A stretch of DNA of 63,148 bases, the filler included, from Collodictyon triciliatum (lineage: Eukaryota): NCBI GenBank assembly GCA_043381765.1. It is 5 parts of 4 records of this genome, joined end to end, with 100 filler letters (N's around TTAATTAATTAA, not from the genome) between each part and the next. Parts side by side here need not be neighbours in the genome. Positions count along the whole stretch, not along the records: positions 1 to 19,162 come from JBHJMP010001307.1; 4 more parts are not named here. One strand, written 5' to 3'. The translations under genes and the position numbers were made by a program. Below the pieces are notes generated by a model that saw only the letters and a program-made list of their open reading frames with translations, did no database searches and was not told where the DNA came from. Positions 1 through 63,148 of this stretch are shown piece by piece; within the stretch, counting starts at the first letter, position 1, and each line of letters opens with the position of its first letter.

Positions 1-631
1 GATGAACGTGAGCATCATGGGATTATTACATGATAGACAAACACCTGAGTGGGATTTGGCTTTAAGTGAGTCAAGCTTTATGATAAATTTTTGGAGTGAT
101 TTTTTTTCCCTAAGAGTATTAATCTATTCGTTATTTTCATCTGGAGAATTTTTCAATAATAATAATTTCTTAATTGGTAAAATAAATAGCGATATGTGAT
201 TGGATATTCACATCCATATTTGCACTTGAGGTCATTCTCAAGTTATTGGCTTTTGGAAGAAGTTATTTTCACGATAGTTGGAACATATTTGATATGACTA
301 CTGTTATTTTACCAATATTGGGTAAATATGATTTTCCGTTTCCAATTTTTTTAATGCTATTATTTGAAGTACGATAAGACGGTATTTTTATTTTTTTTTT
401 TAAAAAAAAAAGTAAGATACTTCTTGAAATTTTTTTTGTTAAGTATGAAATAAGTAAGTTTGAATGAATCCAAGTTCTCATCGACGTATTCACAGGATAT
501 TTAATTCAAGAGTATATCCCGAAAGGGCTTAATGTGTCAATCATTCGGGTATTTCGAGTGTTCAGAGCTATGCGCATATTTCGTTTGATAAAGTCAACAA
601 AAAGCATTTACAAACTCTTCAAAACCATGAT
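1..631 (+). CDS. Voltage-sensor domain (S1-S4) of Nav/Cav/CatSper-type ion-transport family, 5'-truncated; exons 1-65, 190-321, 496-631
   Basis: Spliced translation [110 protein letters not shown]. It shows S2 F..E...K, S3 WNIFD and S4 RxxRxxRxxRxxR, with phase-consistent GT-AG introns. Confidence 0.92.
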
Positions 632-843
632 GTAAGCCGTCATTTTTTTNNNNNNNNNNNNNNNNNNNNNNNNNNNNNNNNNNNNNNNNNNNNNNNNNNN
701 NNNNNNNNNNNNNNNNNNNNNNNNNNNNNNNNNNNNNNNNNNNNNNNNNNNNNNNNNNNNNNNNNNNNNNNNNNNNNNNNNNNNNNNNNNTAGTGTATAT
801 ATTGCTCATGTTTGTAATTTGCATTTGTATTTGGTGTGTTCAG

Positions 844-3800
844 TGGCCGCGGTGTAATATTAACAACCCCAAAGGAAGCCTTAAATTTTAGGAAAGAATC
901 AAATCCGTTCTATTCCAAGGCGAACTACTTTTTATTGAACAAGATGCAGTTCAAAGAATTCATTTTCGAGCGATTCCTGTGGACTTTCCTTAGCGCGTTA
1001 TCAGGTTAATTAATAATATTCCTGACTGAAAGTGTACTTTTTATTCTTATTTTTAAATAAAAAAATTCTAACATTTCATCTTAATTCGAAGATGAAGACC
1101 CAATTCCATATAAAGAGATGAATGCAGATCCAAAATTAGTTCGAATAACTTTTGATTCTTCTCTGCCAACCAAAAATGCTCTCTCATTTGTCTTTATTGT
1201 GGTAAAATATAATCCACAGCCTTTTCAAATCTTCAACAATCTAATTCATGCACATAAAATTTTGTTTAATCCAGATAAAAATATATGAGATAAATACTAT
1301 TTACGTTAAGACCTCACGCTCTTGAGAACCTTGCTCTTATATCTGTAATACATACCTACACTAGAACCCTCTTCAACTAGACGATTATATTTTTGCCACA
1401 GGCTCTAGAATCGAGAAGGAAAAGGTATAATGTATATTAGGGTTCAAATTTAAGAGTATTTTAGGCTCAGCTAAAATCAATTTTCTTTAAATCATGCACT
1501 TTCAAGTATCTTATACGGAAAAGAAGCAGGTTCATATTATTTTGTTTTTTCATAAGGAAGCCTTGGTCTCTCGAAATCTAATCTATATGAAACATGCAAG
1601 TGAAAAATTTATTGTATTAAAAACGCATTTTGAATTGATAACCAGGATGCACACCTCTCAGGATAAAATAGATCTTCAGTCGTGGAAATTATATTCGGTA
1701 TTTTTGGCACGCCAAAAAAATAAATATTGTTATCATAGGAGTATTGCATTTTGGGACATTGCCGTTATTATACGCACTGTTTTAAATTTTGTTAATTAGC
1801 TACTTCCGCTTGACTTTAAAAAAGTAAACCAAAAGTGTATCAGCAGCCCAAAATATAGTGACTTAATTGAGTCCATTTTCAAAGCAGGTACTATATATTT
1901 TCTTCCTTTACCACAAATAAAAGAAAGAATGCAATAAAACAGCATCTGAAAATTCTCGTACAAAATTGCACATCAGAAACGAATTACAAAAGATCATCGT
2001 CTTCTACAGAAGCTAATAGGATATTGGACATTACTAGTGTTTGTTCTGAGTCTATTTATATGTGTATAAAACGAGGAAATATGAAATTTCGGTCATGTGT
2101 GCGTGATCTTGGCTTCCATTATACATTTTCAAGTTTTCTTGACAATATTTCTTTAATCAGGTGTGTGAAGCAAGACTATCTATTGTAGGTGGATATCCAG
2201 GTTTTTTTTTTTAGACACACTCCAGGATTGATGTTACACGCTTAGAACTTAACCATACATGTCATGTTTTATTGAAATGCAGGAACGGGAAAATCGCGCT
2301 TTGCGTTAGATGCTGTGCTGAAATTATTGTCAAAACCTAAAAGTTCAACAGTAATAACATACAAGCATCAATTTTTGATACATATATAAATATAAATTTG
2401 CTATGCGACAGCTCTTGTAACCCCTCATGATTTTTTCACAATATTTACTTTCTATGACACTCAAAACTGTTTTAGAAACAGGTAATGATATTGTATCCAA
2501 ACCGAGAATCAATGCACGCATCACTTTCAGAGATTCAGAATCTCAAATCACACTTCAATCTGGAGTCAGAACAAGATTTTGTCATTCTGGTGAGGAAGTA
2601 TCATATCTTTTTCCCTTTTATTCGGTTCGAAGTGCATGAAGTATCATCTTGATAATTTTTTTGGATTTGAATTTTATCGTTTTTACCTATATTTTATATC
2701 CATGATTTTAAAATAATTTGCACAGAGTAATTCCATTTTAAATCATTCAAAAATATGCATAATTAGGATGACGCTAGCCAACAACAACCAGAAAGATTAT
2801 CCAAATACATATTAGACGCAGAAAATCTTTATGATATCGGCATTTTGGTACGCGATAAAATGAATTTAATGCATAGTCTGTTAAACGGATAATTTAATTA
2901 CCCATTCTACGATCCATAAAAGACAAAGAAAAATGAGCTTGAAGAAGAAAAAAAGCGACTTCATATGGTGAGGTCCAAGGACTACTCTTCTAATGATGAC
3001 CTTATGTATGAGAATCAATCGGTTGACCATTATCATATCTTTGATAAAAAAAAATTTTTTTTTTAAAAATTTTGACCTGTTGAAAGACATCGCATCATAC
3101 TGATGAGTATCTCTTTTTTCTTTTTTTTTTTATTTACATAGTCTCAGTCAATCTAATCCTGGGACGCTTTACATGCCATTGCGTAATTATACTATTGAGA
3201 TCACTCTACTCCAAACAACTTTGTTTTTGCTCTATTCAATCCGAAGAGTTATCCATCCCATACATCATGGGAAATCATGTGTTCATTTTAGTATTATTAT
3301 TGCTACTATTTCTTTAAAATATGAAAAGAGAAACTAGTAAATTAAGCAGCATACTTTTGACCAGGTGATGAACGGGTCATTAAGGAAAATATCATAAAAA
3401 TCGAACAGGTATGCACTTACCTCCCGTTTCTTTTATTATTCCCTTTTAATTTCTTGGCGTATATTATTTCATATAAATTTCTTCTGTGGCATTTTAACCA
3501 ATAGCTGGACAAACTATACTTTAAATAATTGTCGTGCTGCCAATTTTTAGAGTTTACATGACAGGAAAAGGGAATGTGTCAGGCTGACGATTTCAAAAGC
3601 TAGACTCATCATAGCTTGCATGAATTATTGGTAATTTCCTTTATTTTCATTATTGCAGAGAGCCTTCTTGCTTAATGAAATATGAGACGTGACAAATAAA
3701 AAAAAATAATCATATTTGGTCAAGCAAGAGCTCTCCAATAAAAATGAAAAATGTACATAAGGGACTTTTCTCAATATCCTTGGGAGGCCGAAAATCTATC

Positions 3801-6047
3801 TTCCATCGTAGTGGATGATGCTCACTTGGTGCGTAAAATAGCTGTAAATACTTGACTAATACCATCATGGTTTACTGTTTTTTCAAAACCATGCAGAATT
3901 AAATGTCATCCATCCCGGAGTACGATTTTGCTGAACTAATCGATTTCGATACAGATACCAGAGTTTGATGTTCTAGCAACAATTGGTGGACAGACAAATA
4001 AACTCATTTTAATTGGAAATAACTCCAACATGTATCGCCTACCAAATTTCGACAACGTTTCCACGTCAGCACATTATTCTATGCTCCATAGACTCCAAGT
4101 TTGTTGCTGGTTTAATGAATAAGAAAAATGAAAAAAAAGTGGAGTTATAAATAGTTCTCTATTCTTGTATATAATCATGCAATTTTGCTCCGTCGTGTGA
4201 ATTGCATACTTAATTAAACAATACACTCTTTCTTTGGCTATTAGGATCATGGACTACCTTCATATGCATTGCGGCATTCATATCCTATTCTTTTCTTTTT
4301 TTAAAAAAAATAATTAATATAATAGATCTAGTTATTGATTATACAGTCGAATTGTATTTCAAATTTCTTTAACAAATCCACGCTTCTTATGAACAAGCGC
4401 ATTTGGGATTTGTTTGGATTCTTTTTCCAAAATGTTTGTACTTCAGTTGTAGTTCGGATATATAAACCCATTTTCACTCCTTTTTTTTATTTTGCTAGCA
4501 TTTTTGTATATCCCCTTAATTGGTTGTATTGATTTCTTTCATATACTTCTGTATATTGCTAAATATACACGTCCATGGTGACATTAAAAGGAGGATGAAC
4601 CCCCTACATTTGAAAGCAAGGCTTACAAAGCAAAATCATGGGATAAATTTGGTACTGAAAAACAAATCATACTATAATCATTTGTCTCTTGCTTCCAATT
4701 CACATATCTCTCACATATCTTCCAGTTCACCTTTTTTTTACCAAACACAAAATTTTAATCACCACTATTGTCCTTTTTGCATATCTAGTGGTGATTGATT
4801 TCCCCGTGCATGAGGAAAAAGAGCAATTAGGTCTATTGGCCGGGTCCATAATTGGAAAGATAAAATCATGTTATCCAGTCAGTAGAACATTTGGCCATAA
4901 TAAATTACTTCTATTCATATGTATTTCTACGAAATTATGATTTCATTTGTGCTTATCGAGGTTGCATTACCACCTTTACAAATTCGCGAATCATTTAGGA
5001 TTTTAAGGTCCGTTTATGTGCGTCCCCAGACAGATTTGAAAGGAAGATTCCCCTCAGCCCCTCCTCCTCTGAGACCATCCTTTCGAAATCGGTTCGATAC
5101 ATTTATATTTTAATAAACATCTTTGAATCGAATAAAGGAAAAAAATATTTTAATAAACATTTTTTGTCGTAACAATTGGTTGTATTCAGTTGTAAATCCA
5201 TAAATCATACATTTTAGCTATCATATGATCTGATTTATTAATTATGCCATTCACTCATTCATCTCGAAAAATGAAACACACTCCAAATAGAATCATTCTG
5301 TTTGTGACGTATACCTTCATGTACACTTTCCAGTCCAACAAAGTAAAAAAAAAAAAATCGTTTTATTTATTTATTTATTTATGACATGCAAGCACAAGTC
5401 TAAAACAGTGGATACCGAAGCAGTTTTTTTTCTTTAAGTAAAGATCGTAACAACTTTAACTCTTTTTTTTTTCGGGGGGAAACTGAAGGAGAAACTTTCG
5501 GGTTCAAACTGAGAAGCGATTTTTATGACCCCATTCAGTCTCAACAATTCCTCTCCAAAACTCTGTGTGCCAGGTAATGTAGCTCTCCCATGCAAAAAAT
5601 TATATGTGCCTATCCTTTGTGCGCTCTAATAGCATCGGGACTATGCAAATCACAATAATGAAACATAGAATAGCTTTTGTTGACGGGAACCTGATTTAAA
5701 ATTATTATTTTTTTTTATACATCTATCTGAAACAGAGAGGCTGCCTTTGTTATCTGTGACTGCGCCCGTGCCATGCTGGACCCTTTTTGGGCCCAGATTA
5801 TAGATATTGCCAAGGATAACAAACTATGTAAACTTTTTTTTTAATGTGCCCTTGGATGGCAACCTAATGAATTAATTTTAGAGTCCCCATCTCCTTCTTA
5901 TATATTTCCTCTCGAGGAGAATTGATTGACGTTTTCTTTTCATGGTCGTGCACATCATCCTCCTGCAACAATAATTTAAACGTCGCTTACATTTATGCAG
6001 ACTATCACCACTCCCGCATCTCTGATTTTCTGGCAATGATGAAATGA
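844..6047 (+). CDS. Multi-exon SF1B (ZNFX1/UPF1/DNA2-like) helicase-fold protein with degenerate motifs; probably the same gene as the voltage sensor at 1-631
   Basis: P-loop RLSIVGGYPGTGKS (exons 2161-2200 and 2283-), motif Ia-like QVMILYPNRESM, Walker B-like SIVVDDAH (~3802-3825), EFDVLATIGGQTNKLILIGN (~3961-4020), SMLHRLQDHGLPSYAL, and C-terminal KTLCAREAAFVICD..PFWAQII. The last exon ends ...FLAMMK* at TGA 6045-6047. Some internal exons were not resolved. Confidence 0.75.
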
Positions 6048-6271
6048 TAAAAACATCCGATATTGGCTTCCTCCTTCTAGTACAACAATAAAGAAGAACG
6101 AAGAGTCAAACTGCAAGTGTGGCGATATCCGATATCCAGAAGTCAAAAGAAAAAAGTGGCGATGGGCAATTATCTGATATATTTTTCTATCATAAGGGTT
6201 TATCAGAAGCGGGCGCAGTTTTGAAGTGAATTGCAAAGAAAACAAAGCGCATCTTTATTGTGCCGGTAGAT

Positions 6272-8414
6272 TCACATCTTCGGTCGCGGTGCGGTTGGAT
6301 GACTGGCGAAGTAGTTCTCCATCGCCCTGCATATATGTAGTCAGCATAAGTAATCGGCAAGTTGGGCTAAGCCGATATTTCGATTATATTTCTTTGTTTA
6401 TTGTGATAAAATATTCAAAAGTTACTGAATCGGTTATAAAACTGTCTTCTTTTTTAGTCATTTTTTGTTGCTTTTTTTTGTATTTTTTTTTTTGTTCTAG
6501 ATGTTGAAGTTTGCCCTACCTCAAATTTTGAATAATGGAATAAATCCAATACATAAAATAAATTATTATAGATATATTCGAGCTCACTTTCTGACTATTG
6601 CAGAGAGCTCACTCCGAGATTTCGACCCATCGTTCTTTATCAAAGGAAGGAACGTTAGCTTCACCTATACAAGGTGTTTATGAGCAAAGTTTGCAGAGAA
6701 GTGAAAATCACATGGCATATGAACATGGAATTCTCTTAAAAAGTTGGCGGCAAAGTGAAAGAAGGCAAAATAATAGTGTGGTTACAAAATAAAACCATAA
6801 TAGAACAAAGCAAAAAGAAGACCCAATATTATATGACAAGGGGGGACGGGAAATGAATACGAACAGCGCCCGGCTTTGCAAACAATGAACGAGGCTTCCA
6901 TAAGTCAAATGCTCCATCAAGAATACATGGCACAATATCTACTCTGCTCTCTCTAGCCAAGTAGAATGGGCCCTTCTTGAATGGAATGAGCGAACCATTT
7001 TGGCTTCGTGTTCCCTCAGGACTCACTGCAACAGCGCTTCCGCTCTCTGATATCAAACGACCTGCTTCCCTGTAATGTTACAACGATGAGTGGCCTGCTT
7101 CAAACACAAACAAACAAACAAACAAACAAACAAACAAACAAACAAACAAACAAACAAACAAACAAACAAACAAACAAACAAACAAACAAACAAACAATAT
7201 AGGATATAATGTGCATCATTTTCATCGAATTCCATCGCTAAAATGCGAAAGACTACAACATCATATCTTTATTCTTGTCATCTTTTCTACCAAAAAAGAA
7301 AGGGAAAATGTATGCCATTATATTAGTCATACTTGATGGATTGCACAGCACTGTCCAGATTCTCGCGCTCAATCGGAATGTGGCCAAAGGCTCGCACAAC
7401 CCAACCAAAAACTGGGATTTGAAATACTGATTTCTTGCCAATAAACCGAGCTGTAAGAGGCGAATGCGACAGGATTATCAATGGGTCCAACTAGAGAAAA
7501 AAATCGAGGGTTGAATCGTTCCATTCCAGCCAAAAACAGAATGCACAAGGACCAATAGGGCTAACTTGAGTTTAGTTTCAAATATGGTTTGGCTCCGTTT
7601 CATTTCGTGTTATTTTCGGTTTTTTTTTTGTCTTAATATGCCTTTATAGGTCTTTTATATATATTATGAATGAAAGTCACAGCGATTAATAACCTGCGAG
7701 ACATGGTTAAACATCAAGAGACACGGCCGGTCGAGCGGAACATTCTCTTCTCCTTCCACTTTAACCTATTCAAATACATAAAAGTTCATAAAGTTTATAC
7801 AGCTTTATTCCCTTTGCTCGATTCAAAGTGATTGTTTAAACGGTTTATAAGAATTATTGAGAGAAAAGTGATTTTCACGTGATTAAGATGCCTCTCGTAT
7901 TTCAGTAGACATGTTTGTCATAGAAGCACTAAAAAAATAAAAAATAAAAAATAAAAAGAGGGTTCAATCTTAACCTCGACGCCCATCAATGAAAGAACTA
8001 CATAGCACCACTCGCTTTGGAATACATCGATGGGAAGATTGTTTTTGTGGACCCCAAAAACCCGCAGAAAGGCTTGAACCAACACGCTTGCTGGTGTAAG
8101 CTAATATGGGAAAGCAATTATGGTGTTGATAAAAAATAAAAATAAAAACGATAGGAATCATTTTATTTATTTTCGTCATCATATCGGAATAGATAGATGG
8201 ATAGTTGTATTAGAGTCTAGACAAAGCAATATAATTAACAGCAAGATATTTTCTAACTATAAAAACCAAAATGATAATTGAAGTTGAGAACCGCAAGGAG
8301 GCCAAGCAAAGACGGTACACAGAAAACAAGAGTTGCAAAGGCGCGTAGTGACTGTTCGGCTGTCCAACGTGATCGCTTTTGTGTTACTTCCTTCGTCTCT
8401 GACTTTTCCTCCAT
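6272..8414 (-). CDS. 1-acyl-sn-glycerol-3-phosphate acyltransferase (PlsC/LPAAT family), multi-exon
   Basis: Spliced motifs NHVSQLD (NHxxxxD), FIGKKS, GHIPIER, SPEGTRS, FKKGPFYLA, IVPCILDG. Start MEEKSETK at 8414; final exons VKLTFLPLI...SAIVRK and AMENYF...PKM* (stop 6272-6274). Confidence 0.9.
7107..7196. repeat. (CAAA)n intronic microsatellite
   Basis: Perfect tetranucleotide run. Confidence 0.97.
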
Positions 8415-8519
8415 CTCTATTTGTTTGGCGACAAGGGGCTTCGTATAGCTCTAAGAAGTTCTCAAACATGAAAAGCTATCTTCTAAGCTCCTTTCTCTCT
8501 GGTGGTCAGGAGTGAATTT

Positions 8520-8862
8520 ATTTTTCTTTTTTCTTTTTTCTTTTCTTTTTTCTTTTTCTTTTTCTTTTTCTTTTTCTTTTTCTTTTTCTTTTTCTTTTTC
8601 TTTTTCTTTTTCTTTTTCTTTTTCTTTTTCTTTTTCTTTTTCTTTTTCTTTTTCTTTTCTTTTCTTTTCATTTTCTTTTTCATTTTCATTTTCATTTTCA
8701 TTTTCATTTTCATTTTCATTTTCATTTTCATTTTCATTTTCATTTTCATTTTCATTTTCATTTTCATTTTCATTTTCATTTTTATTTTTATTTTTATTTT
8801 ATTTTTATTTTTATTTTTATTTTTATTTTTGTTTTTGTTTTTGTTTTTGTTTTTGTTTTTTA
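8520..8862. repeat. Compound hexamer microsatellite (TTTTTC)n-(TTTTCA)n-(TTTTTA)n-(TTTTTG)n
   Basis: Directly visible successive hexamer arrays. Confidence 0.95.
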
Positions 8863-9331
8863 TTTTTTCTTCGTTCTCTAGATTTTTTTTTCCTAGGCCC
8901 AGTAATTTCGAGACTTTGTCTGGATATACATCCCAGAAGATCGTGCGGACCTGACAGGTTTGCTTTAGATATGTTGGGAATACGGTGATAAAAAACTGCC
9001 CAAATTAGGCCCGCTCCCTTTCGTTTGTATTTTGACCTTGTTGTGCTATCGGCTTCTTTGGTCCTTGTGGGCCGAAGCTGTCGAGTCTATACTGTAGAGA
9101 ATTACTTCAAATCAAATGCTGTGCTTGCCTCTTCTTTTTCCTCACTCTTTCCAATCCCCAGTGCTGTGATTTATTCGCCTTTTTTTTTAATCTTAAAAAA
9201 TTTTTATGGAGTGGGAGCTGGCGAAGGTCTTTTGATTTATTTCATTCGCGTCCATGGTTCATCGTCCCCTTTGTGCTTTCGATGAAAGTGAAAGCTTTTG
9301 AATGGAAAAAAAAAAGTATCTCTCCACATCG

Positions 9332-12088
9332 TCATTCAGAGGATTCTAAATGACTGATACGGTAAAGGTATTTTTCCTGTTCTATTTGCGCCCGATGATT
9401 AATCAAACTCCGTTCTTGTGCTCGAGCCAGATTTATCTGTGCAAGGAGGTGGTTCAGTAGGTATTCCTCTGAAAACAAATGTTTTTCATGTTTCCTTGTT
9501 TATCTTTTTTAAAAGGAAAAATAAATAGAAGGCCGCTGCTGAATTATAATAAAATAACATAAAAAACTTGTAAAGTACCAAGTCTGACCTTATGAGTTTG
9601 AACAGTGTGAATCATGCGGTGGTATTCTTCCTCAAGGATGTCTAGCTGTGCAATACTTAATTCCTCTAATGAAAGACCGATGTAATGGTTCAGCGAAATA
9701 CCCATAATTTGAGCATTTTGGTGATGCTCTTCGTAGGTGATACTGTAGTCTGTTTCCTTCGGGTGGTCATGCGCATTCAAATCTGTCTTCGGCTCTGATT
9801 CACTTTCAAGTTTGGCTGCGCTTGTTGCTTTCTGCAGGGCTGGGTTTGGCCCATCTCTTATCCATGGATTCCCTTTTATTGTGGACACTCTATTTTCTGA
9901 AACCGAAGCCTGCGTAAAGGATGCCAACCTATCTATTTATTTTTTTTTCAATATTTATCTATATATTCAATCGAATAGAGTATATGTGACATCTAGCTAT
10001 AATTGCAAATTGTATGATTGTTTCGTTTACCACAACTAGTTACAACTTGTGTCTGCTTCTGGGAGAGTGGGTTATGCTTTGTACTTTTGGCAGAATGTGG
10101 CATAACGCCTGTCGTAATATTCCTTTTCGGTGCATGAGAAACGATATCCTGGATGTCCTTTTGTTTCCTTTGTGCTTTTTGTCTTCCAACAAGAATGAAC
10201 TCGCCATCTCTATCGATGTCAATATGTCGTGTCGATTTCTCTATCGATTGATTAATAGGACTTTGCAAGCTCGATTGATAGACATCGCTGTATACTTCTG
10301 GTTGCTTGTCTATGGAGATGACGAATTCTGATTGTTTTCGGCTGTGGGAAGGAGATGTTTCACCGGTATTATCGACACTATTCAAATTCATATCTTCAAT
10401 CCCCTCTTGCAAATTTAGTGTCTCTATACCACCGAAAGGTTTTTTCAATTTCTTACTTTTTGTATGCGATTGAATTTTCTCTCCTTTTTTGCCGAACCTT
10501 TTTGGGTCAGACAATACCTGAGATTCCCATTTCGCAAGAAGCTCCTTTCGCTGATTCTCTAAGGCGATATAACACGGGTGCAAACCTTTTTGTTTGTCTG
10601 CTCTTTTCAGAGATTTTGCAAGGTCGAGTGGAGATAGTTTAAACTTATTTACAATACTTATATCCGCACCATACTCTATAAGAATTTTCAGGCATTCCAC
10701 TGAAGCCGCTTCAAGAGCCAAATGAAGAGATGTGTTTCCTTCATTATTCTGAAAATTTTCATCGGAAACATAAATCCATAGTTAGTTTTATGAAGTTTTA
10801 CAATAAGTGGAACACGAAGTGATCAAAAGCTGTATTGTATGTGTGACAGAACATTATGAAACCCCTCACAGTCAAGTCTAAATATCTCTTCAAGGATGCT
10901 GCTGAATTCGACCGAATGTAGTCCATAAGTAACTTGGAAATAGAATCATTCCCTACGGAGACAGCACACATCAGGGCAGTCATTTTGTCTAATAAAAAAA
11001 AAAAAGTAAACAATACCCTGTCAGTTTGGAATGGAAATAATATTGAGTATATATTTAATGAATTGAAGGAGCGATGGTGAGGATTATGTATGAAATTAAC
11101 CGTTGTTCTGTTGCAGGACAAAATCCAATCCGATATTCAAAGAAAGAAGATATTGGAAACAATCCAGATGACTATTCTTTGCAGCCCACATTAACGCAGT
11201 ATCATTCAAGTTGTTTGTAAATAATTTTCTTTCAAGAGAGCCGGAGGACATCACGTGGCATACAAGAAGCTTTAAAATAGATACATTTCCTCCTGCGCAA
11301 GCCTGATACACCACTTAGTATGTATGAAGAATAAAACCACCATGTCATGAATGAAATGTGTAGTTGCAATAAATTTGCAATGAGTCATCCTATTAAAAAA
11401 AAAAAAAAGAACGTATGACATTACATAAATCGTCGTAGGAATGAATAAATAACATACCCACATTATCGCAGAGTTTCCTAATCTTGTTGTGTGGTAGACG
11501 TCTCCTCCCTGTCATATTTGTTAACGGCATAATTGATCAGATTGAAACGCGGGTACCACTATAAAACCAAATGAGTTGCTTGAAAATGACTGTAAAAGAA
11601 AACCTCAGAAAGGATTAACTCGACACACTGCAATTGCCCGTACTCCGCTGCGATTAATAGAGGCGACCGCCCGTCGACATTCTCTGCATTAAGAATCCAT
11701 CTATTTTTTTCATCTGCGCCGAGCAAAGAACGTGCCTGTAATTGTGGGAGAATCAAAAATATAATTTGTTGACCAGTTATCAGACCCATAATTCTACAAA
11801 AGATATGAAACGAGAAGAAAAAGAAAAAATAAAATAATAAAATTAAAAAACAGAAGAGAATTATGGATATCAAATACAACGGATGATATTTCAGTGCTTT
11901 CAGGTAGATGTTTGATAGAGAAAACTTAGATCGACAGGGTGGGTGGAAAACCGAACAAAATGTAAATAATAAAAAAAAAAAAAATAGTTAAGTCCAAGGT
12001 ACTATAATGAGGTTTTTGAGGAAGGTTCACAAACTCGACCGATGTTCCCTTGGGCCACTGCGTCGAAGAACCGAACGGCTGTATCCAT
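9332..12088 (-). CDS. Ankyrin-repeat protein with low-complexity/coiled-coil C-terminus, multi-exon
   Basis: ANK repeats GRSPLLIAAEYGQLQCVELIL, DTALMWAAKNSHLDCFQYLL, MTALMCAVSVGNDSISKLL, GNTSLHLALEAASVECLKILIEYGADI, LSPLDLA. Start MDTAVRFFDAV at 12088; last exon ...HLESSE*. Confidence 0.88.
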
Positions 12089-13428
12089 TTCCACTTTCCT
12101 ATAACCGATGTTTTTCACACATGACTTGGTTTTTTTTTTCAACTCTTTCAAAGGGTCAGAATCATAACGCGCATAAATGTGGTGATCGCACACTGAGACA
12201 GACTTGAGAAGAATTAAAAAAAAAACACACACACATACACACAATGAATAAGAAAAAGTCCGTTTTGCTAAGAAATAATGAACGCACTGAGAGACAAAGG
12301 ACACAATCTCCAGAATACAATATTATTACACTTGCGTTCTTTCCTTCTTCTCCCAACCCGCCACATTCTAAAGCCAAAAAAAAAACATGCAAGCGGTCGG
12401 AAAGAGGGATCCTGAGAAGGACGAGACCGGCGCCACAGCCCTTCCCCATGGGAATGCCTACTAACCGTACGAAAACTGAAAAGGCTGACGCAGCCAACGC
12501 AAAGAGCGAAAAGGTCACTTTACCACATCCTTTACAACACAGGTTCTGCACCGAGACACACCGACAAACAAGGCACCAGCCGCCACCGACCCGCGAATAC
12601 CACAAACCGATAATAAGACAGAGCGAGCTCTTAAAGACGAATAAATAATAATTTATTTTTTTTTTTGCTTTATTCGATTCAAAGGAAGGAAGGAGATTTG
12701 GATTATTTTTTTTACAGTCCGACATAGTTGTATGCGCCTTGGTTGAAAGCAATGATGCATGTCGGATAAGGGTGCTGGCCGGCTTGGTACGGAAGCTGGA
12801 TTCGCGGCTCATCACTACGCACCCAAGAGGGTTGAGAATAATAACTCTAAAGAGCTGCAACTACCGGGAGCCCTGAACTAGATTCGATTTGAGGCCAAAT
12901 TTTCCCCCAGAGACGAATTAACATACGGCCATCTCGCCATCCTCAAGATTAAAGAAGACTTCATAACCTCATTCTATTCCTATAATTGATTTATATTTTA
13001 TTTTCCATTTTGTAATATTAATTCACAAATTCAAAAATTGCAAACAAGCCCTTGCGTTGGCCAGACAGAGTCAACCCTATAAACCTGCCACCAAACATGC
13101 ATTTCAAAAGAGCATACCATCCGCACTTGCGGCGGTAATCATGTTGTTTGGGGCCGATATGTTGATTTTCAGTCGCAATGGCTATACGGTTGTCCTTTCG
13201 AACTCGTCGAATCAGCTCTCAGTGTTTTGTCTCGAATCACTTATATAAAAAATCTTTGTGTGTTTGTTTGCCACAAAGCGTATTTTTTGAAAGTCTCGGT
13301 AGATGCTTAATTATACATATATTAATTTTATGCAGTTTTATTTATTTTTTATCAAATTGACTTTTGACTAAAGTTTTATTAAAATTGGAAACTCGTTAGT
13401 TTTCTAAAGGAAAAAGTAAAACAAAGAC

Positions 13429-15290
13429 TTTCAGACGAAGAAAAGAAAACGCCTCGAGTCTGATAGTCTAAAGTCTGTAAAACCAGACTATCGAAATGTG
13501 AAAACATCTCGAAAGTCGATTGTAAAGAATGCGGATGACTATAACACAATCAACGATACGGGTTTATTGTGTCATAATTTGGTTACCGACACTTATCTGT
13601 TTGTAACATGTTACATATTGAAATCACAACAACCCCAACAATCGATGGAATGAAGTTTTTTTTTGTACGCTTCAAAGACAGTCGGAATAGTTTCACAAGA
13701 TAGACCCGCAAGTTTAAAAACAACCAGATATGAGAGATGACATGATGACTTTTTATCTCTATGATTTTTCGATTCCTTATATCCCAAGAAGAATGCTTTC
13801 CGTTGGTTGGAATGTCTCATGTAATGTCGTACTTGGCGAAGCAAATGTTAACAGCTTATCATAATAACATTAAGGAACATTTTGCAAAGAGGTTACTGCG
13901 CTTTATAAATCAAACAGCTCCTCAAGATGAGAATATGATGGAAGCTATTAAAAAGACAGAGTTACGAAAGTTAAAAAAAAGCCATCTTCAAGATTCTCGA
14001 CATACCGGAGCAATATCAAGAATGGGCTATAACGCATTTGCATCGTATCATTCCCAGCGATATTGTAAATGATATCAAATATGACGTCAAAGTCAATCCA
14101 AATAAGTACATTCCATGTCTAATTTACATGAATCGCATTTTTGAGGATGTTGGAACCAAACTGTTTCGACCAATCCCTATAAGAACTACCAATATATCAT
14201 GTCATATTACTCTAGATACTGCACGTTTGATAGATATATGAGTATTGTCTGGAAAAACATCGTTAATGAAGAATATATCAGGATGCAAAGAGACCCTATG
14301 GGATGATTATTTTTAAATGAAGAAGAGGGTCTTTCGTCAAACAGACTACAATTTCAAATACTTGATACAAACAGACAACTTGGCGGTATTATTATTGTTT
14401 GAAAAGGAAGGGATTTCAAATTTAAAATTCCTATTTAATCAAAAGACTCAAAAATATGTCGACAGATGAGCTTTCCGAAGAGCAGCTATCTTTATTAGCG
14501 ACAAAAAAGAAAGTCGGAGCGGACGCAGGCAAGTTTAATCTGGTTTACATGGTAGATGAGACAGGTAAGAAATTACGTTACACAGCACCCCAAACAAGAC
14601 ATGATAGCAAATCTCTTAAAAATAATAAAATACTCTTGCGCGAGAAAAAAAAAAGTACAATGCTTCAGATTTATATATGACGACAGATTTACAAAGTGCT
14701 GTTTCTTTCGGTCTCAGGACTTTTGAAGAGAATCAGCAGTTTGAGACATCAAGAGCATCTTTAATCGATTAAGAGACAGAACTGAGTAAACAACACTCAT
14801 GAGCGGTCGATTATGATAAATTTCGAAAATATGTATCAATGAAATCAAGATGCCACATAGAATTTTCACGATTTTATGAACAAGAAACTTTTCGAAAGAT
14901 GAGAAAGAGACAGTATGTTAATACAAAAAGAAGTGAACAGTTGTTTATGAACTGAATCGAAAAGACATTTGGCAAGGACGTTGTACTGGCGTATGGAGAC
15001 TGGAGCAGAAAATGTTCGATGAAGCATTTCATGGCAACAATCGGAAGAGGGTTATAAAAAAAATACCATCCAAACATTTTGAAACAGTTTGTGTAAATGA
15101 ATTTAGAACATCCAAGATATGCTGCAACTGCGAAAAAGAACTGGAACATATGAAACTGAAAGGAAATACGAAAAAAGGTTGTACAGTTGTCTCATAAGTA
15201 AAGAATACAATCGGTCAGAAAGCAAACAAAGTGTATTCTTGACAAGGGACATTCACAGCGATAAAAAATATACTCAAGAAAGCGCCTTTA
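13429..15290 (+). pseudogene. Fanzor1 (eukaryotic TnpB-like RNA-guided endonuclease) pseudogene
   Basis: Collinear fragments: KTSRKSIVK..INDT..CHNLVTDTYLF; SYLAKQMLTAYHNNIKEHF..RFIN; YDVKVNP..LIYMN..KLFRPIPIR..HITLDT; LIQTD; RuvC-I VGADAGKFNLVYM (D 14522-14524); VVLAYGDWSR; RuvC-II/zinc finger VNEFRTSKICCNC (E 15099-15101); RuvC-III FLTRDIHS (D 15248-15250). Several in-frame stops and frameshifts; no intact start codon. Confidence 0.92.
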
Positions 15291-15326
15291 ATGATTCAAA
15301 AATGCATACACCTTCCTCTAAAAAAC

Positions 15327-15490
15327 AGGCTGTTGGGTCTTTCCTGGCAGCCTTCACCACTACACAATCCTTGTGAAACAAGTGGTGAGACATTGGATAC
15401 TAGTGCACCAGGTTTACCAATCGAAAGATTTTATCATCCTTCTAGTGAGTAATAAAATGTGAAATACTTATTTGAAATGTTTATAAATAC
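15327..15490 (+). ncRNA. Candidate Fanzor omegaRNA (fRNA) scaffold
   Basis: Immediately 3' of RuvC-III: hairpin AGGCTGTTGGG-tcttt-CCTGGCAGCCT (15327-15353, 11 bp including G-U), hairpin TCACCACT-a-CACAA-tcc-TTGTG-aaaca-AGTGGTGA (15354-15388), and AATC-GAAA-GATT tetraloop (15419-15430). The position matches known Fanzor/TnpB RNA loci. Confidence 0.6.
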
Positions 15491-16102
15491 TGGATTGTTA
15501 GAATAAGGAATAGGATTTAAGCGTTGGCCACAAGGCGTCGCTTTTGTTTATGTGGTGCGAGTGGGCTGGTTGTCTGATTTTCTCTGTTGGACGCGCATCC
15601 CTTGAAGCAAAACGCATCTTTCAATAGATAAAAAAAAAATCTTAATTATCAACTTTTGGCGCATTAAGTAAGAATCGCCAAATATCGTCAAGATAAGAGT
15701 CTATGCCGCATCCAAGTGTGTCAATTTTGGCTATAGTGGGCGGGTAGTACAAATTTTTATTTTATTTTTATTAGTTCTCGCGAAGATTACCACACAATAC
15801 TCCAAGAGACACAGAAGGATATCGTCTGAATAGGGTTTCATTCCACTGTGTAACCGTATTTCAAATGTAAATTCTTCTTGCGTGGCCGATATAAAAACGA
15901 ATTCTGGACTTGACAGTAGGGACGATAAAAAGAATGAAGAAAATGGAGATGCACACCAACATTCACCAACGCACCACCATCCACCAAACAGAGAGATGAG
16001 AAAAGCAGCGAGGATAAAGAAAACAGCAGAAATTCTCGCAAAAAGAGGAGGGACAAGTGAATAGAAAAGGTATGAAAAAAACTAGAGTGTCGACCTAGGC
16101 CT

Positions 16103-19100
16103 TCAGTAGTGGGCCAAACCAGGGCGGATGGGTCCCGCAGAGCTCGCACGATATGATGTGCGCTGTTCACGGCCTGGTGTCGAGGAGGTAACCTCTGATT
16201 GGGGCTGATGTCTACTTGGCTCAGAACGGCGTCCAATAACATCACCTCTCCTTTTTTTTAAAAAAAATAATAAAATTATTCGATAATAGTAATTGAAATA
16301 GTAATAGCAATAGTAATAGTAATAGTAATAGTAATAGTAATAGTAATAGTAATAGTAATAGTAATAGTAATAGTAATAGTAATAGTAATAGTAATAGTAA
16401 TAATAATGACAATAACAATGATTGAATTGGAGCCAAAACAGCAAATAATTCACTTATTTGATTTGAAATAGGAAAGAAAAGTGTGGGTACGAGAAAATAG
16501 ATTATTTACAAAGACTGTCCCATTAACTGCCTCGAGTTCTCTCGATTGGCATCTGTATATTGGCTACGCTTAGTGCTCTCGATATTCTGAGCATGCTCAG
16601 CTTCCTGTCTCCAATACTCTGCCTGTTGGTCACAGAGGTTTATTTGTTGGCGCCTGCGTTCCTATTTTGTAGTAAAAGGTTTGAATCGTAGGGGACATAG
16701 TACAAGGAGAATAAATCCATATACTTTCTACATTCAACTGCTTTTTTTTTTATTTTTAGAAATCACAAGATGAACCTCTTTTGTCTTGAGTATGTGCTCG
16801 ACCGACAGCCGAGTATCTTCCCTGTCTCGCAGAATTTTCTGAATGCGACGAAGCTCCTCCTGCTTTAGCCGTCCTTCGTGAACTCGTCTCTCATTTTGGG
16901 CTCTTACTTCGTCCTATTTCCAAGTACAAAAAAAAAATATAAAAAAATTATCATCCATTAGTTTCGTTCGCACTTCAATGGGTCTGCTTGGCGCAGTACT
17001 ATAGCATACTTCGTGAGACTTTTCGTTAGCAGATTTGATGTACGGTTCGGTCACAGCAGTAGCCCGAGCAAAGCGCCATTCTTTCGCATACCGATCAACA
17101 TATTCCCTTTCGTTTAACTAACAATGGAGTATATTGAAAAATAATGGATTTTACAATTATTCAAGTCCTAGGAAATCCCTTGACTAGACATTCTGATTTC
17201 CAATCTTACATTTCGGTCGTAATTTTCAGCAAGCTTTTCCAGCATATCTTGGTCTTCCATCATTCCCCGCACGATTAATTCTTTCTTAACCCGAAACTTC
17301 TCTTCGTTTGAAGCCAGTCCTTGGAGTAAGTCGGCGTGCCTCTATATTTATTTAAATAAGAGTATTAAAGAAACAGCCATTGATGAAATGTGAAAAAAGT
17401 ATGTACAATCAATTGCATTAAGGCTTTATTATTAGAGTACCTTGTCAGCTTCGAGTTGATGGATTCGCCTTGCTCTCTATGAATGGAGAGATGCACAAAA
17501 AGGAGAAGAAAAGAGCAAATCAGTGTCACAATAGAATGACATATGATTATGAACTTCAGAAGACTCTGGAAGTATGCACAAAAGAATGAAATAGTCACAT
17601 TTAGATCGTCTTTGATAGACTCAGCCAACTCTTCTTGTTCATTGCGCTCCAAGCTTCTTTCCGTTGCCCTGCTTTTTACTTTGTAAACCATTTCATTTAT
17701 TCTAGCGGCGTTGTCTTGTCTCTTTTTTATCAAGTTGTTGATATCTTCTACATCCTCGTCGATCAAGCTGATGTCTCCTGTGGCTGTGTATTTTGCTGCC
17801 TCTTCCTCTTCGTGGTTGCGCTGCCTTCTCATATTATCATATTTCTCCTTGGACTAAAGTAAGGAAGGTATGAAAACTATGGGATAGTGAACTATCTCAT
17901 ATATGAAAATAAATATATATGCCATTAAAAATATTACTTAAATACAAACGTCTTATTTACACAATCCAAATATGACAAATCAAAATGAATTACCATCTCA
18001 GTGAGCCTCGAGTTCATCAAATTCTTTTGAAGAATAACCCTGCTTCTTTCATTCATAATATCAGCCATGTGAGCATTTGTGTCTGCATAAGAACCCATTA
18101 CCCAGACATCAGCAGCATCTGAAATAATGTTCAAGTTGGTGGTTAATTGTTTTTGAGAGTATATATCATAGATAATATGTTCGTGCGGCGATCATGGTTT
18201 AACTTCAAATTTACTTCTTCATTTATTTACATATAGTGAATAACTACCATCGGGATTCACATAAGTGTAATATTCAGCCGTGCTCCACGAAGATTGAGGC
18301 CTGCTTTGCTCTATCGACTTTGGAGTCTTAAAGAAGAATGCATAATTATATCCAGTACCAAGGGTAGGCAATAAATGTACAATTGCCTTTTATATCATAT
18401 CATCGAAATACAATGACGGGCGGCATGAGAGATATATGACAGACAAATAAAAAAAAAATACAGATAAGCTTCTAGAATATGATGTCCCCGGTCGGGAACT
18501 GATTGTTCCGTGGACCTTTCTTCTAAAGTCATGCTCGATTCTCTCTGATGTAATTGGGTAATATGATTCAGCTTTAGACAACAAAAAGAGAAAAGGCTGC
18601 GTGCCTGTAGTCAGTTCCAATTTTCGAATAGTATTAGTCACTTTGCAAGAAATAAGACAGTTACTGATACTTACGGACTCTTTTTTGGAGCATTTCAAGC
18701 TCGGCCATTGATATTGACGGAAGAGCACCCATTTCATCAACAGCCCTCTCGATGGCCTCTTTCAAAGCTGGCTCCATATTCTTTGGTTTGAAAACATAGT
18801 TCATGAGTTTTTTGGAACATATCTAATACATAATCAAAACTCCTCTTGCGTGATATAGAACGCGGCATATAGTAGCAAATAGAAGAAAAAAGAAAAAGCG
18901 CCGAATGTAAAATTATACCACCTATATAAAAAAAATTACAGAAAAATAGAAAAATAAAACCAACAAAAAGGCCCAGTGTATTGGTCTTGATAGGATTGGA
19001 GCTAGTAGAAGATTGAAAAAAAATGGAGAGAGAGGGAGAGGCAGAGAGATGGACTCTGCAGACAACTCACAGGTTTGACAAACTTGACTTTGAGGCGAGC

Positions 19101-19160
19101 GAGGAGCGACTCCTTCCGCCTCTCATGGCCAAGCAGCTGCTCCAGTCTGCCCCGGCGCAT
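16103..19160 (-). CDS. Multi-exon coiled-coil (E/R/Q-rich, trichohyalin-like) protein, possibly ciliary; 5' end uncertain
   Basis: Exons such as INNLIKKRQDNAARINEMVYKVKSRATERSLERNEQEELAE, QEELRRIQKILRDREDTRLSVEHILK, ERRRQQINLCDQQAEYWRQEAEH; last exon ...PGLAHY*. Confidence 0.6.
16311..16403. repeat. (TAGTAA)n intronic microsatellite
   Basis: Perfect hexamer run. Confidence 0.95.
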
Positions 19161-19162
19161 AT

Positions 19163-19262
19163 NNNNNNNNNNNNNNNNNNNNNNNNNNNNNNNNNNNNNN
19201 NNNNNNTTAATTAATTAANNNNNNNNNNNNNNNNNNNNNNNNNNNNNNNNNNNNNNNNNNNN
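19163..19262. other. Artificial 100-nt assembly spacer (N44-TTAATTAATTAA-N44)
   Basis: Six-frame stop linker at 19207-19218 inside an N run. Confidence 0.97.
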
Positions 19263-19370
19263 TTTTTTTATGTGTCTTTTTTTTATGTGTCTTTTTTTTA
19301 TGTGTCTTTTTTTTATGTGTCTTTTTTTTATGTGTCTTTTTTTTATGTGTCTTTTTTTTATGTGTCTTTT
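19263..19370. repeat. 15-mer tandem repeat (TTTTTTTATGTGTCT)x~7
   Basis: Directly visible. Confidence 0.93.
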
Positions 19371-19875
19371 TATTCATCTGCGATCAGTTTTGGTTCGCTG
19401 GCGCCGGTGCGTAAACATGATTTATCTGGAATATATGGTGCTGTTCCCAACGCAACCAGCGAGACCAGAACTTTGATCCCACGGAGCCTTAAACACTCAC
19501 TCTTTCAGTCCCCTTCCCACACGCTATGCACTCCTCCACTTTATCGTTGATGCGATTGCGCGGCTGAGAGACTGGAAAAGCAGACTCATAGACCCATCTG
19601 GTCGAGAAGACTTGAAAGGGAGACGGAAATGCCGCCAACCCCTTACTTGATCCATTACCCTTTCTTCTCCTTTCTTCTCATTTTTTGTTATTTTCGTATA
19701 TTTTTTTTCCTTTTGGGCCGCAGGTAACACCGAGCTAGGAGCAACACAAGGCGAGCAGAAGTCGGTCTTCCACGCAAATTCACAACACCCTGGAGGCAAT
19801 GACGGTCGGTCCACCTTCGATGACACACTTCCTACTGGGGGCCTGCTTGATCTTTGCTGCGGTCGTCTTCCCCAT
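19370..19875 (-). CDS. Possible Alba-like (Rpp20/Mdp2-type) small nucleic-acid-binding protein
   Basis: Tentative splice gives MGKTTAAKIKQAPSRKCVIEVSQPRNRINDKVEECIALRGIKVLVSLVALGTA, resembling the Alba I.VS...V...V.L.ALG.A pattern. It needs one unusually short (35 nt) intron, and the C-terminal half is not evident. Confidence 0.3.
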
Positions 19876-20500
19876 TGTGTATCTCTATCGCAAGCACAAG
19901 ACACCAAACACCAAGCGCACCTGAGCGGCGACGACAGCAGATGCAAAAACCCAGGCAAATAAAAAAAAACAAAAACATCAGTATCGAAACAAAACGCGCT
20001 TTCATGCCCAATTAGATGAACATTATTTTTGTGGAAGTTATATTGTTTCTATTGTAACATATCATAATAGAGAATTTTATGCACACCTAATATTAAATAA
20101 GTAAATATATATAATCTATATTATGATGAATTTGGGAAATAAGTAAGACTTTAGCAATTACATCCCACCACGGTAGGAACAGCGTTTCTCCCGCGCCACA
20201 AACGAGCCTCTAGCGAAACCCGAATCCGACTTGTGGCCAATGGCCGATTCTCAAGCCACAAGCAGCTGTCCATTCCCACAACCATTCATATCCGCACGCT
20301 CGCCCCTTGCATGATGTCCCTTCACACAACACCCACGCACAGAAAGAGGCACAGAGAACACCGCATGGCCAGAGCCGAATGGACACACCAGACACCTGTC
20401 ACTAAGTCACCGAGCCACCGAGCCGCTAACAAAGAGACGACTCAATCAAACACACAGGCACAAGCAGAAGCAGAAGCAGAAGCGCAAGTACAGAACCGCC

Positions 20501-22581
20501 ATGACCAGCACACCGTCTGAAATCGGCCTTGTCGGGCTTGCCGTGATGGGGCAGAACCTTGCGCTCAACATCGCCAGCAAAGGCTTCCAGATCTCGGTCT
20601 ACAACCGCTCGGCCAACAAGGTGGACGAGACGGTCGAGCGTGCCCAGCGCGAAGGCAACCTGCCCCTGCTCGGCTTCAAGGATGTCCAGCAGTTCTGCGC
20701 CTCGCTGCAGCGCCCACGCCGCATCATCATCCTCGTCAAGGCCGGCTCCCCAGTCGACGACACCATAGCCGCCCTCGTGCCCCACCTCGAGGCCGACGAC
20801 GTAATCATCGACGGTCTGTGACTTCCCCTTCTGCTGCCTCCACGCGCACTCATGCCTTTTGCGGCAGCTGCCCACCAGCCGCTCCCCGCCCCCTGCTTTC
20901 CCTGACGCGCCCTACCTCTTCTAATCCCCTTGCTTCTTCTCTTTTGTTCTCTCTGTTTGGGGGCGTGTAGGCGGAAACGAATGGTACCCAAATACCGAGC
21001 GCCGTGGAAAGGAGGCCACTGCAAAGGGCTTCCAGTATGTCGGCATGGGCGTCTCTGGCGGCGAGGAAGGAGCCCGCTATGGCCCGGCCCTCATGCCTGG
21101 AGGACCAAAGGTTGGTTAAGACCCTGCTTCTGAACTGGACACGTGTGCACTCACCTTGCCGATCACCTTTTTTTTTCCTTTCCTTTATTTGATTTGATGT
21201 TTTTGCCCGATCGCCTTGCTGTGCGGTTGCTGGCCTGTGAGCCATTCGAGAGAGAGGAGCAGGGGTTCTCCTTGTTTTTCTCTTGTGTCGTCTACTGATA
21301 TATGCTGCGTTATGTAGGCCGCGTATGATCTTCTTGAGCCTGTGTTGACAAAGGTCGCTGCCCAGGTAGACGATGGACCCTGTGTTACCTACATTGGCGA
21401 GGGTGGTGCTGGAAACTATGTCAAGGTGCAGTCTCGATGTCTTGCTGTCCTTTTCTGTCCTGAATACATCTTAATATTGATTTGTATCCTATTTGTTACA
21501 TATTTTTCGTTTCTTTCCTTCTGCTTGGTTGTGTGGTATGGGTGTTTTCTTCATTTTTTTAAACCTTGTAAATGGAATAGAAACAGCCTTTATGAACACA
21601 TCTATTTTCCTTTCACATGCCTGTCTTACAATTACCCAGATCTTAGCACATCTCTGTATGTCATTTGAGTTGTCAATATCTAATGCAAGTCAACTCACTT
21701 TGGCTCAATTAGATGGTTCACAATGGCATTGAGTACGGAGACATGCAGCTTATCGCAGAGGCTTACGACATCCTTCGCAATATCGGAGGTATAATATTAA
21801 TACTATGAGTATGATCCCGAATAAGATCACATCCAAAAAATTTAAGCTCCCCTTGCAAATCTACAAGCCATTTAAAGATCTCCACCTCACGTGAAATGAC
21901 AGCCACGCAGGCAATCTTGAGACTCTACAAGAACCACACAATAGCAATTCTTTAACGGATTGTAACATGCTCTCTACTAGGTCTGACCAACGAGGAGCTT
22001 CAGCAGGCTTTCACCGAGTGGAACCAAGGAGAACTCAAGAGCTTCCTGATCGAAATCACTGCCACCATCTTCGGAAAGAAGGATGCCACTGTAAATAGAC
22101 AAATAATGAAATAATACCTATGGCACATCCCTATCTCATTAGACGTTGGTTCTGTCATTTTATGCCAGTGAAACCGAGCATGAATTTGCCTCCATACTTA
22201 TTATTCTTTTAATTCTACTAGGGTCATATCGTCGACTATATCCTCGACAAGACCGGCATGAAGGGAACCGGAACATGGACTGTCAAGGAATTCGCTGGTA
22301 TTGCCTCTTTATTTGGCACTTTATTTATACGGTTTAAAATAGCCCAAACTTGTGTATTGATAGTTACCTTCAAGATACAATTAGCACGATTTTCCTTATT
22401 TATGAGCGTAAGTTTAAGTTTAACACTTTGACAAACACAGAGAGATGTGTCCCTGCTGCCACAGTCGCCGCTGCCCTGGATGCCCGTTACATCAGGTACT
22501 CATCATATCCAGACATACAGCTGGTATATAATATGATTAACACTCAGTGTCTCATATGTGTTGGTTTTATTGTTATTATTA

Positions 22582-22680
<99 letters not shown>

Positions 22681-24116
22681 CCTTACCTTATGTCAATGTA
22701 CCTGTGCTCTATTTTGGTTGCTTTCCTCAGAAGAAATTTTGATGGGTTTCAGGACTGATCCTTAAATATATTCTATGTCTGCAGCGCATTGAAGGATGAG
22801 CGTGTTGCTGCATCCCAAATCCTGACTGGCCCGACCATCATACCCGCTGCTGATAAGAAGGTTCGTCATTTAACACAAGTGGAGGACTTATTTGTACCTC
22901 CTTTTTTTTTTGGGAACATGAAAAAGCCGCGAACGCGCTGGGTTCAGTGCGTTAACTGTTATCTGCCTTAACTGACGACTCAGTGACTCCATAACTAAGC
23001 GATATTCGATTCCTAATTATTGTTTTTTTCCCCTTTTTTTTGCTAATTCATCAGCAACTTGTTGATGACGTCCGCCAAGCTCTCTATGCCTCCAAGATAT
23101 GCAGTTATGCCCAGGGTATGAACCTCATCCGCAAGGCTGGCATTGAAAATGGCGTAAGTCTGCATATTTCCCAATCTAATCCTCTTCCACTTTGACCTTG
23201 ACCTAGGGTGGTATCTGTCCTAATCATTCTTATCCCTCCGTTTGCATCCCCTCATTTCTCTTTGCTGTATGTTTTGTAAGCGAAGCAAACCCCCCAGTAC
23301 TAGCGGTACTCTATAGATGGAGAAACTGTCACTTATTTCGCTCCCTCTTTACCAATATCACTATGGTGATAAATTATATAACCAGATTTTGAAGCAAATA
23401 CTCAATGCTTTATTTTCTTCTCCTTCTCTACTCATTTCTTTCTTCCATTCCTCGTTCTGACACAGTGGAACTTGAATCTGGGCTCGATTGCGCGCATCTG
23501 GAAGGGAGGCTGCATCATCCGAGCCATCTTCCTTGACCGCATCAAGGCAGCATACGACCGTGACGCCAACCTGCCCAACCTACTTGTGGACCCCGAATTC
23601 GCCCGTGAGCTGAACGAGCGCCAAGGCGCATGGAGACGCATTGTTGGGCTTTGCGCCACAAACGGCATTGCCGCCCCGGCATTCAGCGGCAGTTTGGCCT
23701 ACTTTGACAGCTATCGCCGTGCCCGCCTCCCAGCCAATCTTATCCAAGCACAGGTAAACCCTTGCCTGCCTTTACCATACAAAAATAATAATCAAACAAA
23801 CCATGTCCCTGCATAACGAATCAGGGTACAACAATAATGCTCTCGTGTCTATTCCCCTTGTACCCTTTCTTGCACATTCCTTCACAATACCTGTGACATA
23901 CACAAAGAAGTCATCGCGCATGTTGCTGCGTCCTGGATATCTTGCCCTTGTAGATTGATAGACAGAAGGGAGAAAGGAAAAAAAAATGGGAAATCCTGGA
24001 TAGTCTAATGAAAACTTCCACCATTCTTTATGTAGCGCGACTTCTTTGGTGCGCACACATACGAGCGCACAGACATTGCCGGCGCCTTCCACACCGAATG
24101 GAACTCTTCCCTCTAA
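20501..24116 (+). CDS. gnd: 6-phosphogluconate dehydrogenase, decarboxylating (11 exons)
   Basis: [81 protein letters not shown]...EWNSSL*. All 10 introns are GT-AG and phase-consistent. Confidence 0.98.
22569..22678. repeat. (TTA)n intronic microsatellite
   Basis: Trinucleotide run in gnd intron. Confidence 0.96.
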
Positions 24117-24487
24117 AGAAAAGGAGAAGAAAAAGAAAGAAAGAAGAGAGAGCCCCCGCCCAAGGACGATAAGGCCGAGCACCACAGCACACCACGTACA
24201 ACTTCCCCTCAACACTAGACAATAAAATCCCGACACAGCACACCTATAAGCCCAAAAAGCCAAGACCTGCCGCCCGCAGCATCCTCTGCATCCACATACG
24301 CGTGTTCGCATCTCCCCTCTTTCGCTTTCCCCCCTCCAGACCCACTCACCGAGAAAGCAAGACGGCGACTGCTGCTGCGGGAACCTTCCCACCCCAGACA
24401 GACCACTTGTTCCCAATGGGCGCGTTCCCAAGCGACGCATTCCTATGCAGCCCACAAGGCCGGTCTGCGGCTGCCAGGACACAGAAG

Positions 24488-24545
24488 CGACAAGGAGAAG
24501 CAACAAGGAGAAGCAACAAGGAGAAGCAACAAGGAGAAGCGACAA
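24488..24545. repeat. 13-mer tandem repeat (GCAACAAGGAGAA)x~4 upstream of the SPX-RING start
   Basis: Directly visible. Confidence 0.85.
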
Positions 24546-24561
24546 TAACCAGGAACAGAGG

Positions 24562-26406
24562 ATGAAGTTCGGGAAGCGGCTGGAGGCGGAGCGGGAGGCC
24601 GGGTGGGAGGAGCAGTACCTGGCATACACGGAGCTGAAGCGGCAGGTGAAGCGGCTGCGGGGGAGCGGGGCGGTGTCGGAGGGTGCGGAGGAGAGCGCGG
24701 TGTGGGTGCCTGTGCGGGGGTGGCTGGAGCGGCTGCAGGGCTTTGTGGCGTCGCAGGTGCGGGAGGGGCACGAGGCGCTGGGGGCGTGGGAGGCGGCGGG
24801 GGGCGCAGGGGCAGGGGCAGGGGCAGGGGCGGCGGTGCAGGTGCAGGTGCAGGTGTGGGCGGCGGTGTGCCTGCACGCGGACCGGCTGCAGCACATGGTG
24901 CACCTCAACCACCTGGGGCTGGCCAAGCTGCTCAAGAAGCGCAACCGCCACCTGACCCCGCTGGGCGCGCCGGCCCGCACGCTGGCACCCCTGCTTGCCG
25001 CCGGCGACGTCCTGCGCAGCCCCGCCCTGCACCGCCTGTGGGCCACGCTCGACCGCCTGGCTGCCCGCCTGCCTGCCGCCATCTACACGTGCGTGTGCCC
25101 GTGCGTGTGCCCCCTCTGCCTGCGCCCCGCCCGCCCGCCCGTCTGGCTGCGCTGCCGCCACCGCGTCTGTGTGGACTGCCTGGCCCACGTCCTGGCCACA
25201 GCCACAGCCACAGCCACAGCCACAGCCACGCCCGCCTGCCCCGTGTGCCGCGCCGCCCTGCCGCTCGACGACCCCGCCGCCGTCCGCGTCGACCGCAGCC
25301 TGGCCGAGTGTGCCCGCCGCTGCCTGCCCCCGACCCTCGCCGCCCTGCCGCTGCGCCTGGCCCTCGCCCTCCTCCGCGCCGACGCCGACGCCGACGCCCG
25401 CCCGGCCCTCCGCCCGCACGCCCACCCCACGCGCAGACGCCTCCTCTGGATCCAAGCACCATCACCATCACCATCATCATCATCATCACTATCACCATCA
25501 TCATCATCATCGCCCCCCACCGGCGACCTCCACGTGCCCGACATCGCCCTCTGCGTCTCGTCGCTGCTCGCCACCGCCACCGCCACCGCCGCATCGGCAC
25601 CGCTCGTGCCCGTCGTAGTCGTCGCCGACCCCGCGTGGGCCCGCTTCTACCGCAGCGACGTGCACGCCGCGCTCAACGTCTACGCCAGCGACGTCGAGGT
25701 GGTTGCGCGCATCGCCGCCAAGTGGGACCGCACGCGCTCCCGCGACCTGCCGCCCCTCTGGATCGTCCACTGGGCAGACGCCCGCCTCGGCCCCGACCGC
25801 ACCGCGGACATGGTGGCCGCCTACCGCAAGCGCCAGCGCCACTTCCCGGAGGAGGACTGGCTCGTCGTCGTCTCCTGCACTCCGCACCCCCGCCACGCCT
25901 GTGACCTCCGCCCCGCCGCCCCGCACCCCCGCCGCGCCTGTGACCTCCGCGACATCGGGCTCAAGGACGACATCCCCACCCTCGCCGGTCTCCTCTCTCC
26001 CACAGATCCAGATGCAGATGCAGACGCCGGTGTGTTCCGTGGCTCCTTCGAGCCGCTTGCGGACAGGTCGCCCTTGTGCAGCGCAGATGCAGCCGCAGAG
26101 GATTCGCGCCCGTCTTTGGGCGGCGGCGCTGCTGATCGTGCTGATGGCTGTCAAGGAGCGAATGCCCCGCTCACAGACTCTTCGTACGTCACGCTCTATG
26201 GCGATGCGGTCCTGGCGCTTCCGGGAAATAAGCGCAAATTGAATGCGGACGTCCTCTCCGAGTGGATCCGGATGCATATCTTGCCGGACGAGCACCATTC
26301 CCATTCCTACTGCCATGTCACCGGAAACACGCTCAGTCCGCCACTACCCTCCTGGGCAAAGAACAGTCCTCAGAACGACATGGAGGTGTTCTCCTTTGAG
26401 CTTTAG
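24562..26406 (+). CDS. Intronless SPX-RING (NLA/BAH1-like E3 ligase architecture) protein with an extra C-terminal region
   Basis: SPX N-terminus MKFGKRLE...WEEQYLAYTELKR, SPX C-terminus LNHLGLAKLLKKRNR, RING CPLC...CRHRVCVDC...CPVCR; one uninterrupted ORF to TAG 26406. Confidence 0.85.
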   Translation: MKFGKRLEAEREAGWEEQYLAYTELKRQVKRLRGSGAVSEGAEESAVWVPVRGWLERLQGFVASQVREGHEALGAWEAAGGAGAGAGAGAAVQVQVQVWAAVCLHADRLQHMVHLNHLGLAKLLKKRNRHLTPLGAPARTLAPLLAAGDVLRSPALHRLWATLDRLAARLPAAIYTCVCPCVCPLCLRPARPPVWLRCRHRVCVDCLAHVLATATATATATATPACPVCRAALPLDDPAAVRVDRSLAECARRCLPPTLAALPLRLALALLRADADADARPALRPHAHPTRRRLLWIQAPSPSPSSSSSLSPSSSSSPPTGDLHVPDIALCVSSLLATATATAASAPLVPVVVVADPAWARFYRSDVHAALNVYASDVEVVARIAAKWDRTRSRDLPPLWIVHWADARLGPDRTADMVAAYRKRQRHFPEEDWLVVVSCTPHPRHACDLRPAAPHPRRACDLRDIGLKDDIPTLAGLLSPTDPDADADAGVFRGSFEPLADRSPLCSADAAAEDSRPSLGGGAADRADGCQGANAPLTDSSYVTLYGDAVLALPGNKRKLNADVLSEWIRMHILPDEHHSHSYCHVTGNTLSPPLPSWAKNSPQNDMEVFSFEL

Positions 26407-26799
26407 AAATCCTTCAGCCGTTCTCTTCCTTCTCTTTTGTTTCTTCTTCCTCTTCCTCTTCTTCTTCTTTTGATGGAAGTGAACCTGACATGACCATAAT
26501 GCTCACAAATAACAGAGTCGAAAGATAGAAAGAAAACCAGATGAGGACAAAAAAAAAAAAAAAAAAAAAAAAGGATTGTTGCCTCTGGAAGAATGCATGG
26601 AAAGAGCATACCCCTTCACTCATTTATGCGTCCTCCATATGCCCATTGACAACCTATTCTATACATCAGAATCATTACATATTTCCATTGCATTAGCTCA
26701 AAAATAAAGTAAAAAAAAATGCACCAAACAATGTCAGAAGAAGAATAAAAAAAAACAAAGGTGAATAGATGGATGCGTGATGTCTGGGGGTGGACACAC

Positions 26800-26899
26800 N
26801 NNNNNNNNNNNNNNNNNNNNNNNNNNNNNNNNNNNNNNNNNNNTTAATTAATTAANNNNNNNNNNNNNNNNNNNNNNNNNNNNNNNNNNNNNNNNNNNN
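26800..26899. other. Artificial 100-nt assembly spacer
   Basis: TTAATTAATTAA at 26844-26855 within N run. Confidence 0.97.
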
Positions 26900-26913
26900 A
26901 TGTCTATTCACAG

Positions 26914-28494
26914 GTATGTTTGTTGCTTCATGCCTTCTCACCCGCGCCGAAGTCGATGGAAAGGAAGTTGTCCGCCCCTACACACCAGTCAATGACCCTG
27001 AAGCCCGTGGATACGTCGATCTTCTCGTCAAGGTCTACCCTGAGGGAAACATGTCCAAGCATATCGACTCCTTGAAGCCCGGCCAGTCTCTTGACGTAAG
27101 AAAACTAAGTTCTAGGAGTTTTTTTTTTTCATAGGGATTCTTCTATCTATTTTTTTTTTTTACCTAATTTTATGCGCTACATCGCTTACTACGGCACCAT
27201 TCGCATGAAATCCGCTCTCTAGCTTTGGCTTCATCTCCTCTAAACATGCAGATTAAAGGCCCACTCACCAAGCTCGTTTACACACCAAACCTGAAAAAGG
27301 ACATCGGAATGATCGCCGGAGGAACCGGAATCACGTATGAGTTACACACACAATATTGCTGTTGATGAATGATATTCAAATGGATACTGATAAAAGGAAT
27401 CCGAGTTTATATCTTGCATCAACCACACATTTTTATTGGGAAACACAATATACTGATGAATCATCTGCACACAGACCGATGCTTCAAGTCATTCATGAGG
27501 TTTTGAAGAATAAAGAAGACAAGACAAATATTTCTCTGGTTTTTGCCAACGTTACCGAGGTGAGGACTGATGGCAACGAACCCCACCCCTAACTCCTGAA
27601 ACTTGCTCAACTTATCAGTTTTGTCATCCACCTCCGCATCTACATCCAATCCTATTGACTGCAAACACGACGACTGAATATGTCAGTGAGCAATTTACAA
27701 CAGCCAGTAAATCTATCGCATCCTTCTTAGGGTGATATTCTTCTTCGCAAGGAGCTTGACGATCTGGCTGCTAAGCACCCCAACTTCAAGGTTCACTACG
27801 TTCTTGAGAAGCCCCCAGCAAAATGGAATCAGGTGTGTACATCTCTGCTAGCGTCATAGGCTACAAATTAATAGCAGCACCCACTTAAATATCTCCCCTT
27901 GAACTCGCATGACCTGATTATGTACTACCCAACCAATTATACAATATACTAACAAGAGCAAAACAATATAAATATCGAATCTGTATACCAAGCTGTTGTT
28001 TTAGACAACATTCCTATCACTCAACAAATTCATCCTTGAAATACCAATAACAGGGTGTTGGTTACGTGAATGCGGCCACTATCTCATCTAAAATGCCCGC
28101 CCCGTCTGATACCTCCCTCATTCTTGTGAGTCCATCTGCGAGCACCGAACAATATCAAAACAAACAAAAAAATGAAAGAAGAAAAAAAAAAACATACGAA
28201 CAAAAAGCAAAAGAATGTAATTAAAAAATTAAGCTTATTTTATTTTCCGGAATGTACAGCCAACATTTAAATCACGCCATTGTCGAAACGTTGTTTATAT
28301 ATAGGTCTGTGGCCCGCCTGGTATGATGGAAGCTGTTTCTGGTGGAAAGGCTCCTGACTATTCCCAAGGTGACATACGTTGTGATACACCCCGACACATC
28401 ACACCTTAAATTAACACTATGAATACCCCCAGGTGAGCTGAAGGGTCTCCTCAAGCAGGCTGGCTTCACCTCGTCTATGGTGTTCAAGTTCTAA
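26914..28494 (+). CDS. NADH-cytochrome b5 reductase (MCR1/CBR2-like), 5' exons lost in gap
   Basis: [70 protein letters not shown]. Confidence 0.96.
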
Positions 28495-28896
28495 AGGGCA
28501 CTATCTGCTGTCTGAACACCTCCACACCCGTAGTCTACACCCAACTATCCGCCTTCTTTCTTTCAATAAAGAGAGAGCCCAACCCTATCACCGCATAGAA
28601 TAGACAACAAGAGGAGACTGCTCTGCATGAACCAAAATAAGAGGATACGCACCACTCAAACGAAGCGCAAGTCACATAATCCCGAGACAACACGAGGTAG
28701 TGCCCTGACGAGTTTGTTTGGCCATCCCTTGTATTTTTCTTTTATGACATATGCACTACTATCCTCCTCTTCCTCCTGCTCCTCCTTTGTCCCCTTTTCA
28801 TTCTCGCTCCTCATCCACCTTCTCCAATGACTCTACTGCAGTCAAGATGGTTGTTCGGGCTGCACAATCGCCCATCCCTACTCTCCTTCAACCGCA

Positions 28897-30028
28897 TCAC
28901 TCGTCTGCGGCAGTCCGGTGCGACCACTTATCCGGGACAATCAGAAAGTATGCATCCATAGCCACACGGAATCGCGTCTATTGTTATGAAGGGACGGGCA
29001 GTCAGATTGTAAATCAGTGATGGAGTGATGGAGTGATGGAGTGACTAACCTTATACTGCACGGGTGAGATGACTGTCGGGGCGGCCGTTGTCTTCGGCCC
29101 GATTATCCCTGTCGATTTCACCCATGTCTCCAGTTTCTTATCCCATGTGTATCGGCGCATGTAGTCTGCGAAACAGGGATTAATGATGGTGATTGAGAAT
29201 AGATTGGAGAAGTAGTGATTATGATCATGATTGCGATTGTGGTTATGTGTATGGATTCGTGTCTGATACCGATGATGCCGACCACCAGCTGCCCGTTTTC
29301 CTCGTCGATGCCGGCGAGAAGGGAATAGTCAACAACGTTCTGCTGCGTGAGAAACATCGTGTCGTTGTGGATGCATTTGTTGAGATTTACTTTGGATGAT
29401 TCGACAGTGTACAACGGCGACATTGCTATGACTATGACATGCATCGACGCGAATGAGTATGAAAGACGCAATGAACTGAAAGGCAGATTAAATGTATTTG
29501 CCACGACATGTTCATTTGGATTCTTTTTCTTTCCTCTTTCTAGTCACTGCAGAGTTGGTACAGTTCTCTTTTTTCCTTCTGGGCATATCTTACATTCTAT
29601 CAAATTCTCGTCCATCAGAACAGAGTCCTTTCCCTTGGCTTGCACATAGCGACTACGTTTGGAGCCTTTCAAATCGTAAATCTACACGGCAGATAACATG
29701 ATTTTGGAGCACATGAACAAGAAGGAATACGTAGAAGCAGAAGCAGAAGCAGAAGCAGAAGCAGAAGCAAAAGCAAATTCTAGAGTTTGAAAGGCATGAT
29801 GACTGGTTAAACTGAATACATTTTTCAATTTGCGTCCATAAAACAGATTCTCAAGCACGATGAAATCCTGCACGTGATACGGCGCGCCGGGTATGTTTTG
29901 GCGATGACCAACGCGGTAGATACCCAGAATCTTAACCAAAGCACTAGGCAGCTGGCATATATCAAAAGAGTAAGAAATATATGTACAAATCCCAAAAATC
30001 CAAAAAAAAAAAAAAAAAAAAAAAAACC

Positions 30029-30061
<33 letters not shown>

Positions 30062-31545
30062 ACCGATTCATGAACAAAATGGGGTTTCCTCATGGTAATT
30101 ACTTTCTCTCAATCTCTACGTACCTTCTTAAAGTGGGTTAGATACATATACTCAAAATATTGGGGAGCAAACTCGAGGAAATGACTGAGCTCGATCTTTG
30201 ACACCTGCTTGAGGACGAAGCGGTCATCTATGTCCATTCAAGTAAAATATAATGGACTAGGTCATTATCATTGCCATTGAATGGAGCCAAATAGAATGCA
30301 GTAAAAATCGTATGGGATAGTAGCACATTTTTTCGAAAATCATTTCCTATTTATTTATTTTTTTTTAAAAAAAGAAAATAATCTTGACTTTATACTTTTA
30401 AGGCGAAATCATCGTGCTTACCGATTGTTTTGCAAAAGCTAGACCCTGATTTCCCGCCAGTCGCACCCCATTTCTTGCAGCGAGAGATCGAATGTACAAA
30501 CCGATAGTCTCCGCCGCAGTGGAGTTGACGCAGGGCGTGGAATTGCTTCGCATAATACGCTGTGCACGTGAATTGGATTTTGCCTCCATTGGTTTCATCA
30601 GTAAATTCTTTACATATGTATGTATGAGTAAGTGAGTAGTCGACTTAATTCACAATTTCTTTCATGCTAATGTGACTGATTCTGTCCCCCCTCGTCATTT
30701 TGTAAGTATTACGCATCATGTTGTTCAAACTGGTCACTCACTATGTCGAATGTGTGTAGATGTTTTATCCAGCAACGCTCCATCAAGTGCTGTTACAAAG
30801 TCAGCATTTTAGCATTAAATAATACATATATTTTTAAAATGAGAATTCAAAATGATCAATCTTTCCCTCCCAATCGCTTTTGAAAAGGGTATTCTACAAA
30901 CAGATATCATATAGTTGCCCATTTACTATTCATCGATACCATACCTCTGAATTGAGGGTAGTTCGGATTCATTGTTATTTCATCAATGCCCTATATAGTG
31001 ACACAAAAATGTTTCTGGAATATGCCACACTTCTCTCGACCAATAAATGAACTCCGCATATCAGAGTAATCTAAACCTCAAAAATAAATAAAACAAAACA
31101 AAAATAATTCTCTCATACCTCTCGAGACTGGTCTGAAATATTATTCCACATGTCACAACCAAATGCCGCCATTTTGTCACGGTATTCGTGCGAACTAATG
31201 AATATGCGATGTGGTGTTAGCCAAATTAAGTTTGTATATTTTATATTCATATTTATTATCGTCATTTATATTAATACCAAACCGAAGTGTGTATGCAATC
31301 ATAGATCCAGGCTCGTCTTCAAAAACTTCCACCACAACATCATCGGTTCCAGGCGGCAATAAAACGTGCCCAATTTCTCCCTCTTGCAAAATGCTGTTTG
31401 AAACGAGGATTTAGCAAAATGATACATACATTATTTTCTTTGGTTGAATCCCGCAGGGGTTCGCTCTTCATTTCATCCTCGACTGATGTGTGAAAGTAGT
31501 AAAAAGCCATATCATATTCGAAACGTAATAATTGGCACTAATCAT

Positions 31546-31627
<82 letters not shown>

Positions 31628-33291
31628 AAAGAAAGGGAAAAAAAAGGGAAAAAAACTTTAATTATTACATATTTGGATCAAAGGATTTTCCGAGCGAAGA
31701 TATCACAGTGCGGACACTTGAGACTTTTTCGTAAAAGGGGGCCTGTTTTAAGCCTGCCTTGGTTGCAGATTTGCCTTGTGTGACTATGGAAGCTACATCT
31801 GACGACGAATCGATGCTGAGACGATGCTTTTCATTTGTTTTAAAATGAGCATCGGAGGCCATTGAAGCCAATGAAGCAGAGCCCACAGTCGAATGGCTGG
31901 CAAGGGATGGAGTTGGTGACGAACCCAGGGTAACTTCAAGAGCATCAAAACTTTTGTGGTTATGGGCCGATCCAAACTGAGCCCAATACGAAAAGTATCC
32001 CGGAGATGAAGACAAAGTGAATGACGGCTGGTCAAAGGTCATTGCTGCGATATTCGCTAGTTCCGGGTCGACAAGAGGCTGGATAAATTGTGCGTTAAAT
32101 TAATTATATTCGCAAAAACTACGCAATCGACTTTGTGTGACACGCTCAAGTGCATTATTTTTTCAAAATAAAGGAAAAGAGATACATATTGGATTAATAA
32201 TGGTGATAAAAACTGTGATTAGCGATGATCTGAAAGCATTTGCAAAGCAAAGCAAAGCATAGCATAGCATAGCATAGCATAGCATAGCATAGCATAGCAT
32301 AGCATAGCATGTGTCGTACCATGATAATCGGCTCGGAATTCTCAGGGGACACTGACAGAATGGAGACCAGAGACGCCTCATCCAGTTGAATTTCATCAAG
32401 AACAGCCGCGTGGTGATGATGGTGGTTTCGCTTACGAGCAAACTTAAGCAGGAGTTCATGAAATGTCGAGTTCCATGTCTTTATATTTGCCAGAAGAGAC
32501 CTGTATGTCATCTCTGCAATAAATAGGCTGATAAAAGAAAAGCCATACATGGACAGGGATTCTCTTACCTCTTGACCTTATTGACTTGAAAGATGTCGTT
32601 GTATTCCTTGTATTTTGCTAACTGCCTGAAAAAGGCAGCATGCTCTTGTCTATGTGATTTTTTCAAATCCTTTTTGGTAGGTGGGATAATCAGAAAGGCG
32701 CCAAAGAAATATATGAAGATGTTATGTGAAGGTAGAAAAGGTTCAAGAGAATACGGCTTTTATGCGACTTTTTTATTTTTATTTTTACAATATGAGGTAA
32801 TAGAGAGGCCAAATCACAACACAAAAACACGTCACTTGAATATTTCTGAGCTGCTCTCCGTGAAGAACATAATTTTCTAGATAGCAAAGTTTACCGAGAA
32901 TATCTTCATACACCTGTGCATTAATTTGACCATAAAATGTAAATATCCTGTCCAAAAATGACACAAATACAATAAATACACTACAGTAATTCACAGACAT
33001 GTATAAAATGAATAAACCCACCCGATCGATTATATCCGATACTTGTTTTATCTGCGTCTCCTGTATGGTGTTGAGAGAGTCCTGGTCATAAGTGAGATAT
33101 GTATCTGGAATGCATATATCCAGTAGAGTGATATCTTCGCAATGAAAAACTGCAATCTGAGGATTGGAGTATTTTCGAGTAGAAAATAATGGCAGTCAGA
33201 ATTATATCAAGTTTCTTGTGGTTTCTTGAGGTAGAAGAAAACATATCTGAAAAACAAGCAACAAAGTTGACATTATTATTTGTGTATGTGA

Positions 33292-33387
<96 letters not shown>

Positions 33388-36010
33388 AAACCATGTTTGA
33401 GTGACGGAAATATATATTGAAGTTCCTGAAGAAGGTGTGTTCACATCCTGAGTTTCTGTTGTATAAGCCATTGCTATAGAAACATAGCTCCAAAAATTTT
33501 CCAAATGACAGTTTCCAGGCCTCTTTAGGGACAATATAATTCATTTTCAGTACTTTTCTAAAGGTTCTGTTGTTTTAACTCTTATCGATGCCTTAGAATT
33601 TGGTAAAAGGGGAAAACAAGGAAAGGAATAAACCATTCGATAGCGGAGTCCAGTTAGCCGTATACTGACACAGACGACAAAAGGAGCGTATGTGAATGCC
33701 ATCGAAGGAATCACTGGAAGCAAAGGATTCCACACCAACATTGACGCAAACTTTGTGGTGAATGAAGCTTCGAATATGCGAATACACTCTCTCTTTACAA
33801 TTGTGGCGACGACAGGCACGATTGATATCAAAACAAGACCTCTCAAGAAATTCACCCAAGGTAAGGTCCTACATATTGAAATTAGTCTTGGACGGACATT
33901 GTCAGGGTTTCGATTTCTCTGCAATGTTAAAGAAAAGAATAAAAATAAAACTATCACAAAAAATGATTCAAATCAAATCAGTAGAATTTGAAATAAAGCA
34001 CTAATTAGCGATGTAAACGGAATAAATTTCACGCTTGTTCATTCTTATTTATTTAGGAAAATAATTGCAAAAATTACCGAATCCTCATAATATTCTACAC
34101 CCACAATAGAGGGTTCTTCACAGACAGCCCCAGTTTGCGCTGTACAGCAGGATGACAGGAACGAAATCTGCTGGTTATACAAAATAGTATCTGGCATGAG
34201 AATCTCGGTTGCAGCAAGACCGCGTCCACCATCCAATCCAAGATTGTGGTTTTCAGCATCACCAGAATTCACATCACTGTCATCAATTAGTGTTTGGCGG
34301 TGGTTCATCTGAAAGGTGGTGGCAGCAGCCCGTTCCTCTGGTGTCATCAGTGCCAGCACGGGATCAAGAATCTTCTGAGTAAGAGAATCTATGCTTGTTT
34401 GGCTCGGTGCTGGAGTCGGGAATTCGATTCCCGGAGACACAGAGAAGAGCAGTTTATTTGATTCTGCTCCATCTGTCTCTTCCTCTGTCTCACTTTCTGT
34501 GATTGAAGCCAGACCAGACCGTTGAAAGCCACATCCAGAATCGTAGACAAAAGCAGCTTCAAAGATGGAGTTTTGCACGATTGTGACACAAAACTGGAAG
34601 GAAAAATCGTATTGCATAAGAGCCAATTAACATACAGTAATAATATTATTATTTTAAAAAAGGATGTCTGATTTTCGATGAAATAGATGCGATGAAGACG
34701 CGTGGTAATAGATATCAATATGGTTTATCTAGAATATTGAACTCACCTTGAGGATTGATTTAACCTTGGAAAGAGTTTCCATGTCTCCACCTCGAAGGAT
34801 AATGTACGCGCCTGGTTGTGCTCTGGAGCCTTGAAACACTGATACAGTCCGTTTCAGCCCGTCTTCGGCTTTGTATGTTTCATTTCGAAACTGAAGGCAA
34901 CTAGCAGATGCTCTCTCGTTGATCAGTTCTGTTTCAGGGTTCATTTTCAATAAAAGATGCCTTTGTACTGTTTTCTTATTTTATAAAATAATAAAATAAT
35001 AAAATAAAATAAAAAAGGAAAGCAAGATAAAGTAAATAAAGTACATTACGCATAAAAACCATCAACTGCATATACACTCGAGTAATGATGAGTATATCAT
35101 CCGTTAAACAGCATATTAATAACAAGGATAAGCATAAAAGGCAATGCAAGGCATATATAAAACCAATAACAAACCAACGGACTGATAGGCAGGAATTTCT
35201 AAATATGAGCCAAGTCTTTTGATAACAGTTTCTTTCGTATTCAAGATGACCGTAACATTGGCTTGAAGAAGCAGTTCAACTGCAATGCCAGAGACAGCCT
35301 TCTCTACAACAACCAAGTCGGGCGACGCAGCGGTTATTTTATTTACTAGGATTCTCAAATACTCTCGTTCCTGAACGTTGTGATGTTAAGGGAAAAGAAA
35401 AAAAATGTCTTTTATTAAAGGACGACGCCAAATTTTATAAAGAGTTATGCGAATTGTGGCATCTGATTCAATATAATGTGAGTCAGACCTGCTGCACAAT
35501 AGGGTGAAGCGAACAGAGTTTATTTTCAACACGTTGATACCTAAATATTTTTTTTTCGAAAGAAAGAAGAAAATAGAATATTGGGAAACCGTATCATCAT
35601 ATCAATGAACATTCCAGAACGATGTGGTAGAAGAAAGACTGATGTATAGAGCAAATGTATATTACTCAAGTCCGTTGTGAAGGAGGATAATCTTTGGGTT
35701 TTCTATCAAAGCATTCATTTTCTTATGCGCCACATGTTTGCCAAATATGTAGCCCTCCCCGCTATGAGAATCCTGGATTTCTCCTCCAGGCATGCGTTTG
35801 ATCTACTCAAAAATGATAATGATAAAAATACATCATCCATTTTTGATTAAAGACAGGGAGACATTAAAAAGAAGCTGTCGTCGAATAATACAATATTGCT
35901 CAATTCTGGTTACCTTTATGATTTCTTTGATGTTATGAATAACACCCGAATCCCGAAAACGTTTCAGGTCATCGATGGCCATACGTGCTAAGGATATGAT
36001 TTTGTCTATC
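28897..36010 (-). CDS. FAB1: FAB1/PIKfyve phosphatidylinositol-3-phosphate 5-kinase (5' end uncertain, probably extends further upstream)
   Basis: CCT-like domain (GYIFGKHVAHKKMNALIENPKI, PDLVVVEKAVSGIA), cysteine-rich region (CRRHNCKE, LSFGKFLEL), FEDEPGSMIAYTL, kinase motifs TGGKSGSSFCKT, DDRFVLKQV, DYSLLAGID, DYMRRYTWDKKLETWVK, PTVISPVQYK, RFRVAMDAYFLIVPDKW. Confidence 0.95.
32256..32310. repeat. (AGCAT)n intronic microsatellite
   Basis: Pentamer run. Confidence 0.93.
33291..33388. repeat. (AAAG)n intronic microsatellite
   Basis: Tetramer run. Confidence 0.96.
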
Positions 36011-37302
36011 GCAATGAAAAAAAAACACATGTTAGTAATAATAAAACAATACAAGAAAGAACAAGAAGAAAAGAAGAAAAGAAGAAAAGAAGAAAAGAAA
36101 AGAAGAAAAGAAGAAAAGAAGAAAAGAAGAAAAGAAGAAAAAAGAAAAAAAGAAAAAAAGAAAAAAAGAAAAAAAGAAAAAAAGAAAANNNNNNNNNNNN
36201 NNNNNNNNNNNNNNNNNNNAAAAAGAAAAAAAAGAAAAAAAGAAAAAAAGAAAAAAAGAAAAAAAGAAAAAAAGAAAAAAAAGAAAAAAAGAAAAAAAGA
36301 AAAAAAAAAGAAAACCCTATTGTGTGGTTTTTTATTCTTCCTTTCAATTTTGTGAAGGATGGTGGAGATGTTGGCAACCCCATTGTGTGGTAAATATACT
36401 CATTCGATGAAGTATTGAGATAAGAACATATAAATATTTTGATATTAAAGCATTCTGATTTAAGCGAGTGAGTGCGCCTTGTCGATAATAGAGTCAGATG
36501 ATCAATAATATTAAAAAAAATTAAACAAGGAGTTGATCAGCAAAGAGAGTCTATGATATCAGTGCAAGTAGATTAATAGGAAAATATGGTCACATCTATA
36601 CAAAATTATGTGGTTGTCAGTCATACATTAGTTGTGCTCGATTAGTTACAAAAAGTTAATAAGTTTTGAATCGAACAAATGAAGGATAAAAAATGATACA
36701 AAAATCGATAAGTTGATTTCTGGAATTATAATATGAATGTCGCAGTCAAATAGTCTTTGGTAAACTATTCAACAATTATTAATGCCCCCGACAAGAAAGA
36801 ACATGGGGGTAATATTGTCGAATCAGCTGAGATATGGGCATTAAAGTTGATTCTATTTCATAGATAGTGTTAAGCTTCAGCCCTATAAAATAAAAAAGAC
36901 GTATTTTGTTTGTTCTAGTTATTTCAAAAAACTATATAAGGTAACATTTTCATGAGTGACCCTGAGTTTGCTTAAAATATGATCTTTTCCAAAAATTGAG
37001 ATGGGCAATATAAAATGTCGTATTTCATTTATTTTTTTAATCTTACTTTCAATATCATATTTCATGAAATATAGGATGACTGCCAATATCCCCTCTTGGA
37101 AATTTAGCACAATAGGTATGCCATGTTATGTTCTCACTTGCTCACTAATTTACTCACAGTCACAGAAATATATACCAACTAAATATCTTTTACACAAGAT
37201 TCAAAACTATCCCGAGAACAAGAAGCAATAAGCAATAACCAAAAAAAAAAAAAAGAAAAAAAAAGAGGGAAAAAAAAAAAAAAAGGAAAAAAAAAGAGAA
37301 AA

Positions 37303-37402
37303 NNNNNNNNNNNNNNNNNNNNNNNNNNNNNNNNNNNNNNNNNNNNTTAATTAATTAANNNNNNNNNNNNNNNNNNNNNNNNNNNNNNNNNNNNNNNNNN
37401 NN
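37303..37402. other. Artificial 100-nt assembly spacer
   Basis: TTAATTAATTAA at 37347-37358 within N run. Confidence 0.97.
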
Positions 37403-37868
37403 TAAAAAATAGAAAAATAAAAAATAGAAAAATAAAAAATAGAAAAATAAAAAATAGAAAAATAAAAAATAGAAAAATAAAAAATAGAAAAATAAAAAAT
37501 AAAAAAACAAAAACAAAAGCACAATAAACGCAAATAATGCAAGGAAAAATAAAAATATGGTACCAAGGGAAAAAAAAAACGGCAACAGAAAGAGTTTGGC
37601 GACTCCACCAAAATAAGAAAAAAGAGAAGAAAAAGTTATGTTCTTGACCCGATGCCTCTCCGTTCATTCATTCGCTCTCGAACTGTCTCATTGCTCTTTT
37701 CCCCACCTCTCTGCGACCTTGTAATCACACCAACATGTTCCTTCTGTCTGGGGGATAAAGCCACTTGCTCGTGCCTCACTAACAGCAAACAAATGCCTCT
37801 CCATTTCTATTTACATGCAACACTTTGAACTAAGTTTATCGTACTCTTTGATTAAAGAAAACGCGCAA

Positions 37869-40800
37869 ATGTCAAACCTGTTTTCGCCTGCTGCTTACAC
37901 TCGCGTAAGTATCTTGAAATCGTGTCAGCTTGAAAGTTCATACTTCGATCCCAACATACAAATGTCTTTACGAAGGGCGCTTTTCTATGGCTGCGTTGTC
38001 CAAGGATCATTATTTGCTAAAGACTCAAAATATTGAAGCATTATTGATTTTCATGCCTATCTTTAGTCACTTCACTTCCTTTACTGCACATACAAAGAGA
38101 AATATGTGCGCTTCGTTGTTTTTCTTCTTCCCTTGTCAACTTATCTGAATGGTTGCTCTTTAGGGAACGCGTGTGTGGATTCCCGACGATTCCAAGGGTT
38201 GGGTTGCCTCTGAAATATTTTCTGTGGAATCGGATCACATTCAAGTCAAGGTCGACAGAGGCCCGTTGCTCACTATCAAGTAAGTTTTCTTTTCTTTTCT
38301 TTTCTTTTTCTTTTTCTTTTCTTTTTTCTGTCTCTTTTCTTTTTTCTGTCTCTTTTCTTTTTTCTTTCTCTTTTCTTTTTTCTTTCTCTTTTCTTTCTTT
38401 TTTCTTTCTTTTTTTCTTTCTCTTTCCTTTCTCTTTCCTTTCTCTTCTTTACTTTTCTCCTTTTTTCCCTGCAACAATTTTCTCAGTCATTCCGCTCCAA
38501 ACACCCTACCTTTTACATTATCGCATATATATGCAAACACTGTCTGTAAAACTTAACCAACTATAAGATAAGTAGTAATGAGAGTGCATTTATCTTAGAG
38601 ACCAATAATTCATCTAAATATCTCTTTGTACAGGCCAAACTCGATCCATGGCATAGTCATATCATCTGACGATGGAAAGGTGGGATACTTGATTGACACA
38701 TACGGCGCTGTTTATTTTCACAATGACGAGCTCCCTCTCTTTTGTCTCTCTCCCTCTCTCTCCCCCTCTCTCTCGCTCTCTCTCGTATCAATTAAATCGA
38801 TTAGTTTCGAACGTATACTGGTGAGTATTTGAGAAGACTTCAATCTATACGTTCGGTTTCACTAGCACATTTGAGAATGTTTTCCATCAATATTTTTTTT
38901 TTTTATAAAATAAATGAATTAAAAAATAGGTTTCCCTCAAAGTGAAAGTATTCGATCTTCCCAAGTGGTATGAATATAGCTGCTATTCCTGAAATAATGC
39001 TCACTAGTTAAATTTGATAATCTGATCTATTAATTTCATTTTTTTTGTTCCTTTCGTTTGTTCGTTCTCTTCTTTCTCCTAGATATTTCATATTTCATGG
39101 GCATAAATCATCCTTATATATTTGGTTAGGGTTGATGAGAAGCCAGAAAAGGTGGAAGATCTAACAAACCTTAATGAACTTCATGAGCCCTCTATTTTGG
39201 ATGCGCTGAACAGCCGTTTTCGTACAGACAACATTTATGTAACCAACCATTTGACAAATTGTTAGTAAAGATACGTGTTGTATCGTACTTGTTTATATTT
39301 ATCCTTCTATAGTTGGTTTTTGTGAATTTTTATTGGAATATTTACACACAAAATAATCAAACTATTTATGGTATTACATCATCTACTACACAATAGACTT
39401 TGACAGGAACGGTAATTATTCAACAATCATACACCACACATATAAATTTTAAGACTGTGTATTCTTTCTTTTTTAAAAAAAATACAAGCAAGCAACGAAA
39501 AAACTGCTCATATCCCCTTTTCTTTCTTCTTCTTTTGGGTCAAATATATTTAGATTTTGATTGCTGTAAATCCGTGGAAGTACATTCCTGCCCTATACAG
39601 TACCACGTATCGAGAAAGAATCAAAGTTGCTGAAACTCATAAGCTTCCTCCTCATTTATTTTCAATTGCTGAAGCTGCATATCGCAACATGAAAGCTGGT
39701 GAGAATTAATTACGATAATCCTTTAAACCCTCGTAATTTTACATACTTGATTGGGTGCAAACATGAAAAACTTTGAACCAAAGCTGGTCTCACTTTATTG
39801 TCTTCTAAAATTACACATATCAGAAAACAAAAGCCAAGCTATTCTGGTCAGGTTTGTAGCTTTAAATTTGTATATTCCAGCAGATTTCATTTCAGTTTTT
39901 TGATGCCTGTCGAACTAGGATATTCTGATGAAGCCTAAATCTAAAAGTTTATATGCGTCTCCCTTGTTACTTTTTCTGTTTATATTTCTGTAAAGTGGAG
40001 AGAGCGGTGCTGGTAAGACAGAGTCATGCAAGATTGTCATGAAATACATCAGCTCGGTTGCTGGGTTTGACAGGGTAAACAGTTTTCAGTACTTTCAGTT
40101 TCTTTAACTCTATGGTTAATTTTATTCTTTTCAATTTATAACAATCTTGGCGGATTTTCTACTTATGCTACTGGTGTAGTTAATAACAGGCTTACTGTCA
40201 TTATTATACTTCATACACTCAGGCGGGAGATATTTCAGATAAGATTGTTCAGTCTAATCCCATCTTGGAGGCTTTTGGGAATGCCAGAACAAGATTCAAT
40301 GATAATTCAAGTCGTTTTGGGAAGGTTGCAAACTAAATATTCCATTTCTTTTTAAAAGTAAATGTATGGAAACGAAAACGAGGATTCCAACTTAATTATA
40401 TTTACCTCATTCTCCCCTCATCAAATAGTTTACGCAAATAAAGTTTGATACAACATGGAAAGTGGCTGGGGCTTGTATCGAAACATGTTGTTTTTTACAT
40501 CAATTTTATTATTTTATTTAACTTTTTCACGGTGTTTCTCTCTCTTTTCCTCTTCTAATTTTATATGACCACCATTGAAATTTAAGGTTGATACCAGTAA
40601 CAACAAAATAAATGATCGCGTAAAAATCCTAGTCCTCACTTACTAATTCTTCTATTCGCTGTATATAGATCTGCTGGAGAAGGTTATTTACTGGCTAATT
40701 TCCGATCAGTTTCGGTTTTATATAGTCCAAATGATTATTTATGTAATTACCTAAATACTTTTTCTTTATTGTTATTATAAGTCGCGCGTTTGCCGACAAC

Positions 40801-43800
40801 TCCCAGAAGACCGCAATTTCCACATTTTTTACCAAGTAATCAAAGGACTAAACGCATCTATCAAAGGTTTGCCTTGTCCACATTATGTCTTCTCAAAAAT
40901 AAGATAACTATTAAATCGCAATCCTCTGGCTTAATAATAGTATATCACTATATTATAAAATGCCAAATGATTCATATTTGAATCTAAAATTTCATAGAGG
41001 AACTTCACATTGGGGACATTTCATCCTTCAATTACCTTAGCTCCTCTCAGGACTTTACCATAGCTGGTGTTGATGATGAGGCTGCATTCCGTGAAACAAA
41101 AGTAGATACTAACTTGTCCACTCACATTTTTCCTTTTTTTTTTTTTTATCATCCAGATATTTTGTTGTCATGCACAAATGTTGCTGCAGAAGTTTCATCA
41201 TAATCAAATACGAATAAGTTGATTAATTTATGAATGCTATTCACATATCATAGGAAGCCATGGATATGATTGGAATCACAACTGACCAGCAAAAATCAAT
41301 CTTCCGTATTTTGTCAGCCGTTTTGCATCTTGGAAACATCAATTTTGCGGAAGATAATGCTGGAAAGGCCATACTTGACCCTGATATCCGTAAAAGAATT
41401 CGTATTCAAAATTGACCAAAATTTCCCTTTGTGAACCATAAGTATGGAATTGTCTTACTCTAGCACTTATCTACATGTTCAACTATCCCAGATATTATTG
41501 GCCAACTGCACAGTCATATTGAGCTTGGGTAACTACATATATGCACATCAACATATCTTGAATAACGCTTTGTGCTTGGTGCTATTGTATTTTGAATGAG
41601 AAATTCGAATAGAATCAAGTCATACAATTTTTCCTATCTTTCAGCATTGTTTCGAGCCTTCTTCGTCTGGACTCTGCTTTGTTACAAAAGGCTGTAAGCA
41701 TGTTTTTTTCTCGTGTGTTTAATCAAATATCCGTCATAGTGGCCTAATATTATTATCAAACATTATAAACATGCGAGATGTTCAAAAAAAAGAAAAAAGA
41801 AAGAAAGAGTAAGACTTATCCAAACCAAAAATTTTAGTTAACTACGAGACAAATGCACACACACGAGGGTGTTATTGATGTTGCCTTCACAAAAACTCAG
41901 GTATATCACACAATATCGGCAGTAATTTTTCATATTCGCTGATGTATTTTTTGCTAGTTTTAAATATACGATATTTTTTTCTAAACTTCAAATCGTCTAA
42001 ACTAATTTTAATAGCACATATTTGAATTTTTTCAAAAGCACCATAAAATAACTACATAGGCCTCTGACACTCGAGATGCTTTGGCAAAGTTACTTTACCA
42101 GAAGCTTTTTGATTGGGTCGTGATGAAAATTAACTTTGGATTGAAGCCACAGACAATATCAGTCGACCCATTCATCGGACTGTAAGGCTTTTCGAAACTT
42201 ATTTTAATTTTCAATCTTACATACAAATACACAGAATGCAATGTAAGTATAATTTCCTTTATTTTAATATTTCAAATCATCAAATGCGTGCTTATTAAAC
42301 GTGTGAATGATATATTCATCAGGCTGGATATCTCCGGTTTCGAGTCATTCTCAGTTTGTCTTCTAAAATGGCATTGTTATTTTTTTTAAAAAAAAATAAA
42401 CAAAACACAACAGATACTCACTCAAATATATGATACATTTGCTCTCGTCCTATATATTTTAATACATTAATATAATTTAATGTATTTCTGAGCTTTTATG
42501 TATATTTGCGAAACAGGAAAATAGTCTTGAGCAATTATGCATCAATTATTCGAATGAAAAGCTGCAGCAAATATTCAACAATCATGTTTTCAAGAGCGAG
42601 CAGCAAGAATATGCGTCGGAGGGAATTGTTTGGGAGCAGGTCACCAATCATCCAAACTTTCGTTACCGAATCTAAGTCAAGATACATTCCTTTTTCTTTC
42701 AAGCACGTATTACGCTATATCATATAAATGGAGACTGAGTTGTGCGCATTTTAGGTGGAAGCAGTTGATAACGCCTCGGTTATTGATATAATCGAAAAGG
42801 TTTTGACCATACATACTTACCCCGTATTTGATTTCAATATCTTGCTATTAATTGATAATGAACTTCTAAATAGAAAGGAACGGGTTTAATCGCCTCCTTA
42901 GACGACCAAAGTGTGACGGGGCAAGGAACCGATGCAAAGTTTTTAAATCAGGTTCATCTCACTCCATTGTAATGTTAAAATGAACTATTACCTATATGAT
43001 ATTATTCATCAACTTTTGTTCGATATTCTCTCAAGGGAAACTTCGGAAACTATTGAAACATCTGTCAAAAAGTAATAAGTGATATTGTTTTCTCTAAAGT
43101 AAGGCTTAAATACATAGCTACTGTCACAAAATACTCAAGGTGAAGCCTCAGGAATCGTGTCAAAAGCTCGATTAAATCCCAACGGATTCGTTTTGAAGCA
43201 CTTTGCTGGAGATGTCTCTTTTTTTCTCTCTCTCTCTTAACAATAGCAATAAGAATAAGAAAAAAACATATTTTACATCTATCGTTTAAGGTTGGAATAC
43301 AATAGGATTTTTTTCAATTCATTTAACAAATTATTTAACAAATTACTTAACAATTAGGTAGAGTACGATGTTACGTCCTTCGTGGAAAAAAACAGAGATG
43401 CTATACATCCAGATTTAATTCCCTGTATTCAGGTAAAAATTTTATGCTATAATATAGCCTGCAAGAAGCCAAATTCAGAAAACGCCTCAAGGCCCGACTT
43501 TGTTCTTAATATATCATGTACCATTTTACAAATAGGGAAGTAGCGATCCTTTTCTTCGTGAAATTCTACCAAACAGGTTTTCATTTGCGCATAATGCAAA
43601 AAGAATAGACGAGTAACTCAAAATAAAAGCAAGATGCACTACCGTATATACTCATTCACTAAAATGACTCGTAACTGACAAATATATAATTACTCAACAG
43701 CGCCCTTCATCATATCCGAAAGCAAGCCAGTAATCATATGTCTATGATATTGTTTATGAATACACACAATCAGATAAACTGGTGCAAAATATCAGAATTG

Positions 43801-46800
43801 GGTATGTACTGTACTCTTCTATAATCTAACTCGCGTTTTTTATTTCTCAAGGCAACACGCGCCAGACTCCCTCTAAAGGAGCCAAATCTACAACCGCTAG
43901 AAGCATGTTTAATGATACAGTCACGACCGCTTTTCGCGTCCGTTTTTTTCATCTTTCTTATCTTTACAACCATTTAATTCAATCCCTTCATTCTCCCCCA
44001 TAAAAAAAAGTAGTAGACATGACAAAGACAATAGTTATAAATTCATATGTGCCGTCTAATTTCCATGCATATTCAGACTCAACTTGACGTTTTGTCAGTC
44101 ACTCTTGGCTCCTGTTCGCCATACTTTGTTAGATGCATCAAACCTAATTCTGACAAAAAACCCGGATGTAATACTTTGATATGAACCTATCGTTTGTAGG
44201 TCGAAAAAAAGTGCACTAAACAGATGTGTGGAAGAAAAAAAAAACAGCAAGTTCAAAAATATGCTGCTGTTATTTTTATTTTTATTTTTATTTTTCAAAA
44301 AAAATAATCATTCGATAACAATCAAAAAAAAAAATTACTCAAGATGTTTTGGGTTCGGAAATCATCCGCCAGCTTCGCTATGGAGGGGTCATTGATGCTG
44401 TGAGAATCATGCGCCAGATGTACCCATCTCGGAAAGAATTCTTGGACTTTGTGAACAGGTCATTAGCACTCACCCACTACCCATGCTAACTCTTAATCCC
44501 CATTCAAAAAAATATGCGTCATTCTTGAATTTAATCTGAACACATTCAATAGCATTGTCACTTCTCACGAATGGAGATGCTTCATTTCACGATTTAATGG
44601 CGGCCTTGCACTAAAGCAATTAAGGTCAGCATATTCACGTTTCCACAGTTTTCTTTTCTTTCCTTTTTGATAAGCTATGTGCGAATATTTTGGCCGTAAT
44701 CCTAAATGGTTCGATTTTGTTATGGGCTTGAAGTCTACAAGACCCTGTTGATATCCGCAAGGAAGTTTGCACGTATTTTTTATACCATTTCCAATAGAAT
44801 CAATATATTGCTTTGAATCCTCTCAAATATTAGTAAAGTACCTAACAGTTTAACACAAAAAAAAATAATTGATTCTTGTGTTATAGTCAGCTTAGTCCAG
44901 AATGGTAAAGCACCCTTAAATCATATTAGACAATTATGCAAGGCGTTAGGGTTAAAAGAAGTGAGCCAGTACCAGATTGGCAAGTTTAAAGTGTTCTTCC
45001 GCACTGGTGTGGTACGATCTTTATTATTTTTATCATTATATATTATATATTTCTTGATTTTTTTCCAAGTATGATATCCGTAACACAAGAATAATGCAGT
45101 CATTTGAGAGCTCCTATTAATATCTTCAAACTAGCTCTCTGGACTCTCCATCACCTTGAAGAAATATCTTGACAAATCCCAAGTGACTATAAGAAAGTAC
45201 TACCTTCGATGGAAAATGGCTCGGAGATACAGAACCATTAAAATAAGCACGATGTTGATTCAAAGATGTGACTATTTACTTCTATCAATAGTCATAGTCT
45301 CCTTCAGATAGGAAAGCTATATATCGACATTTTGATAAAGAAATGGACAGGACTTCGTAAACGCATATATCATATTCTAGATGTCAGACGATTTCTTGCT
45401 CAATTGGAAGCTAGAGAACGCCGCCGTAACAAAGCAGCCTCTATTATCCAGAGAAATTATCGTAAAATGAAGCTCTTAGGAGCATTTTGTTCTGTGATAT
45501 ATCAAGTGCACAAAAGGTTTTTCTCTCCATTATGAACCATGTAACCTTACTATTCATCTTTCTCATCAAAAGTTTGAAATTTCTTAAGTTTAATTTTACT
45601 CTTGTACTGATACATTAGAAATATGATTGCAAAGAGAGAAAAGCTTGAGCAAGAAAGAAGATTCAAAGCTGCACTCCGTATTCAGTCTTATGTGAGAATG
45701 TTTCTTGCTCTTCGAAAGTACCTGCGTTTCAGGAAAGCCTTAATAAAATTGCAAGCAGGTTTGCTTTTCGGCTACAAATTATATAAAAAACGATTAAAAA
45801 AGTACAAGATATTTATAAAAGTATTACTCTTATTATTATCCATCAAACTATGTGATGACTGCTTCATAATTTCGGAATCAATATCTTTCCTCACAGCCTT
45901 CCGAGGAAAAAGAGTTCGTGTCCGTATCCACATCAATCGCGGTGAAAAGTTGTATGAGGCAAAGGTAAGTATTCATATGTGCATATTCTACATCTTCAGA
46001 CTATGCAGTCTCGCAGTATTATAGTCAACACATACTCTGAATAAAGCGATGACGTTTTAGATTCGCCTGGCCAACGAGGTGGAATCTCTGAAAACAGCCA
46101 ACACCAAACTTGAGCACACGATTGCATCTCGAGACAATACCATCGAAGGTTCCTTTCTTTCAAATAATTTACGAGCTCTCTTCTCGGATTATGCATGTTT
46201 TGGATACGAACTATATCGCATCATTAACGATCAAAATATTTGTCTATCTTTTCAGATTAGCTTATTCGGTATTTTTTTCTATTCTTGCTTGACATATTCA
46301 CAGAGTTGAATTCAAAGCTCAAAAATATTTCCTCTCAATTGGCTTTGGAGACCCGCACCCGCGAAAAGCTTGAGGCTGAAGTGATAGAAAGGAAGGCAAA
46401 GCATGACCAAGACTTCAAAGAAAAGACAGCTCTGCAAGGAAGCAATGTAAGTTTGTCTCCTAAATACAAGAGCCTTACTAATTTTTCTACTGCCTCACGA
46501 TTTTCTGCTCTATTCTTTTCTCATTTTAGCTTCTTTTTTTTCCATTTGAAAGGAATGGATATATTCATTTAATAATCACCGACGACAACACGATGATAAG
46601 TTATTGATTTGCAGGCCCTTTTAGAGGATACTCTATCCTCAGTAAACCAAGAACTCACAAACACAAAGATGAGATACGAAGAGAAAATCAAAAGCTTAAC
46701 CAATCAGTTGAATGGCACGTGTCTCACTCTATCTATAGAATTCTTACCATTTCTTTTCCATGTGAATCCTTGTGGACAGTAAGGATTGTTATATCCTTTT

Positions 46801-49800
46801 CTGAAAAAAATAAAATAATTCATACTGCATCTCCAAACAGAAACACAAAGACATGGAAAAGAACTACTAGGAAAAGTAATATCGGAGCAAACTACTGGGT
46901 AAATACCATAACTCTATGCTTTATTGATGGGAGATAAATTTTAGTTATATTATTTGTACAAATATTCAAGAAGAAAGATGTATTTCCTTTACAATACTGA
47001 ATTTAACCTAAATAAGTGAGGTTCTTGCAAGAACTGCACTGGCCATCCGCTCAAACACGCTGTCAACAATAGGCTTTATACGGTTAGTTTATCTCATGAA
47101 CTCAGATAGTTTCTATGAATTCATTCTATTTGCCATCACTCACAAATCATGAAGTGACCGCAATCAGGATATCAAATACGAAACGGACTCTAAACTTGCC
47201 CAGATAAAATTAGAAATAAAAGTCCAGGTTCCCTTTCTTTACCATTCCCCTTTGAATATATTCATACTAGACAGTTTTCTCTTTTAACAAAATGATTATA
47301 TGTAATTGCCAGATCGATGTCATGAGACAAGCACTAGTGAATGCATGGGACCGCATCGAATCTCTCGAGCAAGATCTAGGTATATGGCTAAGAGTGGAGA
47401 TATCAAGAATGCCAAAAGTATTTTACATCTTCCTTGATTAAATATTAAGCACACATGAACTTAATTATTCAGAATCGTCAAGCACACAATACAGTGAACT
47501 GGAAGATAGCTACTCGAAGTCACTTCTTGACCTTGGTATCTTATTCTTAATAATTATTTGGGCAAGTTATATGATACTGTTTTGTTGGGGAAAAAATTGA
47601 ATGCGAGCCACTCAACTTTTTTTTTTTCTTAAAAAAAATTATGGTTTTGTAGAAAATACCGAAAACGAATTAAGTCAAACGAAACATGAGAGGACTGTTT
47701 TGCAAACAGAAATCAAGGTAATGAGACTTTTCAATCAACAACATTGCTTGACATGCTAATAATCAGCACTCGGATGAATTAAATTGAATGTGAGCGTCTT
47801 AGGGGCTCAAATCGACTGTGGATGAGTTGAACAGGACACTTGTCGACCGTGACCGACGAATTAAAGGTTTCATGAGTTGTCTGAGATATATTTCCATTAA
47901 AATTTTTGCTACCATAATATTGCCTATATATTATGAAAGTAGAAATGCCTCTCCATCTTTTCTGTTTTTCTGTTTTTCTGTTTTTCTGTTTTTCTGTTTT
48001 TCTGTTTTTCTGTTTTTCTGTTTTTCTGTTTTCTGTTTTCTGTTTTCTGTTTTCTATTTTTCTATTTTTCTATTTTTCTATTTTTCTATTTTTCTATTTT
48101 TCTATTTTTCTATTTTTCTCTTTTCTTTTTTCTATTTCCGAACGTGTATGTTTTAAGGACATGATTTTAGAGTTGAACTTGAGTATGGATGAGCTTCGTG
48201 CACAGATCGAATATCGCAACAAGAAGATTTCTTCCTTAAGACAAGAAATTCGAACGATGAGCACCCAGTAAGTGGATAGAATCACATATTTTTCAAAGCC
48301 TCTACTACGATTTTTCATTTACAAAAGTACGAGGTAAACCTCAAGTCGAAATCTTTTGTCTCTTTTTATTATATTATTATTATTTGTTTATTGATGGTTG
48401 TTTATTTGTCATCGCATTGTTGTTTTTCTTACTTTTTCTCTTAATTCGTAGATCATTTGAAAACGGCCGACCGTTTATCGGCTATCAAGGTTCTGTATCG
48501 GAGCAACTGTTACCATCACTAGAGAACAAAGAAAAAGCAGGCGCCTTCCGACCAAAATCTATCCAAATGTTACTTTATATATTTCACCCAAATGACAATT
48601 TAAATTAATATTTGCATGTCCCATTTATTTCTCTTCATCAAAGTGCTCGTCAGATGATTTTTCATGTATTTACGAGTATCTTTTTTGTCTATTGGTTTTG
48701 ATAATTATTCAGTAATCGCGGAATCGGAGACCGTGTACGCCAAACATCCATCAACCCGCGGCATCTAACAGAACAAATTCATGCCATAGCTCATAAGTAT
48801 ATATGTATTACATCAATAAAATAGACAAAAGTCTTGACTGTGCAATGGCCAGCAATTTTATTAAAAAAACAAACAAACAGAAGTTTGATGCAATATCCGT
48901 GTGCAATTCGCATGTTCAATAAATAATGATATACATGATTCTTTTACAAAGAGCTTCTACCTATACGTTTTATCCTATAAGTGCTTACTCTTTATTTTTC
49001 TTCCAATAAAATAGATCTGGTGTTCAGCGCACTGGTATTTTACTGAAAGAGCGCAGTGTCCGTTCGTGGGCAAAGCGATTCCTTGTCCTTGATGGCTCAC
49101 AAATCACTTACTATGGTTCACCCGAAGACAAAACACCAAAGTGAATTTCATTTCATTTTTTTTCTTGAAATTTGCCAAGTGCCTCTCTTATATGTTAAAT
49201 ATATAAATTTAAGTCAAATATATTCAATCATATCATTCACTCTCCTTATGTTTTCCTTGTGCCCTTCGTTCAGAGGTTTTATTCCGCTGGAAACATCGTT
49301 CATCTCGTTTGTGACCGAACGCGACCATTTCACTCTTCCAAAAGAGAACTACAACACAGAAGTAAGACACATAACGATATTCATTATTATATCTTGTTGG
49401 AAATTCTATATACTGGTTTCGTTAATTGTCTTCTTGTTGGCGATATATAGTGCATATTCAAGATTGCAAACACAGCAAATGATAGAAAATACTTCTTTGC
49501 TGCTGAAACACCTGACATTGCCCGTTCATGGGTCAAAGACATTCAGATTAACATTGCTTTGAATACGTATGTCAATATTTTACATTCTGTTCTACGAAAA
49601 GCTATTATTCCCGTTCTGTTCTGCCTACTCCTGTAAACATCATAAATGGAATCTGGTGCATATCACTCAGTCTCATTTGAATGACTAGTTACACCAGAAA
49701 GATGGTTTTGGTAGACTCAGAGCCTGGTAAAAAAAAAAATAATTTGGAATATAAATTAACTACTCAAGGAAAAAGCCTCATACAACAGTTTTATTTATTT

Positions 49801-51950
49801 ATTTATTTATGTGCTCAAGTCATAAAAATATGAAAGAAACCAACACCGTACCTGAATACCAAATCACACTTTTCAGACCCACGAGTCATTGCTGTGTTCG
49901 GCGATATGAATATTCTGCAATTGAGTCTGGATTCAAAGCCTCTCAGTTTGGACACGATTGTGGCTCTCACGCACCCGCTTGCGGTAAAGGAAGTCTCATA
50001 CAATGATATATGTCAACACCATGAAGCCAATCATCCTTTGTCATCATTGCATTTGCTTCGATTCTACATAGAAATCTTCATTTCCTTAAACCCGAATGAC
50101 TAATCCACCATGTTATTTGTGGTATTACATTCACAATCTGGAACCCCTCAGTACTGCAATCGCCTTGCCAGCTTATCTATTCGAAGTGCTGCCTTGGATA
50201 ACATAGGAATTCAGGTACGTACTTTTTGAATAAGAAACATGGCCTGAGCCACGCGTCATTTGAACCATTTCACCTTATTCTTCAAATCAAAATGATGGAA
50301 TTTCTCTGTTTTGTTTACATACTGCAGCATGAACTCTGCGTGAGTGTATGTGTGTTTTTTTTTTTTTAAAAAAAAAACTCGCTTTATGTTAAGGTTCTTG
50401 TTGACAACGCCCTCTCAAAGATTTCGAAGCTCTCTGAGCTATATCTTGGAAACAATAAAATAGGCATGGAAGGCCTCCAAAAATTAAGTGATGTACGACT
50501 TTTATTTTATCATTTTTTTTTAGAAAAAAATAATCACTAAGATGAAGTCTCGCATGAAATATTTAGCAAATGCCCACGTTTCTATTTTATCTGCAACTTC
50601 ATATATATGTGTGGAAAATCCTATCAAAGTGATTTAACTGCTCCTTCTATGAATAGGGAATCAAGCAGTTGAAGGAACTGAAGGTGCTTGACCTTTCAAG
50701 GAACAGTCTTGGTCCGAAATCTGCTGAGCTGTTGGTATGTGGTTGTTGAGTGTCTTTCACTATTATTATTGTCTCCAATACTACGGAGATATTGTTTATA
50801 TATATACTCCTGCAGGGCCGATTGCTAACACAACATCCGCTTTTATCGCGCATGGACTTTGGAGGGAATTATATTGGTGATGCTGGCGTTGAAGCAATTG
50901 CTACGGGTAATCTATCTTTTACTTTTCTATTTTCTGTACTTTTTATTATTATAATTATTTCTTACTTTTATCTTACCTTTAATGTCCAAATGGGTATGTA
51001 TAGTACTATCAGCCCGAGTAGATGGCCAGCCGCGTCACTTCCCGGAGCTTCTGCTTGGAGGAAATAACATTGGTATAAAGTCCACTTTTTCGTGGCTTTA
51101 CTCAACCAGTTGATTGCTGTGCTGAATTCTTTTGTTTCTTTCTCGCATTCTTTGCATAATAGGCAACGAAGGGGCCATCCATCTTGCTGATCTGATTAAG
51201 GCTAATCCAACCATCGAAAAATTAATTCTGCGAGAAAACTTTATCGGAGATGAAGGTTTCCAGTTTTTTTTTTTTTTTTTTCAATTTCATTAAATTTTAA
51301 TTTGTTTACTTGGTTAAATTTCACAGTTTCCCGGTTTGCTCGAATAATAATGATAAAAATAAAGTTAAACATCTTGATTTGTTGTATGAAAAAGAAAATG
51401 AAATCTAGAGGATATTTTCTTTTTTGACGTAAGTCCAGTCCAAATGAAAAAAGAAAAGAAAAAGATAAAGAAAGGAGCACTTATAATCCCCTAACCGGAT
51501 AAATCGACCCATCATTCGGCGTGCACTCGTTATCACAGGCTGCATCGCCATCTCGAAAGTCCTCCGTGAGAACGTCTCTGTCGTTTGCCTGAATATGGCA
51601 CAGAATAATCTCACTGACGCATCCGCATCCGCCCTTCTTGATGTCATCAAAGTAGCAAATGCACCCAGTTCATTTGTGATATTAGTATTTGGCACAATCA
51701 TCACAATCATCAATACTTAGGTGAACAAGAAGATTATGATTGTCGACATTGGCGGAATCAACATCGAAGGCAGAGTCCTCAGCACCATCACATCTGTAAT
51801 ATCCCTCCTTTCTATGCAGAGCGGAACATTGTAATACCCATGGAAAGAGAGTCACCACCCCATCACATCATCACACAGGAAACCGACTTTATCTTCCCAT
51901 CTCTCCGTCTGGAGCGTCGTTTGGTCGACCTCACCGAGCAGGAGGCTTAG
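37869..51950 (+). CDS. Myosin heavy chain: SH3-like N-terminus, motor, IQ motifs, coiled coil, PH domain, RI-like leucine-rich repeats (many small exons)
   Basis: [144 protein letters not shown]...[17 protein letters not shown], LRRs [42 protein letters not shown]; stop TAG 51948-51950. Confidence 0.95.
47957..48120. repeat. (TTTTTCTG)n/(TTTTTCTA)n intronic octamer repeat
   Basis: Directly visible. Confidence 0.9.
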
Positions 51951-52592
51951 TCCATCAGAAAAACGCGATTGCAACATCAGCGAGACGTTGGGCGTTGTGC
52001 TGCGTTCCAAGCGAATGGTATGTGTCATCCAAAGTCCAACTCTTCACTTTCATAATGAAACTGGGGCAATCACAAACAACATCAATCCTAGCAAAAGAAA
52101 ATGGAAATGGAAATGAAAAGAAAAAGAATACTTCATCTCATTTGCTTACTACCCACTCCTTTCTGTTCTCAGCCCGACTCACGTGATAACAGACGCTCTA
52201 TCCCTATTCGACAAGAGAACAAAAAAACCCCACCCACTTGTTTGGATTGCAGGCAATAAATAAAAATGGAGCGATGATATTCCCTATCAACTTATACATG
52301 TGTAGTACATGGCAAATTAATCGTGATGGCAACAGAGAAATTAAGAAATTAACATAATCGCGCTAGTAATAACAAAAGTAAATGCAAAAGAACAAGAGCA
52401 ATGATTGTTTGTCTCGTGCGTAACAGCTCATGGTTTATAAACACAGCCCACAAACAGGTTTAAACGCTGAGACGGGCAAACACGAGTGTGTAATCCGCAG
52501 GAAATAGACATACGTTAATACTTTTAAAAAAGAATTAAAAGAAAAGAAAAGGCATAGTTTCAGAAGGACTCGGTATGTGATTAACGAGTCTT

Positions 52593-55034
52593 TCAAAGAA
52601 CCCCACGTGCCGAATTCTTTGGCGAGGCCGACCCACGCTTTTGAGATACTGCAATTGGAGGCAGCGAAACCACCTGCTGCGATGAACTTTGTGTCGTTGG
52701 GCTGGGAAATCCGCCTGGTGGTGGTAGAAATAACTGAAATGCGCAGAAAACAAGAGGAGAAAGAAGAAGAAAAAAGAAAAAGAAAAAGCAAATATAGTTG
52801 CGAAAAGGGATGGGATATATTCATCCACAAGAAAGTTGTAAAGCGTCCACACTAGCGTTTTTTTACACAACCAGACAAGCCTGGAAAACGAGATGCACAG
52901 GCAGTGAAAGAACAGCGGCTTGGAAATACCTTGTCCCGAGCGCGAAGACAGTGACGACCCGGAGCGCGGTGCTTTCTGGCCAGGGAGAGGCGGGAGGGCC
53001 TCCGCAGCGTTTGAGCGCGAGTCCAGAGCTCCCGCGGACAAGGGGGCCGGCAAGGAGGTTGCGCTCTGGGCAGGCACAGGATTCATCAACTCAGAGGCCG
53101 ATGTGTTTTGCCCATCGTGGCCCGGGACTTGGGTCATCTGCGGATGCTCTGCCGTCGTGAGATTGCTGCGCCACCATTCACCCGAAGATGCCGTCCCAAG
53201 GAAGCCGCCTGAGCGCAGGCCGGTCGATGACTCTTCGTCGATGCCTCCAAGCTGGAAGGGGTCGAAGTCTATGTCGAACTTGTACTGCACTGAAAGTGTT
53301 TATTGAAATTTCATATATGATTAGTTTTGGACTCTCGGCTAAATGTAAAATATGTGTATAACGAAACTTTAATCGGTGTATTAAGGAGTCGTGGTCACGT
53401 ACAATCAGATGGCGCAGTGGTTGCCAAGGAAACCCAGTTGTCGAAATATTTTTCAAAGTCAAGGTTTTCTGACCATTTCAGAAGCTCTGCCTCTTCGCCT
53501 TCTTCCTCGGCAAAAGGTGGGTCTGTAGGCGGAAATAAATATGTAGCTTTTATATGCAAAGTATTTATTGTATTTATGGGTGTATTAAATCGAACCAGTT
53601 CTATACCCTTTACAGAAACGGAGTGATGTGAGTGAAAAATAGGTGGACTAGAGTGAATGGCCACTAAGTGGTGTGATACATACCATCCCGGAAACCATTT
53701 TGTTTGGAAGATGACGAGTGGGAATGGCTATACCTTTAGGTATATTGGGAAATGTACTGGATTAATGAAAATGAAAGGGAGAAATAAACTAACATGAAAA
53801 TCACTCTAAATTCAATATTTGACATGTGAAAATCAAAACCAGGGGCAAATTTTTTATGAGAGTTCATGAGTACTAAAAATGAAAATGATTACACTTTTTT
53901 CATCCATTCGATTTTCTTCTTTTTCTTCAACAATTCGCGATCTTCTTTTCGCTTAATGGAGGAGTAGTGGAAGGTGTACTTTTTTGCCACAGATTTCTGA
54001 GGTGCGGTGTCCATCTCTGATGCGGTTGGACATTTTTTTTTAATGAAAAAGAAATAAATAAAAGCATTCACAAAAAGTGGAGGATTATTAATTATTCAAC
54101 TATGCCGCAGTTTACATTAATTCGAAACCTTTGCAGAATGTCTAGAGTCATTTTAAGTTTACCATAGAATCATACCTTGAATGATTTTGGTGGAAACAGG
54201 TCTCCAATCGTTGTTTTCTGATCGGTCGTACCATCCATTCGACTCTTCTTGTGGTATATCTGTACATTTGACGAATATTATCCTCCCAAACGGCTATTGC
54301 GGTACTTTTGAGTTCGTCGAAGTTTGGTGATGTCCAAACTCGTTGAAACATAAGTAAATAATTGGTTTCTTGATTGATTGATTGATTAGCGGAAGGAACG
54401 GAAAGGGAGTGAGAAAGATACCTCCAAATCCATTCGATATCAGTGTTTTTGCGTTCCAATTCTGAACTTTCATGGTTGATTTTCCGTTTTGCTTTTTTGT
54501 ATAATCTCGAGGGGCAAATGCGTTCACATCAACAAGTGGGTTGTGAACAAATATCTTGTAGTAGATTGTGGGAGGGAACGTCTGCGTCATAAAAGTGTGT
54601 ATTAGAGTATATTAATGTATCTACAAAACCATATAGTCCTACGAATTTTTACAAGGACATATCTTGTTGCACATAATTTTTTTTTTTAAAAAAAGAAGTT
54701 ATTGTAATTTGGTAATCTGGTATGAATCATACAAAGTTATTATATTGATAAGTACACACTTTACCACCCAATCTGAATCGAACATGGATTCCAGCGGCTG
54801 CGTCAATCAACTGGGCTTCGAGTGGGTTAATGCACCGGAGCATTGTGCGAGGGTCTCCACGATTACGAAATGCAATCAAATCCCGATAATATGCATATAT
54901 TTGCCGATTCTACACAAGAAATGAGTGTTATTTGCACTGGTATGAAGGGCTGATGTTACTTTGCGAGATTCTATGAATCTTTTTCATTTTTTGAATCACT
55001 AAAATGACAATTAATTTCAAAATCAGTCAAAAAA

Positions 55035-55089
<55 letters not shown>

Positions 55090-56332
55090 AAAACGGCTCA
55101 TAGGATTGACCATTGACTCACACAGTAGCGCCTCCATGAACGCTGAATGACACGGGATGCATTCTCTGTTTTTTCTTTTTGGGCTTGAAAATATAATCTT
55201 CTTCTAACGTGCCATCGCCATAGCCGTTGTATATCAGTTGCGGCCACCGTATAAACCATAAATCTCTTTATTTAAAAAGTAAATAATGTCACAATAACAA
55301 CCAACTTAAGGATTTTCAATGATATGATATATGCTCTATCACTATCCCATTACTCTGTCTCAACACTTTGCTCACTCAGATATATATGTATTGATATTGA
55401 TATATGTCATTATTTAAATGAATTAGCTTATTAACCAAATATCGATATCGTTGCTTCGCCATTATCATGCGCCACCAAGCCTGTATCCTACTGGCACACC
55501 AGTCCTTGAATGGAAGACCAGAGCTTCGGTTTGTATTCGCGGTTATTTGCATAAACTTTGAAAGAAGATCCAAACGTCTTTGTTCATCTTGAATCTGGAT
55601 ATAATTATATTTGAAAGGAATAAAAAAAAACTGCGTGCCAAAGACAGGAAGAAAAAGAGGAAAATAAGAGGAGCCTGGAAATCAACTACGACATTAGTAG
55701 CAACGGTAACATAATTGCTGTGATATTGACTTCACATCATATATACATAGATGGGTAAATTAAAGAAAATAAGAGAATGTTCACCTCGCGTGTTCTTGGG
55801 CTAAGCACTTTGTTCAAGCCAGACTGCTTCTTGGTCGATGCGCTTACATTCATGCCGAGCCACTCGTCCCAGGTTTTTTCCTCTCCAAGCGCATTCATCA
55901 CGCGCATCTCCTCCGCTCGTCTGCGGGCAATCATCCCCCGAGCAATTCGTTGTATTTCGATGCATGCAAGGTGGATTGCAGCAACAGGATATGGCGGGTT
56001 GGCAACATACAGAAGAGTCTAAGAAAGAAGAAGAAGAAGGTAAAAGTGATTGTAGAAAATAAAAGGCCTGTTGTCATGGTTTGGTGGTTTGATTGTATTA
56101 GTAGTTTTTATTGGCAGATACAGCCACAGTATTCCTGGAAGCTGAGGTCGAAACGGATGAGTGAAAGCTATTAGATGAGAGGAAAGCCGTTGTGGTCGAC
56201 GACAAAATATACAAAGAAACAAATAATCAAATAAACACATACGTATTTCCTGCCGCTGAAGCGATAACTCCACAAAGGATGGCCGGCTGCTGAGATCTTT
56301 TGCTGGGCGCGCTTCTTTGGTCCGAAGGCCAT
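52593..56332 (-). CDS. C11orf65/MFI-family IQ-motif protein, multi-exon
   Basis: ASRVIQRSWRRY, GDPRTMLRCINPLEAQLIDAAAGIHVRFRLGG-TFPPTIYYKIFVH, GWYDRSENNDWRPVS, FHYSSIKR..KKKIEWMK, LLKWSENLDFEKYFDNW.SLAT: blocks I recognise from C11orf65 homologues. Confidence 0.85.
55035..55089. repeat. (TAAA)n intronic microsatellite
   Basis: Tetramer run. Confidence 0.93.
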
Positions 56333-56512
56333 CCCTTGGAGAAACCCCATGGAGAAACGCTTAGAGTGAAAAACAAAACAAAACAAAACAAAACAAAACA
56401 AAACAAAACAAAACAAAAGAAAAGAAAACAAAACAAAAAAGAAAAAAAGAAAAAAAGAAAAAAAGAAAAAAAGAAAAAAACCAAAGCAAAAGCAAAACAA
56501 AACAAAACAAAA

Positions 56513-56612
56513 NNNNNNNNNNNNNNNNNNNNNNNNNNNNNNNNNNNNNNNNNNNNTTAATTAATTAANNNNNNNNNNNNNNNNNNNNNNNNNNNNNNNN
56601 NNNNNNNNNNNN
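56513..56612. other. Artificial 100-nt assembly spacer
   Basis: TTAATTAATTAA at 56557-56568 within N run. Confidence 0.97.
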
Positions 56613-56647
56613 TATTTTTTTTTTTTTAATAAAATTTATTTTTTTAT

Positions 56648-56691
<44 letters not shown>

Positions 56692-56775
56692 CTTATTATT
56701 ACAAAAAAAAAAAAAAAAAAGATACGCGATTACCAAAACATTCGCGATTTTATACTTTCTTGGGATGATCAACAA

Positions 56776-59700
56776 ATGAGAAAAGAGCCACTTTCTTCGT
56801 TCGATCGCCTGGATTTTATTTTTGTCGATGGTTCAAGCAAACATTTACCCTGGAATCCAGCCTCGAAGCAGGTTTTTTTTTCTTCATGACCGTTTGTTTT
56901 TGCTATCGCCTCCTTTCTTTTTTTTTCAAATAATACGTCAGAAGGCACGTTATTTAAGATCCAATTCCATTTCTCTCTCATCCCTAATAAATGAGCTGAT
57001 GTTGTTCGGTATTCTATTTTTATTTTTTCCACCCATTTTATTATCTCTGGTATGAATGCATCGCATTTGTTCAAATATACTCATTCGCCTTAGTTGTGCA
57101 CACTCATGAAGATGTGTTTCGACACTGGAAAGGCTATCTTCTGCACAAATTTCGGTGCGTTGGTCATGGCATACACGATTGCATGTTGTGGAGAAGTATA
57201 TCACATCGTCAACGGTGGCGGCAAAGGCGATCATTTAATCACCCCAAACAAGATACCCACTCCAGAGCAGGGAAAAGGTAAGGATATCAGCTATTATGCC
57301 CAAACTGAGAGCATTCTATTGTGATAACGATGTTGCCAAAATAATATTATGGTGCCATGATTATACCTACGCAATACCATATGGAATTAATCATGTCAAG
57401 GAAACTTATATTCACGACCTTTTCAGTTTTTACACTGTGGACGCTACCGCGATATTTTAAAATATTTTGTTTTTTTGGGGTTAAAGATGTTTTCTACTTG
57501 GACAACGCCACTGGTGATATCTTTGGGTATTCTCTTGGTGAAAACAGATGGGTTTCTGTCTCCAATTGTGGACTTCATCGACACGGCGCCCCGAAAGTCT
57601 ACGACACTTACAGGGTTCAGACATCTAGGAAAGATGTATGCATCATTCAAAAATTTAACCAGAAGCAGCAACAGCATATTCTAGCAAACTAAATTAAGTT
57701 GGTTTATGGTACACTCTTGTATTCATCCTAGATTGCTATACAACCCTCCTTTGGAGAACTCACTCTCCATCGAGCAAAAAGAAACTACCACCACTGGATC
57801 TTTGATGATATTCTTGAGGTAAGTCATGATAAATAGAATTTCTCCTGCAGATGCAATAAAATACAGAATGACAAGACTGGTACAAAAAAAAAACTGAATA
57901 AAAATTTCGACTCATAGAATGAGTATTTGGTACAACTGGATCGCTCTTGGAACCTTCATATACCGAAGCGACAAGAAAGCGTATCTGTTCTTGGAGATAG
58001 TGTCTTTGGAGTAGAGGTCATCGAGTACGGTCACATGATTGGGATGAACTTCCCCATATCCGAATACTATCCTCAGACACTGTAATTACACTTTGATAAT
58101 TATCTTGTGGGTCAATTTATCGTTTAATGTTGGGTTCTCCCTTTTCGGTTCATCTGTTGCAATTTCTATCTGCGAAGGAGTATTTGAAATGAAAAACAGA
58201 AAGTCTATGTAGACTGATATGAAAAAAAAAAAAAAGAATCAACTGATTGAAGCAACGTTATCTCCTAGTAATTCTTTGTTCTTTATCCTAGAACGATGCT
58301 TGGAAATTTTATATCCCAAAAAATCATTCTCATGTCCAAGTACGACAGAGTGGAGTATATCAGCCAAAGACTTTTTCAACAAGCTGCATCTGAAGGATTG
58401 AGAATCAATCCAACGCTTCTCAAGTTTGCAATTAATTAAATTATATAAATAAAAATCATCTGGATTTCTTACCTCGCGAATCTGCAGAACGCCCAGCACA
58501 TTCTGAATTATATACCTGTAGTCGACGCACAGGGTCTACCCAAAAAATTGAGACCGATAGTGAGGAGGATGATATCTTCACCGACAGACTTCGTCAATCC
58601 TCTGCCAAAATTAGTGACCAACAACCTCACCCAGAAATAGTTAAGCCGCTTGACCTTGGGGCAATGAGCTCTGCTTATAGCTCAGCTGTAAACACTGCGA
58701 CGAACCGTTCCACAAAAATTCGATCAATGTGAATAATCTGTTATATCTTCGTGCATATGCATTAAACTATCATGCGACTATTTCATATTGAATTATACCA
58801 TGACCCGAACTTCTGTTCAGAAATCGGACAAACACACAAGTCACATCCAGACCTATTCCCGCATCGCAAACAAACCCTTTGGTAATGCTGAAACTCCAGA
58901 CAGAAATGAGTTTGCTGAATGGTGGAGGAAAAGCTGCACAGATGTACAGGTACTCTATATGAGTTTCATTTTCTCGCTCTCTTCAATGCATACTCTGGAA
59001 GATGATGTAATGATACCAAATCAATTTTAGCCAGACTCTGCTCAAACTGAATGTATTTCACATGGTGTAAAATACACTTTTACCATTTGCCATCCAGAAA
59101 TGTACAGCTTGGTTTGGATGATGCCCCTCCTCCACCATCAAATTATGAGCCTGCTTTCAAGCAAGAGCCTGTAGCATATAATGTAAGTTGTGAGAAAATA
59201 GTTTAATGAAATTATATATTTGAATAACAACAACAATAATAATAATAATAATAATAAAAATGAGTATACATGAAAAATGAGAAAAATTCTACCGATAGAA
59301 ATCCGACCTAAGTAAATTCATTTGTAATTAAACTCTTACGCTGACTGAAAAAAACAGCTCACAAAAGCAATTCCCAACGAGGGGAAAACAACAATAGCAG
59401 CAGCAACTGACGGCAAAACTGTCATCAAGCTTCTGGCACCATCATCCCGTCCCAAAAGTGCTCCGTTGTCATCTCACAACAATATTGTCCAGCGAGTAGC
59501 AAAAGAACAAGCGATACCCTCGAGCCGGGCTGGGAAGTCGAAGCCCAACGTTCTGACAGCAAGGAAGGCCTCTGATGCACTCGAAGCGCATAATTTTTCA
59601 AACTCTCCCATTTCTCCTCTGCATGAATTGGTGATTGACAGAGGGAACAGCTCTTCTCCAAAAAATTTCAAGTAAAACACTGCGAGCATAACTGCAAGAT

Positions 59701-60660
59701 ACCTACTAATCCACAAAACACATGTGGCAACTTTATCAAGAAAAATTTTTTTTTGGTGTGTCTTTAGTCCTAATATGTCTATAATTTAAAGAGAATCAAA
59801 TAGAGATGGTCACACAGGGCTCCTTGTAAGAGATTCACGTTTGGCGCCAGTGGAAAATGTAGGACAGCACACATCACTCGACGAATGATTCTATCATCTT
59901 GTTGTATACACGAATGACTATTCGTCTAACTCTGATGGATTTTCCAGATAGACGATGGTAATCTGGTAGAAGGGGATGATTTTTCTCAAAGTCAACAGAA
60001 GAAAGTGATACGAGTTCCACCTCCGTCACGTCCCTATACAGCCTACAAAAAGTTTGAGAAGATGAAGCGAGCAGAGCTACCCTCTGAAAAGTATTGTTCT
60101 CCTCTGATTCAACCCATCTCTTTTATTTCTTCTTATGCGTGAGCTTATTTGATGCTCTGTGGAAATATCGACTTACTGAAGTTTCAATGATGAAAAAATT
60201 AATGCATCCCAGTCATCCAATCGTCAATACTGGTCCATATATTTCGCAAGAGGATTTGGATAGAATCGAAACCATCGTAAGGGAAGCATTCGCTTTTATC
60301 GTTTCTCGGGGTATTTTAATTAAAAAAAATTTCTATCGTCTTCCCTTCTATTCATATCCGGCATTTCTTATGAACAACACTTACCAGGAAAACAAGAAGA
60401 AATGGATTGGCGCTGACTTCCGAGTCCTTCCTTTGAACCGAAGTCATTCGAAGTTTGAACTCGAATCAGCTTCATCCTCCCATCAAATACCATACACTGG
60501 TCGTGGTCCAGCCTTCAGGCAAGAGGATAAATCAAAGTGGATATCGGGAAACTTCACCATTTTCAAACCAGATAGGCCTCGAGGCACAAACCAGTCCACA
60601 ATGTCAAATACAATTTATACACGGGCAACCACCCCAACTGATAAATCTTCAAACTGCTAG
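56776..60660 (+). CDS. Hypothetical multi-exon protein (C-terminal ENKKKWIG..F / FRQEDKSKWISGNF repeats)
   Basis: Chain of GT-AG bounded open exons (MRKEPL..PASKQ; LCTLMKM..PEQGK; DVFYLDNATG..; final exon ENKKKWIGADFR..SSNC*). Family not recognised; start tentative. Confidence 0.55.
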
Positions 60661-62046
60661 CCACTTCTAACCTCCTCTGCTGTCTCCCTTTCTATCTCAT
60701 GAAAAAAAATATTCTAATATTGCAATGAAGTAAACGCTAGTGCCAAGGCATAAAAATAATAAGCAAGACCAAGGAGGTGGATAACTCATGAGAGTCTAGT
60801 CATAGCCCTGCGAGCATACCTTTGCATTTTCTAACTTTTTGTTTTTTCAACGTAACAGTTTGAAGGTTGCACCCAGGCAAATCAACATGACCAATCTATA
60901 ATTGATTTTCACAGTTTAAATAAGTACGATTGAATAAAGTATCGTCACATATCCCCTTTTCTTTTTTCTTTTTTTTTTTCTTCCTTTTTTTTGCTGAGAA
61001 TAGGGAACTACGATACTGTATCAGCTTTTTTTTCTGGATAGATTCCTATGCAGCTTTATTTCCAACTTATTGAATGTGTGTGACAAAAAGCTTTTAAAGT
61101 CTGCAGGGTGTTCAAAAACTATCATTGTATCTTGTCTTTGTCCCACCGACCCATGGGTTACGATTCGTCGCTGATTGTAAGCTTCTGTGAGGATGACGAA
61201 CCCCAGAACACTGAGACGAAAAAAGAAGGGATTATTGAGGTACACAATCTTACAAAAAGAAACCCCTCCATCTATTTTAATCCAATAACTTTTGCAGTGT
61301 ACATGTGTGTTTTCTTCACTTTTCTAGTCCCTCGCCCACCCACGACACGAATGGCGACCTTGTCTTCAGGATGCACTCACACGCACCCACATGAAAAATA
61401 AAATCTCCATTAGCAACACGTATCTTTTGACATGCTCTCCAAACCCGCATTGCACAACTGTTCAATCTCCTTTCTGCATCTGCGCCGATCTTTGTGATGA
61501 AGGATAAGGAAATCAGGAGCAGAAGCGTAGCAGTCCTGTGCCGGAAGTTGTGAATGCATGACTATTTCCTATTCCCAATAAAAACAAGACCAAAACTAAA
61601 GCCAAGAGGAAGAGGGTGAGAAAGAGACAAGGCCCACGTCTCTGCTCCTCCACCATCGAGGATACACATACGCTGCCAAAACGCCTGCATAAATCCCACC
61701 CAAAAAAACAATCGAACAGCAAAAGGAAGCAGCGTCGGCATTTCAAACACCGCTCAAAACATATTCATGCAAACCCTTTTCGATCCAATAAAAAAAAGAA
61801 TAGGGGAGAGAAAAGAAAAGAAGAAAAAAGACCGATCCCTCTAGAAAAAGAAAAGAAAGAAAAGAAAAGAAAAATAGACCCGCAACAAAGCACTGTGCTA
61901 CCCTCAATCCCCCTTTCAAACATCAAACCAACTTTCCGGTCAAAGCAGAAAGCGCCACAAGAGAACCCAAAGAAAACAGAACAGAACAGAGAAAAGAAAA
62001 CAGAAAAGAAAAGAGAAAAGAGAAGAAAAAGGAGCCGCCCTACAAG

Positions 62047-62878
62047 ATGAGCCTCTACCAAGCCGACAAGCGCGGATCAGAGACGCCGGGCCCATACAGC
62101 GAAGCTGAGTCAAGCGGCCTGCTTCTCGGATCGCTGCCGCCACTGGGCATTCCCGCAGCCTTCCAGCCGCTGCCGCCGCAAAGCACAGCGTCCAACACGG
62201 CAGTCTCGGGCGGCGATCGGGACGACTCGCTGCGCAGCCTTCTCGCGCATCCGGCCCACTTGCCGACAGCCTCGGCCTACGAGGAAGTTTTGCTGCGACC
62301 GCACAGCCACTCGGCAAAAGCAGCCGGCCCGAATGTAACCAATCACGCGGCCGGATCTGCGGCTTCAGCTTCGACTTCGGCTCCGGTTTCCATGGCCCGC
62401 TTCTTCTACGAGCACGAAGGCGCGCTTTGGCTGACGATCTGGTTCTGCCTCAACATCTTTGTGACGCTGCTCAACAAGGCTGCCTTTCAGTTCTTTGACT
62501 TCAACTACCCCATTACCCTGAGCTTTGTCCACATGGTCTCCTCTCTGATCGGCTCGTCCTTGTCTCTGGCCAACGAAGGCGCTGTCCAGACCGCCGAATA
62601 CGCCTCCAGCAAGCGGGACTACGCCACGCTGGTCTTGTTCAGCGTTCTCTTCTGCTCAAACATCATTGTGGGCAACTCGTCTCTCCGATACGTCAGTGTT
62701 AGTCTGGTCCAGATCATCCGCTCGACGATCCCAGCCATCACGATTGTCCTCTCCATGATGCTGCTTGGGAAATCGTATAAGCGAGAGCACTTTCTCTCCC
62801 TGTGTCCCATCGTGGCAGGTGTTTGTCTTGCATCTCTTGGTGAAATCGACTTTCACATGTGGGGCTTTATGCTAACAG
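62047..62878 (+). CDS. SLC35E/TPT-family nucleotide-sugar/triose-phosphate transporter, first exon (3'-truncated by window)
   Basis: WFCLNIFVTLLNK...FNYPITLSFVHM, LFCSNIIVGNSSLRYVSVSLVQIIRSTIP, LCPIVAGVCLASLGEIDFHMWGF; donor GT at ~62879. Confidence 0.9.
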
Positions 62879-63032
62879 GTGACTCTGAGATTTTTCTTGG
62901 GTGTGGATGCTATTCACTCTGTTTTATGTTTTATTTTTGTCTTTGCTTATTTCTCATGCTTGTTTTAAAATATTAACCTTATATCTATAAGATGTTTTCT
63001 GGTTGCTTTGCTATGTTTTGATTTATTTTGTA

Positions 63033-63148
63033 TTGCTTTGCTTTGCTTTGCTTTGCTTTGCTTTGCTTTGCTTTGCTTTGCTTTGCTTTGCTTTGCTTTG
63101 CTTTGCTTTGCTTTGCTTTGCTTTGCTTTGCTTTGCTTTGCTTTGCTT
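63033..63148. repeat. (TTGCT)n microsatellite
   Basis: Pentamer run to window end. Confidence 0.96.

Follow-up and report, generated by a model that had tools for sequence, protein, structure and literature searches.

What was the broken protein-coding stretch near position 13,435 of this assembly, is it still a working gene, and what does it tell us about the genome that carries it? We addressed these questions in a window of 63,148 nucleotides, the whole stretch of DNA analysed here, taken from the assembly of Collodictyon triciliatum (GCA_043381765.1). Linkers separate the five pieces that make up the window. The stretch in question, hereafter the relic, lies in the piece at 1-19162.

Among the TnpB-like RNA-guided DNA endonucleases, Fanzor1 proteins form the branch found in eukaryotes and giant viruses. 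An intact gene would be expected to encode a protein of ~650 amino acids with a basic, NLS-like patch at its N terminus, REC and WED regions, and a split RuvC domain in which the catalytic Glu has moved to a position before the zinc finger. This protein would bind a guide RNA encoded at the 3' end of the element that carries its gene, and would cut guide-matching DNA next to a short target-adjacent motif (TAM). RNA-guided, TAM-dependent cutting is established for other Fanzor1s (PMC10432273 and PMC10530073), and by analogy with those enzymes it may extend to the clade described below.

Identity of the relic

The relic, at 13435-15376 on the plus strand, is very probably a single decayed, non-functional copy of a Fanzor1 gene, as judged from its full-length alignment to an intact relative. 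This relative, the metagenomic protein P0003 (648 aa), is matched over residues 1-645 when tblastn, frameshift-aware alignment, and profile matches are taken together. By tblastn, residues 2-642 of P0003 are found on 13438-15364 in the frame order 1>0>1>2>1>0>2. P0003 also matches one fragment of the window at E=3e-44. Frameshift-aware alignment (BLOSUM62, frameshift penalty 14) pairs 635 codons of the relic with P0003, 379 of them identical, and overall the nearest intact protein, again P0003, is 56-60% identical to the relic. The preliminary description, which had read a complete and collinear Fanzor1 across broken frames, agrees with these alignments, but the relic does not stop at 15290 and extends ~30 codons further, to 15376.

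Profile searches give the same picture. A family profile was built from eight sequences (P0003 and seven relatives) and run with hmmsearch on the whole window, divided between stops into 2013 fragments. Nine fragments match it, all on the plus strand and in profile order (positions 3-606 of 621), with E from 5e-30 to 2e-7; none of the remaining fragments match at E<=10. Chance would not come near to producing such a result. Neither blastn nor the profile finds a second Fanzor1 copy in the window. Against the PDB at E<=1, the family profile matches three sequences only, all of them Fanzor1: Parasitella 9cf0 (2e-55), Spizellomyces 8gkh (1.8e-52; profile positions 5-599, nearly the full length of the chain), and Guillardia 9cer (2.3e-40). 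Even individual window fragments match 9cf0 (7.2e-5, fragment P0002) and 8gkh (0.0066 and 0.018). The profile shares with these three structures the DPG motif of RuvC-I, the GDW/GNW block, E-x6-C-xx-C, and the RD of RuvC-III. The P0003 clade is nevertheless distant from the structured Fanzor1s, the likeness being significant by profile only, and its full-length proteins are shorter (~560-660 aa). In addition, the published Fanzor1 sequence pattern is found in 83 of 84 relatives, and the PF26935.1 tag is present on all eight first matches.

The motifs named in the preliminary description are all present on the plus strand in three-frame translation, and they keep a collinear order from one frame to the next. 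The relic opens with a basic patch, KKRKR (13438-13452), and its relatives begin with MKKRKR or MKKKK; a role for this patch as a nuclear localization signal would follow by analogy with the Fanzor1s described in PMC10530073. RuvC-I reads VGADAG (14513-14530) and keeps its Asp (14522-14524). The Pro of the DPG motif has become Ala (DAG), while D364, P365, and G366 of P0003 are invariant among relatives. The strict published Fanzor1 pattern fails on the window copy, and its relaxed D.G form matches.

The second catalytic position is the one that distinguishes Fanzors. In the window copy, the YGDWSR block lies at 14992-15009; AYGDW is invariant in the relatives, and AYGDWS is read at 14989-15006 and NEFRTSKICCNC at 15093-15131. 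According to PMC10530073 and 10.1101/2023.08.09.552727, and in line with the preliminary description, the Gly of the GDW block would occupy the site of the canonical RuvC-II Glu of TnpB, and a shifted Glu before the zinc finger, in the form E-x6-[CH]-xx-C, is a feature of Fanzor1. Our alignment, a comparison with Fanzor1 chains only, agrees with the first correspondence, placing the YGDWSR block on GDWS/GNWS of the Spizellomyces and Parasitella chains. The Fanzor1 feature itself is found in VNEFRTSKICCNC (15093-15131), where the shifted catalytic Glu (15099-15101) stands ahead of the first zinc-finger CxxC. The matching residues of P0003 (E555, C562, and C565) are invariant among aligned relatives.

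Both CxxC pairs are intact in 8 of 8 aligned relatives; the window copy retains the first, and its second (15197-15208) is degenerate, as had been described, and reads SKEY. Both cysteines of this pair have been replaced, by Ser at 15197 and by Tyr at 15206; they correspond to C587 and C590 of P0003, again invariant in relatives. RuvC-III is represented by TRD (15242-15250; Asp 15248-15250, also placed by frameshift-aware alignment). Of the expected RD-x5-N, the residues after TRD align only past a +1 shift at ~15251 and then continue as ...KNIL. The relic therefore retains all three acidic residues first reported for it, namely the RuvC-I Asp, the shifted Glu, and the RuvC-III Asp.

Relatives, other copies, and genomic setting

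The closest sister of the window copy in the tree is P0003 (SH-aLRT 100). The terminal branch of the window copy is longer (0.58, versus 0.26 for P0003), as expected under relaxed constraint. The intact 648-aa proteins P0003/P0012, from metagenome assemblies, are collinear with the window copy throughout and share its MKKRKR start, although they are 40% divergent from it and their contigs are only ~2.6 kb long. A metagenome scan for P0003/P0012 DNA returned one distant locus only (L081, 21% identical).

Beyond these, the clade is large: it counts 6562 clusters at E<=1e-3, or 1343 under the stricter E<=1e-30. Of 371 stretches matched by pattern in IMG/VR, 262 code for a relative, and many of these lie on contigs of giant-virus metagenome-assembled genomes (MAGs), which bears out the likeness to Fanzor1s of giant viruses noted in the preliminary description. 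The giant-virus clade (80 loci, L001-L080, and the viral-metagenome protein P0005, UniRef A0A6C0CSH1, named “Transposase”) has the same architecture and invariant residues as the window copy and likewise begins with a basic patch. Its members are intact, and are 34-40% identical to the read-through of the window copy and 38-47% identical to P0003. In the tree, the window copy and P0003 form a branch apart from them. That the closest intact relative is P0003 and more distant ones reside in giant viruses suggests, from sequence relationships, exchange between viruses and cells.

Other copies are found in freshwater metagenomes. From run X1, 187 contigs align to the relic region, mostly 80-95% alike. 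Contigs from X1, X2, X3, and X5 provide the cover over 12500-16500, where uncovered parts are uninformative. Three stops of the window copy (14314, 14953, and 15055) are sense codons in X1 contigs. By these alignments, the relic belongs to a repeat family with less damaged copies in freshwater communities. A non-coding stretch upstream of the relic, 12902-13434 on the plus strand, is repeated in freshwater metagenomes too and probably belongs to the repeat unit of the relic: X1 depth is 17-45 in bins over 12902-13437, and one X5 contig runs across the junction from 13325 to 13482. It contains no Pfam domain. One X1 contig joining 12667 to 15753 was considered as an empty site and rejected, its shorter side being 21 letters of low-complexity sequence.

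Split ankyrin exons, long microsatellites, and a scarcity of long ORFs mark the piece on which the relic lies, and this is not a bacterial layout. Its ankyrin ORF matches ankyrin proteins only (31-44% identity, with 16-27% of the query aligned). Among 68 flanking fragments from the region 11-18.5 kb, we detected an ankyrin match, one sub-threshold helicase match, and nothing else; no transposase was found among them, and a TnpA domain was likewise absent. Searches of the window for tRNAs and Rfam families gave no match. Thus, the relic stands alone, without a transposase, in gene-poor, eukaryote-like DNA. Its earlier placement in a protist genome has indirect support, from a Diphylleia-like exon that sits on a different piece of the linker-joined window.

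No ends of the element could be recognised. The best inverted pair at plausible ends (12977-13002/15451-15476) spans 26 nt at 73% complementarity, and a 19-nt direct repeat (13054/15521) is 79% identical; both are weak, AT-rich, and within chance. The word GGTGTA, which marks the right end in viral relatives, lacks an inverted counterpart upstream in 65 of their 73 ORF rows. Upstream conservation among viral loci is seen in about a quarter of pairs only, and reflects related viruses rather than the element. Published descriptions offer two parallels in which a Fanzor lacks a transposase or lies degraded in host DNA, as in the window: a solo, non-autonomous Fanzor1 element without its own transposase in the ascovirus SfAV (10.1101/2023.08.09.552727), and a Fanzor fragment on Chlamydomonas chromosome 17 whose relatives reside in an integrated giant virus (10.1101/2024.09.03.611062). 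The likeness is to what these two preprints describe, and neither inverted ends nor a target-site duplication was found in the window.

The Chlamydomonas case raises the possibility that the relic did not transpose as a cellular element at all, and instead arrived with a giant virus that integrated here and whose other genes have since decayed or been lost. The more distant relatives retrieved as DNA are in keeping with this origin, since all come from IMG/VR contigs, which include many giant-virus MAGs reaching 289 kb. Nevertheless, we consider it unlikely. When 1515 ORFs from the 80 viral loci were compared with the window, only one of 391 matches fell outside the relic, and that one was to an ankyrin repeat. 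No viral hallmark domain was found in the 68 flanking fragments, which come from a single 18-kb piece. Furthermore, the many diverged, short X1 copies are more in line with a dispersed repeat than with one insertion event.

Decay of the window copy

As read from its DNA, the window copy is dead: it has lost its start, carries six to seven stops and ~9 frameshifts, and half of its zinc finger is gone. It is a member of Fanzor1 by descent and not a working one, in accordance with the decay first described for it. At 13435-13437 an ACG, opposite M1 of P0003 and read as T, replaces the ATG of its relatives. Six internal stops follow on the plus strand: TGA at 13651-13653, TGA at 14239-14241 (opposite Leu of P0003), TAA at 14314-14316 (GAA in 6 of 6 covering X1 contigs), TAA at 14770-14772 (opposite Leu), TGA at 14800-14802 (opposite Cys), and TGA at 14953-14955 (CGA in 5 of 5 covering X1 contigs). 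A seventh stop, TAA at 15055-15057, falls at a frameshift within an A-run, where 6 of 6 covering X1 contigs read CGA (Arg, as in P0003). Frameshift-aware alignment places frame changes near 13717, 13772, 13974, 14461, 14639, 15055, 15177, 15251, and 15297; this count depends on the penalties used, the tblastn path alone having six.

Could the gene be intact in the organism, with its breaks introduced by sequencing or assembly, for example through homopolymer errors in long reads? At least three frameshifts lie in or beside A-runs (A8 at 13973, A10 at 14645, and A8 at 15055), and possibly another in an A6 near 15170. Contigs of other freshwater runs are nonetheless 100% identical to the window across four stops and two frameshifts. 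These contigs cover 13969-14228 (X2, including the shift at 13974 in the A8 run at 13972-13980), 14216-14366 (X5, including the stop at 14239), 14591-14741 (X3, including the shift at 14639), and 14743-14893 (X3, including the stops at 14770 and 14800). Such identity in separate metagenomes makes an assembly error unlikely, and runs X1-X7 contain only 0.05-0.12 of the words of the stretch, and so are unlikely to be its source data. Stops created by substitution, the ACG start, and two lost cysteines are also atypical of read errors. We therefore regard errors as a very improbable explanation of the breaks, and genuine decay of the window copy as the better one.

It is still less credible, to a degree that we treat as negligible, that the gene works because its breaks are spliced out as introns, decoded under a variant genetic code, or crossed by programmed frameshifting. 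Stop codons are reassigned in some protists, and Fanzor genes can have introns (PMC10530073). Here, the stops are of two kinds (TGA and TAA) and stand opposite differing residues of P0003 (L, F, L, C, and K), and thus do not represent a reassigned codon. The alignment passes each break without interruption or inserted DNA, and the breaks are therefore not introns; the conserved cysteines and the DPG proline have been lost as well.

Equally negligible is the idea that a contaminant contig brought in a bacterial TnpB. Although fragments of the window give weak Pfam matches, in the right order and below curated cut-offs, to OrfB_IS605 (0.0058) and Cas12f1-like_TNB (0.0064), the family profile finds no bacterial TnpB chain in the PDB, the shifted Glu and GDW block are both present, relatives are located on giant-virus contigs, the layout of the relic piece is eukaryote-like, and bacterial TnpBs (IS200/IS605, IS607) have a canonical RuvC-II Glu, ~400 aa, and a TnpA context, in contrast to the ~560-660 aa, GDW block, and lack of any detected TnpA domain of the window clade.

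The 3' end and the standing of the relic

The non-coding tail at 15377-15476 on the plus strand is the putative site of a guide (omega/f) RNA scaffold and of the right end of the element. Metagenome cover drops past ~15447. In the intact giant-virus copies, the corresponding region is a conserved, structured RNA ending in GGTGTA, with 41-136 nt between the stop and this word and 26 predicted pairs, 12 of which have compensatory changes. The window lacks or has lost this region. Shuffled sequences fold as well as 15230-15530 does (z -0.75), and the viral covariance model (R1) has no match at the 3' end, whether the whole window or 15200-15560 alone is searched; its best matches in the window (E 0.11-0.25) lie away from the 3' end and look like chance. 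By eye, the tail seemed to resemble the viral scaffold (GTCTTTC..., AGAC..., AAATGTGAAA), but the covariance model did not support this, and the likeness was set aside.

Intact copies are likely in the lineage of the window genome. We put forward, tentatively and as a possibility still on the doubtful side, that within the giant-virus Fanzor1 clade P0003 and the window copy stand for a branch of their own, carried by cells. This branch would be multi-copy in freshwater diphyllatean (CRuMs) protists, with some copies intact and with a guide RNA of its own unlike the viral one, and would mark gene traffic between giant viruses and CRuMs. Our literature search found no report of a Fanzor in the CRuMs supergroup.

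The relic is an ordinary remnant of a very large and already characterised nuclease family. In itself it is of little import, and its value is as a pointer. It indicates that a distinct Fanzor1 branch, 56-60% identical to its nearest intact protein and 34-40% identical to the giant-virus copies, once lived in the genome of this assembly, and that less damaged copies of the branch to which P0003 and the window copy belong circulate in freshwater communities. If the host is a diphyllatean, as is hinted by one gene elsewhere in the assembly, the CRuMs supergroup would join the known hosts of Fanzor1, adding a case of mobile nucleases that giant viruses share with protists. P0003 and other intact members may be possible compact editors, a class for which hundreds of like candidates already exist.

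Identity and state of the Fanzor1 relic

The first piece of the window (1-19162) carries a decayed solitary Fanzor1 gene of a giant-virus-related kind (13435-15376, + strand) in eukaryote-like DNA. The preliminary description of a decayed Fanzor1 is right in substance. All the motifs it named are seen on the + strand, in the stated order, in a three-frame reading of 13380-15480. Single stop-to-stop fragments gave only two weak Pfam matches, under the curated cut-offs and in the correct order: OrfB_IS605 on the VGADAG fragment (E = 0.0058) and Cas12f1-like_TNB on the zinc-finger fragment (E = 0.0064). The segment 14629-15057, read in one frame with stops as X, served as a query for relatives and matched eight longer proteins. 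The best of these was P0003, an intact 648-aa metagenomic protein with 60% identity across 97% of the query (E = 3e-44). In tblastn against the window, residues 2-642 of P0003 are covered on 13438-15364 in seven frame segments.

All 2013 stop-to-stop fragments in the window were searched with a profile built from the eight proteins. Nine of them match (E 5e-30 to 2e-7), each on the + strand, and their order follows the profile (positions 3 to 606 of 621); no further fragment matches at E ≤ 10. The observation thus holds, with a signal far above chance. This search and a separate second-copy search both find a single copy in the window.

We find that at E ≤ 1 the profile matches three distinct PDB sequences and no others, and that all three are Fanzor1, as the preliminary description had proposed: those of Parasitella parasitica (9cf0, E = 2e-55), Spizellomyces punctatus (8gkh, E = 1.8e-52, profile positions 5-599), and Guillardia theta (9cer, E = 2.3e-40). 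At the same threshold, no TnpB, Cas12, or other chain was matched. The window fragments alone reach 9cf0 (7.2e-5) and 8gkh (0.0066 and 0.018). Invariant among the eight relatives are the RuvC-I DPG, AYGDW, the Glu of NEFRTSK, four zinc-finger cysteines, and TRD-N-SA-NI. These residues correspond to the shifted-glutamate arrangement of Fanzors, in which, according to PMC10530073, another residue stands in place of the canonical RuvC-II Glu and an alternative Glu lies downstream. The Fanzor1 pattern DPG...E-x6-[CH]-xx-C...C...RD-x5-N, published in 10.1101/2023.08.09.552727, is present in 83 of 84 collected relatives. The relic's protein, reconstructed across stops and frameshifts (the read-through), fits only a relaxed form, because it has DAG at RuvC-I and a frame shift after RD.

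P0003 was aligned to the relic DNA with our own frameshift-aware script (BLOSUM62, frameshift penalty 14), giving 379 identical codons among 635 aligned. The decay reported earlier is evident on the + strand: ACG stands at 13435 where ATG is expected, internal stops lie at 13651, 14239, 14314, 14770, 14800, and 14953, and a TAA at 15055 coincides with a frameshift. The frame changes near 13717, 13772, 13974, 14461, 14639, 15055, 15177, 15251, and 15297 vary in number with the penalties, and the tblastn path requires at least six. As also described, the three catalytic acids are kept (Asp 14522, Glu 15099, and Asp 15248), and the second CxxC is degenerate, with Ser at 15197 and Tyr at 15206 in place of both cysteines.

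Relatives and the putative guide RNA

The Fanzor1 clade of the window copy is very large. A full scan with HMMER over 1.84 billion representative proteins returned 6562 clusters at E ≤ 1e-3 and 1343 at E ≤ 1e-30. One of the eight longer proteins matched by the relic is UniRef A0A6C0CSH1, which comes from a viral metagenome and is labeled "Transposase". In IMG/VR, 371 stretches fit the pattern and 262 of them were confirmed as loci; the best 80 of these 262 show 38-47% identity to P0003, and giant-virus MAG contigs as long as 289 kb carry many of them. This bears out the likeness to giant-virus Fanzor1s given in the preliminary description.

The read-through is 56% identical to P0003 and to P0012, a second intact 648-aa relative that is 98.8% identical to P0003, and 34-40% identical to viral and other metagenomic members (blastp). 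A fragment, P0085, is 82% identical to P0003. In an unrooted tree (quick method, LG+G4; 85 rows reduced to 20 at 85% identity), the read-through is sister to P0003 (SH-aLRT 100), and the pair is separate from the viral groups. The terminal branch of the window copy is longer (0.58 versus 0.26). The direction of transfer is not readable, because the tree is unrooted.

In 34 viral loci (L014:7725-7927 and 33 others), sequence is conserved across the final 100 nt of the gene and the 100 nt that follow, a region overlapping the gene's 3′ end. RNAalifold predicts 26 pairs, 12 with compensatory changes, and conservation breaks off sharply after AAGGTGTAA. Of 73 viral ORF rows, 65 have the motif GGTGTA[AT] 41-136 nt past the stop. 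An inverted copy of that end was not seen upstream in 65 of the 73. The region is probably the guide-RNA scaffold and right end of the viral elements. A covariance model of the region found no match at the 3′ end of the window copy, whether the search covered the entire window or just 15200-15560, and the local fold there is unremarkable. The guide RNA of the window copy, if ever like the viral one, is no longer recognizable.

The genes upstream of viral Fanzor1 differ between the loci compared (L014:4363-5853, − strand, and L056:4629-5926). A cysteine-rich repeat protein lies upstream at one locus and lysine-rich proteins at another, a difference that would follow from insertion of the Fanzor element at various positions in viral genomes.

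Authenticity of the breaks and copies elsewhere

Because A-runs contain or adjoin at least three frameshifts, possibly four, read error was considered. Seven sequencing runs from six studies, mostly labeled freshwater metagenome and none recorded as RNA, each contain a share of 0.05-0.12 of the words sampled from 13054-15530. Contigs from four runs were placed on 12500-16500 at ≥80% likeness, and several are 100% identical to the window: one from run X2 spans the A8 frameshift (13969-14228), one from X5 the stops at 14239 and 14314 (14216-14366), and two from X3 the A10 frameshift (14591-14741) and the stops at 14770 and 14800 (14743-14893). Other data sets thus show the same breaks at two of the frameshifts and four of the stops. 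A reassigned stop codon is ruled out, since TGA and TAA both occur among the stops, opposite Leu, Phe, Leu, Cys, and Lys in P0003; so are introns, since the protein alignment crosses each break without extra DNA.

From run X1, 187 contigs were placed, of which 8, 25, 58, and 96 have a likeness of 99+, 95-99, 90-95, and <90, respectively. This spread indicates many diverged copies or relatives. Three window stops are sense codons in every covering X1 contig: 14314 (T>G, giving GAA; six contigs), 14953 (T>C, giving CGA; five contigs), and 15055-56 (TA>CG, giving CGA, Arg as in P0003; six contigs). Intact and less decayed relatives of the relic exist elsewhere. Contig cover spans ~12902 to ~15447 and drops thereafter, so the repeat unit is roughly 2.5 kb, with ~500 nt upstream and ~70-100 nt downstream of the frame. 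Its ends are only approximate because the contigs are 150-260 nt long.

Genomic surroundings and possible host

The window consists of five pieces separated by four copies of the same all-frame stop linker, N44-TTAATTAATTAA-N44 (19163-19262, 26800-26899, 37303-37402, and 56513-56612), so neighborhood across joints is meaningless. Ordinary gaps lie at 650-790 and 36189-36219, and poly-purine tracts adjoin several piece ends (e.g., 36130-36280). The relic's piece has long microsatellites and few long ORFs; GAA/GA-type runs of >500 nt and an ATT/ATA-type run of ~170 nt occur at 8451-9004 and 16245-16505. Ankyrin-repeat ORFs at 9993-10781, 11099-11314, and 11562-11987 (− strand) appear to form a split gene of at least three exons in differing frames, whose closest database proteins match the repeats only. 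No transposase or viral hallmark domain was found in 68 flanking fragments located between 11 and 18.5 kb. The 1515 ORFs of 80 viral loci gave 391 window matches, of which one, an ankyrin repeat, falls outside the relic.

On a piece separate from the relic, a 69% GC island (24250-26406, + strand) within 29-49% GC DNA holds an ORF with an SPX domain start and a C3HC4 RING finger; several frames are open there because of composition. The sole taxonomic hint within the assembly, also on another piece than the relic's, is an exon of the triose-phosphate-transporter family (triose-phosphate/nucleotide-sugar; 62398-62877, + strand), 79-80% identical to a Diphylleia rotans protein in EukProt (79% to its residues 97-253). 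A diphyllatean (CRuMs) source for the assembly is therefore plausible. Among the papers searched, none mentions Fanzor together with CRuMs, diphyllateans, or Collodictyon in its main text.

The relic adds a member to a known, very populous Fanzor1 family. It is chiefly useful as a lead to an undescribed branch, and perhaps to a new host lineage.

What the first reader, a model, noticed from the sequence alone, without database searches (positions are those of the whole stretch)
15327..15520. Candidate Fanzor omegaRNA scaffold with intact pairing
Seen: back-to-back stems right after RuvC-III: an 11-bp AGGCTGTTGGG/CCTGGCAGCCT stem with G-U pairs (which pair on this strand only), TCACCACT/AGTGGTGA enclosing CACAA/TTGTG, an AATC-GAAA-GATT tetraloop (alternative ATTGG/CCAAT pairing), and ATTTTAT/ATAAAAT. 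Established: TnpB/Fanzor guide RNAs derive from the element's right end, with the guide read from flanking DNA. Inference: the scaffold ends around 15480-15520 and the following ~20 nt would be the guide. The RNA could act in trans with an intact Fanzor elsewhere.
Basis: partly seen in the sequence, partly recalled or inferred. Interest (0 to 1): 0.72.

Follow-up and report, generated by a model that had tools for sequence, protein, structure and literature searches.

The report
Hairpins behind a dead Fanzor gene
Two unusually stable RNA hairpins sit at the tail of a badly decayed Fanzor1 (eukaryotic TnpB-like nuclease) gene, where relatives keep their guide-RNA scaffold, but that they are a working or even intact guide RNA could not be shown.

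Summary
Only the first two (15327-15388, + strand) beat chance: z -4.4, 0 of 500 shuffles, third of 24,864 windows scanned. The rest of the region (15389-15520) folds no better than shuffled sequence.

The upstream gene (about 13441-15376) is a Fanzor1 pseudogene with at least 6 frame changes and 6 in-frame stops. A profile of its relatives matches the solved SpuFz1, PpFz1 and GtFz1 at E 1e-75 to 1e-95.

Its relatives lie in giant-virus contigs. They carry a sharply bounded right-end RNA with strong covariation, and this RNA starts inside the coding tail. A guide-RNA (omegaRNA) scaffold relic is therefore expected where the finding lies.

Homology of this locus to that RNA is not demonstrable. 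nhmmer finds nothing there, and the best + strand covariance-model hit is 5.8 bits (15368-15490).

The 5' arm of hairpin 1 is coding (KKQAVG) in the closest relative.

Verdict: most likely a decayed omegaRNA region of a dead element (about 0.5). Action in trans is untested and unlikely. This is an ordinary member of a known kind.

The parts
13441..15376 (+). Fanzor1 pseudogene. The RuvC-I (VGADAGK), RuvC-II (NEFRTSK) and RuvC-III (TRD) codons are kept, the second Cys pair of the zinc finger is lost, and the reading frame is broken many times.
   Evidence: tblastn with P0004 gives 7 pieces in frames 1,0,1,2,1,0,2 with 6 in-frame stops. Exhaustive phmmer with the read-through piece P0001 finds 819 relatives at E<=1e-3. 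A profile of 20 relatives matches solved Fanzor1 chains at E 1.8e-95, 1.6e-92 and 2.5e-75. Pfam gives only sub-threshold OrfB_IS605 and Cas12f1-like_TNB matches.
15242..15259 (+). RuvC-III motif TRDIHS (Asp codon at 15248-50). The frame changes directly after it.
   Evidence: Alignments to P0004 and P0160; sequence.
15327..15353 (+). Hairpin 1: 11 bp including 3 G-U pairs, 5-nt loop. Its 5' arm encodes the conserved tail residues QAVG.
   Evidence: -16.5 kcal/mol, z -4.83, 0 of 500 shuffles; - strand z -2.3. P0160 (76% identical relative) reads ...FKKQAVGYLP across it.
15354..15388 (+). Hairpin 2: an 8-bp outer stem and a 5-bp inner stem. The frame-2 stop codon TGA (15374-76) lies inside it.
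   Evidence: -12.2 kcal/mol, z -2.71, 7 of 500. With hairpin 1: z -4.38, 0 of 500, third of 24,864 windows.
15389..15520 (+). The remainder of the claimed scaffold, holding the GAAA-loop stem and the AU-only 7-bp stem. No structure beyond chance.
   Evidence: z +1.2 for 15389-15520, +0.78 for 15389-15460, -0.65 for 15415-15460.
15368..15490 (+). Weak, non-significant alignment to the right-end RNA model of giant-virus relatives. It has a motif-1-like stretch at 15410-23 and a closing helix 15431-45 / 15472-86 with 11 of 14 pairs standing. The model's end falls at about 15486.
   Evidence: Model R2 gives 5.8 bits, E 0.29 within 351 nt. Pairs counted. Model R1 gives only 1.4 bits on + in this region.
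15483..15490 (+). Best estimate of the element's right end; the flank-derived guide would start just after it.
   Evidence: Cover by related metagenome contigs is 9.06 in bin 15388-15474, 0.93 in 15475-15561 and 0 beyond in X1. The R2 alignment ends here. Both lines are weak, so this is an inference.
13349..13364 (+). Likely left boundary of the repeated element.
   Evidence: Contigs of run X1 break off or begin here with unlike sequence (loose ends at 13349 and 13364). The coding similarity starts at 13441.

Best explanation
The region is the 3' tail and right end of a decayed, multi-copy Fanzor1 transposon.

In living relatives this end is transcribed into the omegaRNA. That RNA has a stem-loop that starts inside the coding tail, a conserved single-stranded stretch, and a long closing helix that ends exactly at the element's right end. 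The next ~15 nt of flank serve as the guide. The nuclease binds this RNA and cuts DNA that matches the guide.

Here the nuclease gene is dead and the RNA region has decayed with it. Two strong + strand hairpins survive over the end of the reading frame (15327-15388). They are most likely part of this lineage's scaffold, or of its 5' extension. The 3' module that should close the scaffold at about 15486 survives only as a faint trace.

Shown: the gene family, the decay of the gene, the hairpins' stability and strand bias, and the conserved RNA in relatives.

Inferred: that these hairpins belonged to the omegaRNA, where the right end lies, and that the RNA is no longer functional.
For: - Gene identity. 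The profile of relatives matches SpuFz1, PpFz1 and GtFz1, the window's own piece matches PpFz1 at E 7.2e-5, and the RuvC D/E/D residues are invariant in 20 relatives.
- Decay. There are 6 frame changes between the tblastn pieces and 6 in-frame stops inside them.
- Multi-copy family. 132 short contigs of one freshwater metagenome run match 13300-15474 at 80-99%, and one of them spans 15264-15429, so the hairpins belong to the repeated element.
- Hairpins. z -4.38, 0 of 500 shuffles, third of 24,864 windows, weaker on the - strand.
- A right-end motif in relatives. 32 of 40 viral loci carry the same terminal motif, after which the flanks diverge. The stop codon lies 47-168 nt before that end, so the conserved block overlaps the coding tail.
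- Covariation in relatives. RNAalifold on 19 sequences gives 25 pairs, 6 of them with compensatory changes. On 50 aligned matches 94.6% of cells pair, against 52-62% when the partners are slid. 14 of 25 pairs change on both sides, and 0 of 500 shuffles reach this (the alignment was fitted to the model).
- Spread in relatives. The model finds 65 + strand matches at E<=2.1e-7 in 79 loci, 4 of which were used to train it.
- Stem-loop 1 of that RNA has 7 bp, as in all three solved Fanzor1 omegaRNAs (Xu 2024, section 5).
- Right end. The read cover and the R2 alignment both point to about 15483-15490.
Against: - No significant match of this locus to the relatives' RNA. nhmmer finds nothing in 15250-15600 at E<=100. 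R1 and R2 over the whole window give no + strand hit there at E<=10 and E<=5. The best local + strand score is 5.8 bits. Pairwise alignments to family A tails are not above shuffles.
- The invariant right-end motif of the relatives is absent from the window.
- In the weak R2 alignment, hairpins 1 and 2 are not model stems. The 3' half of hairpin 2's inner stem is used differently, paired with 15406-12.
- The 5' arm of hairpin 1 encodes conserved residues, so part of its conservation could be protein-level.
- Cover by related contigs is lower over the tail (8-17) than over the gene body (40-170) in X1. That does not suggest a specially conserved RNA, though contig depth is a poor measure.
- A - strand match at 15412-15466 scores higher (11.4 bits) than the + strand one, which shows how noisy this level of score is.
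Confidence: 0.5

Rival explanations
1. The two hairpins are incidental: chance palindromes in a locally GC-richer coding tail, or a by-product of the tail's codons. This lineage's omegaRNA, if it had one, lay elsewhere or is gone.
For: No homology to the relatives' RNA. The hairpins overlap coding sequence. Two other places in the window fold as well for their composition. The rest of the region is at chance.
Against: Third of 24,864 windows at exactly the place where relatives start their right-end RNA. + strand bias through three G-U pairs.
Confidence: 0.3
2. The region is still a working 'ghost' omegaRNA gene. It is transcribed and loaded in trans onto an intact Fanzor1 encoded elsewhere in the host or by an infecting giant virus, with the guide read from about 15487 onward.
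For: Gene-less ghost loci of S. punctatus give functional omegaRNAs (Saito 2023, passages). Hairpins 1 and 2 are intact. Relatives of the nuclease abound in giant-virus contigs.
Against: The closing helix keeps only 11 of 14 pairs and the invariant 3' motif is missing. The 3' half folds no better than chance. The gene beside it has decayed heavily, so the locus looks old and neutral. No intact copy and no RNA data were available.
Confidence: 0.05
3. The hairpins are a lineage-specific insert or regulatory element of the transposon, unrelated to guide-RNA function. Examples would be a 3' end-processing or termination signal, or a short palindromic insertion.
For: Relatives have no equivalent 11-bp and 8+5-bp pair at this spot. 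The window's tail between the conserved KKQAVG and the candidate right end is longer than in family A.
Against: No other copy of the hairpin sequence in the window. A related contig runs through it, so it is part of the element family. No terminator-like T run follows.
Confidence: 0.12

Closest known systems
Fanzor1 omegaRNA (SpuFz1, GtFz1, PpFz1; Saito 2023 PMC10432273, Xu 2024 PMC11423790)
   Same: It lies at the 3' end of a Fanzor1 gene on the gene's strand and overlaps the coding tail, as in GtFz1 (17 aa overlap). It is made of stem-loops, with the right end within about 110 nt of the frame-2 stop. Scaffold lengths of 75-150 nt would fit 15327-15486.
   Different: The nuclease gene is dead. 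Stem-loop 1 of the solved omegaRNAs has 7 bp, whereas these hairpins have 11 and 8+5 bp. No RNA, no guide and no protein binding are shown. No inverted repeat pairing the two ends was found.
Right-end RNA of giant-virus Fanzor1 elements (models R1 and R2, built here from IMG/VR loci)
   Same: The proteins are the closest relatives with DNA in hand (39-53% identity). Their RNA also starts in the coding tail, and the order of features (stem-loop, conserved stretch, closing helix at the end) can be laid on 15368-15490.
   Different: The window lacks the invariant terminal motif and scores 5.8 bits at best.
Ghost omegaRNA loci of Spizellomyces punctatus (Saito 2023)
   Same: An omegaRNA-type end without a working nuclease gene beside it, which could in principle serve a nuclease encoded elsewhere.
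   Different: The ghost loci are conserved, flanked by inverted repeats, expressed and active. None of this is shown here, and the 3' module looks broken.
TnpB omegaRNA/reRNA of IS200/IS605 and IS607
   Same: A guide RNA derived from the transposon's right end that overlaps the 3' end of the nuclease gene.
   Different: Those are prokaryotic, with a pseudoknot that Fanzor1 reRNAs are reported to lack (Yoon 2023 PMC10711439, passages). No Rfam family matched the window.

Membership tests
Fanzor1 (protein) | Sequence homology to experimentally characterised Fanzor1 nucleases | tested here: met
   A profile of 20 relatives against PDB chains gives SpuFz1 at E 1.8e-95, PpFz1 at 1.6e-92 and GtFz1 at 2.5e-75. 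The window's own 165-residue piece gives PpFz1 at 7.2e-5 and SpuFz1 at 0.0066.
Fanzor1 (protein) | RuvC catalytic triad D/E/D | tested here: met
   D372, E530 and D581 are invariant in alignment A1. The window keeps the codons in GADAGK, NEFRTSK and TRD. This is moot because the frame is broken.
Fanzor1 (protein) | Intact open reading frame | tested here: not met
   Seven tblastn pieces in frames 1,0,1,2,1,0,2 and 6 in-frame stops, with further frame changes in the tail shown by the P0160 alignment.
Fanzor1 (protein) | DPG and TDG motifs, named as Fanzor hallmarks by Yoon 2023 (passages) | tested here: inconclusive
   The window reads DAG and TDN, while relatives P0004 and P0002 read DPG and TDG. 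This is consistent with decay.
Fanzor/TnpB omegaRNA | Encoded at the 3' end of the nuclease gene, on its strand, and running to the transposon's right end | tested here: inconclusive
   Position and strand fit. The right end is only estimated at about 15483-15490 from two weak lines.
Fanzor/TnpB omegaRNA | Scaffold conserved, with covariation, among copies of the element | not testable with these tools
   No second copy in the window, no genome held, and no close paralogue DNA in viral or metagenome contigs. The read table listed only two differences in 15327-15400 (15379 and 15392), both in unpaired positions.
Fanzor/TnpB omegaRNA | Stem-loop 1 of seven base pairs (Xu 2024, section 5) | tested here: inconclusive
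   The hairpins have 11 bp and 8+5 bp. An alternative 3+3-bp stem, 15369-75 with 15406-12, is what the model uses.
Fanzor/TnpB omegaRNA | A discrete small RNA whose 3' end reads about 15 nt of flank as guide | not testable with these tools
   No run on record as RNA was listed for this stretch.
Giant-virus Fanzor1 right-end RNA (models R1, R2) | Significant match in sequence and structure | tested here: not met
   Over the whole window there is no + strand hit at 15250-15600. Locally R1 gives 1.4 bits and R2 5.8 bits (E 0.29). nhmmer finds none.

The most novel reading that the evidence does not exclude
This host lineage keeps gene-less omegaRNA-type loci that are still transcribed and loaded onto an intact Fanzor1 encoded elsewhere in the host or by an infecting giant virus. 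The loci would be the relic at 15327-15490 and perhaps the solo model match at 39735-39834. Dead transposon copies would then go on supplying guides. A variant of this reading: the subfamily has replaced the usual 7-bp stem-loop 1 by the two long hairpins seen here.
Probability: 0.05. Interest if true: 0.6.

Novelty: new member of a known kind. Interest (0 to 1): 0.25.

Why it matters
As it stands this is one more decayed Fanzor1 copy with the remains of its right end, which is ordinary.

The analysis has two useful by-products. First, this eukaryotic copy's nearest relatives with DNA in hand sit in giant-virus contigs, which fits gene flow between giant viruses and their hosts. Second, those viral elements share a well-bounded, covarying right-end RNA that overlaps the coding tail, and a model of it can annotate omegaRNA genes in such viruses.

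If the relic were shown to be expressed and bound by an intact nuclease, it would extend the 'ghost omegaRNA' idea beyond Spizellomyces.

Tried and rejected
- Whole genome: none is held.
- Rfam: no family matched at gathering score in the whole window.
- Other copies in the window: none by blastn.
- Word-index protein searches. The query 14937-15197 with 'longer' lengths found nothing. The tail frame 15107-15373 with 'near' lengths found nothing. P0159 with 'longer' lengths found one protein, P0160.
- Sequencing runs. No RNA holder was listed; 7 DNA holders, all metagenomes, held small shares of 0.05-0.11. I laid four of them (X1-X4 of X1-X8). Parts without cover, and the low depth over the tail, are weak observations only.
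- Close paralogue DNA. P0001, P0002 and P0160 against viral contigs gave nothing or only distant relatives at 46-50%. P0159 against metagenome contigs gave 28 loci, the best at 38% over the whole query.
- Terminal inverted repeats in 13000-15800: nothing convincing among 39 pairs.
- Flank repeat or target-site duplication: a 12-nt likeness I noticed by eye was not above shuffles.
- Tandem duplication of the tail (15296-15395 against 15396-15500): score 17 against a null of 16.7.
- Likenesses seen by eye between the window and the viral tails. These were GTTGGGTC against the conserved stretch, CACAATCCTTG against family A, and CAATC-4 nt-GATTTT spacing. None was supported by nhmmer, pairwise alignment or the models, and I treat them only as leads.
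- The host's identity was not pursued beyond 'eukaryote'.
- A search for targets of the putative guide was not run, because the right end is too uncertain and chance matches to a short AT-rich string would not be informative.

Full report
**1. The observation**

- Hairpin 1 pairs 15327-37 with 15343-53. It has 11 bp, three of them G-U pairs that would be mismatches on the other strand.
- Hairpin 2 pairs 15354-61 with 15381-88 and encloses a 5-bp stem, 15363-67 with 15371-75.
- A 4-bp stem with a GAAA loop lies at 15419-30.
- An AU-only 7-bp stem pairs 15428-34 with 15452-58.

Folded whole, the 194-nt region is unremarkable. It gives z -1.58 on the + strand and -1.49 on the - strand, with 15 of 200 shuffles as good on each.

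Taken apart, with 500 dinucleotide shuffles each, the picture splits:
- Hairpin 1: z -4.83, 0 of 500.
- Hairpin 2: z -2.71, 7 of 500.
- The pair together: z -4.38, 0 of 500. On the - strand the pair gives z -2.68.
- 15389-15460: z +0.78.
- 15415-15460: z -0.65.
- 15389-15520: z +1.2.

The window starting at 15326 on + ranks third by folding energy corrected for GC content.

The double hairpin is therefore real, strand-biased and rare. The 3' half of the claimed scaffold is not.

**2. The gene in front of it**

The pieces of reading frame between 13441 and 15376 give only sub-threshold Pfam matches: OrfB_IS605 at E 0.0058 and Cas12f1-like_TNB at E 0.0064.

An exhaustive phmmer search with a 165-residue piece, read through two stops as X, found 819 proteins at E<=1e-3. 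Many are 580-700 residues long.

Twenty full-length relatives align with invariant RuvC residues D372, E530 and D581. A profile of them matches the solved Fanzor1 nucleases of Spizellomyces, Parasitella and Guillardia at E 1.8e-95, 1.6e-92 and 2.5e-75. The window's own piece matches PpFz1 at 7.2e-5.

The gene is dead. Against P0004 it falls into seven pieces in frames 1,0,1,2,1,0,2 with six in-frame stops, and the second cysteine pair of the zinc finger is lost. It is the only Fanzor-like coding region in the window.

**3. It is a repeated element**

No whole genome is held and the window has no second copy.

Public runs that hold parts of the stretch are freshwater and other metagenomes with small shares. 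Laid at 80% likeness, one run gave 132 short contigs over 13300-15474, most of them 80-95% alike.

Contigs break off at 13349 and 13364, which is the likely left end.

At the other end, summed depth falls from 17.5 (15301-87) to 9.06 (15388-15474), then 0.93 (15475-15561), then 0. In a second run it falls from 3.26 to 0.67 to 0.

One contig spans 15264-15429 with 18 differences and 3 gaps, so the hairpins belong to the repeated unit.

Only two differences inside 15327-15400 were listed, at 15379 and 15392. Both are in unpaired positions, so they say nothing about the stems.

Depth over the tail is lower than over the gene body (40-170). Contig depth is a poor measure, but this does not suggest special conservation.

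**4. What relatives have at this place**

The nearest relatives whose DNA I could fetch lie in giant-virus contigs of IMG/VR. One scan confirmed 353 relatives, the closest at 52-53% identity to the window's RuvC-II piece.

In 32 of 40 loci the element ends with the same short motif. Beyond it the flanks of different loci are unrelated. The stop codon lies 47-168 nt before that end, and in one locus (L006) only about 19 nt before it (my count).

The conserved block begins inside the coding tail. The nucleotides are kept while the stop codon moves and a variable peptide is read from a hairpin loop. That pattern points to constraint on an RNA rather than on the protein.

RNAalifold on 19 sequences gives two elements: a 7-bp stem-loop with 4 outer pairs, and a 14-bp helix that closes the structure at the very end. 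Of the 25 pairs, 6 show compensatory changes.

A covariance model of it (R1) finds 65 + strand matches at E<=2.1e-7 in 79 loci, four of which had been used to build it. It also finds the more distant family A at E 0.004-0.03.

On 50 matches aligned to the model:
- 94.6% of cells pair, against 52-62% with the partners slid.
- 14 of 25 pairs change on both sides.
- No shuffle of 500 reaches any of the five measures.

Two caveats apply. That alignment is fitted to the model, and it contains four - strand matches.

Seven base pairs in stem-loop 1 is also what all three solved Fanzor1 omegaRNAs show (Xu 2024, section 5 read). Published Fanzor1 omegaRNAs are 75-150 nt, span the right end, read about 15 nt of flank as guide, and can overlap the coding tail (Saito 2023, passages; Yoon 2023, passages).

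A scaffold relic is thus expected exactly where the finding lies.

**5. Does the window's sequence match that RNA?**

It does not match significantly.
- nhmmer with profiles of the viral right ends reports nothing in 15250-15600, even at E<=100.
- R1 without filters over the whole window lists 26 matches at E<=10, none on the + strand there.
- Restricted to 15250-15600, R1's best + strand score is 1.4 bits.
- A broader model, R2, built from 50 matches, gives 5.8 bits for 15368-15490. That is E 0.29 for the 351 nt searched, or about 50 such matches expected in the whole window.

The R2 alignment lays the conserved single-stranded stretch on 15410-23. It lays the closing helix on 15431-45 with 15472-86, where 11 of 14 pairs stand. 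The element's end falls at about 15486.

The bases 15371-75 pair with 15406-12 instead of 15363-67.

A - strand match at 15412-66 scores more (11.4 bits). This shows the noise at this level of score.

Pairwise alignments of the tail to the four family A right ends, and of the two halves of the tail to each other, are not above shuffles.

The one point in favour is a coincidence of two independent weak lines. The model's end (about 15486) and the point where related contigs stop covering (roughly 15480-15485, inferred from the bin depths) agree to within a few bases.

**6. Coding or RNA?**

The closest relative for the C-terminal part is P0160: 223 residues, 76% identical to the window's RuvC-II piece.

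It reads ...HTPLFKKQAVGYLP and then ends; whether at a stop or at its contig's end is unknown. The window reads ...MHTPSSKKQAVG in frame 2. The 5' arm of hairpin 1 is therefore coding and conserved at the protein level.

After the loop, frame 2 stops at 15374-76, inside hairpin 2. Frame 1, which P0160's last residues seem to follow, stays open to 15460-62.

In intact copies the reading frame may therefore run through most of the region, as it does in L006. Overlap with coding sequence does not argue against an omegaRNA. It does mean that conservation of the arm alone proves nothing.

**7. Reading**

Most likely (about 0.5): the region is the decayed omegaRNA part of a dead Fanzor1 copy. The two hairpins are surviving structure from the scaffold or its 5' extension, the 3' closing module is eroded, and the right end lies near 15486.

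About 0.3: the hairpins are incidental.

About 0.12: they are some other element of the transposon.

About 0.05: the RNA still works in trans, as the ghost loci of S. punctatus do.

No terminal inverted repeats and no target-site duplication were found.

**8. Novelty**

This is a new member of a known kind. The interpretation as a Fanzor right end is reasonable, but 'intact pairing' and a definable guide are not supported. Nothing here departs from what is known of Fanzor1 elements.

Noticed in passing
window 39735-39834, - strand: The best match in the whole window to both right-end RNA models is here: R1 gives 20.8 bits (E 0.035) and R2 gives 21.1 bits (E 0.079). It has a 9-bp stem-loop, a 12-of-14 match to the conserved single-stranded stretch, a 5-bp hairpin and a 12-of-13-pair closing helix ending in the family's terminal letters. 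It lacks the invariant inner motif. No Fanzor coding similarity lies nearby. It may be a solo ('ghost') right end or it may be chance. Fold z is -1.9, 7 of 200 shuffles.
   Followed up: partly
window 36776-36897 (+) and 7273-7360 (+): Two further weak matches over the full length of the R2 model (18.5 and 17.1 bits, E 0.24 and 0.43), also listed by R1. The window's matches show no likeness to each other beyond what the model imposes.
   Followed up: partly
L001-L228 (IMG/VR giant-virus contigs): A Fanzor1 clade is widespread in giant-virus contigs (353 confirmed relatives in one scan). It has a sharply bounded, covarying right-end RNA whose first stem-loop is read as a variable peptide in the protein's tail. 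Extra - strand model matches in the flanks of some loci (for example L015:62-169 and L019:2031-2085) may be further solo ends.
   Followed up: partly
L014-L037, about 40-50 nt upstream of the start codon: The left ends of the viral elements share a short stretch that resembles, in direct orientation, part of the right-end motif. No terminal inverted repeat was seen.
   Followed up: no
window 24001-26000: A sharp GC-rich island (0.69 GC against about 0.36 around it). It holds a 718-codon open frame with weak SPX and RING-finger matches.
   Followed up: no
window 16296-16400: A long hexanucleotide microsatellite (AATAGT repeats), 0.8 kb downstream of the element.
   Followed up: no
window 9993-11314 (-) and 61804-62976 (+): Host-type genes: open frames with ankyrin repeats, and a transporter of the triose-phosphate transporter family (TPT, E 4.5e-27) whose nearest Atlas clusters are all eukaryotic.
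   Followed up: partly
window 15412-15466, - strand: The reverse complement of the AU-rich stem region matches the stem-loop 1 part of the viral model better (11.4 bits) than anything on the + strand here. Probably chance (E 4.8 for the whole window).
   Followed up: no
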